A stretch of 64,000 nt of DNA from Blasia pusilla. Its lineage: Eukaryota. Below the pieces are notes generated by a model. The model ran no database searches and had not been told where the DNA came from. It saw only the letters and a program-made list of their open reading frames with translations. Shown here one piece after another: positions 1 through 64,000 of this stretch (the stretch's first letter is position 1; every line of letters begins with the position of its first letter). A program made the position numbers and the translations under genes. Where the stretch lies: assembly GCA_050084515.1 (NCBI GenBank), contig CM114271.1, positions 48,732,001 to 48,796,000 of the forward strand. Reading direction: 5' to 3'.

Positions 1-441
1 ACTCCACTCCTCAATCTACATCGGCATATCGAGCCTCGTCCACCCTGCGCTATCAAGGAATCCGGACGCTAACACCCCAGTCCTATCTCACACACATACA
101 AGGAGGTGCTCCAATGGCCCAACATGAGAAAGATGGCTTAGGAAAGCCATCTTCCTCTCTTATATAGGGTTGGGAAGAGCCAAAAGGCTCTTCTCCCTAA
201 AAATAGCTATCCTCTTGGTAACGTGCGCACACAGGTTACCAGAGGTGGATGACCTGGTCAACAAGTCACCCGGTTGTGAAAGACCTCAACAAGAAAGTTG
301 TCAGAATCGACATTCCTGACACAATGGACCTATCCTCAACCTCATCCGACACCGTGGGACAAAGTTACACTCAAGATAGTCCGCTGGCTCCTACGCCCTA
401 TCCACGATAGATCTCGGCCTTTCGGCTACTCAGATGTGACA
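1..441 (-). mobile_element. Terminal A repeat (LTR-like) of the split-repeat Gypsy family, running off the left edge of the window
   Basis: Reverse complement starts TGTCACATCTGAGTAGCCGAAAGGCCGAGATCTATCGTGG at 441, matching the A repeat at 21821; body matches about 10200-10570. Confidence 0.8.
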
Positions 442-1589
442 GGTGAGATTTCCAAGTCGATTGTAGAGGAGCAACTAAGTTCTATAGTTTGAGATAGGAT
501 TGCATCATAATAACCAAAACCACCCGCGCAAGAGAGTCGTATAGTAGTCATGATGGAGACTTGGGAGTTATGTCTTTCACAATCCTATAGGTATAGTGAT
601 ATGGAAAGGGCCTTGATTCAAACTAGTGGATATCGATTTAGATCAGGAGCCAAAACTTGGTCGAGGCAGGCCTAGTGGAAATGACCCATGGAGAGAAAGT
701 ATGCATCTACCACTATTATGCCCGCCAAGAGAGATGTGCTTGGAAATTGGGCAGAGAGGCAAATGTGTGGAAATTTCTGACCTAGCAATCAGCACACAAA
801 GTCACATAGGCATGCCATTCCCACTCTTGAGGAGATCTTTGATCATATTGGGCATGCAAGGATCTACAATTCTTTATATATATCTTCGAGGCGGACACCA
901 TGAATAGCCTATCAGATTGGAGGGTATGCTGAAGATGGAATTTTGGGGTATCGATCCTTGTGGGAAGGATTGTTTATATTGGTGGTGATTCTTACCATTT
1001 GGATTAAAAATACCTTGGCAGAGTTTTAGAGATCTTGGATAGGATCTTGGCAAGTTTGGATTTTGTTAGGTGTTACATTGATGATATTGTAGTCTTCTGT
1101 CACGTCTTTTAGGATAGATCGGTGGGATCTAATAGAGCGCCTTCATGAGTAGTGGAGGACACACCCAGTAGGTTGAGGGTGACCTGGTGAGGCCCTTGGA
1201 AACCTGAGATAGCAGGTTTCCCCTTCGTTTCGGCTCATTTGGAGCAATATTGAGGAACTTACTATTTTAGGTAAGTACCATTTGAGTATATGATCGACTT
1301 ACTATTTTTGGTAAGTGGCCCTTGACCTCCTACATCAGGTCAAGAGCCAAGGAGGTGACTTGGGAGAATAGGTTACCATGGAGAGAGCTTGGGAGAGGGG
1401 AGGGGTATACCTCAAGGAGAGAGAGCTTGAGAGCTCATTCTCTCTTTGTTGAACCTCTTGGCATGAGGCGGCGGAGCTATGGTACCTTGCCTTGTGAGTG
1501 TAACCCAAGCCTCTCATTAGGAGAGTGGGTTTGGTTTGACATGAGAGAGAGTGCACACCTTTGAGAGCTCATGGGGGGGGGGGGGGCGC

Positions 1590-2900
1590 CCATGGACGAT
1601 TAGCATGAGTTCTCTCAGAGATATGCATGTGAGATCGAGGCGTGGAGGCTCTACTATGACCCATATTATGTGTCATGGACGGAGCCGTTCCCAGACGAGG
1701 AGGAGGAGTCAGGAGAGGCTACTGCCTCTTCCACTAGTGACGTTTTAGGAGGGGTCACTCGCACGGGAGCAGTTGCACCGTCTAGTCGGGTTCGTCCCAA
1801 GTTCAACCCTGTGGTTGAGTTCTTTGCTGAGTTGAGGGCGAGCTACCAGGGGGTACGGACGGAGAAGTTGCGGAGCATCCATGACTTCCATAGGCGCCCG
1901 GGTGAAAGTTTGCGTGAGGCTTACACTCGCTTGCGCCGGTTGATCAACGTCACTCAGGGGGTGACAGAGGCTCAGGGTATCCAGTCATGGTACGCGATGC
2001 TGGACCAGACCCTGCGGACACGAGTGCGGGAGGGGGTGCTTCTTATGAACACCTTCCCTACGTTAAGAGATGTTTTTAGGACCGCCGAGAACATTGAACG
2101 CAACATGGCGGAGGAGAGCGTAGCCACCATGGGTTCTGGGCGAGAGCGATCACGATTGGTCGCACCACCTGCGTGCAAACAACGTGACTCGAGATAGGTC
2201 GATCGCGGGCACCACGAGCTCGGGGGAGGATACCAGGAGGCCGTGCCCACGAGACTGCGCCTTCATATGCGGCTCAAGAGCGCCGCCTACTATTACTTGT
2301 TGGTCATGTGGTGGAGCCCATCATCGCCGCGATTGCATTCGTCGGGTCATGGACGTGTGCCTCAAAGATGGAGGAGGAGATGGTCCGCACAGGAGGTTAT
2401 CGTGTGACTATTGTCGAGGTATGGTCATACACGCGCCAGGTGTTTCAGTTTACATCCTGAGTTACGTCCGGACCGAGGGCCAAAGAGGGCACCAGATCGA
2501 GTAGCCGGTCCGGGTGGGCCTAGAGATCGTGCACCAGATGGTCCCGTTGGGGGACGAGGAGCCGGAGTTGCCCGACAAGGTGGTGGAGTGCCGTGGAGGT
2601 GGTAGAGTACCACCACCTAGACGCGCCGAGGGAGATGCCGGACGTGAGGTCGGGATGGTCGCCGATCTGGCCCAGCCTACAAGAGCGGATTGCCGCTATG
2701 GCATTGAGGTTACCCGATGCCGGATCCGTGGCATCGACATCATATGGAGCGATCAAAGATCCGAGGATCTTGGATGGATGTCTTGGGTTGCCCAAATGGA
2801 GGCCGCCGCATTGTGACGCGTGGAGCAGCCGCGAGTTGATCCACGAGGGGAAGCCGAAGACGAGACTAGGCTTCCTCGGTCTTTCACGTTATCGAAGCGA
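1590..2900 (+). pseudogene. Gag region of copy 1 (5' truncated, frameshifted) with two zinc knuckles
   Basis: EKLRSIHDFHRRPGESLREAYTRL (retrotransposon gag-like), CWSCGGAHHRRDC and CDYC.RYGHTRARCFSLHPEL across ORFs 1670-2197, 2184-2504 and 2411-2605. Confidence 0.8.
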
Positions 2901-4110
2901 TGAGGACCCCATCGATGGGTCCTCATCAAAGTTCCCGGAGAGTTGGTAATGTTGTTGGTGTGCAGGCACGGAGGGCGATGGGAGAAGCAAGTGCGACGAC
3001 TCCTATTGTTGATGCTCAGGAGGGGCATGTGTCGAGCACGTTGTTGGGGGCGGCCACCGTTGTGTACCGCACTCCTTTATTTTCTGCTTCCGATGTTGTG
3101 ACGTTGGGGGGTACGCCCGCTGAGGCTTTTCGGCTGGCCACTTCACTATGTGAGCGCGGAGTTGGAGTTCCTGCATCACGTTCAGAGGTGATTGCAGAGG
3201 AGGTGATGGACCTGCCCTTGGAGCGGATGCTCGGGCCGTCCACGTCAGATTCATGGCAGGCTGCGGTTGCTAGGATGGCGGAGATGCCCGCTAGACCCGC
3301 GATAGAGCGTGCCATGGCTTCTCCTCGTGTTGTGTTGCTGGATAACCAAGGAGAGGTCTTCCAGTTGGTGAGTCATGGAGGTATAGCTTTTAGTCCGCAG
3401 CGCGTCTTGTTGGATTCAGGAGCGCAACCCTTGATGTTGGGGAAAGCGTCATTCAGAGGATTGGGCTTAACGAGAGCCGATGTGGAGCGTTGTCCATTCC
3501 GGATACAGACATCTTTGGGTGGAGCGAGTACCACACAGTATATCACCCGACAGGAGGTCGTGGTGAGGATTTGCCCGGGACATCCTATAGATGAGTCCGT
3601 GGTGCGCGCCAAGGCGATAGTGACTGATGCAGAGTCCTATGACGTCTTGGTTGGTGGAGCAGTGTTATACCCGATGGGGTTTTCCCTGGATTACTGGGAG
3701 GAGTCAGCGTCCTATAGACCAGGATGGCACTCAGGTGATGGGCGCCTTAGCTCATTACCCGTTCGATTCACAGGTGCAATGATCGAGCAACGGCCAAGAG
3801 AGATGGCGACCTTAGTAGCATTTAGCAGTGCCATCACTTGGCCTAGTGATTTGATTGAGGGACATGTCCATGCAGAGGATACTCCCGTTCCTGACATTTC
3901 TATGGAGAGGAGTGTTATGGTAGCTGCATCATTCCATGGAGGAGAGGTGCATTTGTGGGGCTCGACCGAGGAGCTTCAACGATTGGCAGATGAGCACGTG
4001 CAGATCGCGTGGAGCGAGGCGTTTGCACCAGAGCGTGACGGGTCTGAGGAACCCGAGGTAGCAGGGAGTGCTACGATGACACCCTTGGATACCACATCCA
4101 TTTGTGTGGT
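2900..4110 (+). CDS. Retroviral-type aspartic protease segment of the copy 1 polyprotein
   Basis: VLLDSGAQPLM catalytic motif and YDVLVG C-terminal motif in ORF 2900-4159. Confidence 0.85.
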
Positions 4111-4124
4111 GTACCCCGGAGGAG

Positions 4125-5080
4125 GGTATTCGAGTGTTAGATCTCTTTGGAGGGATTAGCACGGATTAGCTGCTTTTTTGCACGCAGGAGTGCGAAAAGT
4201 ACAACAAAGATTTGTATGTGGAGAGTGATGATGTTGCAAGGCGGCGTCTCACTACGACATGTGGCGCAATTACGCCACGTTTTCCGACTTATTATTGTTC
4301 TGCGTCCGCAGATCTGGGTACTAGAGTTCCCTCGAGGGATATTTTGTTGTTGTTGGGGCGCAGGACTTAGAGCGGTAGGGACCATTGATTTGGTCATTGC
4401 CGGTTGGCCATGTCGGAGCCAATCGAGTCCGGACAAGGCAAGTGGGTTGGCTGACACTCGGTCCAGCTTGTTTTGGGAGATGTTGAGGGTCTTACGGCAA
4501 TTGCAGGAGCACCAGTCTCGTTCTCCAGCCTACATTTTGGAGAATGTGCCGATCTTAGGAGACTCCAGGTCACGGGTTGTGACGAGTGCTCATCAGGTGC
4601 GTGCCTGGATCGGCCCAGCAGTGTTCTTGGATCCGGTGAGTGTAGATTCTAGAGCCCATCGCTCGCGTCTATGGTGGACCAACTTGGTGCCCCATGCGGT
4701 GTTATGGATGGCGTATGCGAGAGTGGAGCGCCCCTCCCCTTTGTTAGTGGATTCCATTCTGGATCAAGGTCGTCGATCACAGGCAATGAGGCACAATGAT
4801 CGACCATCGCTGATTGTGGTCAACAGGGTAGGCAGGCCGCGGGCAGCCTTGCCCACGTTTGTGAGTTTTCCCGCTTCCTATGCATACAAGGAGGCCGGTC
4901 CTAGCTTGGTTTAGGATGACCAGGTTCAGCGGTTGGTGGAGCCCAACGCCGATGAGAGAGAGCGAGCGATGGGATTTCCCACAGAGTGACGGCAGTACCA
5001 CCATCGATGTCGAGGCATCACGACGTCATGTCTTGGGTCAGCGATGGACATGAATCGCTTGACATGGATCCTCGCCTTGG
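4125..5080 (+). CDS. C5 cytosine DNA methyltransferase domain within copy 1 Pol (frameshifted as assembled)
   Basis: Motif I IRVLDLFGGIS (about 4127-4160), IV DLVIAGWPC, VI YILENVP, VIII AHRSRLWWTNL, IX VEPNADERERAMGFP, X RRHVLGQ.MD. Confidence 0.9.
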
Positions 5081-5479
5081 GAGTGGCGGCGTCGTATGAG
5101 ATCGCGACAGATCACGGCGGTTTGCGTTGGTGAGCCCCATGCCTCACGGAGACGGTGGAGGCAGTGGTCGGGGCGAGACCCGAGGAGATCTACGCACGGG
5201 GAGATCGGAGAGACACCCTTGACTTCTTGGGATGTTTTGCAGTACGCGAGGAGATGATAGCCACATCATCGAAGCGTGGTTTTGGGCAATCGCACGTTGA
5301 GGAGATCGAGTTTGCGATTGGATGAGGAGAGCGGCCGAGTGTTGTTGTTCGAGACGGGTTGCACCATAGCAACCGCCGATACCCGCCGGAGAGTCCTACC
5401 GTAGTCACGATGGAGACTTGGGAGCCGATATGGGCCCTAAGTTGACAGGAGGAGAGCGGCGCCAAAACATCAGTTCCTC

Positions 5480-6830
5480 GGGAGTTATAGGAGCGCTGCG
5501 TTTAGCATGGAGGATTTGGGTACGCTGAAGGGACCGGGATCCGCATTGAGTTGTCGAGTGATATGCGATCTTCCGACAACCCTACAGTACTGATGATATG
5601 GAGAGGGCTCGATTGAGTAGGAGCCGAGGACTTGGTCGAGCAGACTAGTGGAGATGTCGCATGGGGAGTATGCATGTGCCCTTTGTCATGCCCGCCAAGA
5701 AGGATGTGCATGGCAATCGGACGGATAGGCGGATGTGTGGGGATTACCGACCTATCAATCGGCGATTTAAGTCCGATATGTATGCCATGCCCACCCGTGA
5801 GGAGATATTTGATGCGATTGGTCACGCAAAGGTCTTGATTCATTGGATTTAGAGCGGATACCATCACCGCCTATCGATTGGAGGACAGTGAGACGGCATT
5901 TTGGGGCATCGATCCTCACGAGAAGGATTATTTGTACTAGTGGAGGTTCTTACCATTTGGGTTAAAGAACGCCCCGGCTGAGTTTCAGAGAGTCATGGAT
6001 AGGATCTTTGGTCTGGATTTTGCTAGGTGTTATATTGATGACATCGTAGTCTTTAGCGCCATGGTTGAGGAGCATGAGCAACATCTAGAGGAGGTCTTTC
6101 GCGATTGCAATTACATGGTGGCTACATCCAGGCAAGTGCAAGTTCTTCTACGACCAGATAGAGTACTTGGGTCATACGATATACCAGGGGGCCTTGGTGT
6201 TCAGAGAAAGGTAGAGGCTATCTCACACATTCCACGCCCTCACAGATGTGAGCCGTGTTCGCGCATTCATGGATTGGCGAACTTCTATCGGCGATCGTTA
6301 AGGGATTGATTCGATTTGCGGCCATGACCTTGCTGACCAAGGTGGATCACGAGTGGCTTGGGGATGAGCAGGAGCGAGCATTTCGATTGCTCAAGGACAT
6401 GTTGACGTCCGCACCCATCTTGAGGAGACCGATCGGGCGCCCTTTCATTGCACACAGATTGGAGCATGTTGGGGCTTAGAGCGGTGCTCACCCAACATGA
6501 TGATGAGGGTAGAGAGTTCCTAGTGGCTTATGCTAGCCGCTCAAACAACGCCGCAGAGGCGGCACGGCTAGCCTCGTATGAGGGTGAGTGCTTGGTCATG
6601 TGTGGGTTTCGTCGCGCATTTCACCGGTGGACTTATTCGGCAATCCTTTACCATCATCATCGATCATCAACCACTGAAGTGGTTGATGGAGTCCGGCTGC
6701 TTACAGGGACGCTTGTAGATGGGCCTGTTGTTGCAGGAGTATGATTTTCACGTGGTACATAGACTTGGGACGCTCAACCAGGATGCAGATGGGTTGAGTC
6801 GTAACCCATGCCCAAGTCAGCAAGATGCAA
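5480..6830 (+). pseudogene. Reverse transcriptase and RNase H of copy 1 (many small indels)
   Basis: RRMCGDYRPIN, FLPFGLKNAPAEFQRVMD, CYIDDIVVF, HTDWSMLGLRAVLTQ, VAYASRS, LLLQEYDF..N..ADGLSR. Confidence 0.92.
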
Positions 6831-7171
6831 CTGGAGCTCGATGGCATGGAGAGAGTGATGAGGAGTCGGTGCCAAGATGGCACGCGTCAGCCTATTTAGG
6901 CATGTTGGCTATGGAGAGCCAGAGTGTCTAGTGGAGAGTCCTTGGATCCCGAGGCCAGTGAGGACACGACAAGTGGCCGAGATATTCATGATGATGGAGT
7001 AGTCTTAGAGTACCTTCGTACTGGCACCTTGCGAGCACCATGGATGCTAGAGAGCGGGATCGGATCCTACAGCGGGCCAGATGGTTCCGTTGGGAGGGGA
7101 CACATGTTTTGAGGGTTTGGGAGGATGGTAGAGTACGCGTAGTGCCGCATCCTTTGTAGAGAGCACGACTA

Positions 7172-8236
7172 GTGCAACATGCCCACGAGGAGTTGGGTCA
7201 CTTTGGGGTGAAGCGGACGTATAGCTTGCTCCAGATTCAGTATTGGTGGCGAGGCATGCAGACTGACGTTCAACAGTTTGTTGCCAGGTGCATGGGGTGT
7301 GATCGGGTCCGAGCATCGTTCAATGCTCCGACTCCACAGTTGCATCCATTACTGATCATGGGCTTAGGGTATAGATGGAGTTTGGATTTTGCAGGACCTT
7401 TGCCCTTGACGGAGCGTCACAGTCGTTATGTGTTGGTGATGGTCGAGCACTTCTTGAAGTGGATCGAGTTGGTTGCATTGCCTGACAAAGCAAGTGAGGG
7501 AGTAGCTTATGCCTTCCTTGACAAAGTGCTGAGTCATTATGGCGCACCGGCTGAGGTGTTGACAGACCAGGGTACCGAGTTTCACGGTGAGTTCCAGGCC
7601 TTGTGTGATCAGGCACTGATCGACCACCGCACAACTTTGCGAGATCATCCTGAGGCGGATGGATTAGCGGAGAGAGTTGTGCAGATGGTGAAGAGGGGTT
7701 TACGCAAGTATGGCTTGCAGAGAGGTCACCTAGGAGATTGGGACCTCCAGTTGCCATGGTTGGCGATGGGATACAGATTCAGCAGACAGGCATCCTTAGC
7801 GTCTTTTTCACCGTACTTGCTACTTTATGGTCGAGAGCCAGATTTACCTGCGGCCATTCGTCGAGATGCTGGTGAGGTGCTGAACCTTGATGAGCCAGAT
7901 GTATGGGTGCGAGCATGTTCTCAGAGGGCTGAGTTATTTCGGAGAGTAATGCCCATGGCGTTTGAGAACTTGGCGATTGCACACGATCGGGATATGTTGA
8001 GGTTTGTGACTATTCGAGGTGGTGGTTATCGACCAACTATCCGGAGGTTTCATCAGGGAGATTATGTCTACTTGCAGCAGACGACACCGACGACGTTGGA
8101 TGTGACTGCAGGGCGCACTATCCTGAGAGTGCGTGACATTTTGCCCTCGGGTGATCTCTTGCTGGAGGGACGCGATGGTATGGTATGGAAGGACCATGTG
8201 CGTAATTGTGCGCCATGTCACCTTCCTAACATTTGA
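7172..8236 (+). CDS. DDE integrase of copy 1 (HHCC finger, rve core, C-terminal SH3-like module)
   Basis: HAHEELGHFG..C..C, WSLDFAGPL, LTDQGTEF, HPEADGLAER, FSPYLLLYGR, RFHQGDYVYL. Confidence 0.95.
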   Translation: MQHAHEELGHFGVKRTYSLLQIQYWWRGMQTDVQQFVARCMGCDRVRASFNAPTPQLHPLLIMGLGYRWSLDFAGPLPLTERHSRYVLVMVEHFLKWIELVALPDKASEGVAYAFLDKVLSHYGAPAEVLTDQGTEFHGEFQALCDQALIDHRTTLRDHPEADGLAERVVQMVKRGLRKYGLQRGHLGDWDLQLPWLAMGYRFSRQASLASFSPYLLLYGREPDLPAAIRRDAGEVLNLDEPDVWVRACSQRAELFRRVMPMAFENLAIAHDRDMLRFVTIRGGGYRPTIRRFHQGDYVYLQQTTPTTLDVTAGRTILRVRDILPSGDLLLEGRDGMVWKDHVRNCAPCHLPNI

Positions 8237-8276
8237 TGGTACAATAGATCCGAGCTTAGCAGTAGTTCTTGCAGGC

Positions 8277-8423
8277 TTGCGTTGTATGTTGTGTGATTCT
8301 GCCCGTGGTGCGGCCACGATGCTAGTCTGTGATGGGTGTTCGAGAGGATGGCATATGGCATGTTTGACGCCACCCCTCACTAGGGTTCCTCAGGGACGAT
8401 GGATGTGTCCCAGATGTACATAG
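8277..8423 (+). CDS. PHD finger ending the copy 1 polyprotein
   Basis: CMLCDSARGAATMLVCDGCSRGWHMACLTPPLTRVPQGRWMCPRC is a C4HC3 PHD; one frameshift at about 8232 separates it from integrase, but the fusion is in frame in copy 3 (ORF 53160-53594). Confidence 0.93.
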   Translation: MRCMLCDSARGAATMLVCDGCSRGWHMACLTPPLTRVPQGRWMCPRCT

Positions 8424-10047
8424 AGAAGGTAGTTCTACATTCCGACTTGTGTGTGTGACATGGATAACAAGGAGGCGACTAACGATGGGGCCACATGAGC
8501 ACCCGGCCTTCTTGCTCTTAGCGTCCGAGAGATGTATGTCATGGTAGGTAGGGATAGATGGCTATCTGGAGTTAGAGGGACCTAACCACCAGCTAGGGGG
8601 GCGATTGGAGATATTTTGGTACTTCTTGTCTCGTTGTTTGGATGCCATGAGTTAGCATGGGATCATGCGTGTTTCTGTGTGTGTTCGGTGACAGCGATGT
8701 ATGTTGTGTAGCGATGTGTATGCGCACGACAAGCTGTCACATCTTTTAGGATAGATCGATGGGATCTAATAGAGCGCCTTCATGAGTAGTGGAGGACACA
8801 CCCAGTAGGTTGAGGGTGACCTGGTGAGGCCCTTGGAAACCTGAGATAGCAGGTTTCCCCTTCGTTTCGGCTCATTTGGAGCAATATTGAGGAACTTACT
8901 ATTTTAGGTAAGTACCATTTGAGTATATGATCGACTTACTATTTTTGGTAAGTGGCCCTTGACCTCCTACATCAGGTCAAGAGCCAAGGAGGTGACTTGG
9001 GAGAATAGGTTACCATGGAGAGAGCTTGGGAGAGGGGAGGGGTATACCTCAAGGAGAGAGAGCTTGAGAGCTCATTCTCTCTTTGTTGAACCTCTTGGCA
9101 TGAGGCGGCGGAGCTATGGTACCTTGCCTTGTGAGTGTAACCCAAGCCTCTCATTAGGAGAGTGGGTTTGGTTTGACATGAGAGAGAGTGCACACCTTTG
9201 AGAGCTATGGTGTGAGATGGTGGAGAGAGAGATTGGATCTTACTTTATTGGAGATATTTTGGTACTTCTTGTCTCGTTGTTTGGATGCCATGAGTTAGCA
9301 TGGGATCATGCGTGTTTCTGTGTGTGTTCGGTGACAGCGATGTATGTTGTGTAGCGATGTGTATGCGCACGACACTTCAGTGCCATGGTTGAGGAGCATG
9401 AGTGACATCTAGAGGAGGTATTTTGACAATTGTACTTACATGGGCTAAAGCTACATCTAGGCAAGTGCAAGTTCTTCTACGACAAGATTGAGTACTTGGA
9501 TCATACGACATACCCAAATGACCTTGGTGTTTAGCACATGAAGGTAGAGGCTATCTCAAGCTTTCAGTGCCCTACACAAGTGAGTGGAGTTTGGGTATTC
9601 ATAGGATTGGAGAATTTCTATTGATAATTCGTCAAGGGGTTGAGTTTGATTCCAAAGCCACTAATCTTGTTGACCAAGATGGATCACGAGTGGTACTAGG
9701 TGAATGAGAATTAGAGAGTATTTCAACTCTCAAGGATGGATTAACATTCGTGCATATATTGAAGAAATTTATCAAGGGATGTCCTTTCTAGTTACATACA
9801 AATTGGAGTATGTTGGGGCTTGTAGCAGTGCTCACCCAACATGATGATGAGAATTGAGAGTTCATGGTGGCTTATACTTGTCACTTAAACAATATTGTAG
9901 AGGCAAAGTATAACTCATAGAAGAGTGAGTGTTTGATTGTAGAGTGGTTGGTTGTGCTTTGTTTAGGGTTTACTTGTTTGGCAATCCCCTTACCATTATT
10001 ATTGATCATCAACATCTTAAGCAACAAATGGAGTTCAACAAGCTTAT

Positions 10048-10575
10048 TGTCATGCGCTTACACATCGATGGTCACATCCACACCGCACAACACCGATCTT
10101 CCCCACTCACGGGTAGATCCATACATGTACAGAAATCAACTCATACATATACATCGAGATCACACAACAAAAGTAAGAGTAGTAAAAATGGCACAACCGG
10201 TCTAAATCTCCACTCCTCAGTCTACATCGGCATATCAAGCCTCGTCTACCTTATGCTCCCAAGAAATCCAGACACTAGCACCCTAGTCCTATCTCACACA
10301 CAAAAGAGAAGTGCTCCAACGACCCAATATGAGAAAGATGGCTTGGGAAAGCCATCTTCCTCCCTTATATTGGGTTGGTAAGAGCCAAAAGGCTCTTCTC
10401 TTAAAAATAGCTATCCTCTTGGTAACTTGCGCGCAAATGTTATCAAGGGCGGGTGACCTGCTCAACAAGTCACCCGGTTATGAAAGACCTCAACAAGAAA
10501 GTTGTCAGAAACGACACTCTTGACACAACGGATCTATTTTCAACCTCATCCGACACCTCGGGACAAATACACTTC
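10048..10575 (-). mobile_element. B repeat plus partial A repeat (3' end or solo unit) of the split-repeat family
   Basis: TGTCATGCGCTTACACATCG at 10048 is the reverse complement of the B end; 10100-10170 matches B at 21707-21770; about 10200-10570 matches 1-370. Confidence 0.8.
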
Positions 10576-11057
10576 TAAAACTTCTCAAAAATGTCTAAAA
10601 CTATTGGGATGTTAGTTTGGGTTGAGCCATAAAGGGCAATCCAAGAGGGACTCTTTGGAAGGAGGGGCCAAATGTCTCTAGAACTAAATATGAGGGGGAA
10701 GTGCCATGCGCATATACACCGGTTCATAACACACATTATCGTGCGCATACACGTCGCTACACAAATTGACACAATCCACATCGATATCGTTGGTCACATC
10801 CACACCATACAACACCGACCTTCCCAACGCACCGTAGATCTGCACACATCCAAAAATGAACTCATGCATGTACATCCAGAATCCACAAAAAAATCAGATT
10901 AAAAATGGCCAACTCCACTCTCGAATCTACATTGGCATATGAAGCCACATCCACCCTTCGCTATGAGGGAATCGGGATGCTACCACCCTAGTTCCTATTC
11001 CACAGGAAGGCAAAATTTTTTTAAGGCCCTACATGAGAAAGATCTCTTAAGAAAACC

Positions 11058-11059
<2 letters not shown>

Positions 11060-11151
<92 letters not shown>
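11060..11151. repeat. (CT)n microsatellite
   Basis: Pure CT dinucleotide run of about 90 bp. Confidence 0.99.
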
Positions 11152-17369
<6,218 letters not shown>

Positions 17370-17629
17370 GCCTTGGCTCTTCCCCCAAAAATAGCCTCCA
17401 AATGGTAACTTGCGTGCACAGGTGATCGGGTGAACGTTGACTAGGTCAATGGGTCACCTAACCAAAAATAGCAAAGAAGGGAAATCAGTAGAAAACACAT
17501 TCCCAACACAACGGATCCGTCGTCAATCTCATCTAACACCTCAGGATGAAGTTATATCCAAAGATTTTGCTGACCCTTTATGTCGTTGACACCGTAGAAC
17601 TCTACCTATTTGCCAACTAAGATGCGACA

Positions 17630-18112
17630 ATGTCCACTACCCTAACAAGTGCAATCTTGATGGCAATAAGCTCCACCACACGCCCGAAAAATTTCAGGTG
17701 GTTTTTTTGACCAACATAAGATGACATAGGTCTGTGTGGCACAAGCTTACAATTACCCTCTATCACTCGAGATGCCATACTCCTCTAAGGAATACCCATT
17801 GCTACACTTGTGTCACCTCTCTTGAATGGGACAAAGTTGCAACACTCTCCTCTACAATGTTGCACTCAATGCATTGAGCAGCTCAAAGACATCCCTTAAC
17901 ATGGGTGAGTTGCAATGTAGAGGAGTTGAATCCCTCACCCGTCTCCATAGGTCTTGCTCCAACATCCCATCCATGCTGGGACAATATGATGCTCTTTCAT
18001 CCCAAAGTAACACTAATCAACCAAGGTAGGCAAGTAAGTGCCTCTTATAAACTCTCACCTTTTCGCCTATGGAAGATATGGATGTTTTGCAACTTCTCGA
18101 TTTCTACCTCTT
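17630..18112 (-). pseudogene. Degraded gag fragment of the same Gypsy family
   Basis: Minus strand at about 18040-18110 reads EKLQNIHIFHRRKGESL*EA, homologous to copy 1 EKLRSIHDFHRRPGESLREA. Confidence 0.7.
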
Positions 18113-18116
18113 AGTA

Positions 18117-21100
18117 GGGTGGGGGCAAGACAAAGAGAGATAGCACCCATGGACTTCTTGGGACGTCCTCCGAGCGGAGAGTGCGAAGGCGTCTAGAGCA
18201 GCACATGTTCATTTTTTTGGATGTGGAGTATGGCGTAGGAGGTCAGAGTGGAGTGGCGGTTGCGGAGGTGGCTAGGGTTGCTACATAGAAACCAAAGGCT
18301 GAGGTTGCGTCCTCTCTGAGTGAGGTCACGATGGAGACTTAGGAGCCTATGATAGGTCTCAAGTTGATAGGAGGAGAGCAACGGCGAGTTCATAGGTTTT
18401 TGGAAGGGCATGTTAGTTGTTTTGCCTTCACTATGAGAGACTTGGGTACGTTGAAGGGTCCTGGGATACGGATTGAGTTGGCTAGTGATACGCCGATCTT
18501 TTGTCGATCCTATAGGTATTCTCGTATGGAGCGAGCCTTGATTCAGAGTAGGAGTCAGGACTTGTTGGAGGCAGGACTTGTGGAGTTATTGCATGGGGAG
18601 TATGCATGTGCCACAGTCATGCCGGCGAAGAAGAATATATACGGCAATCGGACGGATAGGCGGATGTGCGGGGATTATTGACCTATCAACCGACAGACAA
18701 AGTCGGATCGATATGCCATGCCTACTCTTGAGGAGATGTTTGATGCGGTAGGGCATGCAAAGATCTTCAGAACTTTAGATCTCCATGTTGGCTCTCATTA
18801 ACTTCCTATCAAGTTAGAGGACAGGGAGAAGACATAATTTTGGGGGATAGATCGGTTTGGGAGAGATTGTTTGTATTAGTGGTGGTTCTTACCATTTTGG
18901 TTGAAGAACGTGCCTACAGAGTTTCAGAGAGTGATGGATAGGATTCTGGCTGGCTTGGATTTTGTACGATGTTACATAAATGATATTCTTATCTTCAGTT
19001 CCAGGGTTGAGGAGCATGCGTATGAGTGACACCTCGAGGAGGTGTTTCGGTGATTGCAGTTACATGGACGGAAGTTCCATACAGGCAAGTGTAGATTCTT
19101 TCAAGACCAGATTGAGTACTTTAGACACACCATATACCCAAGTGGATTAGCTGTTTAGCAGACGAAGGTGGAGGCTATTGCGTAGATTCCATGCCCTACA
19201 GATGTGAGTCAAGTTCGAGCGTTTCTGGATTGACAAACTTCTATCGATGAAACGTCAAGGTTTTAATGCGATTCAAAGTCTTTGACATTCCTGACCCTAA
19301 ACTTGATCAGGTTTGGTTGTGGGGAGATGGTCAGGATCAAGCCTTTTAGGAGCTCAAGGATAGGTTGACATCCTCACCCATTTTACAGAGACCAATTAAG
19401 GGTCGCCCATTCCAGTTATATACGGATTGGAGAATGTTGGGTCTGAGAGCAGTGCTTACTCAAAGGGATGATGAGGAGAGGGAGTTCGTTGTGGCTTACG
19501 TAAGCCGATCGAACAAAATTGCAGAGGCAAAGTACAACTCCTATGAGGGAGAGTGCTTGGCTGCAATGTGGGCTGTGGCACATTTCAGGTGCTATCTATT
19601 CGGCAACCCTTTCACACTTATCACTGATCATCAGCCGTTGAGGTGGTTGATGGAGTTTGACAAGCTTATGGGAAGGCTTGCTAGGTTGGGCTCAATTACT
19701 ACAGGAGTATGAGTTTGAGGTGGCTCACAGGCCAGGACAGGTGAACCAAGATGTGGATGGGTTGAGTCGTAACCCATGTCAGAGAGATGACAAAGGAGCT
19801 CGATAGCACGGAGACAGTGATGAGTAGATGGTGCCCGATTGGCATGCATCTGCCTATCTTTGTTGGTTGATTATGGCAGGTCAACCGTTGGTGGTGACTC
19901 TAGTGGTGGGGTTGGATGATAAGTCTTTGCATCCAGAGGTCAATGAGGAGACGACAGGTGATCGTGATATCCATGACAACATGGAGGTTGTGGAGTTCTT
20001 GCGTACTGGCATCATAGCGAGCACAGTGAGTGCTAGGGAGCGGGATCGGATCCTACAGAGAGCGAGGAGGTTTAGGTGGGAGGGGACTCACATTTTGCGA
20101 GTATGGGGAGATTGTAGGATACGAGTGGTATCTAATCCTTCCCAGAAAGCACATGTAGTGCGACATGCCCATGAGGAGTTGGGGCATTTTTGAGTAAAGC
20201 GTACTTACAACTTACTCTAGGTTCAGTATTGGTGGCGCGGCATGCATACCGAGATACAATAGTTTGTGGCCAGATGTATGGTATGTGACCAAGTGCTAGC
20301 ATCCTTCAATGCTCCCACTCCGTAGTTACATCCTTTGTTGATTACGAGTTTAGGTTATCAGTGAGTTTAGACTTTGCGAGAGCTTCGCCATTGACGGGGC
20401 GTCATCACAAGTACGTGTTGGTTATGGTGGAGCATTTCTCCAAGTGGATAGAGTTGGTGGCACTATCGGACAAGGCAAGCAAGGGAACACCTTATGCATT
20501 TCTAGATTGTGTGCTTAGTCACTTTGGTGCACCGGCAGAGATGTTGACTGACCAGGGTACCGAGTTCAAGAGAGAGTTTCAGGCCTTGTGTAACCAGGGG
20601 CTAATAGATCACCGCACCACATCCAGATATCATCCTGAGGTGAATGGGTTGACGGAGAGAGAGTAGTACACATGGTGAAGAGAGGATTGGGCAAGTATGG
20701 CTATACAGCGGGGACAATTGAGGGAGTGGGATCTACAGTTGCCATGGTTGGCTATGGGTTATGGCTTTAGTCGGCAGGCATCCTTGGTGTCATTTTTATC
20801 ATTCTCTTTGCTCTTTGGGAGAGAGCAAGATTTACCTACAACTATTCAACGTGACATGGCAGAGGTGTTAGATCTTGATGATCCAGATATATGGGTACAA
20901 GCGTGTTCTCAAAGGGCGGAGACTTTTGTAGACTTATGCCCATGGCCTTTGAGAATGTAGCTATTGCTCAGCATAGGGATACATTGAGGTATGTGACCAT
21001 TCGTGGAGGAGGTTATCTTCAAGCTTCAATTTGTACGTGCACTTCGAATAATACCCCGGGCCTGCGTGTAGCACCCACGTTTGAACAGGTTTTTCGTAGT

Positions 21101-21884
21101 GAGAGATGAAGACCTCACCCTCGGTTTTCCGATACGCCTTGACTTTCGGAGAAATCACATCAGCGAGTGAGTGCGCTTGTTTGATGAAGACCCCTCCTGC
21201 ATGCTCCAGCACCAAAACCTCCCTTGACCGTCTAGGGATTAGAAGGTTTCATCCCAGAGATTACGTGTATTTATAAAATGCGGCACCCACGACGCTAGAT
21301 GGCACTACACGGTGCACGATCCAACATGTGCGCGAGATTTTACCGACCAGAGTCCTCATGTTGGAGGGACGGGATGGTATGGTTTGGAAGGATCATGTGC
21401 GCAACTGTGCGCCATGTCACCTTCCCAACATGAATGGGATAGTGGATCAGAGCTTGGCAGTGGTACCTACACGCTAGCTTGAGGTGTATGTTGTGTGGAT
21501 ATGCGAGGGATGCAGCCACCATGTTGGTCTATGATGGTTGTTCTCGAGGGTGGCATATGTCATGTCTGACCCCCCCCCTCTTGATGTAGTTCCCACGTGA
21601 CGATGGATATGTCCGAGATGTGTATAGTGTAGTAGGTCATGTCAGGGAGATGTGATATTTTCTATATAGAGTTGGGGGGATCCAACTGCCAACTAGGGGG
21701 ACGGTTGTGTGATCTCGATGTATATGTATGAGTTGATTTCTGTACATGTGTGGATCTATCCGTGTGTGGGGATGTGATCAACGATGTATGTTGTGTAGTG
21801 ATGTGTATGCGCACGACAATTGTCACATGTGAGTAGCCGATAGGCCGAGATCTATCGTGGATAGGGCATAGGAGGCTGCAGACT
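18117..21884 (+). mobile_element. Truncated, decayed copy 2 of the family: RT, RNaseH, integrase, PHD, B1 (about 21705-21818) and the start of A2 (21821-21884)
   Basis: RRMCGDY, CYINDILIF, LYTDWRMLGL, HAHEELGHF, LTDQGTEF, PHD remnant about 21480-21625, then CTAGGGGGACG and the junction GCACGACA-AT-TGTCACAT. Confidence 0.92.
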
Positions 21885-24800
21885 TCTCCTAGACAAGGTT
21901 AGCGTGGCGCAAAAATCTTTCTTGTGAATGTGCATGATAAGAGTATGTATAGAATTGTATGTCAAACTCCTAAAAAATTTCCAACATAGTGTCCTAGCGC
22001 TTGCCTCTATAAGTAACCTTATAATGTTTGGAAGATGACACCAAAGAAAATTAAAATCCTAAGGAAAAAAAGTACCGACCTAAGAGATAACTACACAAAA
22101 TCCCCTTAGCTTACTCACTCTTCATTTGAGAGCTCCTCAAAAATTTTTTATGGCTTTCCCCACCCTATGGTTGGAATCTTTGGCAAGAGTGATTGAATGA
22201 CCACCAAAGACTCAACTTATTGTTCGGAAAGGGGAATAGAAGATTGGCAAACGCTCATGTGCATCTCACAATTTTCCTTTATCCTCTTGGAAAATGCCAA
22301 TCTCTACATTCCAAGCAAGGGATGTTACTTCCTCTTTGTATAACCAAACGCACACCAATGAGGAAAATCATAACTCTAGTGGTTTATATTCGGATAGAAA
22401 TACGTTGGAGTTTCATGAGCGACTAAGACCAAGGCATTAGTTACAGAAAAATGATGCGAGCCTAAATAGGCTTCTTGAATAAAAATAGATTTTTACTCAA
22501 GTAAACATTATCAAATGCAAGTTGGAACTTGAGAAAAGCTCAAGTTAGAGAAGACTCCAAGGAGGTTCCAACCTAGCTTCAGAACTGAGTGATCATTTAA
22601 TGGCTCTCCAAATTTGAGTTCATGGAGGGTAGACCCAAGATTATTTAGGTATGAATAAAGTGGCATTGGAAAGCTTAAGATAATTTGATTCCAATATACC
22701 AAGACATCACCCTTGCAAACGAGTCTACAGCAAACTACAAATTACCATCAAGCAAGCCCACCTCTTGGATGATGACCCTAGACAAATTGGGGCTATAGAA
22801 CCCAATTTGTGTGAGCTTAATGACAGGCCAAGAGTAGCGGATCTATAAAAGTCTCGTCGAAAAATCATGGCTCCAAGAGATGCAACCTTTTAGGGATCAC
22901 CTCCCGTTGATGTGTATGAATGCTTTAATAGTCATGATATCTACAAGACCACGTCAACATTGGAACTAATGCTTATCAAATTTACACTATAGCTTGTTTC
23001 ACACTAAAATTCTTACACATTGTATGCATGACATGGGATTGTTACAACACATAGGAGCATATGATGCACTTAATCTCCTAACTTCTCAATTCCATGTTAT
23101 AATCATCAAGTGGACCCACTACAAAGCCTAGAAAATTAGAAATGCCTATTTTCAAAATTCTCTCCATACTAGGAATATATTTTTATTGATGATGACTCAA
23201 GTATATGAGATAAGAGACTAGATTTTAGAATACATTTTAGAGGTGGGACTATGCTTTGATATGATGTGTTGTAAATATTTTGTTAATGAAAGTGCACAAT
23301 TTTCCTATCTAGATTTGGTTTTCATTGTTTGTTTGATTGCCTCTTTTTAATTGTGGATTCTTTGGTTGTGCAACGATTTAGATGAGCTTAATAAAGACAC
23401 TTGGGACTTTGTTCACCCTTGAAACATGATGGTGGCCACTTTAGCAAGAGAACATAAGATGAACGTAGATTGTGGACACAAGATCATGATGAGTCTTGTT
23501 CTATGAAGGATAGGATTGCATTTGTAACAATATGACACAAAAAATTACTTACTTTGCTGCCATGGTTTAGAGTGGTGGAGAACATACATGTGCTTAACTT
23601 GGACTCCGACACTTTTCTCTCTATTGTTTTAGAATGTTAATGGTATAGGATACTATCATGTGGTTTGGATCCTTCTATCGTGTTTGACAAGTGTGGGCAT
23701 GAAAATAATTACGTACATCTAAACTCATGCATATCAAGCCAATGGTCGTGAGGAGATGAGCCTTTCATATTTCTATCTTAGGTGAAGCAATTCTCTTGCT
23801 TTCACCATCCCTTGGTTAACCAAGGGATGGTGAAAGCAAGACACTTTATAGACGGAGATTTGTAATTCCGTATACCCTACACAATTATTATAGGATATAA
23901 TACCCATTTAGAGGTTGTCTCTATGAAGGAAATGGATGGTTCCTCAGTGAAGTGGCTCACATCTATTTATCAATTTTGCAACTTACATTTTAAAAGTTAA
24001 TGTGCTTCAAAGTCCATTAAAAAATGTCTCCAAAAATGTCTCGGACCAATTGTTATATGAATAATTTTTACGAGTGCATTGATGGTCTTTCCACATCTTG
24101 TGGATGATTTTTTGGTGGATTGTTAATACTCCCAGGTGAGTGTAATATTTAGTTCTTAGAAGATAAATGAACAGAACAATTACCTTCAAAGAGTCTTTGC
24201 GATGGCCTCAACTAAAACACCCGTGACGTGAGTAATAACCACTTCTTTTTCTTAAACGAAAAGAGGATAAGACGAGTTCTAATCATTTGTTGCTATTCGA
24301 AGAGGTCTTGACAGGCGTGTTTAGGGTAATCTTGAACATGGTCATTTTTAATGGATTCTACTAAAAACCAACCTTTTGACATATTTCAGACGCATGATTT
24401 ATACCTTAGAGGGTACCTTCACGTCCAAGACATGTTGCAGGTTTCTTCCTCTGCAGGAAACAAGTTCTTTTCCGTTTCTTTTAATATGGGCAATTACGAC
24501 ACCTTTCTATGGGAAATTTGAAAGTAAAACTTTCTACTCTACTTGACAGATCGACTTATTGTTTCAAAAACTTTTTGACAACTACCTTGAAGACTTCATG
24601 CATCGACGAAGCATTTTCAACCAGTGATTATTTAGCAAACTCAACCTAACTAAAGTAGAGTAGATTAATTTGCTATGGTCAATAGTTTTGTTTCACACCC
24701 CATCCTATGAAAACTAAGATGTCAACATGGTTCTTCAAATCAATGGTAATAATGTTACTTCTAATTTTCCACCCTTCAATTAAATCCATGAGGTGAAAAC

Positions 24801-25851
24801 CCGGTATGGTTTGGAGATACCCTTCTATCATGGGAAGGTGTTGAGATGTAACCAATGGGATGCAGAAATTTTTGGCACCATAGTGGAGAGACCCTTAGTC
24901 AACCAAAGTGGATGTCCGCCAAGATCCTAATCCACAAGTTCTAAGCTCACTCTAAACAACTTGCTATCCTTGTTTATTTTGACTTAGAATTCTATCCTTC
25001 TGATTTTGACTACACATGAGGTTGAGTTTTAGTGACAAAGAGGAAATATGGCTCATAAGAAGTGACTAAAGAACTTGACAATTGCTAATGATTCTTTGTT
25101 TCTCCATCAATTATACTTATCCACATCTACTACTATGCACAAGATGATGATGAGAAGGAAGTGTTTGAAAAGCCTTGCCAAGCCCAGATTGGAAGTCAGC
25201 ACTCTCATACCATTTCTTCATCTCCAGGGGGGTTCCAAGTGTTGGCTCCCCTAGAGCTTTCACCAGTCTCTCCTGTTTCTTTTAGAAAATCTAAAAAGAT
25301 CTGCCTATAAAGACAAAGGAACGAAGGCATGTGAAGATTGCACAAAGTCAGAAATTCAGCGAAAGGATGGGTATGGACTAGTGATAACATGTGGAGATGG
25401 AACTAAGATGGATAGAAAGCCTCGGTATGGATGGCATTCAAATCAAAACCAAGTCTTCGTAACCCTAGTCATATAGGCACTGCCTGAAGCATGATGGTCT
25501 TGGGACTTGTGTAGTCAGTTCCAAACATGATAGTTTGAAACCAAGCTTCACTACAATGAACGAGAATCAATCGCTACAATTCCCAATAGACCTTATGATG
25601 GATGAGGCCCTCATGTTTGATATCCCCCAAGGGAGGAGGGAAACTTGAAAATTACTGGCTAAGTGGAACTGTGTGTAACAGAATTCCCAACATCCAAAGC
25701 AGGACTAAATAACATTGTAAGCGATAATTCTCACAACTCTACATCAGATTTCATAACTACAACACTATCTACCCACATCTATTTTGTTATCACGACTCTA
25801 TCTTACCGATATTTGCTTCATCCTCTCCTCCTCCAGTTTTGACTATTCATG

Positions 25852-26163
25852 CCATCACAACAAGAGAAGGCACAACGACTAATTAGATTGGAGGGCATTA
25901 TAAGGACCAGAAAAAAAACCATCACACACACACACAAAAGCATTCTCAAACATCAAGTTTTGAGGTGGATCCCATCACAAAAAGAAAAGGCACAACTACT
26001 AATTAGATAGAGGGCATTATAAGGACCATAAAAAAAACCATCATTCAAAGGATCACACACACATACACAAAGCAGATGCCATCATACTGTGTTTAGTATG
26101 ATCGCATCTGCTTTGTGTGTGTCTATGTGTCCTTATTCTCAAACATCAAGTTTTGAGGTGGAT
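25852..26163. repeat. Local duplications at the 3' end of the sulfate permease gene
   Basis: About 70-bp unit at about 25852-25924 and 25972-26044; ATTCTCAAACATCAAGTTTTGAGGTGGAT at about 25941-25970 and 26135-26163 (includes the stop codon). Confidence 0.8.
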
Positions 26164-29100
26164 GTCGATTCTCTTTGCACCTTGACGACAAGTGTAATTA
26201 GTGCAAAGACGGACAGAAGCAAAGCAGCTGAGAATGCTCCTTGTGTATTGTACTCCTGCAGTGTGTCATATCATATGTCAGTTCTCTACTGTCCTGAACA
26301 CACAAAATATTCTAAGTGAGAAAAAATTATGCCATATCTGCAACTTTGCGAAGGAGTGTGATGATTGTTTGCTTCATGTGCAGGATGAAGTGCACATGGC
26401 TGATCTGCAGATCTAAGAGTGTTGTACCTTGTAAGCTGCTTCCACGAATAGTGTGAGGGTCTGGGTCTGTCCAACGATGTTGCCTGATATGACGGATACT
26501 GCTCCAAATTCTCCCATGGCCCTCTGAGCACCTCATTCAAATTGTAAGTGCAACCTTAGAGAGGTGCAACTAAGTGAGCTTGTAACACTTGTTTTCTGAG
26601 CAACTGAACGAGGGCTATGAAAGTAGCAACAACTATCAGAGGACGAATAAGCCGGAGGACGGCAATAGAAAACAATGGTGAAGGGGCTTCACTTTTTATC
26701 AATATTGGCTGGTGATTAACCGAGCTTATCACTAAAGAGTCACACTAACGAAAATAGTTTCCATCAGGTCACTGATTCTGCTGGAAACCTGATGATCTGT
26801 CAAATTGAGTTGAAATGGAGGATGCTGTTACTTACAGCATTGCAAAGAGTTATGCCATAAAGTAAGCCAAGTCGTATGTTGGGAAGCGTAACCTGCCAAA
26901 ACACCTGCATAGCCAGAATCAGCCAACACTAACAGCTACATGCCGAGTTAAGTGTAGAGTGATGGCTATATGCACTTTTAATTGAATGGCTGAAACGTTT
27001 TATTGGGTAAGAAGATTCTGCAGAGAAATTTGGAGCTTACTACACATTAAATGTGACTGTTGGTCCAGTTCAAATATTGAATCAAAGAGACTAGCAAGAC
27101 TGTGTTGGTGAATACAGAATTCTGGCAAGGGCAGATGTTTCAGGTCTTTTGCGTGTGTTTGCTTAGCTGTGATTTGGTTATTGTCTAAAGGATGCCCAAC
27201 AATTAGAAATGGTTGACTATTGACTTACTTCCCAATCATTGGCACCCATAGTGCGGGCAGCTTCCTCCTCAAAAATATCCATTTCCATCAACACCTGCAA
27301 GGAAGATCTGGGTTCAGTTTCAACCTGGATATGATAGCAGCGCCTACTCCAAAGAGTTATAGTACAATCAAATGTCTTCTAGTGCTTATATCGAATCATT
27401 GATTTCAGTTTACCAGCTCTGCACAAGTGACAGTTTCATGGAATGCAGACGTACAGGAATGACCTCCCGAACAACATATGGGAGGGTGACAAAGCATGTC
27501 GCGAGTAGCATTCCTGCATCACATTCGAGGTGAATTAGCAAGGGTTTGCCACATGAATGTGTTGCTCGATTGGTTGTATTACTTATACACTTAGGACATT
27601 GTATACTCTACTCTGCCATGGAAGAATAACCCAAGAGTTTTTCAGGTTGATCATCTCTGAGATTGGAACGTTTACCAGCATCTCAAGGAGAAGACATTGA
27701 AGAGGTGGAAAGGAACTGCAGTGAAGAATACACAGTCCACACCCGTTGGAGTTGTCCAAAGTGACTTTTTTAATTACAAAATGGATAGAGTTATCAAATA
27801 AACTTTTCCAGGGTTTCTTGCATGATTGCAACATATGTAAGCCCATAATTTATGGATATACCCCTATAAATAAACTGGAAGTAGACGACCCATGCTCAGG
27901 AACCCTGAACACTGTCTCTTGTAGGTTCATTGGGTTAGTGGGAATGAGAGCAATACCCGGAAGTGCAAAAACAATCTCAATGTTCCAGCGCCGCAGAAAG
28001 GGTGCAAACACACCCTACACACGTCAATAACAATAAAAAATTGAGTGTAGAGGACAAGACTCCTGATCCCCAAAACTAAAATCAACCTGTGGTATGGTGG
28101 ACTCAATATCTACTGAGTAGCAGTCTTGAAGTTCCAAAGCCTCAGACGGCTTTCCAATTACATGGCTGCCACATCTGGTCTTTCATTAAACATAATCAGC
28201 AGTCGCTGAACAATACTCATCTTGGAAACTGACTACAAAAAGAAATTTCTGGGAGGTAGACGTTCTAACTCACCTGACGACCGTAAAGAAGCATGAGCAT
28301 GAGCCCTACAACAACTGGAGATATGCTGAATGGTAGATCTATGAAACTTAATAGCAGAGCCTGCACCAAGTGAGAAACTGCTAAATTTGAGTCCCAAGTG
28401 CTCATTCCTGCTTCACAACAGAAGTGAAGTTGACTCACAATTTTGTTCATGCATGGATGAAAAAATATATTCTGCTTTGTATCCTCGTAGCTGGAGTGAC
28501 AAAAGCAGCTTGTTCATGCCTCACCTTGCCAGGAAAATCATTTCGTGTGACCCAAAGAGAGATGATGAGTCCAAATAAGGTGTTCATAGGAACCACAATG
28601 CCAGCTACCGTGAGGGTCATCCTGACCTGAAGCACATGTTGATGAAGAATGACAAACCACATAAGAAGGCATTTTCTTTGAAAGAAGCCTGCATGTCTTG
28701 CAGCAAATTTCTACCAGGTGTCTCTTCCAACATCCTCTAGGAGGTCAGCATATTTGCGAGACCCAGACCATCATGCCCACAGATTTTCATTGTTCAGATT
28801 CAAAACTTCAGAATACAAGTGCGTTCCAGAAATCAGTAATAGTATCCCAGGCTAAGAGGGTGGCAAAAGAGCAAATCTTGTCGGTTCCAATAATGCAGGT
28901 AGCCATTCTATCGCTAGGATCTCTAACTGTATAAGGCATCCAAGTACCCATCTGAAGAAGTGTACAGATTTTCTTCATGCACAAGAGGTCAGAAGTTTTA
29001 CCGCACTCTGGAAGGCAGGGTCCAGAAGATTGTGAATGAATGGCTGAACCCCAAACGAAAACGCCTGCAAATGCAAAGAATTCATACCGATGAATATTTA

Positions 29101-30083
29101 TTGGAGAAACAACATTATGAAGGCACATAATTAGCCCTGAGTTAAAGTGCATGTTGCACTCGGCTCTGATCAGGGCATTGTCCTCGGTTTGATTGTTACG
29201 TTGCTAGTTCACATGAGGCTGGCATGAAGACTCACCTGGTAAAACACATTCAAGAATGGGATGATCACTATGAGAGTCATATACGCAGTTGCAACCCCGA
29301 TCAGAAGAAACTGCAAGGGTTTTGTTGGCTGCAACACATCATAACGAAATTGGGAGATTCTTAGATAAGATTTGGTCATGCTCCTCCATTTCAGACTCAT
29401 TGCGGATTCGTTTCAGAAGAGTCAGAAAGAATGTACAGATGCTTCACATTCTCCCAATCCATGGTTCTGTCCACGGCCCAAGCTGATGAGAGGAGCTAAG
29501 ATCCGACAGCAGTATAGGATATATGGTGTTCAGAATGAGCTAGGAGGTCCAAGGAGAGCACATATAGTAGTTGGGCAGTGAAAGATTCAAGCATTGTGCA
29601 TTTTGATAACTCTTCACACCAGAGAGATAGTTCAAGTATTAGTGCACCCAAATACACCTGCACGAACGCAACAAACAATGACTTCAAAACACAGTGTGAA
29701 GGAAACGATGAAATCTCAAAGCATCGGTGGGAGGATACCACAACGCCTCCGGAAGGGCTCTTGCGAATGGCTGTTCCTGCAGGTCCACCCGCTCTCGCCA
29801 CACCTCCCTTCCCCTTCCGTTCATCTCTCTCCACATGTGTTGTGCTGCAAATGCGCTGTTCGATAGTGGCAGCACCCCAAAAGGACGACTGCGATTCTTG
29901 TGCAAGGTTGCTTGCCACTATATTGGATCCTCCACGAGAGCAAGCATTTCGACAAAGTAAGGTTATCGGAGAGGGAGGTGTATGGGAAGACCAACAAGCC
30001 AGAAATGTAGGGGATTTGTATGAATACTGTTTGGAAGTAAGCCCAGAGCCCAGAGCTGCAGCAGCCCTGAGCTGTCCTGCCAT
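26139..30083 (-). CDS. cysW: Nuclear-encoded plastid sulfate ABC transporter permease, CysW/SulP2 type; multi-exon with N-terminal transit peptide
   Basis: In-phase GT-AG exons 29328-29236, 29064-29002, 28626-28525, 28360-28274, 28014-27957, 27513-27455, 27294-27229, 26904-26836, 26523-26428, 26255-26139 give [32 protein letters not shown] (EAA loop), [18 protein letters not shown]; the first exon(s), ATG 30083 to about 29739 and about 29482-29440, are less certain. Confidence 0.93.
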
Positions 30084-31264
30084 TTCACCTCTAGAAACTG
30101 AGTCCCTGTCCGTCACCTTCACCGAATTTGTGCTCAGCGTGAAGTTCTGCTATCCATTTTCCTGCAGTTCACAAGCCCTACAATCTCCCAGGCTCCTAAC
30201 ATCCGACTACTCAAGGGGCTTTCGCCATCCGAAATACGATCAATGTCTGCGACATCGAGGTAGGGGAGATAGTGGTTGCGAGAAAACACAAACAACTGGG
30301 ACAATGAAACCTGCCCTACCCTACCCGTGCCCAACCCACTGGTTCGCAATAGTCCAGTTTCAGGCTGGCGAAAAAGCTATGGTTGTAACTCACAAGTTGA
30401 ACTGACAGATATCAGCAAGAATAGTGAATTGACTGGGCGGAATCGTCTACATATGCACTTCCAACTTTCGGAGTTGCTTCGAAATTCGTAATTTTATCAT
30501 TGGTTGGGCATGCGTTGCTGCCAAATTCTTCTGTCGCGTCCGTCCTACGTGCTCTATTTGTCCTGTAGTCGACGACTGGACATTCAGCTCAGAATCTCGG
30601 GTGCAGCTGCATTTCCATGACCAGAAACCTGGAACCAACCGAGACACGCTACGCTGTTCCCAGAGGCCCACCAGAGATTAGGCAAGGAATGCCACGTCAT
30701 CCAGTTTGATAAACCCTTTGACATTCCCATTGTGCATACTCTAGGGTTCTTTCTTTCTGACAAGTGTTTTGGATTTTCGTTCGAAGAACACTACTGCAGC
30801 AAATCAGGCCCTGCATGGCTGCTGGCGAAGCTTTAGCTAACTAAAGCCTCGAACGCTTGAACACCAACCGACACTTGACTGAGATTGTGGAGCTGCAGCG
30901 AGTGCTGTCAGTCTGTGATGGGAGTATCAGTTGCTGAGAGAGTGCATTCGGTTCGTGATGAGAGAAAGCAAAGGATTAGTGTACGGGACTGTTGAGATCT
31001 ATCAACAAACTCAGGAGTTGCAGCTAGCCAGGTAGAATTTTCCAGGGTTATGGTGTGGGTTGCACGATGAGGTTATGATCACTCGGAGGAGACGGAGAGC
31101 CCGTGAGATGTAGGGCCCGTGAGACGTTTCAACAAGCTGAGGGATGGCAGTGAGCTGTGTAGAGCTGTCCAAGGTGTGTGTGGTGTGGCCCGCAAGATCA
31201 GGTTTATGGACAGTCAGAGGAGGAGAGTAGAGAAAGTGAGTTGCCCAGTGAGTGAGGAGTGGCG
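30084..31264. promoter_or_regulatory. Short divergent intergenic region, probable bidirectional promoter and 5' UTRs
   Basis: About 1.18 kb between opposed start codons with no recognisable TE; contains GCCACGTCA (G-box/CRE-like) near 30691. Confidence 0.45.
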
Positions 31265-34200
31265 ATGATGGCGAGAAGATTGCAGCGATGGATTCCCAGA
31301 ATGAGGACTGTGGCAGCCATGTCTGCTGCCACCGCTTTCTCGGTCACTACAGTCATCACTCTTTCACCGACGGACTCGCTTCCTCATTCTATGGCCCTCT
31401 CCTTGATTCCAGCATGGCCTCATGGACACATGGCAACGCTGCTTGCTGCACAGCAAGGCGTATTACGGTCATCACGAGCAATTTTCACGGTTCTTCACTA
31501 GTCCCTTACCTTCTTACTCACCTAAATTAACGAGGATTGAACCAACGACCTTGCTATATCTCATCAGTTCAAAGGTTCCAATGAACTCTGAGGGGCATAC
31601 AAAGAATAAATTACCTCTCAATTTTCACTGTTCTCACCTAATCCCTGACCTGCTTGCCAGACTACTTAGAGTTATTGTAACGACACTATTCTTTCTGGTT
31701 GCATACGACATCTATTTCCATTACTAAAAAGGGTTACCTTGCGGAAGGATCATTGCACACACAATGCAGCCCCCCCTCCTTTGTATCTCTGATGGGTTTT
31801 CCATCAAGCGTTTCATTGAAGTTAATCCTCGCTCAAAAAAAGGGTTACCTCAAATGTGGAGAGAATTAATTGAGAGAGGAGTTAACTGATTCTTTGAGTC
31901 TATTTCTACAGAAACCAGTGGGAGTTTCCTTGCTGTGAACTTTAGGGTGGTTGCGAGACTTGCCATTTCCATGCATCAATTCAAAGGTTGTAGTCTGAGG
32001 ATGAAACGTTCCATCACACTTCCGTCTCTACTGTTGGAAGATGGCGTGATCATAGTACCACTTCATACCCTCAAATTCTGGAAACTGACATATCCTTGCA
32101 TGAGAAGGCTTATCCGTGCCAATACAATATCAAAAGCAAAATACAAGGTAGAAGACAGTGCAAGCATGGCTTATCTTCTTGTCCATTTTATCCTTGGACC
32201 CTGTGGGCTTGTCTACATTCGTAGTAAATCTACGATTCGCTCCAGTGGCTCTCCCTCTGGAAATGAATGTCCTTGCATGAGAAGGGTTCTCTGCGCTCAG
32301 ACAATTATCAAGAAAGAAATAAGATAAGAGGGGTTTTAAAATTAAGAGGGAATTTAGCAATTGAGTAGTGAGGAAAGGACAATGAGGACTTTTGGAAATG
32401 AGGGGAAAGGAATTTCTGTTTGTATTGTGCATTGCACAGGGTTACTCGTACTATGAATGACAATCATATATGTTCATATCCTTTGTCAACATGTAGAGAC
32501 ATGAGAATAGATGGGAGCTTTGCATGCTCAAACAGAGATTCTGTAGATGCCGAAATTGTCATTCACAAATGCCATTGACTTGATTATTATCCGTGTGTTG
32601 AGAAAATGTGATAGCTCTAATGGTATTGGAAAGAATTTTTGTAGACCATTTTCCCCCCCTCTCTCGCACAGAATGTGCAAGGGTAAGAAGATTAGGTAGA
32701 AAGAGAAATTGTTTAATCGATTGTCTTACCCAGACTTGAATCTCTCTCAGGGTTAGTGTATTCCTGCCTCATAGTCTGACTTCAATCTTTCTTGTTTCTG
32801 GGGACAACTTTAGCTCTCTGTGTGCTTTTTGTGAAAATGGAGTGACATATCTGGGTGTTGATAGGGAGTCATTTTTTTGTCGGACATGGGAAAGTGCAGT
32901 ATTTTTGTTCATTATCTATTTGATGAGGATTTCCAATTTTGTTTGCAGTTTACTGTGAATAGTTTGGACTACAAATATAGTCTGAGAGACTATGAAGAGA
33001 AGTCGGATGAATATTATGAGGCGCGTTCACAGGTCAGACTCTCATCCAGGATATGTTCCAATTGTTGAAGGTTTGTCATTTCTTTCATGATAGTATGAAA
33101 TGAAGATTGTTGCCTTTGGTTTCAGTCTGTACCTGATGGAGGCTCTCTAAGTTTCTACAAGAGAGCATGTGCTCTAGTTGAACATATACAAGAGTTAGCT
33201 TCTTTGGGAAACGCTGGTTACTTTTGCTGTCACTTGTCGTGCATGATTTTGCATACCTTGGTACTGCAAATATGTATTTTCAAGTTCCCTGGACCTCTTA
33301 GGTCCCTGTGGACAATAAATCAGTTCATTTATTCGCTATGACTCATCAAACTTCGTCAAGGGGATGGGACAATATATGGCAGGGCAATTAACAATGCACA
33401 TCACTGAATTATAATGTTGTGTTTGTTTACAGGTTCATGGACGAGCGGCAAAGCGAATCCTAAAACTCTGTCAGTCAAACAGAGGCTTCTATGTCAAAGC
33501 AGGTCAATTTGTGGCCTCTCTGCAAAATATTCCAAGAGAATACGTCTCTACTCTTTCAGTTTTACAAGATCAAGTAAGAAGGTCTACTTGCTTGAGTCAA
33601 TCTCTCTTATTTGCGTATTACATCCATTTTTACATTTCTGTAAAAGGACTGGCAGCACTTGCTGCATTCAATTTTGTTACTACATTTTCCAAGCATGTGG
33701 AGGAGATAATTATGTCTAGATACTCTTCCAAGTTTGCATTCAGATCCCAGGGAAGATTTCGTATACACAGTAATTGAAGTGGGAGAGGACATGGATGCCA
33801 CAGAGGACAGTTCATGATTGATATAGAATTTTGGTGGTTTTCTTTGTTTTTGTATGTATTTGATAATTGCAGGTACGACCATGGCCATTTCAGGCTATAG
33901 AGGTGGTCATTAGAAGCGAATTGGGCAGAAATGTTTCAGACATGTAAGTATAAAAGATTTCTTTTCAAATCTCGTGGGCACAGTTGTTGGTGGCCAGTTG
34001 TGTGGCAGTAGTACTGAGGCAGTGCAAATAATTGTGACCATGTCTGTTTGGCAGTCCTGTTTCAAAGTGATTGCAGGCCAACTGACAAAACTGTTTAGAA
34101 CTCAATATCTTTTTTCCAGAGTCCTTGTGTGACAAAGCTCCTACTGTCTTGGTCCCTATTACACCCTAATTCTTGGATATTTAGAAATCCTCAGTTTTGA

Positions 34201-37200
34201 TGGAAAGAATGAAAGGTTAAAGGTTATCTTGAAGTAGATACGTCATCCAGAAAATTGGGCAAGGCTCTTAATGCACAACCACTAACCTAGTAAAAGACGG
34301 GTGTTGGATGGATAAAGCCTAGCGCAGGTCATTCCCACTGTAATTCAGACCATGATGAGGTAGGAAACTCAGATGAGTTGGGTAAAATACCGGCAAGATT
34401 GTTGTAAAGGGAGTAGTGTATTCCTAGCAGTAGTGGGAAATTTACAAGGGTGACCAAATGAGTCTCTGAACAGACAATTGTGAGCTCTCTTAGCAAAAGA
34501 ATTCATACTGTTGACACTTTCAAATTCAGTGATGAGTGAACCCATAGTGAAGCTTAAGTTTTCTTTCTCTTTGTTCCTTTAAATGATATTGATGCTCCTT
34601 GTTTTTTGCTGCCAGTTTTGCAGAATTTGATGAGCTGCCTATTGCCGCTGCCTCACTCGCTCAAGTCCATCGTGCTCTTTTGAAAGATGGACAAGAAGTT
34701 GCTGTGAAAGTGAGTCTCATTCTTTAAGGGTTTCTAATTGGCTTGTAACTTCAGCTTCGAGAAATTCAACTTGAACCACCGGTACCTCACACTCTGGGTT
34801 TATCTCCTAAACTAAGTCCCATGGCCCTCCGAACTCCTCGTGGACAATAGATCTATTCATTAATTCCCCTATTTTCTTAGACGACATTGTTGGAAGTATT
34901 TAGGGGAGTTCTGATTCCTCACACACTTTGAAGAGATTAAAATTTATGGCTTGATGGTTGGGGTATTTAGCAAGGCCTCCCAAGAGACTTTGTAGTCCTC
35001 TCAAGTGGACAAATTCCATCTCCATAAGAGAACATAGTAGTTTTGTCAAGAAAGTCCTATCAACAGGAACAGTCCCTCCAAGATGACAATAAACTTAACC
35101 ACCAATTGTCCCTGCTTTGCTGCTTTCATGTGCTGCTTTGTATATCCATGAACTTCTACCCACGACTCATTTGTGAACCGTAAATGGACACCCATTGTTT
35201 TTCTACATATTCATTACTCTAAACTGCATAAATAAGAAGTTAGTTTACTTACCAAATCATTACGGGCATAGGAATTGGAGAATACACATGTGAATTGGTG
35301 ACTTGAAAATGGGCAGTACATTGCATGGGCTCCCCTCTCTAGTGGTAGTGTGATGTAAGAGTATGAGGATTAGGTGAGGGGTTCATTTCCTGTAATTGTT
35401 ACTTTTTTGATTTTGTGCGGATGTGATTTTGATTCTGTTGAAAGATGAATCAGGTGAGTTACATAGAATGTGATGTGTGAGTGTAAGTTGATACCTTGAG
35501 CCTAGCCCAAACCTTGTAAGTATTTTCTGTTGTCCACCACATCCTACCCTCTAAAACAAGTTTGTCCGCTGTAGATTATGTGCCAACAAGGTTTTCTCTC
35601 TCGACATGTGAATGGGATAGAATAATTTAGTGGTACAAACTAAAACCAGAGGTCTATCTTTAGTTGAAAGGAAGGAGGTTTGGGAGCATGTGAATTAGGA
35701 GCCATCTTTTTAGAATATCAGGGTTTCTCTACAACCTAGCTCTCACAAGCACACTTTGTGCAATAGCAACCACTCAGGTTAGATTGTAGAGGAAAGTACT
35801 AGACAACCTGTACCACCAGACTACCTAACAAGCACTCTTAGCGCAATAGCAACCACTCAGGTTAGTACTACTAGACACCTTGCATCACAAGACTCACTGA
35901 ACCCCTCGGGTCAGCAGACCACTCAGTCTGTAAGCAGAAAGAAGCACACTGCACTACTGAGGTCAGAAAAATACTCCACTCAGGTAACCAAAGCACACTC
36001 GGTGCTGCTCAATCAGATCCTCAATTTCAAGAGAGTTGTGTACAAAAAGGTGTGAGAGAATGTAAATTTGCAGGGCACCCTCAAGGGGTTATATACAACC
36101 AAAACATGAAGTTCTAGGTTTCAGGGTTAGGGCCTGCCGCCCATAGTAATTCACAGAATCACTGAGGTAAATCTATAGTAACAACAAATTACTATTTACT
36201 GTGGGTAAAACACTAACTTACTATTCACTATAGTAAACTCCAAGTTACTATGTTTTTACAACAAATCTAAAGGGCTGGTGTGAAGGAACTTCCAATTCCC
36301 GCCAAAAATGAGTTTCTTTGTCGATATATGTTGCCCTTTCAAGCGTTGTTGAAATAGTTTGGGATAAGGAGCTCACATGGAAAGTTTTGGACACTCTATT
36401 AATACTGCATGGAAGCTGACATCGATTCCAACCAGGAACGTTCAAAGATTCTTGGCGTTTGGAAATGGTCACGATGTGGCATTGCACATTGCCTACACTG
36501 CATGCACAATTTTTTGAAACACTTCTTTTGAAGCCAACCATCGTCAGTTTAAGGTTGGGCTGTATTATGTTCTGTGATTTTGTGGTTAAGGGAAGTAAGG
36601 GTTAGGGTGTTTAGCAAAGTTAGCAAATGGAGGCTAAATGGACGTCTCCTTCCTGTGGGCTTTATTAAAAGAGTGGTCCTCCCCAACTCAGCTAGAGAAC
36701 AGTACTTTCCCTAAGGTTACATTTTCTCACGCTGCCAGTGTGATGGTGAGTGTGTTGTGTGAGGCTCTTGCCTACTTGATTCTATTTGGATGTCAGGCCA
36801 ATTCCACCGAATGAGGAATGAGGAGGTCAGCTGCACAGACTGCAGTGTATATGGCTGTAATTGGGTGGAATGTGTGTGTGCAAATGGAGAGAGACTGGCT
36901 GGCCCGCACCTTGTCAGTATTTCATTTATTCGTCCTCTACTTTCTGCAGACTGTACTCATTAAGTAGTGCCTGTCGTAGCGTTGTGACCATAGACCCTGA
37001 ACCTTGGTTGGACGGTGCTAGAGACTGGGATGGTACGATATGAGAGGAGGGGGGCACTCTCATATAGTGTGAGTGCTGACCAGGAAGCTCTTTACAGCAC
37101 CATCTACTTTACCTGGTTGGGATCCCCAATACACATTACTTACTAGTGCAGCAGCTTTGGGCAGTGAATGTAGGAGGCTGAAACTGTGGAACATCTCGGT

Positions 37201-40200
37201 TTTACCAGCTTAGCAATATCAGGATATGCTCTTGCTCTGTGTGTTATGAATTTTGTGCAGAAGACCAAGTAGTGACTAGAGATTTCATCCTCATCTTCAG
37301 CTGCACAGTTTCAAGCCTGTCCCTTTGTTTGGTGTTGGCATCCCACACTAACGTTCCATATTCCATTGAGGGACGAATGGTATATGCAGAAAGAGCGCTT
37401 TACTTTTGATGTGATGTCCCGGAAGTCCGTTCACCTTCTTGTGACCTTCTTCAGGATTCTTCTTAATGTCGGCATCCCACATGCAGTCTTCTGAGAACTC
37501 AATGCCTCGATAGGTGTATGTGGACACTCGGTGTCCACATACACTCAAGTACCAGTGTTGGTCTTGGTCCTCCTCCTCGCCATTGAATATCATCAGACGG
37601 CACTTCAATACATTCGCCTCCACCCCCCACATGTCACACCAGATTTTGGTCTGGGAGATCATCTGTTGGAGTTTCTCTCCTGTCTATTAGTCCATGAAAG
37701 TCATCTCCAGATATGAGGGCAACAATAGAACGTTTACCCACCTGGATGCCTTGTCCACTATCCTCCATTTTCCCCAATAGTGAGTTTACGAAAATATGGA
37801 AGAATGCGAGGGAGAGTCGGGTTTAGTTAGATTTCTAGTCCACGGAAAGCCTAGACGCCTATGGGACTCCCTTCCATATTAGTGACAGTGATAATGCATC
37901 CGACAGGCACCTTCTCATCCAGATTTCTATTTGGTGTTCCCATGAAGGAGATTTGTTTTTTGGGTAGTGGCATTCCCCAAGTAGTGGGAATGCCACTGAC
38001 CTGGGGTTGAGACCGCACCCCACTGTCCAGTGTTCAAATTGAATCGGTGACCTCTGTGATAGTGTCTTAAGTGAATTCCACACTCCTTGGTCATCTACTG
38101 CTTGATGACCTCTTTGAGAGGATCTTCTGGAGCTTCATGTCCAAGTTCTTGATTCTATGTAAGTGGGGTGTAGACAAAGGACACTTGGATATAATCTGCA
38201 ATTTTGTTCAGATTTAGAACCTTTAGTTTACAAAATCCGTTAGTTCACCTCTTTCAAGACCCATACCACTGTGAAATTTTGGATCCGGTTTAGAGTCTTG
38301 TCCAACATCTTGTAACTGTGTGGTGGCAGTCGTTGGGTGTGCTGTTATTCTTCCTGTCTGGAGACTTCATTAATTACTATTTTTGTATCGTGTTTTATAT
38401 GGAAAATAGGTTCAGTATCCACAGCTTCAACAGCAGTTTCAAATGGATGTTAAAACCATGGCTATTCTTTCAAAAGCTCTATCATGGGTATGTCTCTATT
38501 CCATCACCTTTTGTTTCTTTGAGATGTAGATGGGTGTAACCTTTGGAGATAACGCAGACAGATGGAAGCAATACTTGTATGTATGCATGTATGGTGCCAA
38601 GTAAGTACAAAATTCGTAAAATCACGAATTTTGTATGTCACCATCTTCTGTATTTCTGAGAAAAGGATTGATGCTACTAGACCTGCATGAACCTACATGA
38701 GATGCTCCCAATGAAAAATGTATATCTACCATAATTTAGAGGGATTCCTGGGTGCACCTAAACACCGTCAGATACATAAATAGGTAACCTCTTAGACACC
38801 TGGAAAAGCTTCGTTCTTTCATAATTCATGGGAGGAAGAGTACAGAATGTTTAGTTGAGTAGCTAGAAGATAGCAAGCTATTGCAAGCTGTCGAGCTTTC
38901 TTTGAAGCTAGGTGCCAAGAGAAAACCAAACTATGAGTAATTCACTTAGATGCTCATCCATTGTTGACTTCTAAGAGATGGCAGTGAAGTCCTTTGACCT
39001 CTCCACGTCTTCTCTTGCTGAATCCGCTATCTTAATGATCTAGGATGTATAGCTATCTATTTGTCCTCTTGTATTTTGTAATTTATCTGCTTAGCCAATT
39101 GATGTTTCTCTCAAGTGACCTGTGAGTAACAGTCCTTTTTGGAGCTCAAAAATGGTTAAATCAAAGGGTGGTTGTTTGTCTGCAGTTATTTCCAGACTAT
39201 AAATTTGAGTGGATTGTACCAGAGTTTGAGAAAATCTTGTCAAAAGAACTAGGTATGTAATACCGTGTGAACTACGTTGGTAGATTTATGTACATTGTGT
39301 CCAGGTGATATGATGTTCTCATTCTCTGATAGTCATTCAATTTCATAGTTCACATAACCCTCTCCCGTTCTAGCGAACAGGAAAGGGCTACAAGGAAAAT
39401 TGTGAGTCAAGGGAGGTGTGATAGTCGAGTTAGCTTTCGGCTTGTCATTACCACCTCCAATTTTGTTAGCTTGGATTAAGAACTGTGTAAAGGTTTGACA
39501 AAGGGAAACTATCAAGGAATTCATTGATCCTCAAAATAATCGTGTCACGTGATTGTAAAGGATATAGTCCTATAGATTTCAGCTGAAAACGGCTCCATGC
39601 CTGCCTGCAGTTTGTCTGAATAGGACATATCATCATGCAAGCTAGGTAGCCGCTTCGATGGAGATCACCTTAGGAAGTGGACGCATGGAAAGTGTGAAAA
39701 AGATCGACCAGCAGAAGTATCTCCTGAGAAAAAGAATGACCAGCAGAAGTATCTTCTTGTACAAAGTCAGAGCTAGCATCAGCTAGACCATCCATGATTT
39801 CAGTTTGTGCACAATCAGCAAATCAGTTTCTATCTCTACACTAAATCAGAGCCCTACCATGGTGTGACTCTTCTTATTATCTAACAGATACTAAACAGGA
39901 TTCTACACAGTTACACCTTGCACTCACAATACAGATCCTCACACGTCACCAGCTCAGTGATCAGACATGGCTCACCTCATTGAGCACAAACAATTGCCTG
40001 CCAGTGAGGCTCTAGCAAGCACAGCAATTAGTCTCAATCTCCTCTTCCTATTCTCTGATCACTCTGCAGCAGGACCAAGAGCCTCAGGAGTTCTCACAAA
40101 AATTGTGCATATTGTAGAATTAGCTTCTACTCTCTAAACAGAGACATTAGATACATGAGGGTGCCCCTGGCCCTTAGATCTTCTTGAATAGGTCCATACC

Positions 40201-43200
40201 CTAAATAACAGATGCTGACTAGTCCTAACTCGAGAATTGCCCTAATTCAAGGTTACCCTAAAAAGATAGAGGAACACTAAGTTATCTCTAGCTAACTAAA
40301 TTAGTATCCAACTAAGTTAGTATCTGACTAATTACTTTTAGGGCATGACTGAACTAGATTTTAACAAATTTCAACATCTCCTTGTTTAAAGTCAGACCTA
40401 GCATCAGCTAAACCATCCATGATTTTAGCTTGTATACAATCAGCAAATCAATTTCTAACTCTATTACCAAATCAGAGCCCTACCATGAAGTCACTCTCTT
40501 TATTATCTAGCAGATACTAAGAAGGATTCTACGTAGTCACACCTTGCACTCACAACACAGAACACACATGGCTCACATCACTGAGCAGAAACAATCTCCA
40601 TCAGTTATCTAGACAAAATGACTTGCATCCTAGTGAGGTTCTAGCAAGCACAGAACTTAGTCTCAATCTCCCCTCCCTTCTCTGAGATCACTCTCCAGCA
40701 GGGCCAGTGCTGCACGACACATTAAGAACTTCAGGAGTTCTTACCAAAAGCTGTGCATACTATAGAATTATCTTCTGGCTCTAAGCAGAGACAATATATA
40801 CATGAGGGTGAGCATTTCTGGCCCTTAGATCTTCTTGGACAGATACATACCCTAAATATCTGATGGTGGTTAGCCCTAATTCGAGATTAGCCCTAATTTG
40901 AGGTTACCCTAAGAAGATAGAGGAGCACTAAGTTATCTCCAGCGAACTAAATTAGTATCCAGGTAAATTAGTATTTGACTCACTACTTTTAGGGCATGAC
41001 TAAATTAGATATTAACAAATTTCAACAGAAAGTAGAGAGGAGAAGTACTGAATCCAGATTTATATTAGTAATGTTGTGCAGATTTTATTCAAGAAGGAAA
41101 GAATGCAGAGCAGACAGCAAGGAATTTTGCCAGCAAAGAGAACGTTAAAGTTCCACGCATAAATTGGGTATGTATTAGCAGGTCTATAGTGCTAGGTCTC
41201 GATCAATTTAAAGTAGAAGATTTTTGTTAGAATGATGGAGCAATAACTTGACTCAAATGTCAGTAAAGATCAAGTTCACTGAAAATATTAAAACTGCTGC
41301 AGGATTTGACTACAAGGCGAATTTTGACCATGGAGTTCATGCAGGGCTTCAAGGTGTGCAAATTTGTGATGTTTCAAATCCAGCACGAGATTGAGGGGAA
41401 TACTGTTGTGATGAAATTAGTTCGATTCTTTCCACACCAGAGAAACCATCTGATATGTACACTTATGTCTTAGCTCAGGTTGATAGCGTTGAGAGTTTGC
41501 AGAAGGCTGGAATCAATCAACTACAGGTGAGGAGCCGCATCTTACTTATTACTTCAATTTTTTAGTGACATGCTTCAGATTCATTAAGATCCCTATTTCT
41601 ACATTTCAAATAGCTTTTCACTCTTCGCTAATAGTAACTGGTTTTCTTCCTCACTTCGATTGATCTATGTTAAGTCTTGCAGCAGATATTATGCAGTATG
41701 TTGATAATCTTCGATTCCATGGCGCTCTGGCAGGTAGCGGAGCTGCTAGTTGAGGTTTTTGCAGAGATGATATTTTGCCATGGCTATGTGCATGGAGATC
41801 CTCATCCTGGAAATATCCTTGTGTGTCCCCACAATCAGGGCAAAGGCAAGCGCAACTTTGACTTGGGTACGTACTCTTGCAGATGTTAATGTTTTCTCCT
41901 ATACTGCTTCTGACGGAACTGACGATTATTCTTGAAAACATCAAATGTCATGAAGTTATTCACTGAGAAACTTTGTGACATGTGGTTGGAGATGATGAAT
42001 GCAGTATTGCTAGACCATGGCTTGTACAGAGAGTTGGATGAGGGTTTTCGATCGGACTTTTGCCGCCTTTGGAAAGCTCTGATTTTGCTTGATCCAACTG
42101 AAATGGAAGAGGTCGGTGACCGCCTTGGTGCTGGCCGATATTATCGGTATCTACCTGTCATCTTTACCGGTCGTTCATTAAACAGGTAATTCTTGGTTCA
42201 TACCCTGTTTTTATTCTTATCTGGCTCTTGTAAAAATTCTTGCTTGAAGGTATTTGCTTTCATCACACAATGTGGTTGCGAGGATACATTGTCTGAACTA
42301 CTTGGTTTGGTGCTTGATTTTGGGCTCTACCAAGCCAAAATCAAGCGAGTGAAATTTTGGGTGGAATTGGTTATATCAACTTTCATAAGACAAGCAGTTG
42401 GAAGTTTCTGTGCTAAGATCTCAAATGGTATGCAATACTTCTTTGACAGTATTGCATCTTGAGCTCAACTACTTTCCTCAGATTTGGGTTTCCTTATCTC
42501 ATGGGCTGACCATCCACAGATCAAAGTGATTGATTGTCCATCGAAGACAAAAGTTCTGTTCACATGTCAGTTTGGACAATGTTGAATCTCTTGGCTATTG
42601 CTCTAGAACATGAACTTAAACATGCTTCTCGGAAATTTGGAATAGCAGTAACACGGGACTGGGGCAAGGGATGACTACGGATGAAAGAAACAAGCTGAGA
42701 GAGGAGTTGAAACACTTCACAATGGGTGACATATCTCAGTTTATGGAAGGTCTGCCTCGTGATTTTTTGACAGTGCTGCGGACCGAGTAAGGTTTCCTGC
42801 CAGAGACGACCCTGCTTGATCTGCTTCCCCATTCAATCATACCATTTTGTGATAATCAGTTTGAAATAGCCAAGTGCCTGCATCAGTATGTGATCTCCCA
42901 ATCGGAACATCTGGAACAGTTAACTTCTTAGGACAATGCTGTCTTATGCTGTCACGTTTGTTGCTTGCTCTGGCTGACATTGGTACTACAGACTTCTGAG
43001 TTTGGGGGCCCCATGGTCCTCTTAGGTCCCTGGTCTCCGCAGACAACAAATCAGTGAAATCACTTCATCCATTCTCTTACATGGGTTAAGTACATAGCAC
43101 ACATCAAAGAATGCTGTTTAATGCACATCAAAGAATGCCGTTGTCATGTCGAACCCCCATGTGGAAGGGGGGACTCCTGTAAGAACGAGCTGCTCCTCCA

Positions 43201-43709
43201 TGCAAGTTTGAAGGTTAGTACTTCCTAGTTCGAGGGCAGCTCAAATCTGCTTCTTGGAGTTGTGCGAGTCGGAATAGGAAGAAACGTATAGGGTATGAGA
43301 GCTGTTTTCGCATCTGTGACAGCGGATTGCTCAGGTCGATCACAAGTAAATTGGGAGCCATGCCCCGCATGCGATTGATAGCGAATGCTAAATATGCAGT
43401 CATGGGACTTTATCTACAGCATCGAGGGGAACCTGGTACGTCGCTCCCCCAAATCGATCCCGGATTTGAGCATCTGTTCGTGTTTCCAGTGTTCTGCTTC
43501 GTGTGAAAGATGAATTTGCATCTGGGCTCATTAATCTTTAGAGAGATGCATATGCCGTTATGGCCTGAATTGAATGGCTTGTTCATTTCTTCTTTGCAGT
43601 CTTGCAAGATCATGATATGTGCTGGAATGTCCTGCATCTGTCGGAGGCCTCTGATCCCCTTCCGCTTCATTATGAAGATGAAGTGGCTTCAGATCCCAAG
43701 AGGCCATAA
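31265..43709 (+). CDS. ABC1/AarF-domain atypical kinase (ADCK1/ADCK5-like); about 15 exons
   Basis: Exons 31265-31489, 32949-33032, 33433-33573 (GFYVKAGQ), 33873-33943, 34616-34709 ([15 protein letters not shown]), 38410-38487 (VQYP), 39186-39252, 41082-41167 (DFIQEGKN), 41303-41353 (LTMEF), 41479-41526, 41734-41866 (HGDPHPGN), 42005-42185 (LLDHGLY), 42649-42786, 43323-43435; last exon 43600-43709 tentative. Confidence 0.93.
36950..37821 (-). mobile_element. Internally deleted 3' fragment of the same LINE family, in a kinase intron
   Basis: ORF 37348-37662 [21 protein letters not shown] matches 15880-15990; GCACTACTTAATGAGTACAGT is shared with 17201-17221. Confidence 0.9.
39758..41027. repeat. 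Two tandem, diverged 620-645 bp LTR-like units in a kinase intron (39758-40376, 40383-41027)
   Basis: Both start TGT..AAAGTCAGA.CTAGCATCAGCTA and end AACAAATTTCAACA (TG..CA, short inverted termini); 6-bp spacer TCTCCT. Confidence 0.8.
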
Positions 43710-45754
43710 GCTGAGACAGACAATATCGATTGGGCCTAGGAATTCCGTCCTGATTATGTTTCCCCTCAGATTCTCGAGAATTTGGACAACGCCTGACTGA
43801 TGATTGGGTGAATTCAGGGCGTGAGTCTCAAGGGTGGCAATCGCACATCAAAGCTCTGTATATGTATGCAAATCTACGGGTTCGATTAGGTGAATGCCTC
43901 AACTCCCAAATCGCACAACAAGCCTAGTCTGAAATGATGCAAGAGATTAGATGAGAATAGGAATCGAGGAATCGAAGTGTTTGCGAGAAGCCTGTGGATG
44001 TAACAGCTCTGCGTACTTCGTAAAGTGTGGGGTTGCGTGTGAACATCCGCACAAGGCGACTCACGCTCAGACATGCCTTGATTTGCAGAAGTTTATGAGC
44101 TAACTTACAGACTGGAACTACTCTACGATTCTATGGTACAACGCCTGAGGTCATTTTTTGAAAGGACTCTTGGTAGATGGTGGAAGATTGATGCTCACAC
44201 ATCATGAGTGCTCGTCGACCTGTGCTCTTCGTCTGATAGCAAATTATACGCCGGTTCCCAGTAAAAATCACACCCAATTAAGCATTGTTAAAAGTCTGTT
44301 TTTATTCTTGCTGCATGATATCTCTTCCTCTCGGGTACTTGCAAGAGATAGCTACCATACTCCTTCACGTAGAGTAAGCACTCATGCAAAATAAAAAAGA
44401 AGACATCATTCACCTAACACAAAAATTGAGTTACTAGCCATGGGAGACCCGATCTACTAGAGTGACACCGTTCTAATCATACTGTTTTGATGTAGCTCTT
44501 AAGAATATTGGCATAGTTCAAGGGCGTCTTGATGATAGTGAGCGTCACAATGATATGTTACGTACAGTCATGCAATCAACTACTAAGGAGCGAGACTACA
44601 ATGTTGAGAAGATTGCCACTCTGCGTCAATTGATAAGCTAATTTCACTTGAGAAACATTGTCTACAGCAGTGTCCAACTGATCACGACTTGCATAACCAA
44701 ATTGTTGCCCTTACGCAGTAGTGCACCATCAAGTAGAATTTTGTTGCTACCACCAAACATTGCCATAGCTCTAATTCACTGATGTACTCATTTCAATACA
44801 TTTAGTGAGCTCATCGTGTCCAGCTCACTTTTCCTGCCTAGAAAAAATGTAAATCACTTCAAGAATCTCCTCTCTGGTTTTTCATCCTTACATGCCTCTA
44901 TTTGTCCTTATATTTTCTATTTGCGCGATTGCTTTTACCACAAGCCATGCTGACAACGATACTATAACAATCTCTTGCTTCCAATTCTTATTACATTTAA
45001 GCCGAGGAAAAGCATGCTCGTTGCCTTGTCTCTCATCAGAAAATGTGGAACATGAAAAACTTGAACATCCCCAAACATGTTGTAAGTGATATGAAGCATG
45101 CAATAGTATTTAACATAAACACTGAGATAGTGTTACACTTGTCAAACCCACCAACACTTAAACATGCAATCATATGGCAACCTGTGTTTAGAAATAGCGG
45201 AGTTGAAAAGTGTGGAGACTGACATGAAATGTAGTTACTCCAACACAAAATAAGGACATTATAAAGAAATCAATATGTGCACATATATGGTTTTGCTACC
45301 ATATATGTGCACATATGGTAGCAAAACCAGAATGCAAACTCGACATAGAAATGTTTTTTATAGTTGATTGAAACGTGTCGGAACATGTATCAAGTTGTTT
45401 AAAAACATTCTATGAGCCGATGTTACCAACAGTGAAGGAAGTTAAGTGTTGCGCTCAGTATGCCCAAAACAAATCTGAGCAAAAAAACAAATAGTGAATT
45501 TAGCATCAATGTGCAAAGTGTGTGTAGGCTAAATGTGGAAGCAAATGTGGCGGGCACACATTCAGCAATCATCTTGCATGTTATGTTGCTATATAAACAT
45601 ATATTAGAGGGAATATAGGATTGCATGAAAACAAAATATGAAAGAATGAACGATGTGACAATCATTATGTAGCAAGTATTAGACTTACAAAGCATATGTC
45701 TTGTGTCACATACACTTCCTTTTGCTTGGAGACTCTGTTAACTTGGGTGTCTGG

Positions 45755-46658
45755 CAAGGTTGCACACGGAAAAAAAGTCCGTGTCCGCGGACTTATGTCC
45801 GTCCTATGGACGAACATGTCCGTACGGGCCCGGTAACCGGATGCGGGATCTGTACCCGAGCCCGTACTCAAGCCCGCCCACAGCCCGCACCCATTGCGTG
45901 GCTCGCAGCCTGGCCTAGGGCGGGCTCGGTGCAGGCCCTTGGTGCGGGCTTCAGGCCCGCCCTAAGCCGGCGCTTGCCTGCTTGGAACCCTCACATGCCC
46001 ACGCCCTGCTTGCGTTTGCCCACTTTAAGCCCACACATGCCAATCCAGAGCCCGCGCCCAATCAGCTTTGAGCCCGCGCGTGCCCGCGCTTGCCTACTTG
46101 GAACCCTCACGTGCCCACGCCCTGCCTGCGTCTGCCCGCTTGAAGCCCACACATGCCCATCCAGAGCCCGCGCCCAATCAGCTTTGAGCCCGCGCGTGCC
46201 CACCCTAGCCCGTTGGGAGCCCGCAGCTACCCGTTAGAGCCCGCCCGAAGCCCGAAGCTCGCACCAGCCCAATCACACCTGAGCCCACGCCTGTCCGCCC
46301 TGGGCCCGCACCTGCTTGCCCTAGCCCGTGCCCAATCAGCCCTGAGCCCACACCTGTCAGCCCTAGCCCGTGCCCAATCAACCTTGAGCCCACACCTGTC
46401 AACCCTAGCCCGCGCGTGCGTGCACGCCTGGAGCGCGCGCCTATCTAGAGCCCACGCTTGCCAGCCTGGAGCCCGCGCCTCCCCACCCTGAGCCCGTACC
46501 TGCCCGCCTGGAGCCCGCACTTACCCGCCTAGAGCCTGCCCTATGGGCCATGCAATGGGTGCGGGCTCCGTGAGCGTGAGTCTACGTGGTGGGCTCCGAG
46601 GCGAGCTTGGGTGCGGGCCCGGGTGTGATCCGGGCATGTCCGTTTCCGTGCAACCTTG
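45755..46658. mobile_element. Non-autonomous hAT-like DNA transposon with GC-rich internal repeats
   Basis: TIRs CAAGGTTGCAC(AC)GGAAA / TTTCCGTGCAACCTTG; 8-bp flanks GTGTCTGG and GTGCATGG (6/8 match); reiterated AGCCCG motifs, an about 95-bp duplicate and 39-bp tandem units. Confidence 0.8.
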
Positions 46659-47779
46659 GTGCATGGTAGCTAGTTCCCTCATTGTACAAGTGGGAATCCG
46701 GAAAGCGATGTGTCTACGTAACACCCTTGGTAAAACTCGATGAGGCTAAAAATGGTCACTAGGAGCACGAGTGTTGTCTGCAAATGAACTAAAAATCATA
46801 CTAGCTTCCTTGGCAACCTTCATCCGTTCGAGTAGGTGAGTTGCGTTTGGAGCTGAAAATTTTATCAACATATTAACATGGAGTTTCATGATCACGCACA
46901 ACTCTTGAAACTATTCAGGCTTAATGCCTTCAGTTAACCTTGAGTTAACCTAGCTGACGTGTTAGCTTGGCTTTATTATACTCAATATTTTTGTAGCTCA
47001 TCATCTCCTTATGAATTCCTAGATCAAACACATAACAAGTACTTGATGTCAATCAGCGGCAAAATAATAACCAACAAAAATAGGTTGCGAGTATGCCAAG
47101 TAGGTGAAGACTAAAAAGGGAAGGACAAGTGGTTACCTGTCGTTGGTGGCTTCTTCCTCAATTCCTTGAAGGAAGTTGCCCAAGCTTCGCGCTGGTTGAT
47201 CATTCGGCTAAATTTTCGGCTTGTGATACCATTTTTCCAATGGAAGTGATCGAGGCCTATGGTGTTCACATACCTATGCCGGGCCTATGTGGGTAGAGTA
47301 AATTGGATTGCTGGCTCATTGGGAAGGGTAAGCATCTCATTTAGAATCTATATAAGACTATATAAGGAAAGTCTATATAAGACTTCAGTACCTGAAGACT
47401 GTTGTTAGTTCACTATTAGGTACGCCCTACAAAATTATTCTAAGTACAAAAGATCATGTACAAACCTGAGTATCATGCTGGTCTAGGTTTTTAGATTGAT
47501 GTAGAGTCTGTGGTGTTGTTGAAGCCTTATGGTCGTCTTCGGAGCCATTGTCGCTCAACACAATTGGGTTGGAGTGTGGAGCAACAAATTCCAATTCAGG
47601 TGTATCTGGAACTAGCGTAGATGTACCGGCCATTTCTGATCTCCTCCCTCGCACCCCTCAACGATCCATTATTGCTTGACATATCTTTGAAATTGAGCTT
47701 ACAAACAGGGTTATGTGTCTTGTCCATACACTATGAAATCTGCAAGGACGAGCTTGCCAAGAATTTGAAGTCTCGACCT

Positions 47780-50700
47780 ACACGTAACTCAAGACAACAT
47801 CACATATACAAGGCCGGGACAAAAGGCTGACATTATTCTTAGTAAGCACTTTTGTTCAAAAGTAAGGCCTTGACTCTTGTGAGTTGTCATTGCATATCCA
47901 AGCACAAGAGGGAATGTTCGCTTGTAGTACTTCTCATGAGGCCCATGTCCCAATGTGGCAAAGTTTGTCCTACTAATTGTGAAGACTTTACCATTTAAGT
48001 GAAGACAAACTATAATGGATATAAGTTCTTCACGTTTGTACACACAATCAAAAATAGTTGCTGATGCACCGTTTGCAGCTTGGGCCTTATTATCTATATT
48101 TGATGTAAGCAAGACCTTACAGCCAATACTACAGTTGATGGAATTTTTTATCACAAATCCACTCATTGAACCGTGGGTCTGTAGTAGCATCTACAAATAT
48201 GTGTAGTGGGAAGATCTCAGCTGCACCAAAAAGCCTACGCAGTGCTACAAGATTGAACACCTAGACATCAACGCGGTGCATGCATATAATCTGGGTATTT
48301 TTATCTATGTAATTAAAGACAACGTATTCATCAATGAGACAACTATGAAGATATTTGTCAATTTGATCTTGTGTAGGGCAAGTAACTCTAATATAAGATA
48401 GAAAGGCTAGAAAATTGCTATCTCCGGTATGCCTCATGGGCATTTGTAACTCATGCCTAACAGTAGAGGTGTAGAATGGCGACGAAGAAATATGACACAA
48501 TGTGCAAAAAGGTTTGTGGTGTGTGTGCAAACATGAGGTAGTTGACACAAGTCACCCACCAAAATTACAAGCTTTGGGGAGAACGGACTCAGGGTTGCCG
48601 ATGGGCACACCTGATGCAGTCTCATAGTTATTATTTGTAGCAATCGTGGCGTAAGCATGGAGCTTTTATCAATTACGATAACTCCTGCATTCTTTAGGCA
48701 CGTGAATTGATCATAGATTGAATGCATGGAAGGAATATCACCCTTAGCATTATACCAAATTTTGAATGGACAATCACAACAAAGCTATGTAGTCTAACAA
48801 CGGCAATGCTAATGTTGGCTAATAAAAGCGTAGGGATACCTTGCTTTGCCCGGTACGATTGCATGAAATGAATAAAGTATGTTTTACCACATCCCGGTGG
48901 ACAGTTATGAACATTACTCCAGATGAAAACCATGATACAGTCAAGACTTCACACTCAGATCTAAAAGATATGGTAGCCAAAAGGGTGCCATAAAAAAACT
49001 TATTCCACTGATGCAATGGATGGTATCCTATGAAGCGGATAAGCCTATCAGTTTTGTAAACTGAGTTGCCTACCAAATCTACAACCACAAAATTGTGTTC
49101 ATTGCTTGTGCTAAGTTTAGTGACATAATGATGGGCCCATAAATGAATAAAAGTCATGTAAGATAAGCATTGAGGCCGTGAAAATACGCATTTTTTGTGT
49201 GCATGCATATCATTGTTGCATTTCTCTACAATGTAATATGACTATGGGATGGGAGGGAATCTATAAATTGCACACCTTGTGATCTATACATAATAGGAAT
49301 CTGCAGGGCACTGAGCACTAACTCAGTAGATGACATTGCCATGTTCAACACAAGACCAAATATTAATCGTAACATGATCTTATGTAAAGTTTTGAGGCCA
49401 AGAGATTTTGCACATTCAGTCGTAATGTTAAGGGCACTCTGAGGTTCACATTTTAGAGCATATTTGAGGAGTTAAAATGACTACTACACGTTTGCCACAT
49501 GTTACAAGATCATATGGGCTCCCCATAGGAGGAAAGTGGTTGGGTTGCTAGGTGGTAGGGGATAACATTCTGATTTCGTCGTTGGCTCTATAGTAGGTCC
49601 ACTTTAGAGTTTTGGGTCAATCACTAGTTTAACCTAAGTATTTTTAGTTGAGGGAAAGCCCATGCAACAATATGGTGCATGGTCCTTTATCACACTAACG
49701 ATACACCATCTTGCCTACATGAATGCATTTTTTAGTTATCACATATTGGTGCAACTTGTCGACTAGGATTATTGGCCATCAAGGGCTCGACACTAGATAT
49801 ATAGCAGTAGATCTTGGATGTGACCCGGTTAACATCTTTTTTATCAACCGACATTATAATTTGGAAGTGTAGACTCCCTCTACGTTATACCTCATATCTG
49901 ATCAAGTCAAGTAGTTGTGGACAACCCCAATAATGCATGGGCCACCTAGAATATAACTCTGAAGAAACTTTTTTAGAGGATTTCCAGATGTGCATCGCGC
50001 CATATAAACATAGGGTTAATTTGTTTGACAACATCTTCAATGTCTACAATCTTAGCCCATTTTGTATCAGATGCTTCATGAGAGGTAAGTGTTAAAAAGA
50101 AACCAGACATGCCCTATTTCTTAACCATTATATTGTTTTTAGATCTCTTAGGTATCGGCGGTGCTAGCTTGGGCTACATGGAATCTACGCACTGACACGG
50201 TATTTCGATAAGTGTGAAGAAAGCGCGTGTTCAGAAAAACATGAGTATTTGCGGTGTCGTATCGAGAGTCTTTCTTCGAGTAAGGACGGACCTTCTAGCT
50301 AGCTGCAGCAAACGTGATCGATGCAAGTCAAACTCTATAAGAAGTTCTTCTTTTTCAATATAGAATTATTATGTAAATCCTCCATGCTCTCACGACAGAA
50401 ATCATGAATGATAGTGCCGAGGCGATCACTTCTACATAACATGGAATCCCAAAATTTCTTATTATGAAGTCCATGTTAACTACTTTACTTTTGTACACAA
50501 GGAAAATAGCACAATTAGTGCTAAATCCTACTCGAGCACGCCTATTGATGTCCATGGATTGCTATATAAGGACATACAAAGTACAATCCTATGTCCTTCC
50601 GTACGTGACTATAAGAAGAATCACCGGAGTTTGAGATTGCATGACTTGGTTCATAAACGCCTCCCCAAAGTGATAAACTAAATAGCGAATGAACTAATGC

Positions 50701-52039
50701 CTATCTACAAAGAGAATCTTGACGTGATACGGTATAAGGAAAGGAAAATCGCGAAAAAATCGTGCTCCATCCCTATCCATACTTGACAAACATCCTCTAC
50801 TCTCCTCTATAATGGGGTTTTGCAGAGTTGCTCTCCCAAAAAAGATAATCCACTCTCATTGGGAAAATAATAAGCCAAACCATCAACTATTTTCAGTATG
50901 ACTAAACTCCCCTAAGGTGACAAGTCTCTCCTCTTCACACATACCATACTCTAGAATCTTCTTGAAGACTACACCATGATCAAATTACTTTCCGAAGAGG
51001 GACAATTCACTCTCATTGGAAGAGCAGGAAATCCCAAAGCCATCCACTCAAGAGTGACACGAAAAACCTAATATGTGAAGTTGAAGGTGATGAACCCTTG
51101 AAAGTCTCTCTTCTTTAGATATTCACAAGGGATCCACAAGAGTACAAAATAGGGCTAATTTTTTTCTTACGTCACATGGCTTCCTCTCAAGGCTGAATCA
51201 ATCATATTTTGACACAAATAGATTACCTCTTACTTCTTCCAAAATATCCTCCTTTACCTCACTTCATATCTTCTAAATTACCCCAACTATCCTAACCACC
51301 AACCAATATTACTTCTGCTAGTCATTTATTAAAGCATCAACCCTACTACTCTACTTTTATAAACCCATCTTTTATTTATTACCTCGTTTCCTAAAGTTGG
51401 GCCAACACAAATAAACCACCCTAAACAGGTTTAAACATGGGAATTTCATTTTTCTAGGCTAATTTATTTAATATTAATAAAACTCTCTCTAACACTTAAT
51501 GATTAAGGAGTTTACATAATGAATGATTTTACTATACAACAACGCTTCACCTAATCTAGCTCCCAGTTTAATATGCATGATCGACTATTGGATGCCAATG
51601 TAATGGATTTTCATAGTTTGTGCATGATAAGTTTTCATGCTTCTTGTGCACAAGTCTAATGTTTACTGTCTCATGTACTTTATTGCAGTGTATTGATGTA
51701 TGCTCCTTATGTGTGATATGAATGCTTGTTCATATTTTGTAAATCAACCCATAAAGTGATTGAAATACAAATTTAGCTTATTGTCAACACAGCCTCCTTG
51801 CATTGCGCACGTACTTCCAAGCTTCAATTCTCGCGCGTCTTGTATACAAAATTGTTTCACATTGTCTGCCAAAAGACATTCAACTTTTTGCTAAGAGACA
51901 TTTAGCTACCTAATATATTTCACTTTGCGGTCTTATATATATGTTACAAATTGCGATACCTAATCTTGCTCCTTTAGACGACCTCCTATCGCTCCGACCT
52001 AACTTGCTTTACTTTTTCCATCTCATACACACAAATATG
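47780..52039 (-). mobile_element. Degraded Helitron (HUH Rep + PIF1 helicase), interrupted by a solo LTR and bounded by Gypsy copy 3
   Basis: Rep motifs FLLTLTSHE..W (about 50060-50100) and IRYEV*RRGSLHF (about 49860-49905); helicase PPGCGKT, VIVID..SML, LVGDLCQLP, FPLVLGYAMTTHKSQGLT, GLVYVMLS; outer boundaries uncertain. Confidence 0.85.
50255..51541 (-). mobile_element. Second solo LTR of the 13767-15042 family (inverted, diverged)
   Basis: Starts TGTCGTATCGAGAGTCTTTCTTCGAG, ends GATTTTACTATACAACA; ORF 50355-50555 is homologous to 14746-14946; TSD not clearly preserved (GCGG/ACGC). Confidence 0.88.
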
Positions 52040-53061
52040 TTTGTGTCGTGCGAATACACATCGGTGCCAACATACATCGATTGTAATGGACACACATGTC
52101 TAAGATCCATCTAGCTATGAATCCTAACATCTCTATACATGAACCACTAGACAACCCCAACATAAAGTTGAATACAAACTTTAAACTCTGATGAAATCTG
52201 CAATCAACCGTGCTTCATCCAAACAACCATACTCATGATTTTGATACGCACTGGTGTGACAGCAAGAGAAAGTATACACAAGGATTCCCAAAATGTGTGA
52301 TCTCCTTATCGATCACTCCTAGCCCACTCTTCAAGAGAGAATCCAGGCTCAATACATGCATGTCATAGTGTATCACGGATCCCAACAAGGGTCTGCAATC
52401 CTAAGGAGATGAGCTCCAAATGAGACTCATTCGAGGTATACTCCCCTGGGCACCTCCATAGGTGATCTGTACATACAGGTCACTACCAACTTGTAGTACA
52501 CCCATACTAGCTCCCTAACAACTACACATGTGGTCCCCTAATGAGACCAACTACCAACTAACTCATGACCCTATAGGTCCAAGTGGAGCCATAGATGGCT
52601 GGGAAGGTCAACTTCTCCAAGATTGCTACTCATAAAGGGAAGGGTGACCTACACTCCTAGGTCCCCTCCTAAGAGCAGGTCACATATGACCTCTCAAAAT
52701 AAGGAAGTACAAGACCCCTCTAAGGCCTCGATACTATCTCGCCCTACGCCTCATCTACCATGACATTTATCGTGCGAATACACATCGCTGCCAACATACA
52801 TCGGTTGTCATGCACACACATGTCTAAGATCCATCTAGTTATGAATCCTAACATCTCTACACATGAACCACTGGACAACCCCAATCGTCCCCCTAGCTGC
52901 TGGTTAGGTCCCTCTAACTCCATATAGCCTACAAAACAAGTCTAAATGCTATGCACCTTTTCGGTGCTAAGATCAAGAGGTCGGGTGCTATGTGGCCCCA
53001 TCGTTAGTCACCTTCCTGCAATCCATAACATCAAGAGTCATCTTGTATCTACCTTTCAATT

Positions 53062-56000
53062 CTATGTACATCTGGGACAAAGCCAATATCCTTGAGGAAC
53101 CAAGTGAAGAGGCGACGTCAAACACGACATATGCCATCCTCGAGAACATCCATGACAAACTAGCAGACCCACACAACATGCATCGTGGTTGCGCCTCTGG
53201 CAGACCTACACAACATGCATCTCAAGCCTGGAGGAACAACTGACAAGCTCGGATCAATCCTCCCATCTACGTTCGGAAGATGACATGGCGCACAATTACG
53301 CACATGATCTTTCCAAACGGTACCATCACGACCCTCTAAAACAAGGACTCCTGAAGGTAAAATCTCTCCCACTTGTAGAATAGTGCGTCCCGCCATCACA
53401 TCTAATGTCGTTGGCGCTGTCTGTTGTAGGTAGACATAATCGCTAGGATGGAATCGCCAAGTCCTTGGTCGATAGCCTCCTCCCCGCGTAGTTGCGTACC
53501 TCAGAGTATTGCGATGTTGAACGATAGCCAGATTCTCAAACGCCATAGGCATGACTCTTTGAAAGAGCTCAGCCCGTTGAGAACACTCTCGCACCTTCTA
53601 CTTCCAATAGTTGCTTACTACTTAGCATACGTCTGGATCATCGAGGTCAAGTACCTCACCCACATCTTGTTGAATTGACGCCAGTAACTCTGGCTCTCTC
53701 CCATAGAGCAAGAAATATGGTGAAAATGATGCCCAAGATGTTTGCCAACTGAAGCGGTTACCCATCGCCAACCATGGCAACTGTAGGTCCCAATCTCCCA
53801 AGTGTCCTCTCTACAGTCCATACTTGCGCAATCCTCTCTTTACTGTCTGGACAACTCTCTCTGCAAAACCATCTGCCTCCGGATGATCTCGCGAAGTTGT
53901 ACGATAGTCTCTCAGTGCCTAATCACACAAGGTCTGAAAGTCATCCCTAAACTCACTACCCTGGTCTGTCAACACCTCTGCTAGTACGCCAAAATGACTA
54001 AGCACTCTATCAAGAAATACATAAGCCGCTCCCTCACTCGACCTATCCGGCAATGCTACCAACTCAATCCACTTGGAGAAGTGCTCCACCATGACCAACA
54101 CGTACCAACTATGGCATCATGTCAATGGTAAAGGCCCTGCAAAGTCTAAACTCCAGTGATACCCTAACCCCATGATCGGTAAAGGATGGAAGTCTGGTGT
54201 TGGAGCATTGAACAATGCCTGCACCCTATCACATACAATGCATATGGCTACAAATTGCTGAACATCAATCTGCATACCACGCCACCAATACTAAATCTGA
54301 ATCAAGCTATACGTACGCTTGACTCCGAAATGCCCTAACTCCTTATGAGCATGTCTCACAACTCGTGCTCGCTACAAAGGATGCGGCACCATGCGCACTC
54401 GTCCATCCTGCCAAACTCAAAGCACATGTGTCCCCTCCCACTTGAACCTCCTGGCTCGCTGTAGGACTTGATCCCAATCTCTAGCACCCACCATGCTTGC
54501 TAAGACACAAGTGAGCATGTACTCCAAGACCATCTCATCATCGTGGATGTCTCCAGTCCCTATGGACTACTCACTAGTATCTATATTTGAGGACTCACCA
54601 TCCAACCTCCCTCCTCGAGTGGATGCCTCCTGCTGATCTGACATAGCCAACAAACACAAATAGGCAGATGCGTCCCAACCCGACACCATCTCCTCATCAC
54701 TCTCACCATGCCACCACGCTCCAGTACATCGCTCTGGCTCGTGCATGGGTTACAGCTCAACCCGTCCGAATCCTGGTTCAGATGCCCTGGGCGATAGACA
54801 ACCTGAAAATTGTACTCCTGCAACAAGAGTGACCATCTGGCAAGATTCCCTATAAGCTTGTCAGACTCCATCAACCATCTCAGTGGCTGATGATCAGTGA
54901 TGAGTGTGAAAGGGTTCCTGAACAAATAACATTTGAAATGGGCCACTGCCCACATTGTAGCTAAGCACTCCCACTCATAGGAACTGTACTTCACCTCCGC
55001 AGTGTAGTTTGAGCGGCTCGCATACGCAAGTACGTACTTCTTCCCCTCATCATCTCTCTGAATGAGCATCGCTCCTAACCCCAACATACTCAAGTTCGTA
55101 TGTAACTGGAACGGATGACCACGCATAGGTTCCTCTAAATGGGTGAGGACGTCAACCTGTCCTTGAGCTCTTGAAATGCTCGCTCTTGATTATCTCCCCA
55201 AAACCACTCCTGATCCAACCTAGTCAGCCAAGTCTAGAGTCCTACTCTCGATCAAGCCTCGCTCCATGTCAGAATACCTGTAGGGTCGTCGGAAGATAGG
55301 ATTATCACTATCCACCTCGATTCGAAAATCTGGACCCTTCAGCGTACCCAAGTCATGCATACTGTATGCAAAATAGTCCCTGATCTCCACATGAATTGCA
55401 ACACTCGTCTCCTCTTTGCTCCTGTCAACCAAGGACCAATCACCGGCTCCCAAGTCTCTCTCCTGACCTCTGGAGAAGAGGAGGGTGGTGGATGCTAACT
55501 AGCAACCTCTCGAGCAGCAACATGCGCTCCCAACTGAGACACCAACTCTCTAGGCACTCCACTATGTCTTGCATCAGCGAAATGAACTCCCATCTCTCTA
55601 TGCTCTCGAGACATGTCCCATGAAGTCCATGGATGCCTTTCCATCACCATCGCACCCCCAGCCAGTGTCTCACCCGTCCCGGTAGACGCTGTGCTGCAAA
55701 GTGGATGTAATGTCACAGACACCTCTCGCATCCATCTATGCTCAGCCAAAACAAGATTGAACACCCAAGTAAGACAGTTCAGGTCCATAGCCTGACCCAA
55801 TACCTGTCTGCGGGATGCCTCTGCCATCATAGGCACTGCCGTCGTACGTGTAGAAAACCCCATAGCTCGCTCTCGCTCGTCGACGTTGGGCTCCACCAAT
55901 GTATCTGCATGCTCATCCCATATCATGCCTGGTCCTCCCTGACAAAAAGCATGAGATGCCGGAAAACTCACCAATGTAGGCAATGCTGCCTACCGTTGGC

Positions 56001-59000
56001 CCACCCGATTGGCCATTACCAACGGTGGTACATCATCACGAGTAACAACCTGAGATCACCGCCCTAGATCCAAGATCGCATCCACTGGTAGTAGTAATGG
56101 TCTTTGGACTCCATCATAAGCACGTCTCAATAACTCGGATGGTAAAAGGTTTGTCCACCACAATCATGGACGGTGTGCGTGCGATCCAACACTCTCCGCA
56201 TCCAATATCACCGCCGTTCCTATCCATGACCGCACTTGATGTACACTCGCCATCACTCTGGCTCGAGTGTTACCTAACAATGGGACATTCTCCAAAATGT
56301 AGGCTGGAGAACATCGCTAGGTAGTCTGCAAGTGACGAAGAACTCGCAATATCTCTCGAAACATGGCCCATCTCAGATCCTATAAACCAAGCCCCCGACC
56401 CGCCAAAGAATGATCATGACATGGCCACCCTGCCACCACCAAGTGTATTGGACTAACCCTATCCAGATCTCGCGCCCCCAACAACGAAATGTCGGTCGGA
56501 AATACATGCTGATATCTCCTGACTGCACACACTAGCAATAACTGAAGATACTGCTGGACTAGTCTCGACGCATGATGTAATGAGACTCTACGTGCAGTCT
56601 CATCCCTCTCAACATACAAGTACAGCTATACTCGTACTCCAACCTGCAACATTGCATCCAACACTGTACTAATCCTTCCAAAGAGATCTAGTTTACATAC
56701 ACCCTCCTCGAGATACTGCCACACAATCACTGTGGTGTCCAAGAGGGCCAACGTCTCCACTCCTAGAGCACGTGGTAACTGTGTCCTGTCTTGCTCTAGA
56801 GCATAGGCTTGGCTCCATGCCTGCCTCACAAACTCGTCTGCTCTCCTCTGCAAATCGATGCTCGTCCCCCACAAAACTGAAGAAGTATCGCCAGTAGATG
56901 TAACCATGCTCGTCATCGCATACCACTCCTCAGGACTATCCTCCGCATTGGCGTTCCCCTCCAGTAAATCTCCATTCCAACATAATGTGCCACAATAAGT
57001 AGCAACTGCTGAGGTCGATCCTCGGAGTGAACCATCAAGTCTCCTTGCAAACTGCATGGGTAGCTGATTGGCTCGTCCCTCACCTGATTGCCAACCTGGT
57101 CGATAGGAGGCTGTCTCCTCCCAAAAGTCAAGTGTGAACCCTAGAGGATACAATACGGTAGACCCTACCAAAACATCATAAGACTCGGTCGGTGTCACAA
57201 TCGCTTGCGTCCGCACCATCGCACTATCCGTAGGATGATCTGGCTGAATCCTCACCGCAATCTCATCGCAAGTCATGAACTCTGTCGAGGATGTGCCTCT
57301 CAGTGAATTCTGAATCTAAAATGGACATGGAGTGATCTCACACTTCCGCAATCCCATCGCTACATATGTTTCCTTCCCCAACATAAGGGGTTGTGCTCCT
57401 GAATCAAGTAGCACTCTCTACTGTTGATACACGACTCCGGATGGACCAATGAATTGGAAAACTCCATCTCGGTTGTCCAAGACAACAACTTCTGGTGAGA
57501 CGGCTGCACGCTCTATTGCTGGTCTAGCTGGCAACTCCGCCACTCTAGCCGCTGTTGTATGCTAACTCTCTGTGGTCCTTGTTCCGAACACCTGCTCCAA
57601 GGGTACCTCTGCCAAATCTCCTGTGCGAGTCTCAACACTAGAAGAACCAAACTCATCGCTCTCACAAAGCGTCGCCGCCAATCGGAAAACATCAGCTTGT
57701 CGACCTCCACATGTCAACAAATCTCTGGTCGTAAATAGTGGGACGCTACACAAATCTGTCGCAATATCTCATAACGTGCCAGTACTAGGCCGTGTCAAAT
57801 GATGCATAGGCCTGGTAGACGTACTCGCCTCACTTGCTCCTCTAAATGCATCGGCATCTGCGACAACAACACTCTGCAAAGGCCATCTAGGGACCATCGA
57901 TGGGGTTCGAAGAGCCTCTGACAATGTAAAAGACTGGGGAAGTCTAGCCTGCCTGCCAGCCTCTCCCCTGTGGGAATCCAACTCCACATCGGATCCTCGT
58001 GGCTCAGAAGCTCTCACCGTCCCTCTCGTAACCACTGCATCTGCATCCACCTGTGCGGTGTTGCACAAAAATCCCATACCTCCTAGATCTCTCGCCATAT
58101 CCTGGGCCTGAGTAGATCCAGAAGTTGACGCGCCCCCTGCACCTGAAGTAGATGCTTGTTGGGCCGACATAGCCTGAAGGCGTCGCTCCAACTGAGCAAT
58201 CCTCGCCAAAGCTGCCTTTGATGCAAGTTCTACACTCGCTCTGGCAGATGGTGGGGTCCTACCTCCACCACGTCTTCAACCTCCTACACCTCGTCCTTTG
58301 CCACCTCCAGGTCCTCGACCTCCCTCTAGGCGCAGCTCGAGGTGGAGCTCGAAACATCTCTCACGTGTGTGCCAATATCTCTGGCAATGATCACATTGAG
58401 GTAAGGGTAGTTTCCCTTAGGCCACCTCATAAACAAATGATGGTGCTGCCTGCATTCCAGTCTGCTGTCTACAATCTTGCTGACGATGTGATCCTCCACA
58501 TGTCCAACAAGAAATACGTGAGCCCTACTGCCTAGCGTATGACTGAACTGGTTGTGGTCCTGGCTCCCGGTATCCTCCCGTAGCCCTCACTCCCATGACT
58601 CTATCTTGAATAGTGCACTAAGGCACTGATGGAGACATCGTCACTCGTGGGGTCTCCCTCGAAGATGACACGCGTGTCATGAAAACTCTCTCCTCAAGTA
58701 TGTTGAGCTCAATCCGCTCCACCAACAAAAATACACACTTGAGAGTAGGCGAACCAACATGTAAGAGAGTTTCATCTTGCACTCTCTTCCGCAACTCGCG
58801 GTCTAGCATTGCATACCAGAATTGAGCCGCTTGCGCCTCCGTCACACCCTAAGTTGATGTGATCAACCGTTGGAGCCGTGCATAGGCCTCTCAAAGACTC
58901 TCTCCTGCTCTCCGCTGAAACTCATGAATTGACTTCAGCTTGTCGGTCCTCACCCCGCGATAGTTCCTCCCCAACTCTCGGAAGAACTCAACCAATGGGT

Positions 59001-59608
59001 TGAACGCGGGTGGTACTCGGTTGGTCCTACTTGTAAGACTCGGGTCGACAACTCCTCCAAGTGTCTTCTCCGTGCGGTTAGTGGGTGCTACTATAGCCGC
59101 CACATCATACATCGCACGTCCTATGAGGGACACATATCATTGAGACCAAAATAGGCTCCACGCCTTGATCTCTGCCTCATGGAGAATCCAAAACTTGTGA
59201 TAATAATCCATGGGAGGGCCCTCCACATGCTGAAAAAGTCCCTTCCAAGCTAAAAGGGTCGAATCTTTGCTGGTTCAGCATCCTTTGTGCATCGCACCAA
59301 CTATCAAACTCCTCCATAAAATCATCCAACTCGATGGTTCCCACCATGCCTGAGAACTGTCGGGTTCCCCTCGTGGACCCATACGTATCGCAATCATCCA
59401 TGTCCCACAACAACGGTGTGGCAACACTCGCGACACTCCGTGGCCTCTCGGGTAACTCAAAATTTGTTGACGTCACCTCTAGAGTAACTACAACTGGCGG
59501 CTAAGGTGGTTCTTTGTGTGGAAACCCTCAATACCTAGCCCCACTCCGTGTAAATCCTTCGCCACTTCTACCACTACCACGCTCCCCAATACTATGTGGA
59601 TGCGCCAT
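53062..59608 (-). pseudogene. Disrupted gag-pol polyprotein of copy 3
   Basis: Putative start MAHPHSIGERG at 59608; DKLKSIHEFQRRAGESL; VLLDSGAQP (about 57390-57416); HTNLSMLGLGAML; LTDQGSEF; ends CPRCT*. Confidence 0.85.
55740..56705 (-). pseudogene. C5 DNA methyltransferase domain of copy 3
   Basis: LDLFGRIS, YVERDETAR, PTDI, HLVVAGWPC..HS.AG, YILENVP (about 56283-56305), VEPNVDERERAMGF, RRQVLGQAMD. Confidence 0.9.
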
Positions 59609-60135
59609 GGTGAAACCTGCAAACTACTATGACTCACTCCCGAGCCACTAGCTTTGCACTAGACAATGCCGAAACTGTGGACAGGCCCCCACTTATCTCA
59701 CTTGAGATCAACACTCGGCAAATAGCCCGCACACTAAGTCACTCTTGACTAGTGTGGTATACATCCATCCCACCAAGCTCTCTACAATAGTTGCGTTAAG
59801 CAACTATTGTAAGTGAATAAATCCCCCTGTGTGCAATAACTAGCCATCACTTCCTTGTGGGTGTGTTCTAACACAACATGCAAAATAACTCTCAAGTTAA
59901 GCACACTCTGGAGGAATAGAACTCGGATGGGTGACCTAGACGTTATGCTAAACCGGATCAACATCAGCTTGCCAAGTCCTCACGCCCGCCAGCAAGTTGG
60001 CGCCTCACGCCCACTCGCACTTTCGACACCTCTCCCACCTCGAAGCCTCGAAATGCCGAGAATACCCGTGATTCATCTGCCTCACCTCCCGCTCACTTCT
60101 CCGCCGCGCTTCGCTGTGCCAAACTCACATGTGAA

Positions 60136-61622
60136 TGTCAACTTCAGTTCCAATTCGCACCGCGCCAGATCTGTAGGAGACTAAGGTGGGAATGGGAACT
60201 TCAGTTTTGATTCTTGCCTGCACCAAAAGAGACTACCTCGGGATAGAAAAGGGCAACGGATTGATCCCAATGAGAACTTGGGTTCCGATTGCTGCGCTAC
60301 TTTGCCAACTCGCCTAAACTTGGACGTATGAAAATCCTTCACCTAAAAGAGTGCCAAATTGGAACTTCAGTTCCAAATGCTCTTGGCTCACTCCTTCCTT
60401 CACAGAAGAATGACGAAATTGGAACTGAAGTTCCAATTGCTCACTCCTCCCTCTCTGCTTCACACGCCGTGCCGCGCCTTCGTAGGGAGAGCCGCGCCCA
60501 CTTGACACTCTATGGATTGGAACTACATTTCCGATTCTTTCTCCTTCCTCCCTCTCCGCGCCTAAAGAAGAGCCACGCCCCAATTGAAAGGTCACGGAAT
60601 AGGAACTGAAGTTCCAATTCTTCTCTCCTTCCTCTAAACGCCGTGCTGAAATTCAGAGTCACGCCAACCTCACTCCTTGGGCCGTGCCAAAGGGGATCAG
60701 AACTTGAGTTCTGATTGCCTTCACTATCCTCTCCACCTCCCTGAAGAGAACCCACAATTGAGGAGCGGAATCAGAGCTACAGTTCTGATTCGTGGTGTGT
60801 CATCTCCACCTCCCTGTAGAGAAGACACACCAAAACTCAGGAGCGGAAAGGGAACTAGAGTTCCGATTGCCTCCTTCCTATCCTCTCCATGTCCTTGTAG
60901 AGAAGACCCACAAGTGAAGTGCGGAATGGGAACTGAAGTTCCAATTTCCTCCTCACTTCACTTCACTTCCCTACGCCGCCGCACTATGCCACGCCATAGT
61001 CAACAACACTTGAGACACTCCACTATTTTCCAGCTGCTACAGAATTGGAACTTGAGTTCCTAATCCTCCTTGCTTCCTTGTCACTCCTGCCACGCCAATC
61101 TCTGCTAAGCCATCGAGATGACCACCATGCAGTTGAACCAAGCCTTGGCTCAACTGTGCTCATAATGGAAGTGGAGTTCCAAATCCCTTTTGCAGCTCCT
61201 TGTCATCCTTGCCGCGCCGTGTCGTGTCACGCCCTTCAGATGACTCAACCCTTGTTGTTGAATCAAACTTCAGTTCCAATTCCCACTTCGCCGCTTTGCT
61301 CCAAACTGTGTCTTGGGAGGGATCTCCTAAATCAGAACTTAAGTTCTCATGCCTCCCTCAACTCCACCAACTCTATGGCTAGCAGTTCTAGTTACACTCC
61401 AATAACAACTCCAAACTAGTGGTATTAGTTCCTCCATACTAGCGGCATCCCAAACCTTTCCCAACCTCTCACCGAGGAAAAGCTACATGGTAGCTTCTTC
61501 CTTGCCTTTCCTGAACCACGTTCACAAGGGAAATCGGAACTTCAACTCCGATTGAAGAGCTCTCCTCCTCCTCACTCCTTCTCACTTTCCAACCAAGGGC
61601 TATCAGAACTTAAGTTCTGATG
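60136..61622. repeat. Array of about 17 dispersed 22-bp palindromes (consensus AATYRGAACT-NN-AGTTCYRATT) in the leader of copy 3
   Basis: Copies start near 60136, 60191, 60269, 60357, 60417, 60515, 60598, 60695, 60769, 60847, 60925, 61043, 61163, 61261, 61330, 61532, 61601. Confidence 0.88.
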
Positions 61623-64000
61623 CCTCGCAGAACAGCTCCAGCGCTGCTCTTCTACCCTTTCCATACCGGTGATCCCCTCATCTCAAGGAATCTGTGCGAC
61701 TATGGGGAATCTTTTGGAATCTTTCTTAAGCGAGCTCCATTTCTGGTCTCGTTTTCACTATTGCACTCAGTTTTTGCAATCTTTCCAATGGTGAATTCAA
61801 CTCTCATAAAATCCTGCAAAATCAAACACCATTGTGCTCTCCTTACATTCACTTCTTGCTTGATTTTCCTCCTGCCCAACATTCATCCGATTTGGTCCAG
61901 AATCAAGCACACCCCACTCAAAATCAGCAACGAAGTGCCCACGCACTTGCTGACTTGCCCACACTCAATCAGGTCACGATTGACACTGATTTCCTTACCA
62001 TAATTATCGTAGGAACTCCATCCCTACAATCTGATCCTTAATTGCTCCACTCTTGAGCAACTCCACTAGGATTGAGAAGCCTCCTCCTCTTCAAATCCTG
62101 TTACATCTGTCGCATTGCACAAATTTCTCAATTTTGAACATCTCACTTTGATTGCACCAATTCTTCTGCCCCTTGTCCTTCCGCATGGTCAGGATTCACT
62201 AGCTTGCAATTTTTGCAAACTCCACAGTACCACAATTGTGCTCTACACCACAAATTGAGTCCGACTTTCTCTTCTATTCAAAACCAGTGTGCATCTCATT
62301 AGGATATAAAGTTGAATACGAACTATAAACTTTGATGAAATCTCCAATCAACCTTGCGTCATCCAAACAACCATACTCATGATTCTGATACGCACTGCTG
62401 TGACAACAAGAGACGGTATACACAAGGATTCCCAAAATTTGTGATCTCCTTATTGATCACTCCAAGCCCACTCTTCAAGAGAGAATCCAGGCTCAATACA
62501 TGCATGTCGCAATGTATCATGGATCCCAACAAGGGTCTACAATCCTAAAGAGATGAGCTCCAAATTAGACTCATTCGAGGTATACTCCCCTGGGCGCCTC
62601 CATGGGTGACCTGTACACGCAGCTCACCTCCCTCCTAGCAGGTCACTACCAACCTATAGTACACCCATACTAGCTCCCTAACAACTACACATGCGGTCCC
62701 CTCATGAGACCAACTACCAACTAACTCATGACCCTATAGGTCCAAGTGGAGCCATACATGGCTGGGAAGGTCAACCTCTCCAAGGTTGCCACTCCTCATA
62801 AAGGGAAGGGTGACCTACACTCCTAGATCACCTCCTAAGAGCAGGTCACATATGAACTCTCAAAATAAGGAAGTACAAGACCCCTCTAAGGTCTCGATAC
62901 TATTCAGCCCTACGCCTCATCTACCATGATATTTGTCGTATTGTACAACAGTGAGCATAGCAATCCCAAGCCTTTTACCACTCCGTAACTATTTTGGATC
63001 TAGTCTCCTATTCATGCCAGTGATCAAACACACAACAAGGCCCTTTACAAACCCCTACCTGTTGTATCACATATATACTCTCAATCCATGCCAACACAAC
63101 CTTGTTGCCCGTAAATTTGATAATCATCTGCATCTGTTTCAACTTCTTCCATCCACGTGTTTACTAAACTTACAATTTTTACCTATTTGTTTCCACATTT
63201 TCATGGAATATCCATTGTTTTCTCTTTACTACACTTCCAATTTTTATCTATATGTTCCCACCTTTTTAGAACTCGCCCATTTTTTTCTCCGTTTTCAAAG
63301 TTGTTGTACTGCGCTGGTAACTCCTACATTGACTCTATGAAGGGCCGCATTCTTGTTAATTGGCATTGCTCTTGATTGAGATGGCCGCCCGTTATCTGGG
63401 GAGAGTTGAACTAGGGAGCTCTTTGGGAGGACTTTGTATCAATTTGGCCAACCTCTTGTCACCTAGTGCTCGATGGAGAGAGGTTGGTTGGATTGCAATT
63501 CATGTGGCAAATATGGACTTGAGAAGCCTGTGTTTTGTGAAGAGTACAATGAGGCTTGAGCAAAAGGTGTAGTACGCATTATGATGGGCCATACATACAC
63601 TATGCCAAAATAGGAAAATGTTACATTGATGACATTCTCATCTTATGATAACACATGTCAAATTGTGAATCTATTGCCTAATTGGAGGATGCAAATTTTT
63701 TTAGCCATTATGATAGACACATCACTAGATATCTTTCAAAAATATTTGTGATCACGTTAAATAGGGGTTATACAAAGAGGTTGGTAAGGAAAGTGAACTA
63801 TTAAATGCAAATTTGTGCATCTCATAATCCCTTACTAGTTCGATTAAATGGGATAACACATTATGTAGGCCTAATTAACATGACCGAATCTTACACTTTT
63901 CTATCCAAAGCCATACTAGGAAATAGGCTGTTGGAGAACAATTTCATCACGAATAGACGTAGGTGCCGTGAAAGCCAAAAGGCACTCTTTGTGGTAGAAG

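What the first reader, a model, noticed from the sequence alone, without database searches (positions are those of the whole stretch)
4125..5080. Cytosine DNA methyltransferase fused into Pol between protease and RT
Seen: C5-MTase motifs I, IV (GWPC, catalytic Cys), VI (ENV), VIII, IX and X in canonical order in copy 1 and again in the diverged copy 3 (55740-56705). In copy 3 motif I is in the same ORF as the protease C-terminus (56626-57276), so this is a family trait. The motif flavour (LFGGI, ENV, R.RLWWTN, ERERAMGFP, LGQ) is DNMT3-like, not the permuted DRM order. Known: DNMT-carrying retrotransposons were reported in dinoflagellates and in Gypsy elements of the charophyte Klebsormidium. 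Inference: if this host is a land plant, the family extends there and was recently mobile; the enzyme could methylate its own cDNA or target locus.
Basis: partly seen in the sequence, partly recalled or inferred. Interest (0 to 1): 0.85.

Follow-up and report, generated by a model that had tools for sequence, protein, structure and literature searches.

The report
Methyltransferase-carrying retrotransposon family in a land plant
The window holds dead copies of a jumping gene whose polyprotein includes a DNMT3-type DNA cytosine methyltransferase, a kind described so far only in a freshwater alga and dinoflagellates, here in what looks like a land plant where the family is abundant and transcribed.

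Summary
Copy 1 (1098-9374, +) and copy 3 (52050-62939, -) of a Ty3/Gypsy-type element both carry C5-methyltransferase motifs I, IV, VI, VIII, IX and X, in unpermuted order, between protease and reverse transcriptase. PF00145 scores above its cut-off in both. A profile and a fold model of natural relatives match DNMT3A/B/C best, DRM far worse.

Both window copies are dead. Copy 1 has frameshifts and stops. Copy 3 has 17 in-frame stops and lacks the RT core.

The family looks alive. Copy 1 has 99.4% identical terminal repeats and a 4-bp target duplication. Genomic reads 95-99% alike pile up roughly 40-120 times deeper than the flank. Three RNA runs cover it, mostly in one orientation.

A host gene (ABC1 kinase, 31268-44204) is closest to liverwort orthologues. 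The closest element proteins are from Marchantia, Calypogeia and Sphagnum.

Both copies share the A-coding-B-A-B repeats reported for KnitGypsy-Dnmt3 of Klebsormidium. I read this as a new, land-plant member of a known kind. Enzyme activity and role are untested.

The parts
1098..9374 (+). Copy 1, whole element: A1-coding-B1-A2-B2, TG...CA ends, flanked by CTTC on both sides (1094-1097 and 9375-9378)
   Evidence: inserted into the RT of an older related element (633-1096 continues at 9375-10047)
1097..1574 (+). Copy 1 repeat A1 (5' terminal repeat)
   Evidence: 99.4% to A2; 2 transitions and 1 indel in 478 columns
1583..2569 (+). Copy 1 gag-like region
   Evidence: tblastn to Marchantia P0005 residues 60-382, 41% identity, 3 stops; Retrotrans_gag 17.2 bits, below cut-off
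3407..3655 (+). Copy 1 aspartyl protease core (LLDSGA ... YDVLVG)
   Evidence: weak PF13975 hit; above cut-off in relatives P0070 and P0084
4137..5049 (+). Copy 1 DNMT3-like C5 methyltransferase domain, motifs I to X, broken by frameshifts and stops
5568..6744 (+). Copy 1 reverse transcriptase and RNase H
   Evidence: RVT_1 41.5 bits, RT_RNaseH_2 39.1 bits; YIDD 6031-6042
7052..8233 (+). Copy 1 DDE integrase (H2C2 zinc finger plus rve core); open 358-codon frame 7160-8236
   Evidence: Integrase_H2C2 61.7 bits, rve 44.5 bits
8283..8363 (+). Copy 1 PHD finger after the integrase
   Evidence: PF00628 46.4 bits on 8127-8423; C4HC3 pattern
8604..8731 (+). Copy 1 repeat B1, preceded by a purine run AGGGGGG
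   Evidence: 100% identical to B2
8734..9210 (+). Copy 1 repeat A2
9247..9374 (+). Copy 1 repeat B2 (3' end of the element)
52050..62939 (-). Copy 3, older diverged subfamily: A repeats 62306-62939 and 52162-52773 (90%), B repeats 52774-52884 and 52050-52160 (93.7%)
55783..56691 (-). Copy 3 DNMT3-like domain, motifs I to X in one frame with in-frame stops
55555..59256 (-). Copy 3 gag-protease-methyltransferase, one frame, 17 in-frame stops, no frameshift
   Evidence: tblastn to Marchantia P0005 residues 48-1263, 48.6% identity
18325..21627 (+). Copy 2, 5'-truncated relative with RT, RNase H, integrase and PHD only; no methyltransferase part seen
31268..44204 (+). Host gene, ABC1 atypical kinase, 12 collinear matching pieces; used to place the host

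Best explanation
These are decayed insertions of a Ty3/Gypsy-type retrotransposon family. Its Pol reads gag - aspartyl protease - DNMT3-like C5 methyltransferase - RT - RNase H - DDE integrase - PHD finger. It is bounded by split direct repeats (A-coding-B-A-B). The family is the land-plant counterpart of KnitGypsy-Dnmt3 of Klebsormidium. It is young, abundant and transcribed in this host, although the copies in the window are dead.

How it most likely works is inferred, not shown. The methyltransferase is made as part of the polyprotein and kept by selection as an active enzyme. It methylates the element's own newly made DNA, either in the particle or at integration. The PHD finger on the integrase reads histone tails and steers insertion into repeat-rich chromatin. 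I put about 0.8 on the identity of the element and about 0.35-0.4 on self-methylation as the role.
For: Shown:
- Motifs and PF00145 hits in two diverged copies.
- Gypsy-type domain order and a DDE integrase.
- TG...CA ends and a 4-bp duplication around copy 1.
- A-coding-B-A-B repeats in copies 1 and 3, as the Fig. 4c legend of PMC5890265 states for KnitGypsy-Dnmt3.
- DNMT3A/B/C are the best solved relatives by sequence profile (8e-24 against 5e-11 for DRM) and by fold (E 4e-20, TM 0.82 on the target; model pLDDT 84.5).
- The catalytic Cys, its Pro and the Asn of ENV are invariant in 15 of 15 aligned natural relatives; the Glu is nearly so.
- Between copies 1 and 3 the methyltransferase has dN 0.30, dS 2.8, ratio 0.11 over 240 codons, like integrase-PHD at 0.12.
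- 563 representative proteins at E<=1e-30.

Family activity:
- 19,559 of 20,516 laid genomic reads are 95-99% alike.
- Depth over 4038-5138 is 120-148, against 1.2-2.8 in the flank 9543-11000.
- Three RNA runs laid 759, 905 and 805 reads, mostly with the first mate on the - strand.
- At several of copy 1's frame breaks most reads differ. One example is a one-base length difference at 4101 in 245 of 277 DNA reads and 42 of 45 RNA reads.
Against: - No copy in the window can make the enzyme.
- I did not show an intact family member in this host.
- dS is saturated, and the codons came from tblastx segments chosen for similarity, which lowers the ratio.
- The Klebsormidium domain gave no methylation in yeast; the authors call this inconclusive because human DNMT3B failed too.
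- No Klebsormidium element sequence was retrieved, so kinship with KnitGypsy-Dnmt3 rests on shared architecture.
- RNA strand is inferred from the usual library type.
- RNA depth over motifs IV-X is low (0.6-3.9 in the part of each run read).
- Copy 3 has Arg for the second Gly of motif I.
Confidence: 0.75

Rival explanations
1. The enzyme acts in the nucleus on chromatin at or around the insertion site rather than on free cDNA. In this reading it sets up heterochromatin-type methylation that limits the element's own expression or hides it among silent repeats, guided by the integrase PHD finger.
For: A PHD finger follows the integrase in the window and in most long relatives. Copy 1 sits inside another element of the same kind. 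Reads ending at the B repeat run into varied AT-rich flanks (table 7). The window copy shows an excess of C-to-T type differences against the family's reads: 130 places against 51 the other way in the DNA run.
Against: Nothing links the PHD finger to the methyltransferase in function. The C-to-T excess is what any host-methylated transposon shows. No methylome was examined.
Confidence: 0.25
2. The domain is kept for a non-DNA-methylating job: nucleic-acid binding, RNA methylation, or a structural part in the particle.
For: The yeast test of the Klebsormidium domain gave no methylation. The same paper raises RNA methylation for the LINE-borne enzymes.
Against: All catalytic motifs are conserved across the 15 aligned relatives, including motif I for the cofactor, the PC motif, ENV and RxR. 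The nearest solved enzymes are DNA methyltransferases; DNMT2, an RNA enzyme, scores only E 1.6e-3.
Confidence: 0.12
3. The methyltransferase is a host DNMT3 gene fragment that lies next to transposon pieces by chance, or a neutral passenger captured recently.
For: The window is a pile of nested transposons.
Against: It has the same place in two diverged copies and in single ORFs of Marchantia, Calypogeia and many unnamed contigs. There are no introns. dN is far below dS. 563 representative relatives score E<=1e-30.
Confidence: 0.03

Closest known systems
KnitGypsy-Dnmt3 of Klebsormidium nitens (de Mendoza et al. 2018, PMC5890265; sections 9-11 and the Fig. 4 legend read, figures and supplements not seen)
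   Same: A Gypsy-type domain set with an unpermuted Dnmt3-like domain inside Pol. No introns. A-coding-B-A-B repeats 'as in DIRS'. Signs of purifying selection on the domain.
   Different: The host here is most like land plants. Copy number is high, whereas the paper stresses few copies in K. nitens. I could not see where the domain sits in the K. nitens Pol, nor whether it has a PHD finger. Sequence kinship was not tested. The paper speaks of an acquisition 'in the K. nitens lineage', while relatives here span liverworts, mosses and a chlorophyte.
Annotated 'hypothetical proteins' of Marchantia polymorpha (such as Mp_4g09160 and Mp_8g17980), Calypogeia fissa and Sphagnum species
   Same: They share gag-protease-methyltransferase(-RT) collinearity. 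The methyltransferase part is 60-65% identical to copy 3. They fall in one clade with the window at 100 SH-aLRT.
   Different: They are not the same subfamily: whole-length identity is 42-56%. They are unnamed in their records. My searches found no paper describing them.
Algal-type relatives with RT - RNase H - methyltransferase - integrase - PHD (Monoraphidium neglectum MNEG_11595 and many unnamed contigs)
   Same: Homologous methyltransferase (33-40% identity), integrase and PHD finger.
   Different: The methyltransferase sits after RNase H, not before RT. The 25 rows with that order lie on one side of a branch (support 92) and the 6 rows with the window's order on the other.
SymbioDIRS-Dnmt3 of Symbiodinium (PMC5890265)
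   Same: Dnmt3-like domain in Pol, and A-coding-B-A-B repeats.
   Different: Those elements use a tyrosine recombinase. This family has a DDE integrase, TG...CA ends and a target duplication.
Host DNMT3 and DRM de novo methyltransferases
   Same: The catalytic fold and motif flavour of DNMT3.
   Different: No PWWP or ADD part was seen. It is embedded in a polyprotein. Motif order is not permuted as in DRM. About 22% identity to DNMT3A in the fold alignment.
Chromoviruses (Gypsy elements with a chromodomain after the integrase)
   Same: A chromatin-reader module is fused to the integrase C-terminus.
   Different: That chromoviruses carry a chromodomain is recalled, not from a call.

Membership tests
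C5 cytosine DNA methyltransferase (PF00145), DNMT3 type | Pfam PF00145 above the gathering score | tested here: met
   36.4 bits (copy 1) and 27.1 bits (copy 3), cut-off 22
C5 cytosine DNA methyltransferase (PF00145), DNMT3 type | Motifs I, IV (PC), VI (ENV), VIII (RxR), IX and X in unpermuted order | tested here: met
   Coordinates; collinear with DNMT3A residues 14-182 and 246-276
C5 cytosine DNA methyltransferase (PF00145), DNMT3 type | Closer to DNMT3 than to DRM, DNMT1, DNMT2 or bacterial enzymes | tested here: met
   Among solved structures: DNMT3A 8e-24, DRM 5e-11, HhaI 6e-7, DNMT2 1.6e-3, no DNMT1 row. Foldseek's top listed rows are all DNMT3A/B/C. No tree with host DNMT3 or DRM was made.
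C5 cytosine DNA methyltransferase (PF00145), DNMT3 type | Open reading frame able to give the enzyme | tested here: not met
   Frameshifts and stops in copy 1, stops in copy 3. This concerns the window copies only.
C5 cytosine DNA methyltransferase (PF00145), DNMT3 type | SAM-dependent methylation of cytosine in DNA | not testable with these tools
   Needs an enzyme assay
KnitGypsy-Dnmt3-type retrotransposon | Gypsy-type Pol (RT before DDE integrase) carrying a Dnmt3-like domain | tested here: met
KnitGypsy-Dnmt3-type retrotransposon | Repeats arranged A-coding-B-A-B | tested here: met
   Copy 1: 1097-1574, 8604-8731, 8734-9210, 9247-9374. Copy 3: 62306-62939, 52774-52884, 52162-52773, 52050-52160. 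Read ends fit the same layout (table 7).
KnitGypsy-Dnmt3-type retrotransposon | Sequence kinship with the K. nitens elements | not tested
   No K. nitens element appeared among named hits. The paper's figure and supplements were not available.
DIRS order | Tyrosine recombinase instead of DDE integrase, no target duplication | tested here: not met
   rve and Integrase_H2C2 are present. A 4-bp duplication CTTC flanks copy 1.
DRM (domains rearranged methyltransferase) | Circularly permuted motif order | tested here: not met
   Order is I to X. DRM matches only through its C-terminal 229-349.
Chromovirus | Chromodomain at the integrase C-terminus | tested here: not met
   The only Pfam hits there are the PHD family

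The most novel reading that the evidence does not exclude
This would be one ancient, Viridiplantae-wide lineage of integrase-bearing Gypsy-like elements with DIRS-type split repeats, a histone-reading PHD finger and its own DNMT3, whose methyltransferase has changed place within Pol once. It would still be proliferating in a land plant at around a hundred young copies, with enough expression for the element-borne enzyme to write part of the host's methylome. The many Marchantia copies would then make its role testable in a genetic model.
Probability: 0.2. Interest if true: 0.8.

Novelty: new member of a known kind. Interest (0 to 1): 0.55.

Why it matters
Methylation is the plant's main weapon against transposons, so a transposon that carries a de novo methyltransferase is a paradox. 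The only plant-lineage case in print is a low-copy family in an alga, and its enzyme could not be shown to work.

Four results bear on this:
- The same kind of element is abundant and transcribed in a land plant.
- Close relatives sit unnoticed among annotated Marchantia, Calypogeia and Sphagnum proteins.
- The wider family has 563 representative clusters at E<=1e-30.
- The capture is therefore widespread in the green lineage rather than a Klebsormidium oddity, although the tree has no outgroup, so how old it is remains untested.

This points to tractable hosts in which to ask what the enzyme does. It also warns that DNMT3 counts in bryophyte genomes may include transposon copies.

Tried and rejected
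- Host naming. The sequencing-run search returned coded organisms only. It listed no RNA holder among indexed runs, which is no evidence on expression.
- Earlier scan notes. There were none for this genome or sequence.
- Host genes. A Pfam scan of 150 of the 173 short ORFs in 21600-52100 found only the ABC1 kinase pieces.
- Names for representative hits. Ten top proteins were all from unnamed environmental contigs.
- ESM Atlas. It only repeated 'C5 methylase, Streptophyta' and gave phage clusters at equal score, so it is not informative.
- Tree. The careful tree did not finish in 300 s and my grouping clashed, so I used the quick tree. It has no outgroup, so it cannot say which architecture is older or whether the domain came from a host DNMT3.
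- Literature. The search was badly set (any 2 of 6 terms) and is worthless. Searches found no paper on such elements in bryophytes. The library lacks most subscription journals and all supplements.
- Copy 3 target duplication. It is not recognisable.
- Rejected readings. A host DNMT3 gene next to transposons, and a DRM-type enzyme (see rivals and membership rows).

Full report
WHAT IS THERE

The window is a nest of transposons around one host gene. Self-comparison and junction reading define copy 1 at 1098-9374 on the + strand.
- Repeat A1 is 1097-1574. The coding region follows.
- A purine run precedes repeat B1 at 8604-8731. Two bases later comes repeat A2 at 8734-9210.
- After 36 more bases comes repeat B2 at 9247-9374.
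- A1 and A2 differ by 2 transitions and 1 indel in 478 columns. B1 and B2 are identical.
- The element starts TG and ends CA. It is flanked by CTTC on both sides.
- It interrupts the reverse transcriptase of an older relative just after its YIDD: 633-1096 continues at 9375-10047.

Copy 3 lies on the - strand at 52050-62939. Its layout is the same: A repeats 90% alike and B repeats 93.7% alike.

Copy 2 (18325-21627) keeps only RT to PHD.

DOMAINS

Pfam on copy 1 ORFs gives the following:
- DNA_methylase 36.4 bits (cut-off 22)
- RVT_1 41.5 bits
- RT_RNaseH_2 39.1 bits
- Integrase_H2C2 61.7 bits
- rve 44.5 bits
- PHD 46.4 bits
- a sub-threshold gag hit

The protease is seen as LLDSGA...YDVLVG, with only a weak Pfam hit in the window (12.8 bits). 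It passes the cut-off in relatives P0070 and P0084, N-terminal to their methylase.

STATE OF THE COPIES

Copy 1 needs several frame changes across the methyltransferase: motif I is in another frame than IV-X, and there are further shifts near motifs IX-X. It has 3, 5 and 2 stops in its three matching pieces.

Copy 3 reads gag-protease-methyltransferase in one frame over 3.7 kb. That frame has 17 stops (TAG 10, TGA 6, TAA 1) and no frameshift. Copy 3 also lacks about 700 bases of the RT core and has Arg at the second Gly of motif I.

Neither copy can make the enzyme.

WHAT KIND OF METHYLTRANSFERASE

I aligned 15 short natural relatives (A1). The catalytic Cys, its Pro and Trp, and the Asn of ENV are invariant. 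The Glu of ENV, and the His, Trp and Thr of the motif VIII stretch (AHRPRLWWTNL), are nearly so.

The profile's best solved relatives are DNMT3A (8e-24, 87 bits), DNMT3C and DNMT3B (about 2e-21). DRM follows at 5e-11 and matches only through its C-terminal half, as expected for a permuted enzyme. M.HhaI scores 6e-7 and DNMT2 1.6e-3. There is no DNMT1 row among the 55 matched sequences.

An AlphaFold model of P0052 (pLDDT 84.5) finds only DNMT3A/B/C among the top listed Foldseek rows (E 4e-20, TM 0.82 on the target, about 22% identity).

So 'DNMT3-like, not DRM' holds among solved structures. I made no tree with host enzymes.

SELECTION

Nei-Gojobori counts between copies 1 and 3:

| Region | dN | dS | Ratio | Codons |
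|---|---|---|---|---|
| Methyltransferase | 0.30 | 2.8 | 0.11 | 240 |
| Integrase-PHD | 0.14 | 1.13 | 0.12 | 483 |
| Protease region | 0.41 | 2.13 | 0.19 | 275 |
| RT / RNase H | 0.24 | 1.03 | 0.24 | 201 |

dS is saturated in the first and third rows. The codons came from similarity-chosen segments. The figures therefore show only that amino-acid change was held back about as much as in the other Pol domains.

IS THE FAMILY ALIVE

I laid one genomic and three RNA runs of the same coded organism on 1-11000.
- Of 20,516 genomic reads laid, 19,559 were 95-99% alike and 957 were 99% or more.
- Summed depth over the methyltransferase bins was 120-148. It was 520-770 over repeat A and 1.2-2.8 in the flank bins 9543-9909 and 10277-11000.
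- That suggests very roughly 40-120 copies within 5% of copy 1. The flank is itself old repeat, so the baseline is rough.
- The RNA runs laid 759, 905 and 805 reads, mostly with the first mate on the - strand. For the usual stranded library this means sense RNA.
- RNA depth was 5-8 over 4038-4404 and 0.6-3.9 over 4405-5138. It was up to 35-74 near the 3' end. Only 6-12% of each run was read.
- At several of copy 1's lesions most reads differ from the window. There is a one-base length difference at 4101 (245 of 277 DNA reads, 42 of 45 RNA reads). There is another letter at 4913, inside the stop 4912-4914 (179 of 182 DNA reads, 15 of 15 RNA reads).

These lesions are therefore private to this copy or its near kin. 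I built no consensus and did not check whether any member is fully open.

HOST

Pieces of an ABC1 atypical kinase gene lie at 31268-44204 on the + strand, in 12 collinear pieces against the Marchantia orthologue from residue 1 to 560.

One exon's best matches are Riccia 87%, Marchantia 85%, Diphasiastrum 83% and Calypogeia 81%, with Klebsormidium at 68%.

On six pieces found in all of six references, identity is 72-75% to four liverworts, 71% to Ginkgo and 63% to Klebsormidium.

The host is thus most like land plants and somewhat nearer to liverworts. It is none of the annotated species, and I cannot name it.

RELATIVES

Searches with the copy 3 domain found 46 longer and 44 similar-length proteins.
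- The closest (60-65% in the domain) are unnamed 'hypothetical proteins' of Marchantia polymorpha, Calypogeia fissa and unnamed contigs.
- Next come Sphagnum species.
- Then come long polyproteins at 33-40%, including one of the chlorophyte Monoraphidium.

A profile search of 1.84 billion representatives found 563 at E<=1e-30. DNMT3A would score well above that E-value there, as I extrapolate from its 87 bits. Ten top hits looked up were all from unnamed environmental contigs.

Two architectures exist:
- Methyltransferase before RT, as in the window and Marchantia: 8 proteins show it.
- Methyltransferase between RNase H and integrase: 25 proteins show RT before it, and 10 more show it directly before the integrase.

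In a quick tree of 72 domains, the two sets with known RT position fall on opposite sides of one branch (support 92). Copy 3 sits in a clade of 21 with Calypogeia and Marchantia (support 100). The tree is unrooted in effect.

COMPARISON WITH WHAT IS KNOWN

De Mendoza et al. 2018 (PMC5890265) is the reference. I read sections 9-11 and the legends; I did not see the figures or supplements. The paper describes:
- KnitGypsy-Dnmt3 in Klebsormidium nitens, an intronless Dnmt3-like domain in the Pol of a Gypsy element;
- Ka/Ks below 0.2;
- repeats 'the same as that of a DIRS retrotransposon', given elsewhere in the paper as A-coding region-B-A-B;
- few copies in the genome;
- no activity in yeast, which the authors call inconclusive.

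The paper ascribes the capture to the K. nitens lineage.

A 2025 survey (PMC12344493, passages read) still cites only that report for streptophytes. My searches found no paper on such elements in bryophytes. That holds within a library lacking most subscription journals.

The window family shares every architectural hallmark I could check. It differs in host, abundance and expression. I therefore file it as a new member of a known kind.

MECHANISM

Shown:
- A conserved, DNMT3-type catalytic domain is translated as part of Pol.
- A DDE integrase makes a 4-bp duplication.
- A PHD finger follows the integrase.

Inferred:
- The enzyme is active.
- It methylates the element's own new DNA (my preferred reading, about 0.35-0.4) or chromatin at the target (about 0.25).
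- The PHD finger guides integration.

The window copy's excess of C-to-T type differences against the family's reads (A-for-G 73 and T-for-C 57 places, against 26 and 25 the other way) and copy 3's stop-only decay fit methylated, deaminating DNA. Host methylation alone would give the same pattern.

Noticed in passing
1097-1574, 8604-8731, 8734-9210, 9247-9374; copy 3 62306-62939, 52774-52884, 52162-52773, 52050-52160: DIRS-style split direct repeats (A-coding-B-A-B) occur in an element that has a DDE integrase, TG...CA ends and a 4-bp target duplication. The inner B1/A2 joint reads ...CA + 2-3 bases + TG..., like a circle junction of the two ends. It may serve as a template for rebuilding the termini. 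This is inference only.
   Followed up: partly
8283-8363 (copy 1); about 53170-53260 (copy 3): A PHD finger (C4HC3) follows the integrase where chromoviruses carry a chromodomain. It is present in most long relatives too.
   Followed up: partly
relatives P0019, P0020, P0039 and others: Homologous methyltransferase domains sit in two different places of Pol (before RT, or between RNase H and integrase), and the two sets separate in the domain tree. An earlier scan note reports a dead methyltransferase fold at the second place in a diatom element.
   Followed up: partly
55555-59256 (-): Copy 3 has 17 in-frame stops (10 TAG, 6 TGA, 1 TAA) and no frameshift over 3.7 kb. This is decay by point changes of the kind cytosine deamination gives. 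Copy 1 shows a like excess against the family's reads.
   Followed up: partly
633-1096 and 9375-10047: An older related element is split by copy 1 just after its RT YIDD motif (1074-1085). This is a nested insertion of like into like.
   Followed up: yes
1575-1586: A run of 12 G follows A1 in copy 1. 212 genomic reads carry other sequence before 1582, and 246 carry other sequence after 9247. Copy 1 therefore seems to have lost part of its 5' leader (table 7).
   Followed up: no
31268-44204 (+): Host ABC1 atypical kinase (aarF-domain kinase) gene in 12 matching pieces with long introns. The region has 42% G+C and CpG observed/expected 0.39.
   Followed up: partly
12618-15994 (+); 50252-51544 (-): A LINE-type element with endonuclease (Exo_endo_phos_2, 29.1 bits) and RVT_1 (103 bits). 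A related inverted piece lies near copy 3.
   Followed up: no
48437-48784 (-): A PIF1-like helicase fragment (24.4 bits, just under cut-off), possibly a Helitron relic.
   Followed up: no
1-441 and 10208-10573: Another high-copy repeat (genomic depth about 300) ends sharply at 441 with varied flanks in reads. A copy 87% alike lies at 10208-10573.
   Followed up: no
P0067 (relative): A family member is labelled in its source as a DNA cytosine methyltransferase of a 'Candidatus Obscuribacterales' metagenome bin. It groups with eukaryotic element copies, so the bin probably holds eukaryotic DNA.
   Followed up: no

Follow-up and report, generated by a model that had tools for sequence, protein, structure and literature searches.

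The retrotransposons described here are integrase-using Ty3/Gypsy elements whose direct repeats are split in the order A-internal-B-A-B, and this layout is a trait of their clade. The window, i.e. the whole stretch of 64,000 nucleotides from Blasia pusilla that was analysed, holds three such copies. We propose, with a probability of roughly 45% for the model as a whole, that the elements undergo canonical reverse transcription, that the ends of their cDNA are joined and that integrase cuts a junction internal to the repeat; of these steps, joining and cutting are purely inferred.

Copy 3 (52044..62931, minus strand) is bounded by the target site duplication (TSD) CAAA at 62932-62935 and 52040-52043 and reads A1-internal-B1-AA-A2-B2. 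A1, the 5' LTR (U3-R-U5) of 626 nt at 62306..62931, has a 5' terminus that is now TA, decayed from TG. It is directly followed by the self-priming site ATCCTAATGAGATG (62292..62305); further in lies a long 5' leader (60353..61569), in which a 42-nt unit holding the palindrome GGAACTnnAGTTCC occurs in 9 dispersed copies. At the other end, a conserved 21-mer GGAGTTAGAGGGACCTAACCA (52901-52921) and the polypurine tract AGGGGGACG (52886-52894), which abuts B1, precede B1 (52768..52884, 117 nt, 3' terminus ..CGCACGATA), the 2-nt spacer AA (52766-52767), A2 as the 3' LTR (52161..52765, 605 nt) and B2 (52044..52160, 117 nt), whose terminus ..CGCACGACA is the right integration end. Identity is 90.2% between A1 and A2 and 93.9% between B1 and B2. 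The homology of the two A copies stops at ..CAACTTTAT, after which A2 continues into B2 and A1 into unrelated sequence; the best local match between the sequence past the end of A1 and B is just 8 nt.

Copy 1 (1098..9374, plus strand) is a young element nested in an older relative, whose RT gene it interrupts, and has the TSD CTTC at 1094-1097 and 9375-9378. Its flanks, minus one TSD copy, give an unbroken alignment to the RT region of copy 1 itself and thus provide a natural empty site, from which it follows that the inserted unit is exactly A1..B2. A1 (1098-1574) lacks its final 36 nt, and the priming site is gone as well. The 3' end consists of the polypurine tract AGGGGGGCG (8595-8603), B1 (8604-8731), the spacer AGC (8732-8734), A2 (8735-9246, 512 nt) and B2 (9247-9374). 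B1 and B2 are 100% identical, A1 and A2 99.4%. Copy 2 (18435..21900, plus strand) is a relative that has lost its 5' part but keeps RT, RNase H, integrase and PHD finger; its polypurine tract and B1 (21699-21818) are followed by the spacer AT and by A2, truncated downstream of its start at 21821. In addition, a tandem (A'-B1)-spacer-(A2-B2) on the minus strand (10048..11200) lacks the internal part and comprises B2 (10048-10197), A2 (10198-10736), B1 (10737-10913) and A' (from 10914 upward), inside which a (CT)n microsatellite has expanded. The first-pass annotation had read the split layout of copy 3 with B1, spacer, A2 and B2 of 117, 2, 605 and 117 nt, a B1(128)-A2(512)-B2(128) end with an unrelated A repeat in copy 1, and B1-A2 in copy 2. 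The first is confirmed to the base, and the coordinates and the unalignable A repeats bear out the others.

The layout extends well beyond the window. Among related metagenome loci, the order polypurine tract-B1-spacer-A2-B2 was found in 20 of the 36 clusters that could be assessed, scattered across the entire integrase tree, and eight clusters contain copies with B1 only. It was thus rightly suspected to be a family feature and not a set of independent rearrangements. The three window copies share it although their A repeats are mutually unalignable. The unit A1..B2 is enclosed by exact TSDs in copies 1 and 3 and at the locus L009 (CATA); none is evident at L053 and L037. A 19-mer from the end of B occurs seven times in the window (0 expected), and in public runs both RNA reads and DNA contigs cross from the B end through the spacer into the A start. 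This count, the recurrence of the layout in independent assemblies and the junction-crossing reads and contigs rule out chance. In run X23, 19 RNA reads span the B end, TC and TGTCACAT.., and hence B1-spacer-U3 is transcribed. All four window subfamilies share the B terminus ..CGCACGACA, and the last ~40 nt of B are conserved across lineages. The A copies start with TG and end in ..TTT or ..TAT, not in CA; the right end of the element is that of B2 (..ACA). A2 is not terminal, and the elements do not have two identical terminal TG..CA LTRs flanked by a TSD. B1 resembles B2 inside each element while B differs among lineages, so both go back to one template.

By its domains and repeat layout, the element is an integrase-using Ty3/Gypsy member of the streptophyte Gypsy-DNMT3 clade; the name "streptophytes (Gypsy-DNMT3)" is used in a 2026 preprint (10.64898/2026.05.21.726589). 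The gene order is gag, a protease-like stretch, a Dnmt3-like methyltransferase, RT, RNase H, an HHCC/DDE integrase and a PHD finger. Copy 1 thus has the Ty3/Gypsy pol order RT-RNase H-integrase with gag upstream: gag, a weak match (1604-2197), Dnmt3-like domain (4141-4914), RT (5941-6309), RNase H (6424-6744), integrase (7160-8236) and PHD finger (8127-8423), all on the plus strand. Pfam matches are RVT_1 (1.6e-10), RT_RNaseH_2 (7.9e-10), Integrase_H2C2 (7.1e-17), rve (1.9e-11) and DNA_methylase (PF00145, E=5.3e-9), the latter sited between the protease-like ORF and RT; the protease match is weak (gag-asp_proteas, E=0.19). The reading frames of copy 1 are broken. In copy 3, tblastn with the copy 1 ORFs recovers a decayed coding region with only short ORFs left (53065..59199, minus strand), comprising gag (58603-59199), the protease-like or unknown part (56713-57930), the Dnmt3-like domain (55921-56466), RNase H (54962-55123), integrase (53268-54371) and PHD finger (53065-53330). 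The order gag, unknown ORF, DNMT, RT, RNase H and integrase, including the Dnmt3-like domain, is repeated at the loci with sufficient upstream sequence.

The methyltransferase had gone unmentioned in the first-pass annotation. All 22 matches of its ORF in PDB are to DNMT3A/B/C; its best named relatives come from Calypogeia, Marchantia and Sphagnum (45-55% identity), and Klebsormidium is not among the names of the 24 matches. No chromodomain was matched in the copy 1 ORFs, where the PHD finger follows the integrase instead. The HHCC/DDE integrase of Ty3/Gypsy type, the TG..CA ends and the 4-bp TSDs that had been reported from the letters alone agree with the Pfam matches and with CTTC and CAAA. 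The tyrosine recombinase profile search suggested at that stage (Phage_integrase, PF00589) gave no match in 19 copy 1 ORFs (10 searched at E<=0.01, 9 at E<=1), and all long plus-strand frames of copy 1 are assigned to other functions.

Two kinds of cis signals bear on replication. The site ATCCTAATGAGATG after A1 of copy 3 is complementary to A positions 377-390 at 13 of 14 nucleotides, which none of 300 shuffles equalled. The copy-1-type priming site is complementary at 14 of 14, and 28 RNA reads of run X22 leave A at its end and enter CAAAGAGAGAATGAG.., whose reverse complement is A 1434-1448. Complementarity amounts to 13/13 to A2 in L009 and 13/14 in L037 (0/300 shuffles in both cases) and is not significant in L053. 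A self-priming site of 13-15 nt is thus present at four of five independent 5' ends, and its sequence varies by lineage with the complementarity retained. The priming target lies ~30 nt past a TATA-like motif, GTATACC in copies 1 and 3 or GATATAA in L037. From this motif, transcription is predicted to begin at the target, as in self-priming of the Tf1 type; A1 of copy 3 (62306..62931, minus strand) carries GAGTATACC as TATA-like motif and CATCTCTTTAGGAT (62542-62555) as predicted start region. The sequence shows A to be a complete LTR.

The second signal is the polypurine tract. Despite their non-aligning A repeats, copies 1 and 3 agree fully or almost fully in the 21-mer and AGGGGG(G/A)CG, and B1 starts 0-3 nt past the G-run in 16 of the 20 loci listed; in L030 the G-run beside B1 is absent. 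The end of the A1/A2 homology coincides with the start of the self-priming site in A1 and with the start of B2 in A2, such that the A2|B2 junction is the U5 end fused to the first base after the polypurine tract. A stem-loop upstream of the tract, also considered, is unsupported (62% of cells paired versus 63% with the partners slid by one column).

Self-priming site and polypurine tract together make reverse transcription look canonical. It would yield a linear cDNA in which the repeat is B-spacer-A, i.e. [B-s-A]-PBS-internal-PPT-[B-s-A]. The termini of this molecule, B start and A end, would not be TG and CA, and the integrase sites (B end ..ACA, A start TGTCA..) would lie internal to each repeat, where CA-spacer-TG resembles an LTR-LTR circle junction. 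The integrases of PFV and HIV-1 are described to cut 2-LTR circles at the palindrome where the two LTRs meet (PMC1180852, PMC1905944, PMC4372172). Here, the U5 end of the cDNA might be joined to its own B start, either in a 2-LTR circle or when cut DNA is repaired. Integrase might then, in line with that precedent, cut within the left repeat at its junction and insert the permuted A-PBS-internal-PPT-B-s-A-B with a 4-bp TSD. The integrated copy would then be the cDNA circularly permuted at its internal CA-spacer-TG site, with A2|B2 representing the joined cDNA ends and B1-s-A2 the template for the next junction. A point against a circle is that it would carry two identical junctions, and if either can be cut, a form A-B-s-A-internal-B should be as frequent as functional copies; the five independent elements whose 5' ends were read (copies 1 and 3, L009, L053, L037) include no such form. 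The odd step seems to be the making of integration ends and not reverse transcription. That throughout the clade, in bryophytes and streptophyte algae alike, the ends on which integrase acts are uncoupled from those that reverse transcription generates, with joining of the cDNA termini and the internal CA-spacer-TG cut as obligatory steps, is a tentative generalisation that we consider doubtful.

A route as in DIRS and Ngaro elements appears unlikely. There, RNA would extend from inside A1 to B2, first-strand synthesis would begin in B2, close to where the RNA terminates, copying of the B1-A2 bridge would restore the left end and integrase would trim at TG and CA. The layout is the same as published for PAT, Ngaro and TOC elements, such a bridge (ICR) is reported as experimentally essential in DIRS-1 (PMC7192593), the conserved last ~40 nt of B could reflect a signal for priming or processing at the 3' end, and the B1-only copies of eight clusters could stem from template switching between B2 and B1. 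However, this route leaves the conserved, co-varying self-priming site and the tract abutting B1 without a role, and does not account for B2 beginning at the expected plus-strand start or A2 finishing at the U5 end. A primer site after B2 was sought and not found, nor was significant pairing between B and the leader; a tyrosine recombinase is absent from the 19 copy 1 ORFs, and TSDs are present. Of the distinct replication route that had been inferred in the first-pass annotation, the DIRS/Ngaro-like form is disfavoured by the cis signals, which point to ordinary LTR-type reverse transcription, and an unusual integration-end step may stand.

Quite improbable, though resting on identical cis evidence, is a variant confined to reverse transcription, in which the plus strand of a canonical cDNA jumps at the U5 end to the start of B, on its own cDNA or on a second one, and copies B and more, with neither ligation nor circle, and integrase acts at the first right CA-spacer site and strips B-spacer on the left. 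It would produce the functional form only, which fits the five 5' ends. Against it, in copies 1 and 3 the end of A has no homology to the sequence preceding B1 that could guide the putative jump, and a stretch of ~60-130 nt would need to be trimmed off a 3' end by integrase. That the layout reflects separate rearrangements, nesting of solo LTRs or faulty assembly, for which the tandem A-B-A-B at 10048-11200, the missing TSD of L037 and the lost priming site of copy 1 could be cited, is refuted for practical purposes by the 20 of 36 clusters over the entire integrase tree, the shared layout of three copies with unalignable A repeats, the exact TSDs around A1..B2, the natural empty site of copy 1 and the junction-crossing reads and contigs of other runs.

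Replication of LTR retrotransposons is taken to yield a pair of identical LTRs, with integrase acting at their tips. The present clade, which is large, old and still transcribed, departs from this rule and keeps integrase, TSDs, primer site and polypurine tract. Its recognisable cis signals make a long-standing question, the end regeneration of retroelements with split direct repeats, testable with ordinary tools. Standard LTR finders would mis-call the ends, as had been foreseen, and genomes of bryophytes and charophytes will be mis-annotated accordingly; such programs may report an "LTR + 100-nt tail", a truncated element or wrong insertion ages. The pairing of methyltransferase and PHD finger is relevant to the way transposons handle host chromatin. 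Integration from a circle junction was abandoned for retroviruses in the 1980s-90s. If the uncoupling of ends holds true, such integration would be the normal route in this clade, and one could account in the same way for the split direct repeats that tyrosine-recombinase elements have.

Contrary to the initial view that the layout was undescribed, the legend of Fig. 4c in de Mendoza et al. (2018, PMC5890265) describes KnitGypsy-Dnmt3 of Klebsormidium nitens as having DIRS-like repeats and Gypsy domains; that description of the repeats gives no mechanism, TSDs, priming site, polypurine tract or PHD finger. Our elements resemble its published description in the A-coding-B-A-B order and in that a Dnmt3-type methyltransferase is set into the polyprotein region of a Gypsy pol. 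New with respect to this literature are A as a full LTR with a Tf1-type self-priming site, the polypurine tract abutting B1 and the make-up of the A2|B2 junction. Neumann et al. (2019, PMC6317226) describe Tf1/Sushi and the plant Tcn1 elements as self-priming chromoviruses with no tRNA-type primer site and with non-seed plant hosts. Our elements also lack a tRNA-type primer site, carry a self-priming site at four of five 5' ends with a predicted transcript start, and share non-seed plants as hosts with the Tcn1 clade. In contrast, those elements have two complete TG..CA LTRs (440 bp with a 5-bp TSD in SM-Tcn1, PMC2864245) and a chromodomain, whereas here A lacks the CA end, and a PHD finger after the integrase and a methyltransferase are found.

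The order A1-internal-B1-A2-B2 is shared with PAT, TOC, Ngaro, VIPER and SymbioDIRS-Dnmt3, which encode a tyrosine recombinase and no DDE integrase, and for which we know of no described 4-bp TSDs. As in those elements, the internal junction of B1 and A2 matches the element ends when these are joined; our elements differ in their integrase, TG..CA ends and TSDs, and in having a self-priming site and a polypurine tract. A further likeness is to the published 2-LTR circles of PFV and HIV-1, where cutting a CA-(few nt)-TG junction by integrase gives integration-competent ends, as it would here. Unlike in retroviruses, where this is a side route, it would be obligatory in our elements, with the junction inside each repeat.

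The layout A1-internal-B1-spacer-A2-B2, in which A is an LTR-like repeat and B a short repeat, was measured in the Gypsy-DNMT3-type elements of the window, and all repeats were located where the first-pass annotation had placed them; its observation of split repeats is real and correctly measured. In copy 3 (52044-62931, minus strand), A1 (62931-62306, 626 nt) and A2 (52765-52161, 605 nt) are 90.2% identical, and B1 (52884-52768, 117 nt, followed by the spacer AA) and B2 (52160-52044, 117 nt) are 93.9% identical, with CAAA as TSD at both ends. The homology of A1 and A2 stops at ..CAACTTTAT, from where A2 continues into B2, while the sequence after A1 gives a best local match to B of 8 nt and no similarity beyond. 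Upstream of this A1, the 8 nt at 62932-62939 (ACGACAAA, CAAA of the TSD included) are identical to the end of B together with the spacer at B1-A2 (ACGATAAA); chance, a target preference or the remnant of an unprocessed left end could account for this.

Copy 1 (1098-9374, plus strand) consists of A1 (1098-1574), B1 (8604-8731, then the spacer AGC), A2 (8735-9246) and B2 (9247-9374), with 100% identity of the B copies, 99.4% of the A copies and the TSD CTTC. It has inserted into the gene for RT in an older relative, and its flanks, minus one TSD copy, align unbroken to copy 1's own RT region near the YIDD codons. This represents a natural empty site, and the inserted unit is therefore exactly A1..B2. 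Copy 2 (18435-21900, plus strand) retains polypurine tract-B1-AT-A2 and is truncated after that, and a fourth place (10048-11200, minus strand) carries a tandem (A-B)-spacer-(A-B) that lacks any internal part. A (CT)n microsatellite has grown in one A copy of this tandem (11060-11157), and a similar (CT)n block is found at 17223-17373. Other, unrelated repeat families of the window comprise a tandem of a unit of about 630-650 bp (39751-41027, 80% identity) and two inverted pairs with 78-82% identity (13767-15045 versus 50252-51541; 15721-17019 versus 37079-37821).

Metagenome contigs were scanned with the copy 1 integrase, which yielded 80 loci (L-numbered) of 34-82% identity in 48 clusters by integrase DNA; 12 clusters with less than 900 nt downstream were left out as unjudgeable. 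PPT-B1-spacer-A2-B2 (PPT, polypurine tract) was observed in 20 of the 36 assessed clusters, 8 stop at the ..ACA of B1 with unrelated DNA directly after, 2 are cut inside B and 6 have no visible B, and since L009 and L043/44, L055 and L058/59, as well as L037 and L078, are the same insertions from sister assemblies, the independent counts are somewhat lower. The direct repeat pair measures 57-111 nt, its copies lie 209-462 nt apart, and in most of the 20 clusters it starts 290-450 nt past the integrase match. The loci ending at B1 without A2-B2 are L010/12/28, L013, L024, L037/78, L040-42, L060, L067/68/70 and L069; L060, a sibling of L001, likewise passes from ..ACA into unrelated DNA, and L037, the only one with its 5' end in view, is internally rearranged and showed no TSD. 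In a quick integrase tree, rows bearing the pair fall on either side of the deepest split. The split-repeat layout is a trait of the clade.

Loci with enough upstream sequence share gag, an unknown ORF, DNMT, RT, RNase H and IN. In copy 1, Pfam matches were obtained for DNA_methylase (5.3e-9), Integrase_H2C2 (7.1e-17), rve (1.9e-11), RVT_1 and RT_RNaseH_2, along with a weak gag; all 22 matches of the methyltransferase ORF among solved structures are DNMT3A, 3B and 3C. The first-pass annotation had recognised the integrase and overlooked this DNA methyltransferase. The search for a tyrosine recombinase that it had suggested was run on nine further copy 1 ORFs up to E=1 and found none, the same scan giving a weak aspartyl-protease match. 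A PHD finger (PF00628, E=4e-12 in copy 1) lies just 3' of the integrase, at 8127-8420 (+), 21329-21624 (+) and 53065-53335 (-), and follows the integrase in 66 of the 80 metagenome loci; it is conserved across the clade and takes the position that the chromodomain has in chromoviruses. The frames of PHD finger and integrase ORF differ in copy 1. Copy 3 retains these parts in unchanged order, though decayed. Its 3.1 kb leader, almost absent from copy 1, contains nine dispersed 42-nt units around the palindrome GGAACTnnAGTTCC (60353-61569).

The element is of the Gypsy-DNMT3 kind. Its methyltransferase ORF has named relatives in Calypogeia fissa, Marchantia polymorpha and Sphagnum, which places the clade in bryophytes. 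In these three, RVT, RNase H and DNA_methylase domains occur together in annotated proteins, so that Gypsy-DNMT3 is common among liverworts and mosses and not confined to the alga first reported. The layout is not new: the odd repeats of this kind were noted once, in the legend of Fig. 4c of de Mendoza et al. 2018 (PMC5890265), which gives KnitGypsy-Dnmt3, the Klebsormidium nitens element, DIRS-like repeats along with Gypsy domains. In the passages available, the main text of that paper offers neither a mechanism nor a TSD or cis signal. The name 'KnitGypsy' was found in this paper only when full texts were searched. Besides the legend, we found in print only a passing mention, 'streptophytes (Gypsy-DNMT3)', in the accessible part of a 2026 preprint (10.64898/2026.05.21.726589); supplements may say more on the structure of KnitGypsy-Dnmt3. 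DGLT-A of Dictyostelium, considered as a parallel for supposedly modular, non-identical LTRs, was dropped, the available passages not mentioning this trait.

What makes the element of interest is its replication route. The 14 nt that follow A1 in copy 3 (ATCCTAATGAGATG) match the complement of A positions 377-390 at 13/14. The copy 1 type has expressed copies, from which 28 reads of a public RNA run (X22) pass the end of A and enter CAAAGAGAGAATGAG.., an exact match to the reverse complement of A 1434-1448 (14/14 positions scored). L009 shows 13/13 against A2 and L037 13/14, and for each of these four none of 300 shuffles was as good; in L053 the complementarity is not significant. The complementary target lies about 30 nt downstream of a TATA-like motif, where the transcript is predicted to start, at 1434/9071 of the window in the copy 1 type, and the priming sequences vary among lineages with the pairing maintained. 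The pairing next to A1 is the signature of Tf1-type self-priming, which marks A as a full U3-R-U5 LTR. The A repeat ends in ..TTT or ..TAT, not CA. ARAGORN detected no tRNA-like sequences in the window, and inspection of copies 1 and 3 revealed no TGG-type primer site after A1. In the A1 of copy 1 itself, the final 36 nt of A are missing together with the self-priming site, replaced by CATG + G13 + CGCC (1575-1603), with ATGG microhomology at the break; this young copy could thus not have primed reverse transcription of its own.

At the other end, copies 1 and 3 share a 21-mer plus the polypurine tract AGGGGG(G/A)CG directly 5' of B1. B1 starts 0-3 nt past a G-run in 16 of 20 listed metagenome loci; in three others the boundary given by BLAST is 7-13 nt further on, and in L030 no G-run adjoins B1. 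The B end is ..CGCACGACA in each of the four subfamilies of the window (7 matches, 0 expected) and ..CAC(A/G)ACA in the metagenome loci, A starts with TGTCA, and the B1-A2 spacer is 1-4 variable bases. While lineages differ, the B1 and B2 of a given element resemble each other, so a single template is copied into both. The A2|B2 junction is the U5 end joined to the expected plus-strand DNA start base. For the stretch 5' of the polypurine tract, no conserved stem-loop was predicted by RNAalifold, and a hand-drawn helix was no better than itself slid by one column; long-range pairing of B with R-U5-leader was not above shuffles in any of four elements. RNA read depth drops after B1, but this is no evidence that polyadenylation occurs there, as reads were required to be 95% alike and the A repeats differ among subfamilies. 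No transcript start or end at the predicted places and no splice joints were called from the RNA reads.

These cis signals narrow the puzzle to the step from cDNA to integration. Given that a primer site follows A1 and a polypurine tract precedes B1, reverse transcription by the textbook route would yield [B-s-A]-PBS-internal-PPT-[B-s-A] (PBS, priming site; s, spacer), of which the integrated A-PBS-internal-PPT-B-s-A-B would be a circular permutation, in which the left repeat is opened at its CA-s-TG junction and the former termini meet as A2|B2. From this permuted form we propose, as a model, that the two ends of the cDNA become joined, through a 2-LTR circle or through repair that follows cleavage, and that integrase then acts on the internal CA-s-TG junction. 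A DIRS-like route, in the style of tyrosine-recombinase elements, had been suggested by the first-pass annotation; the layout behind it is real, but the route gives neither the primer site nor the polypurine tract a function and is unlikely. An end-to-end jump by reverse transcription only is a little less likely still. Rearrangement or artefact is excluded by the clade-wide recurrence of the layout. A1 was located in L009, L043/L044 (the insertion site of L009) and L053, in each case with no B upstream, and L009 has the TSD CATA.

Under the end-joining model, one-repeat circles cut at the same junction would give A-internal-B copies, and the loci ending at B1 may be such products; recombination of B1 with B2 would leave an identical product. 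The model further predicts A-B-s-A-internal-B copies. No locus has a second B upstream, most 5' ends of the B1-only loci lying beyond the sequence covered. The predicted self-priming site after A1 resembles the Tf1-type self-priming predicted for the plant Tcn1 clade (Neumann et al. 2019, PMC6317226), and the proposed cut of the internal junction resembles the action of PFV and HIV-1 integrases, which are reported to cleave 2-LTR circle junctions (PMC1180852, PMC1905944, PMC4372172).
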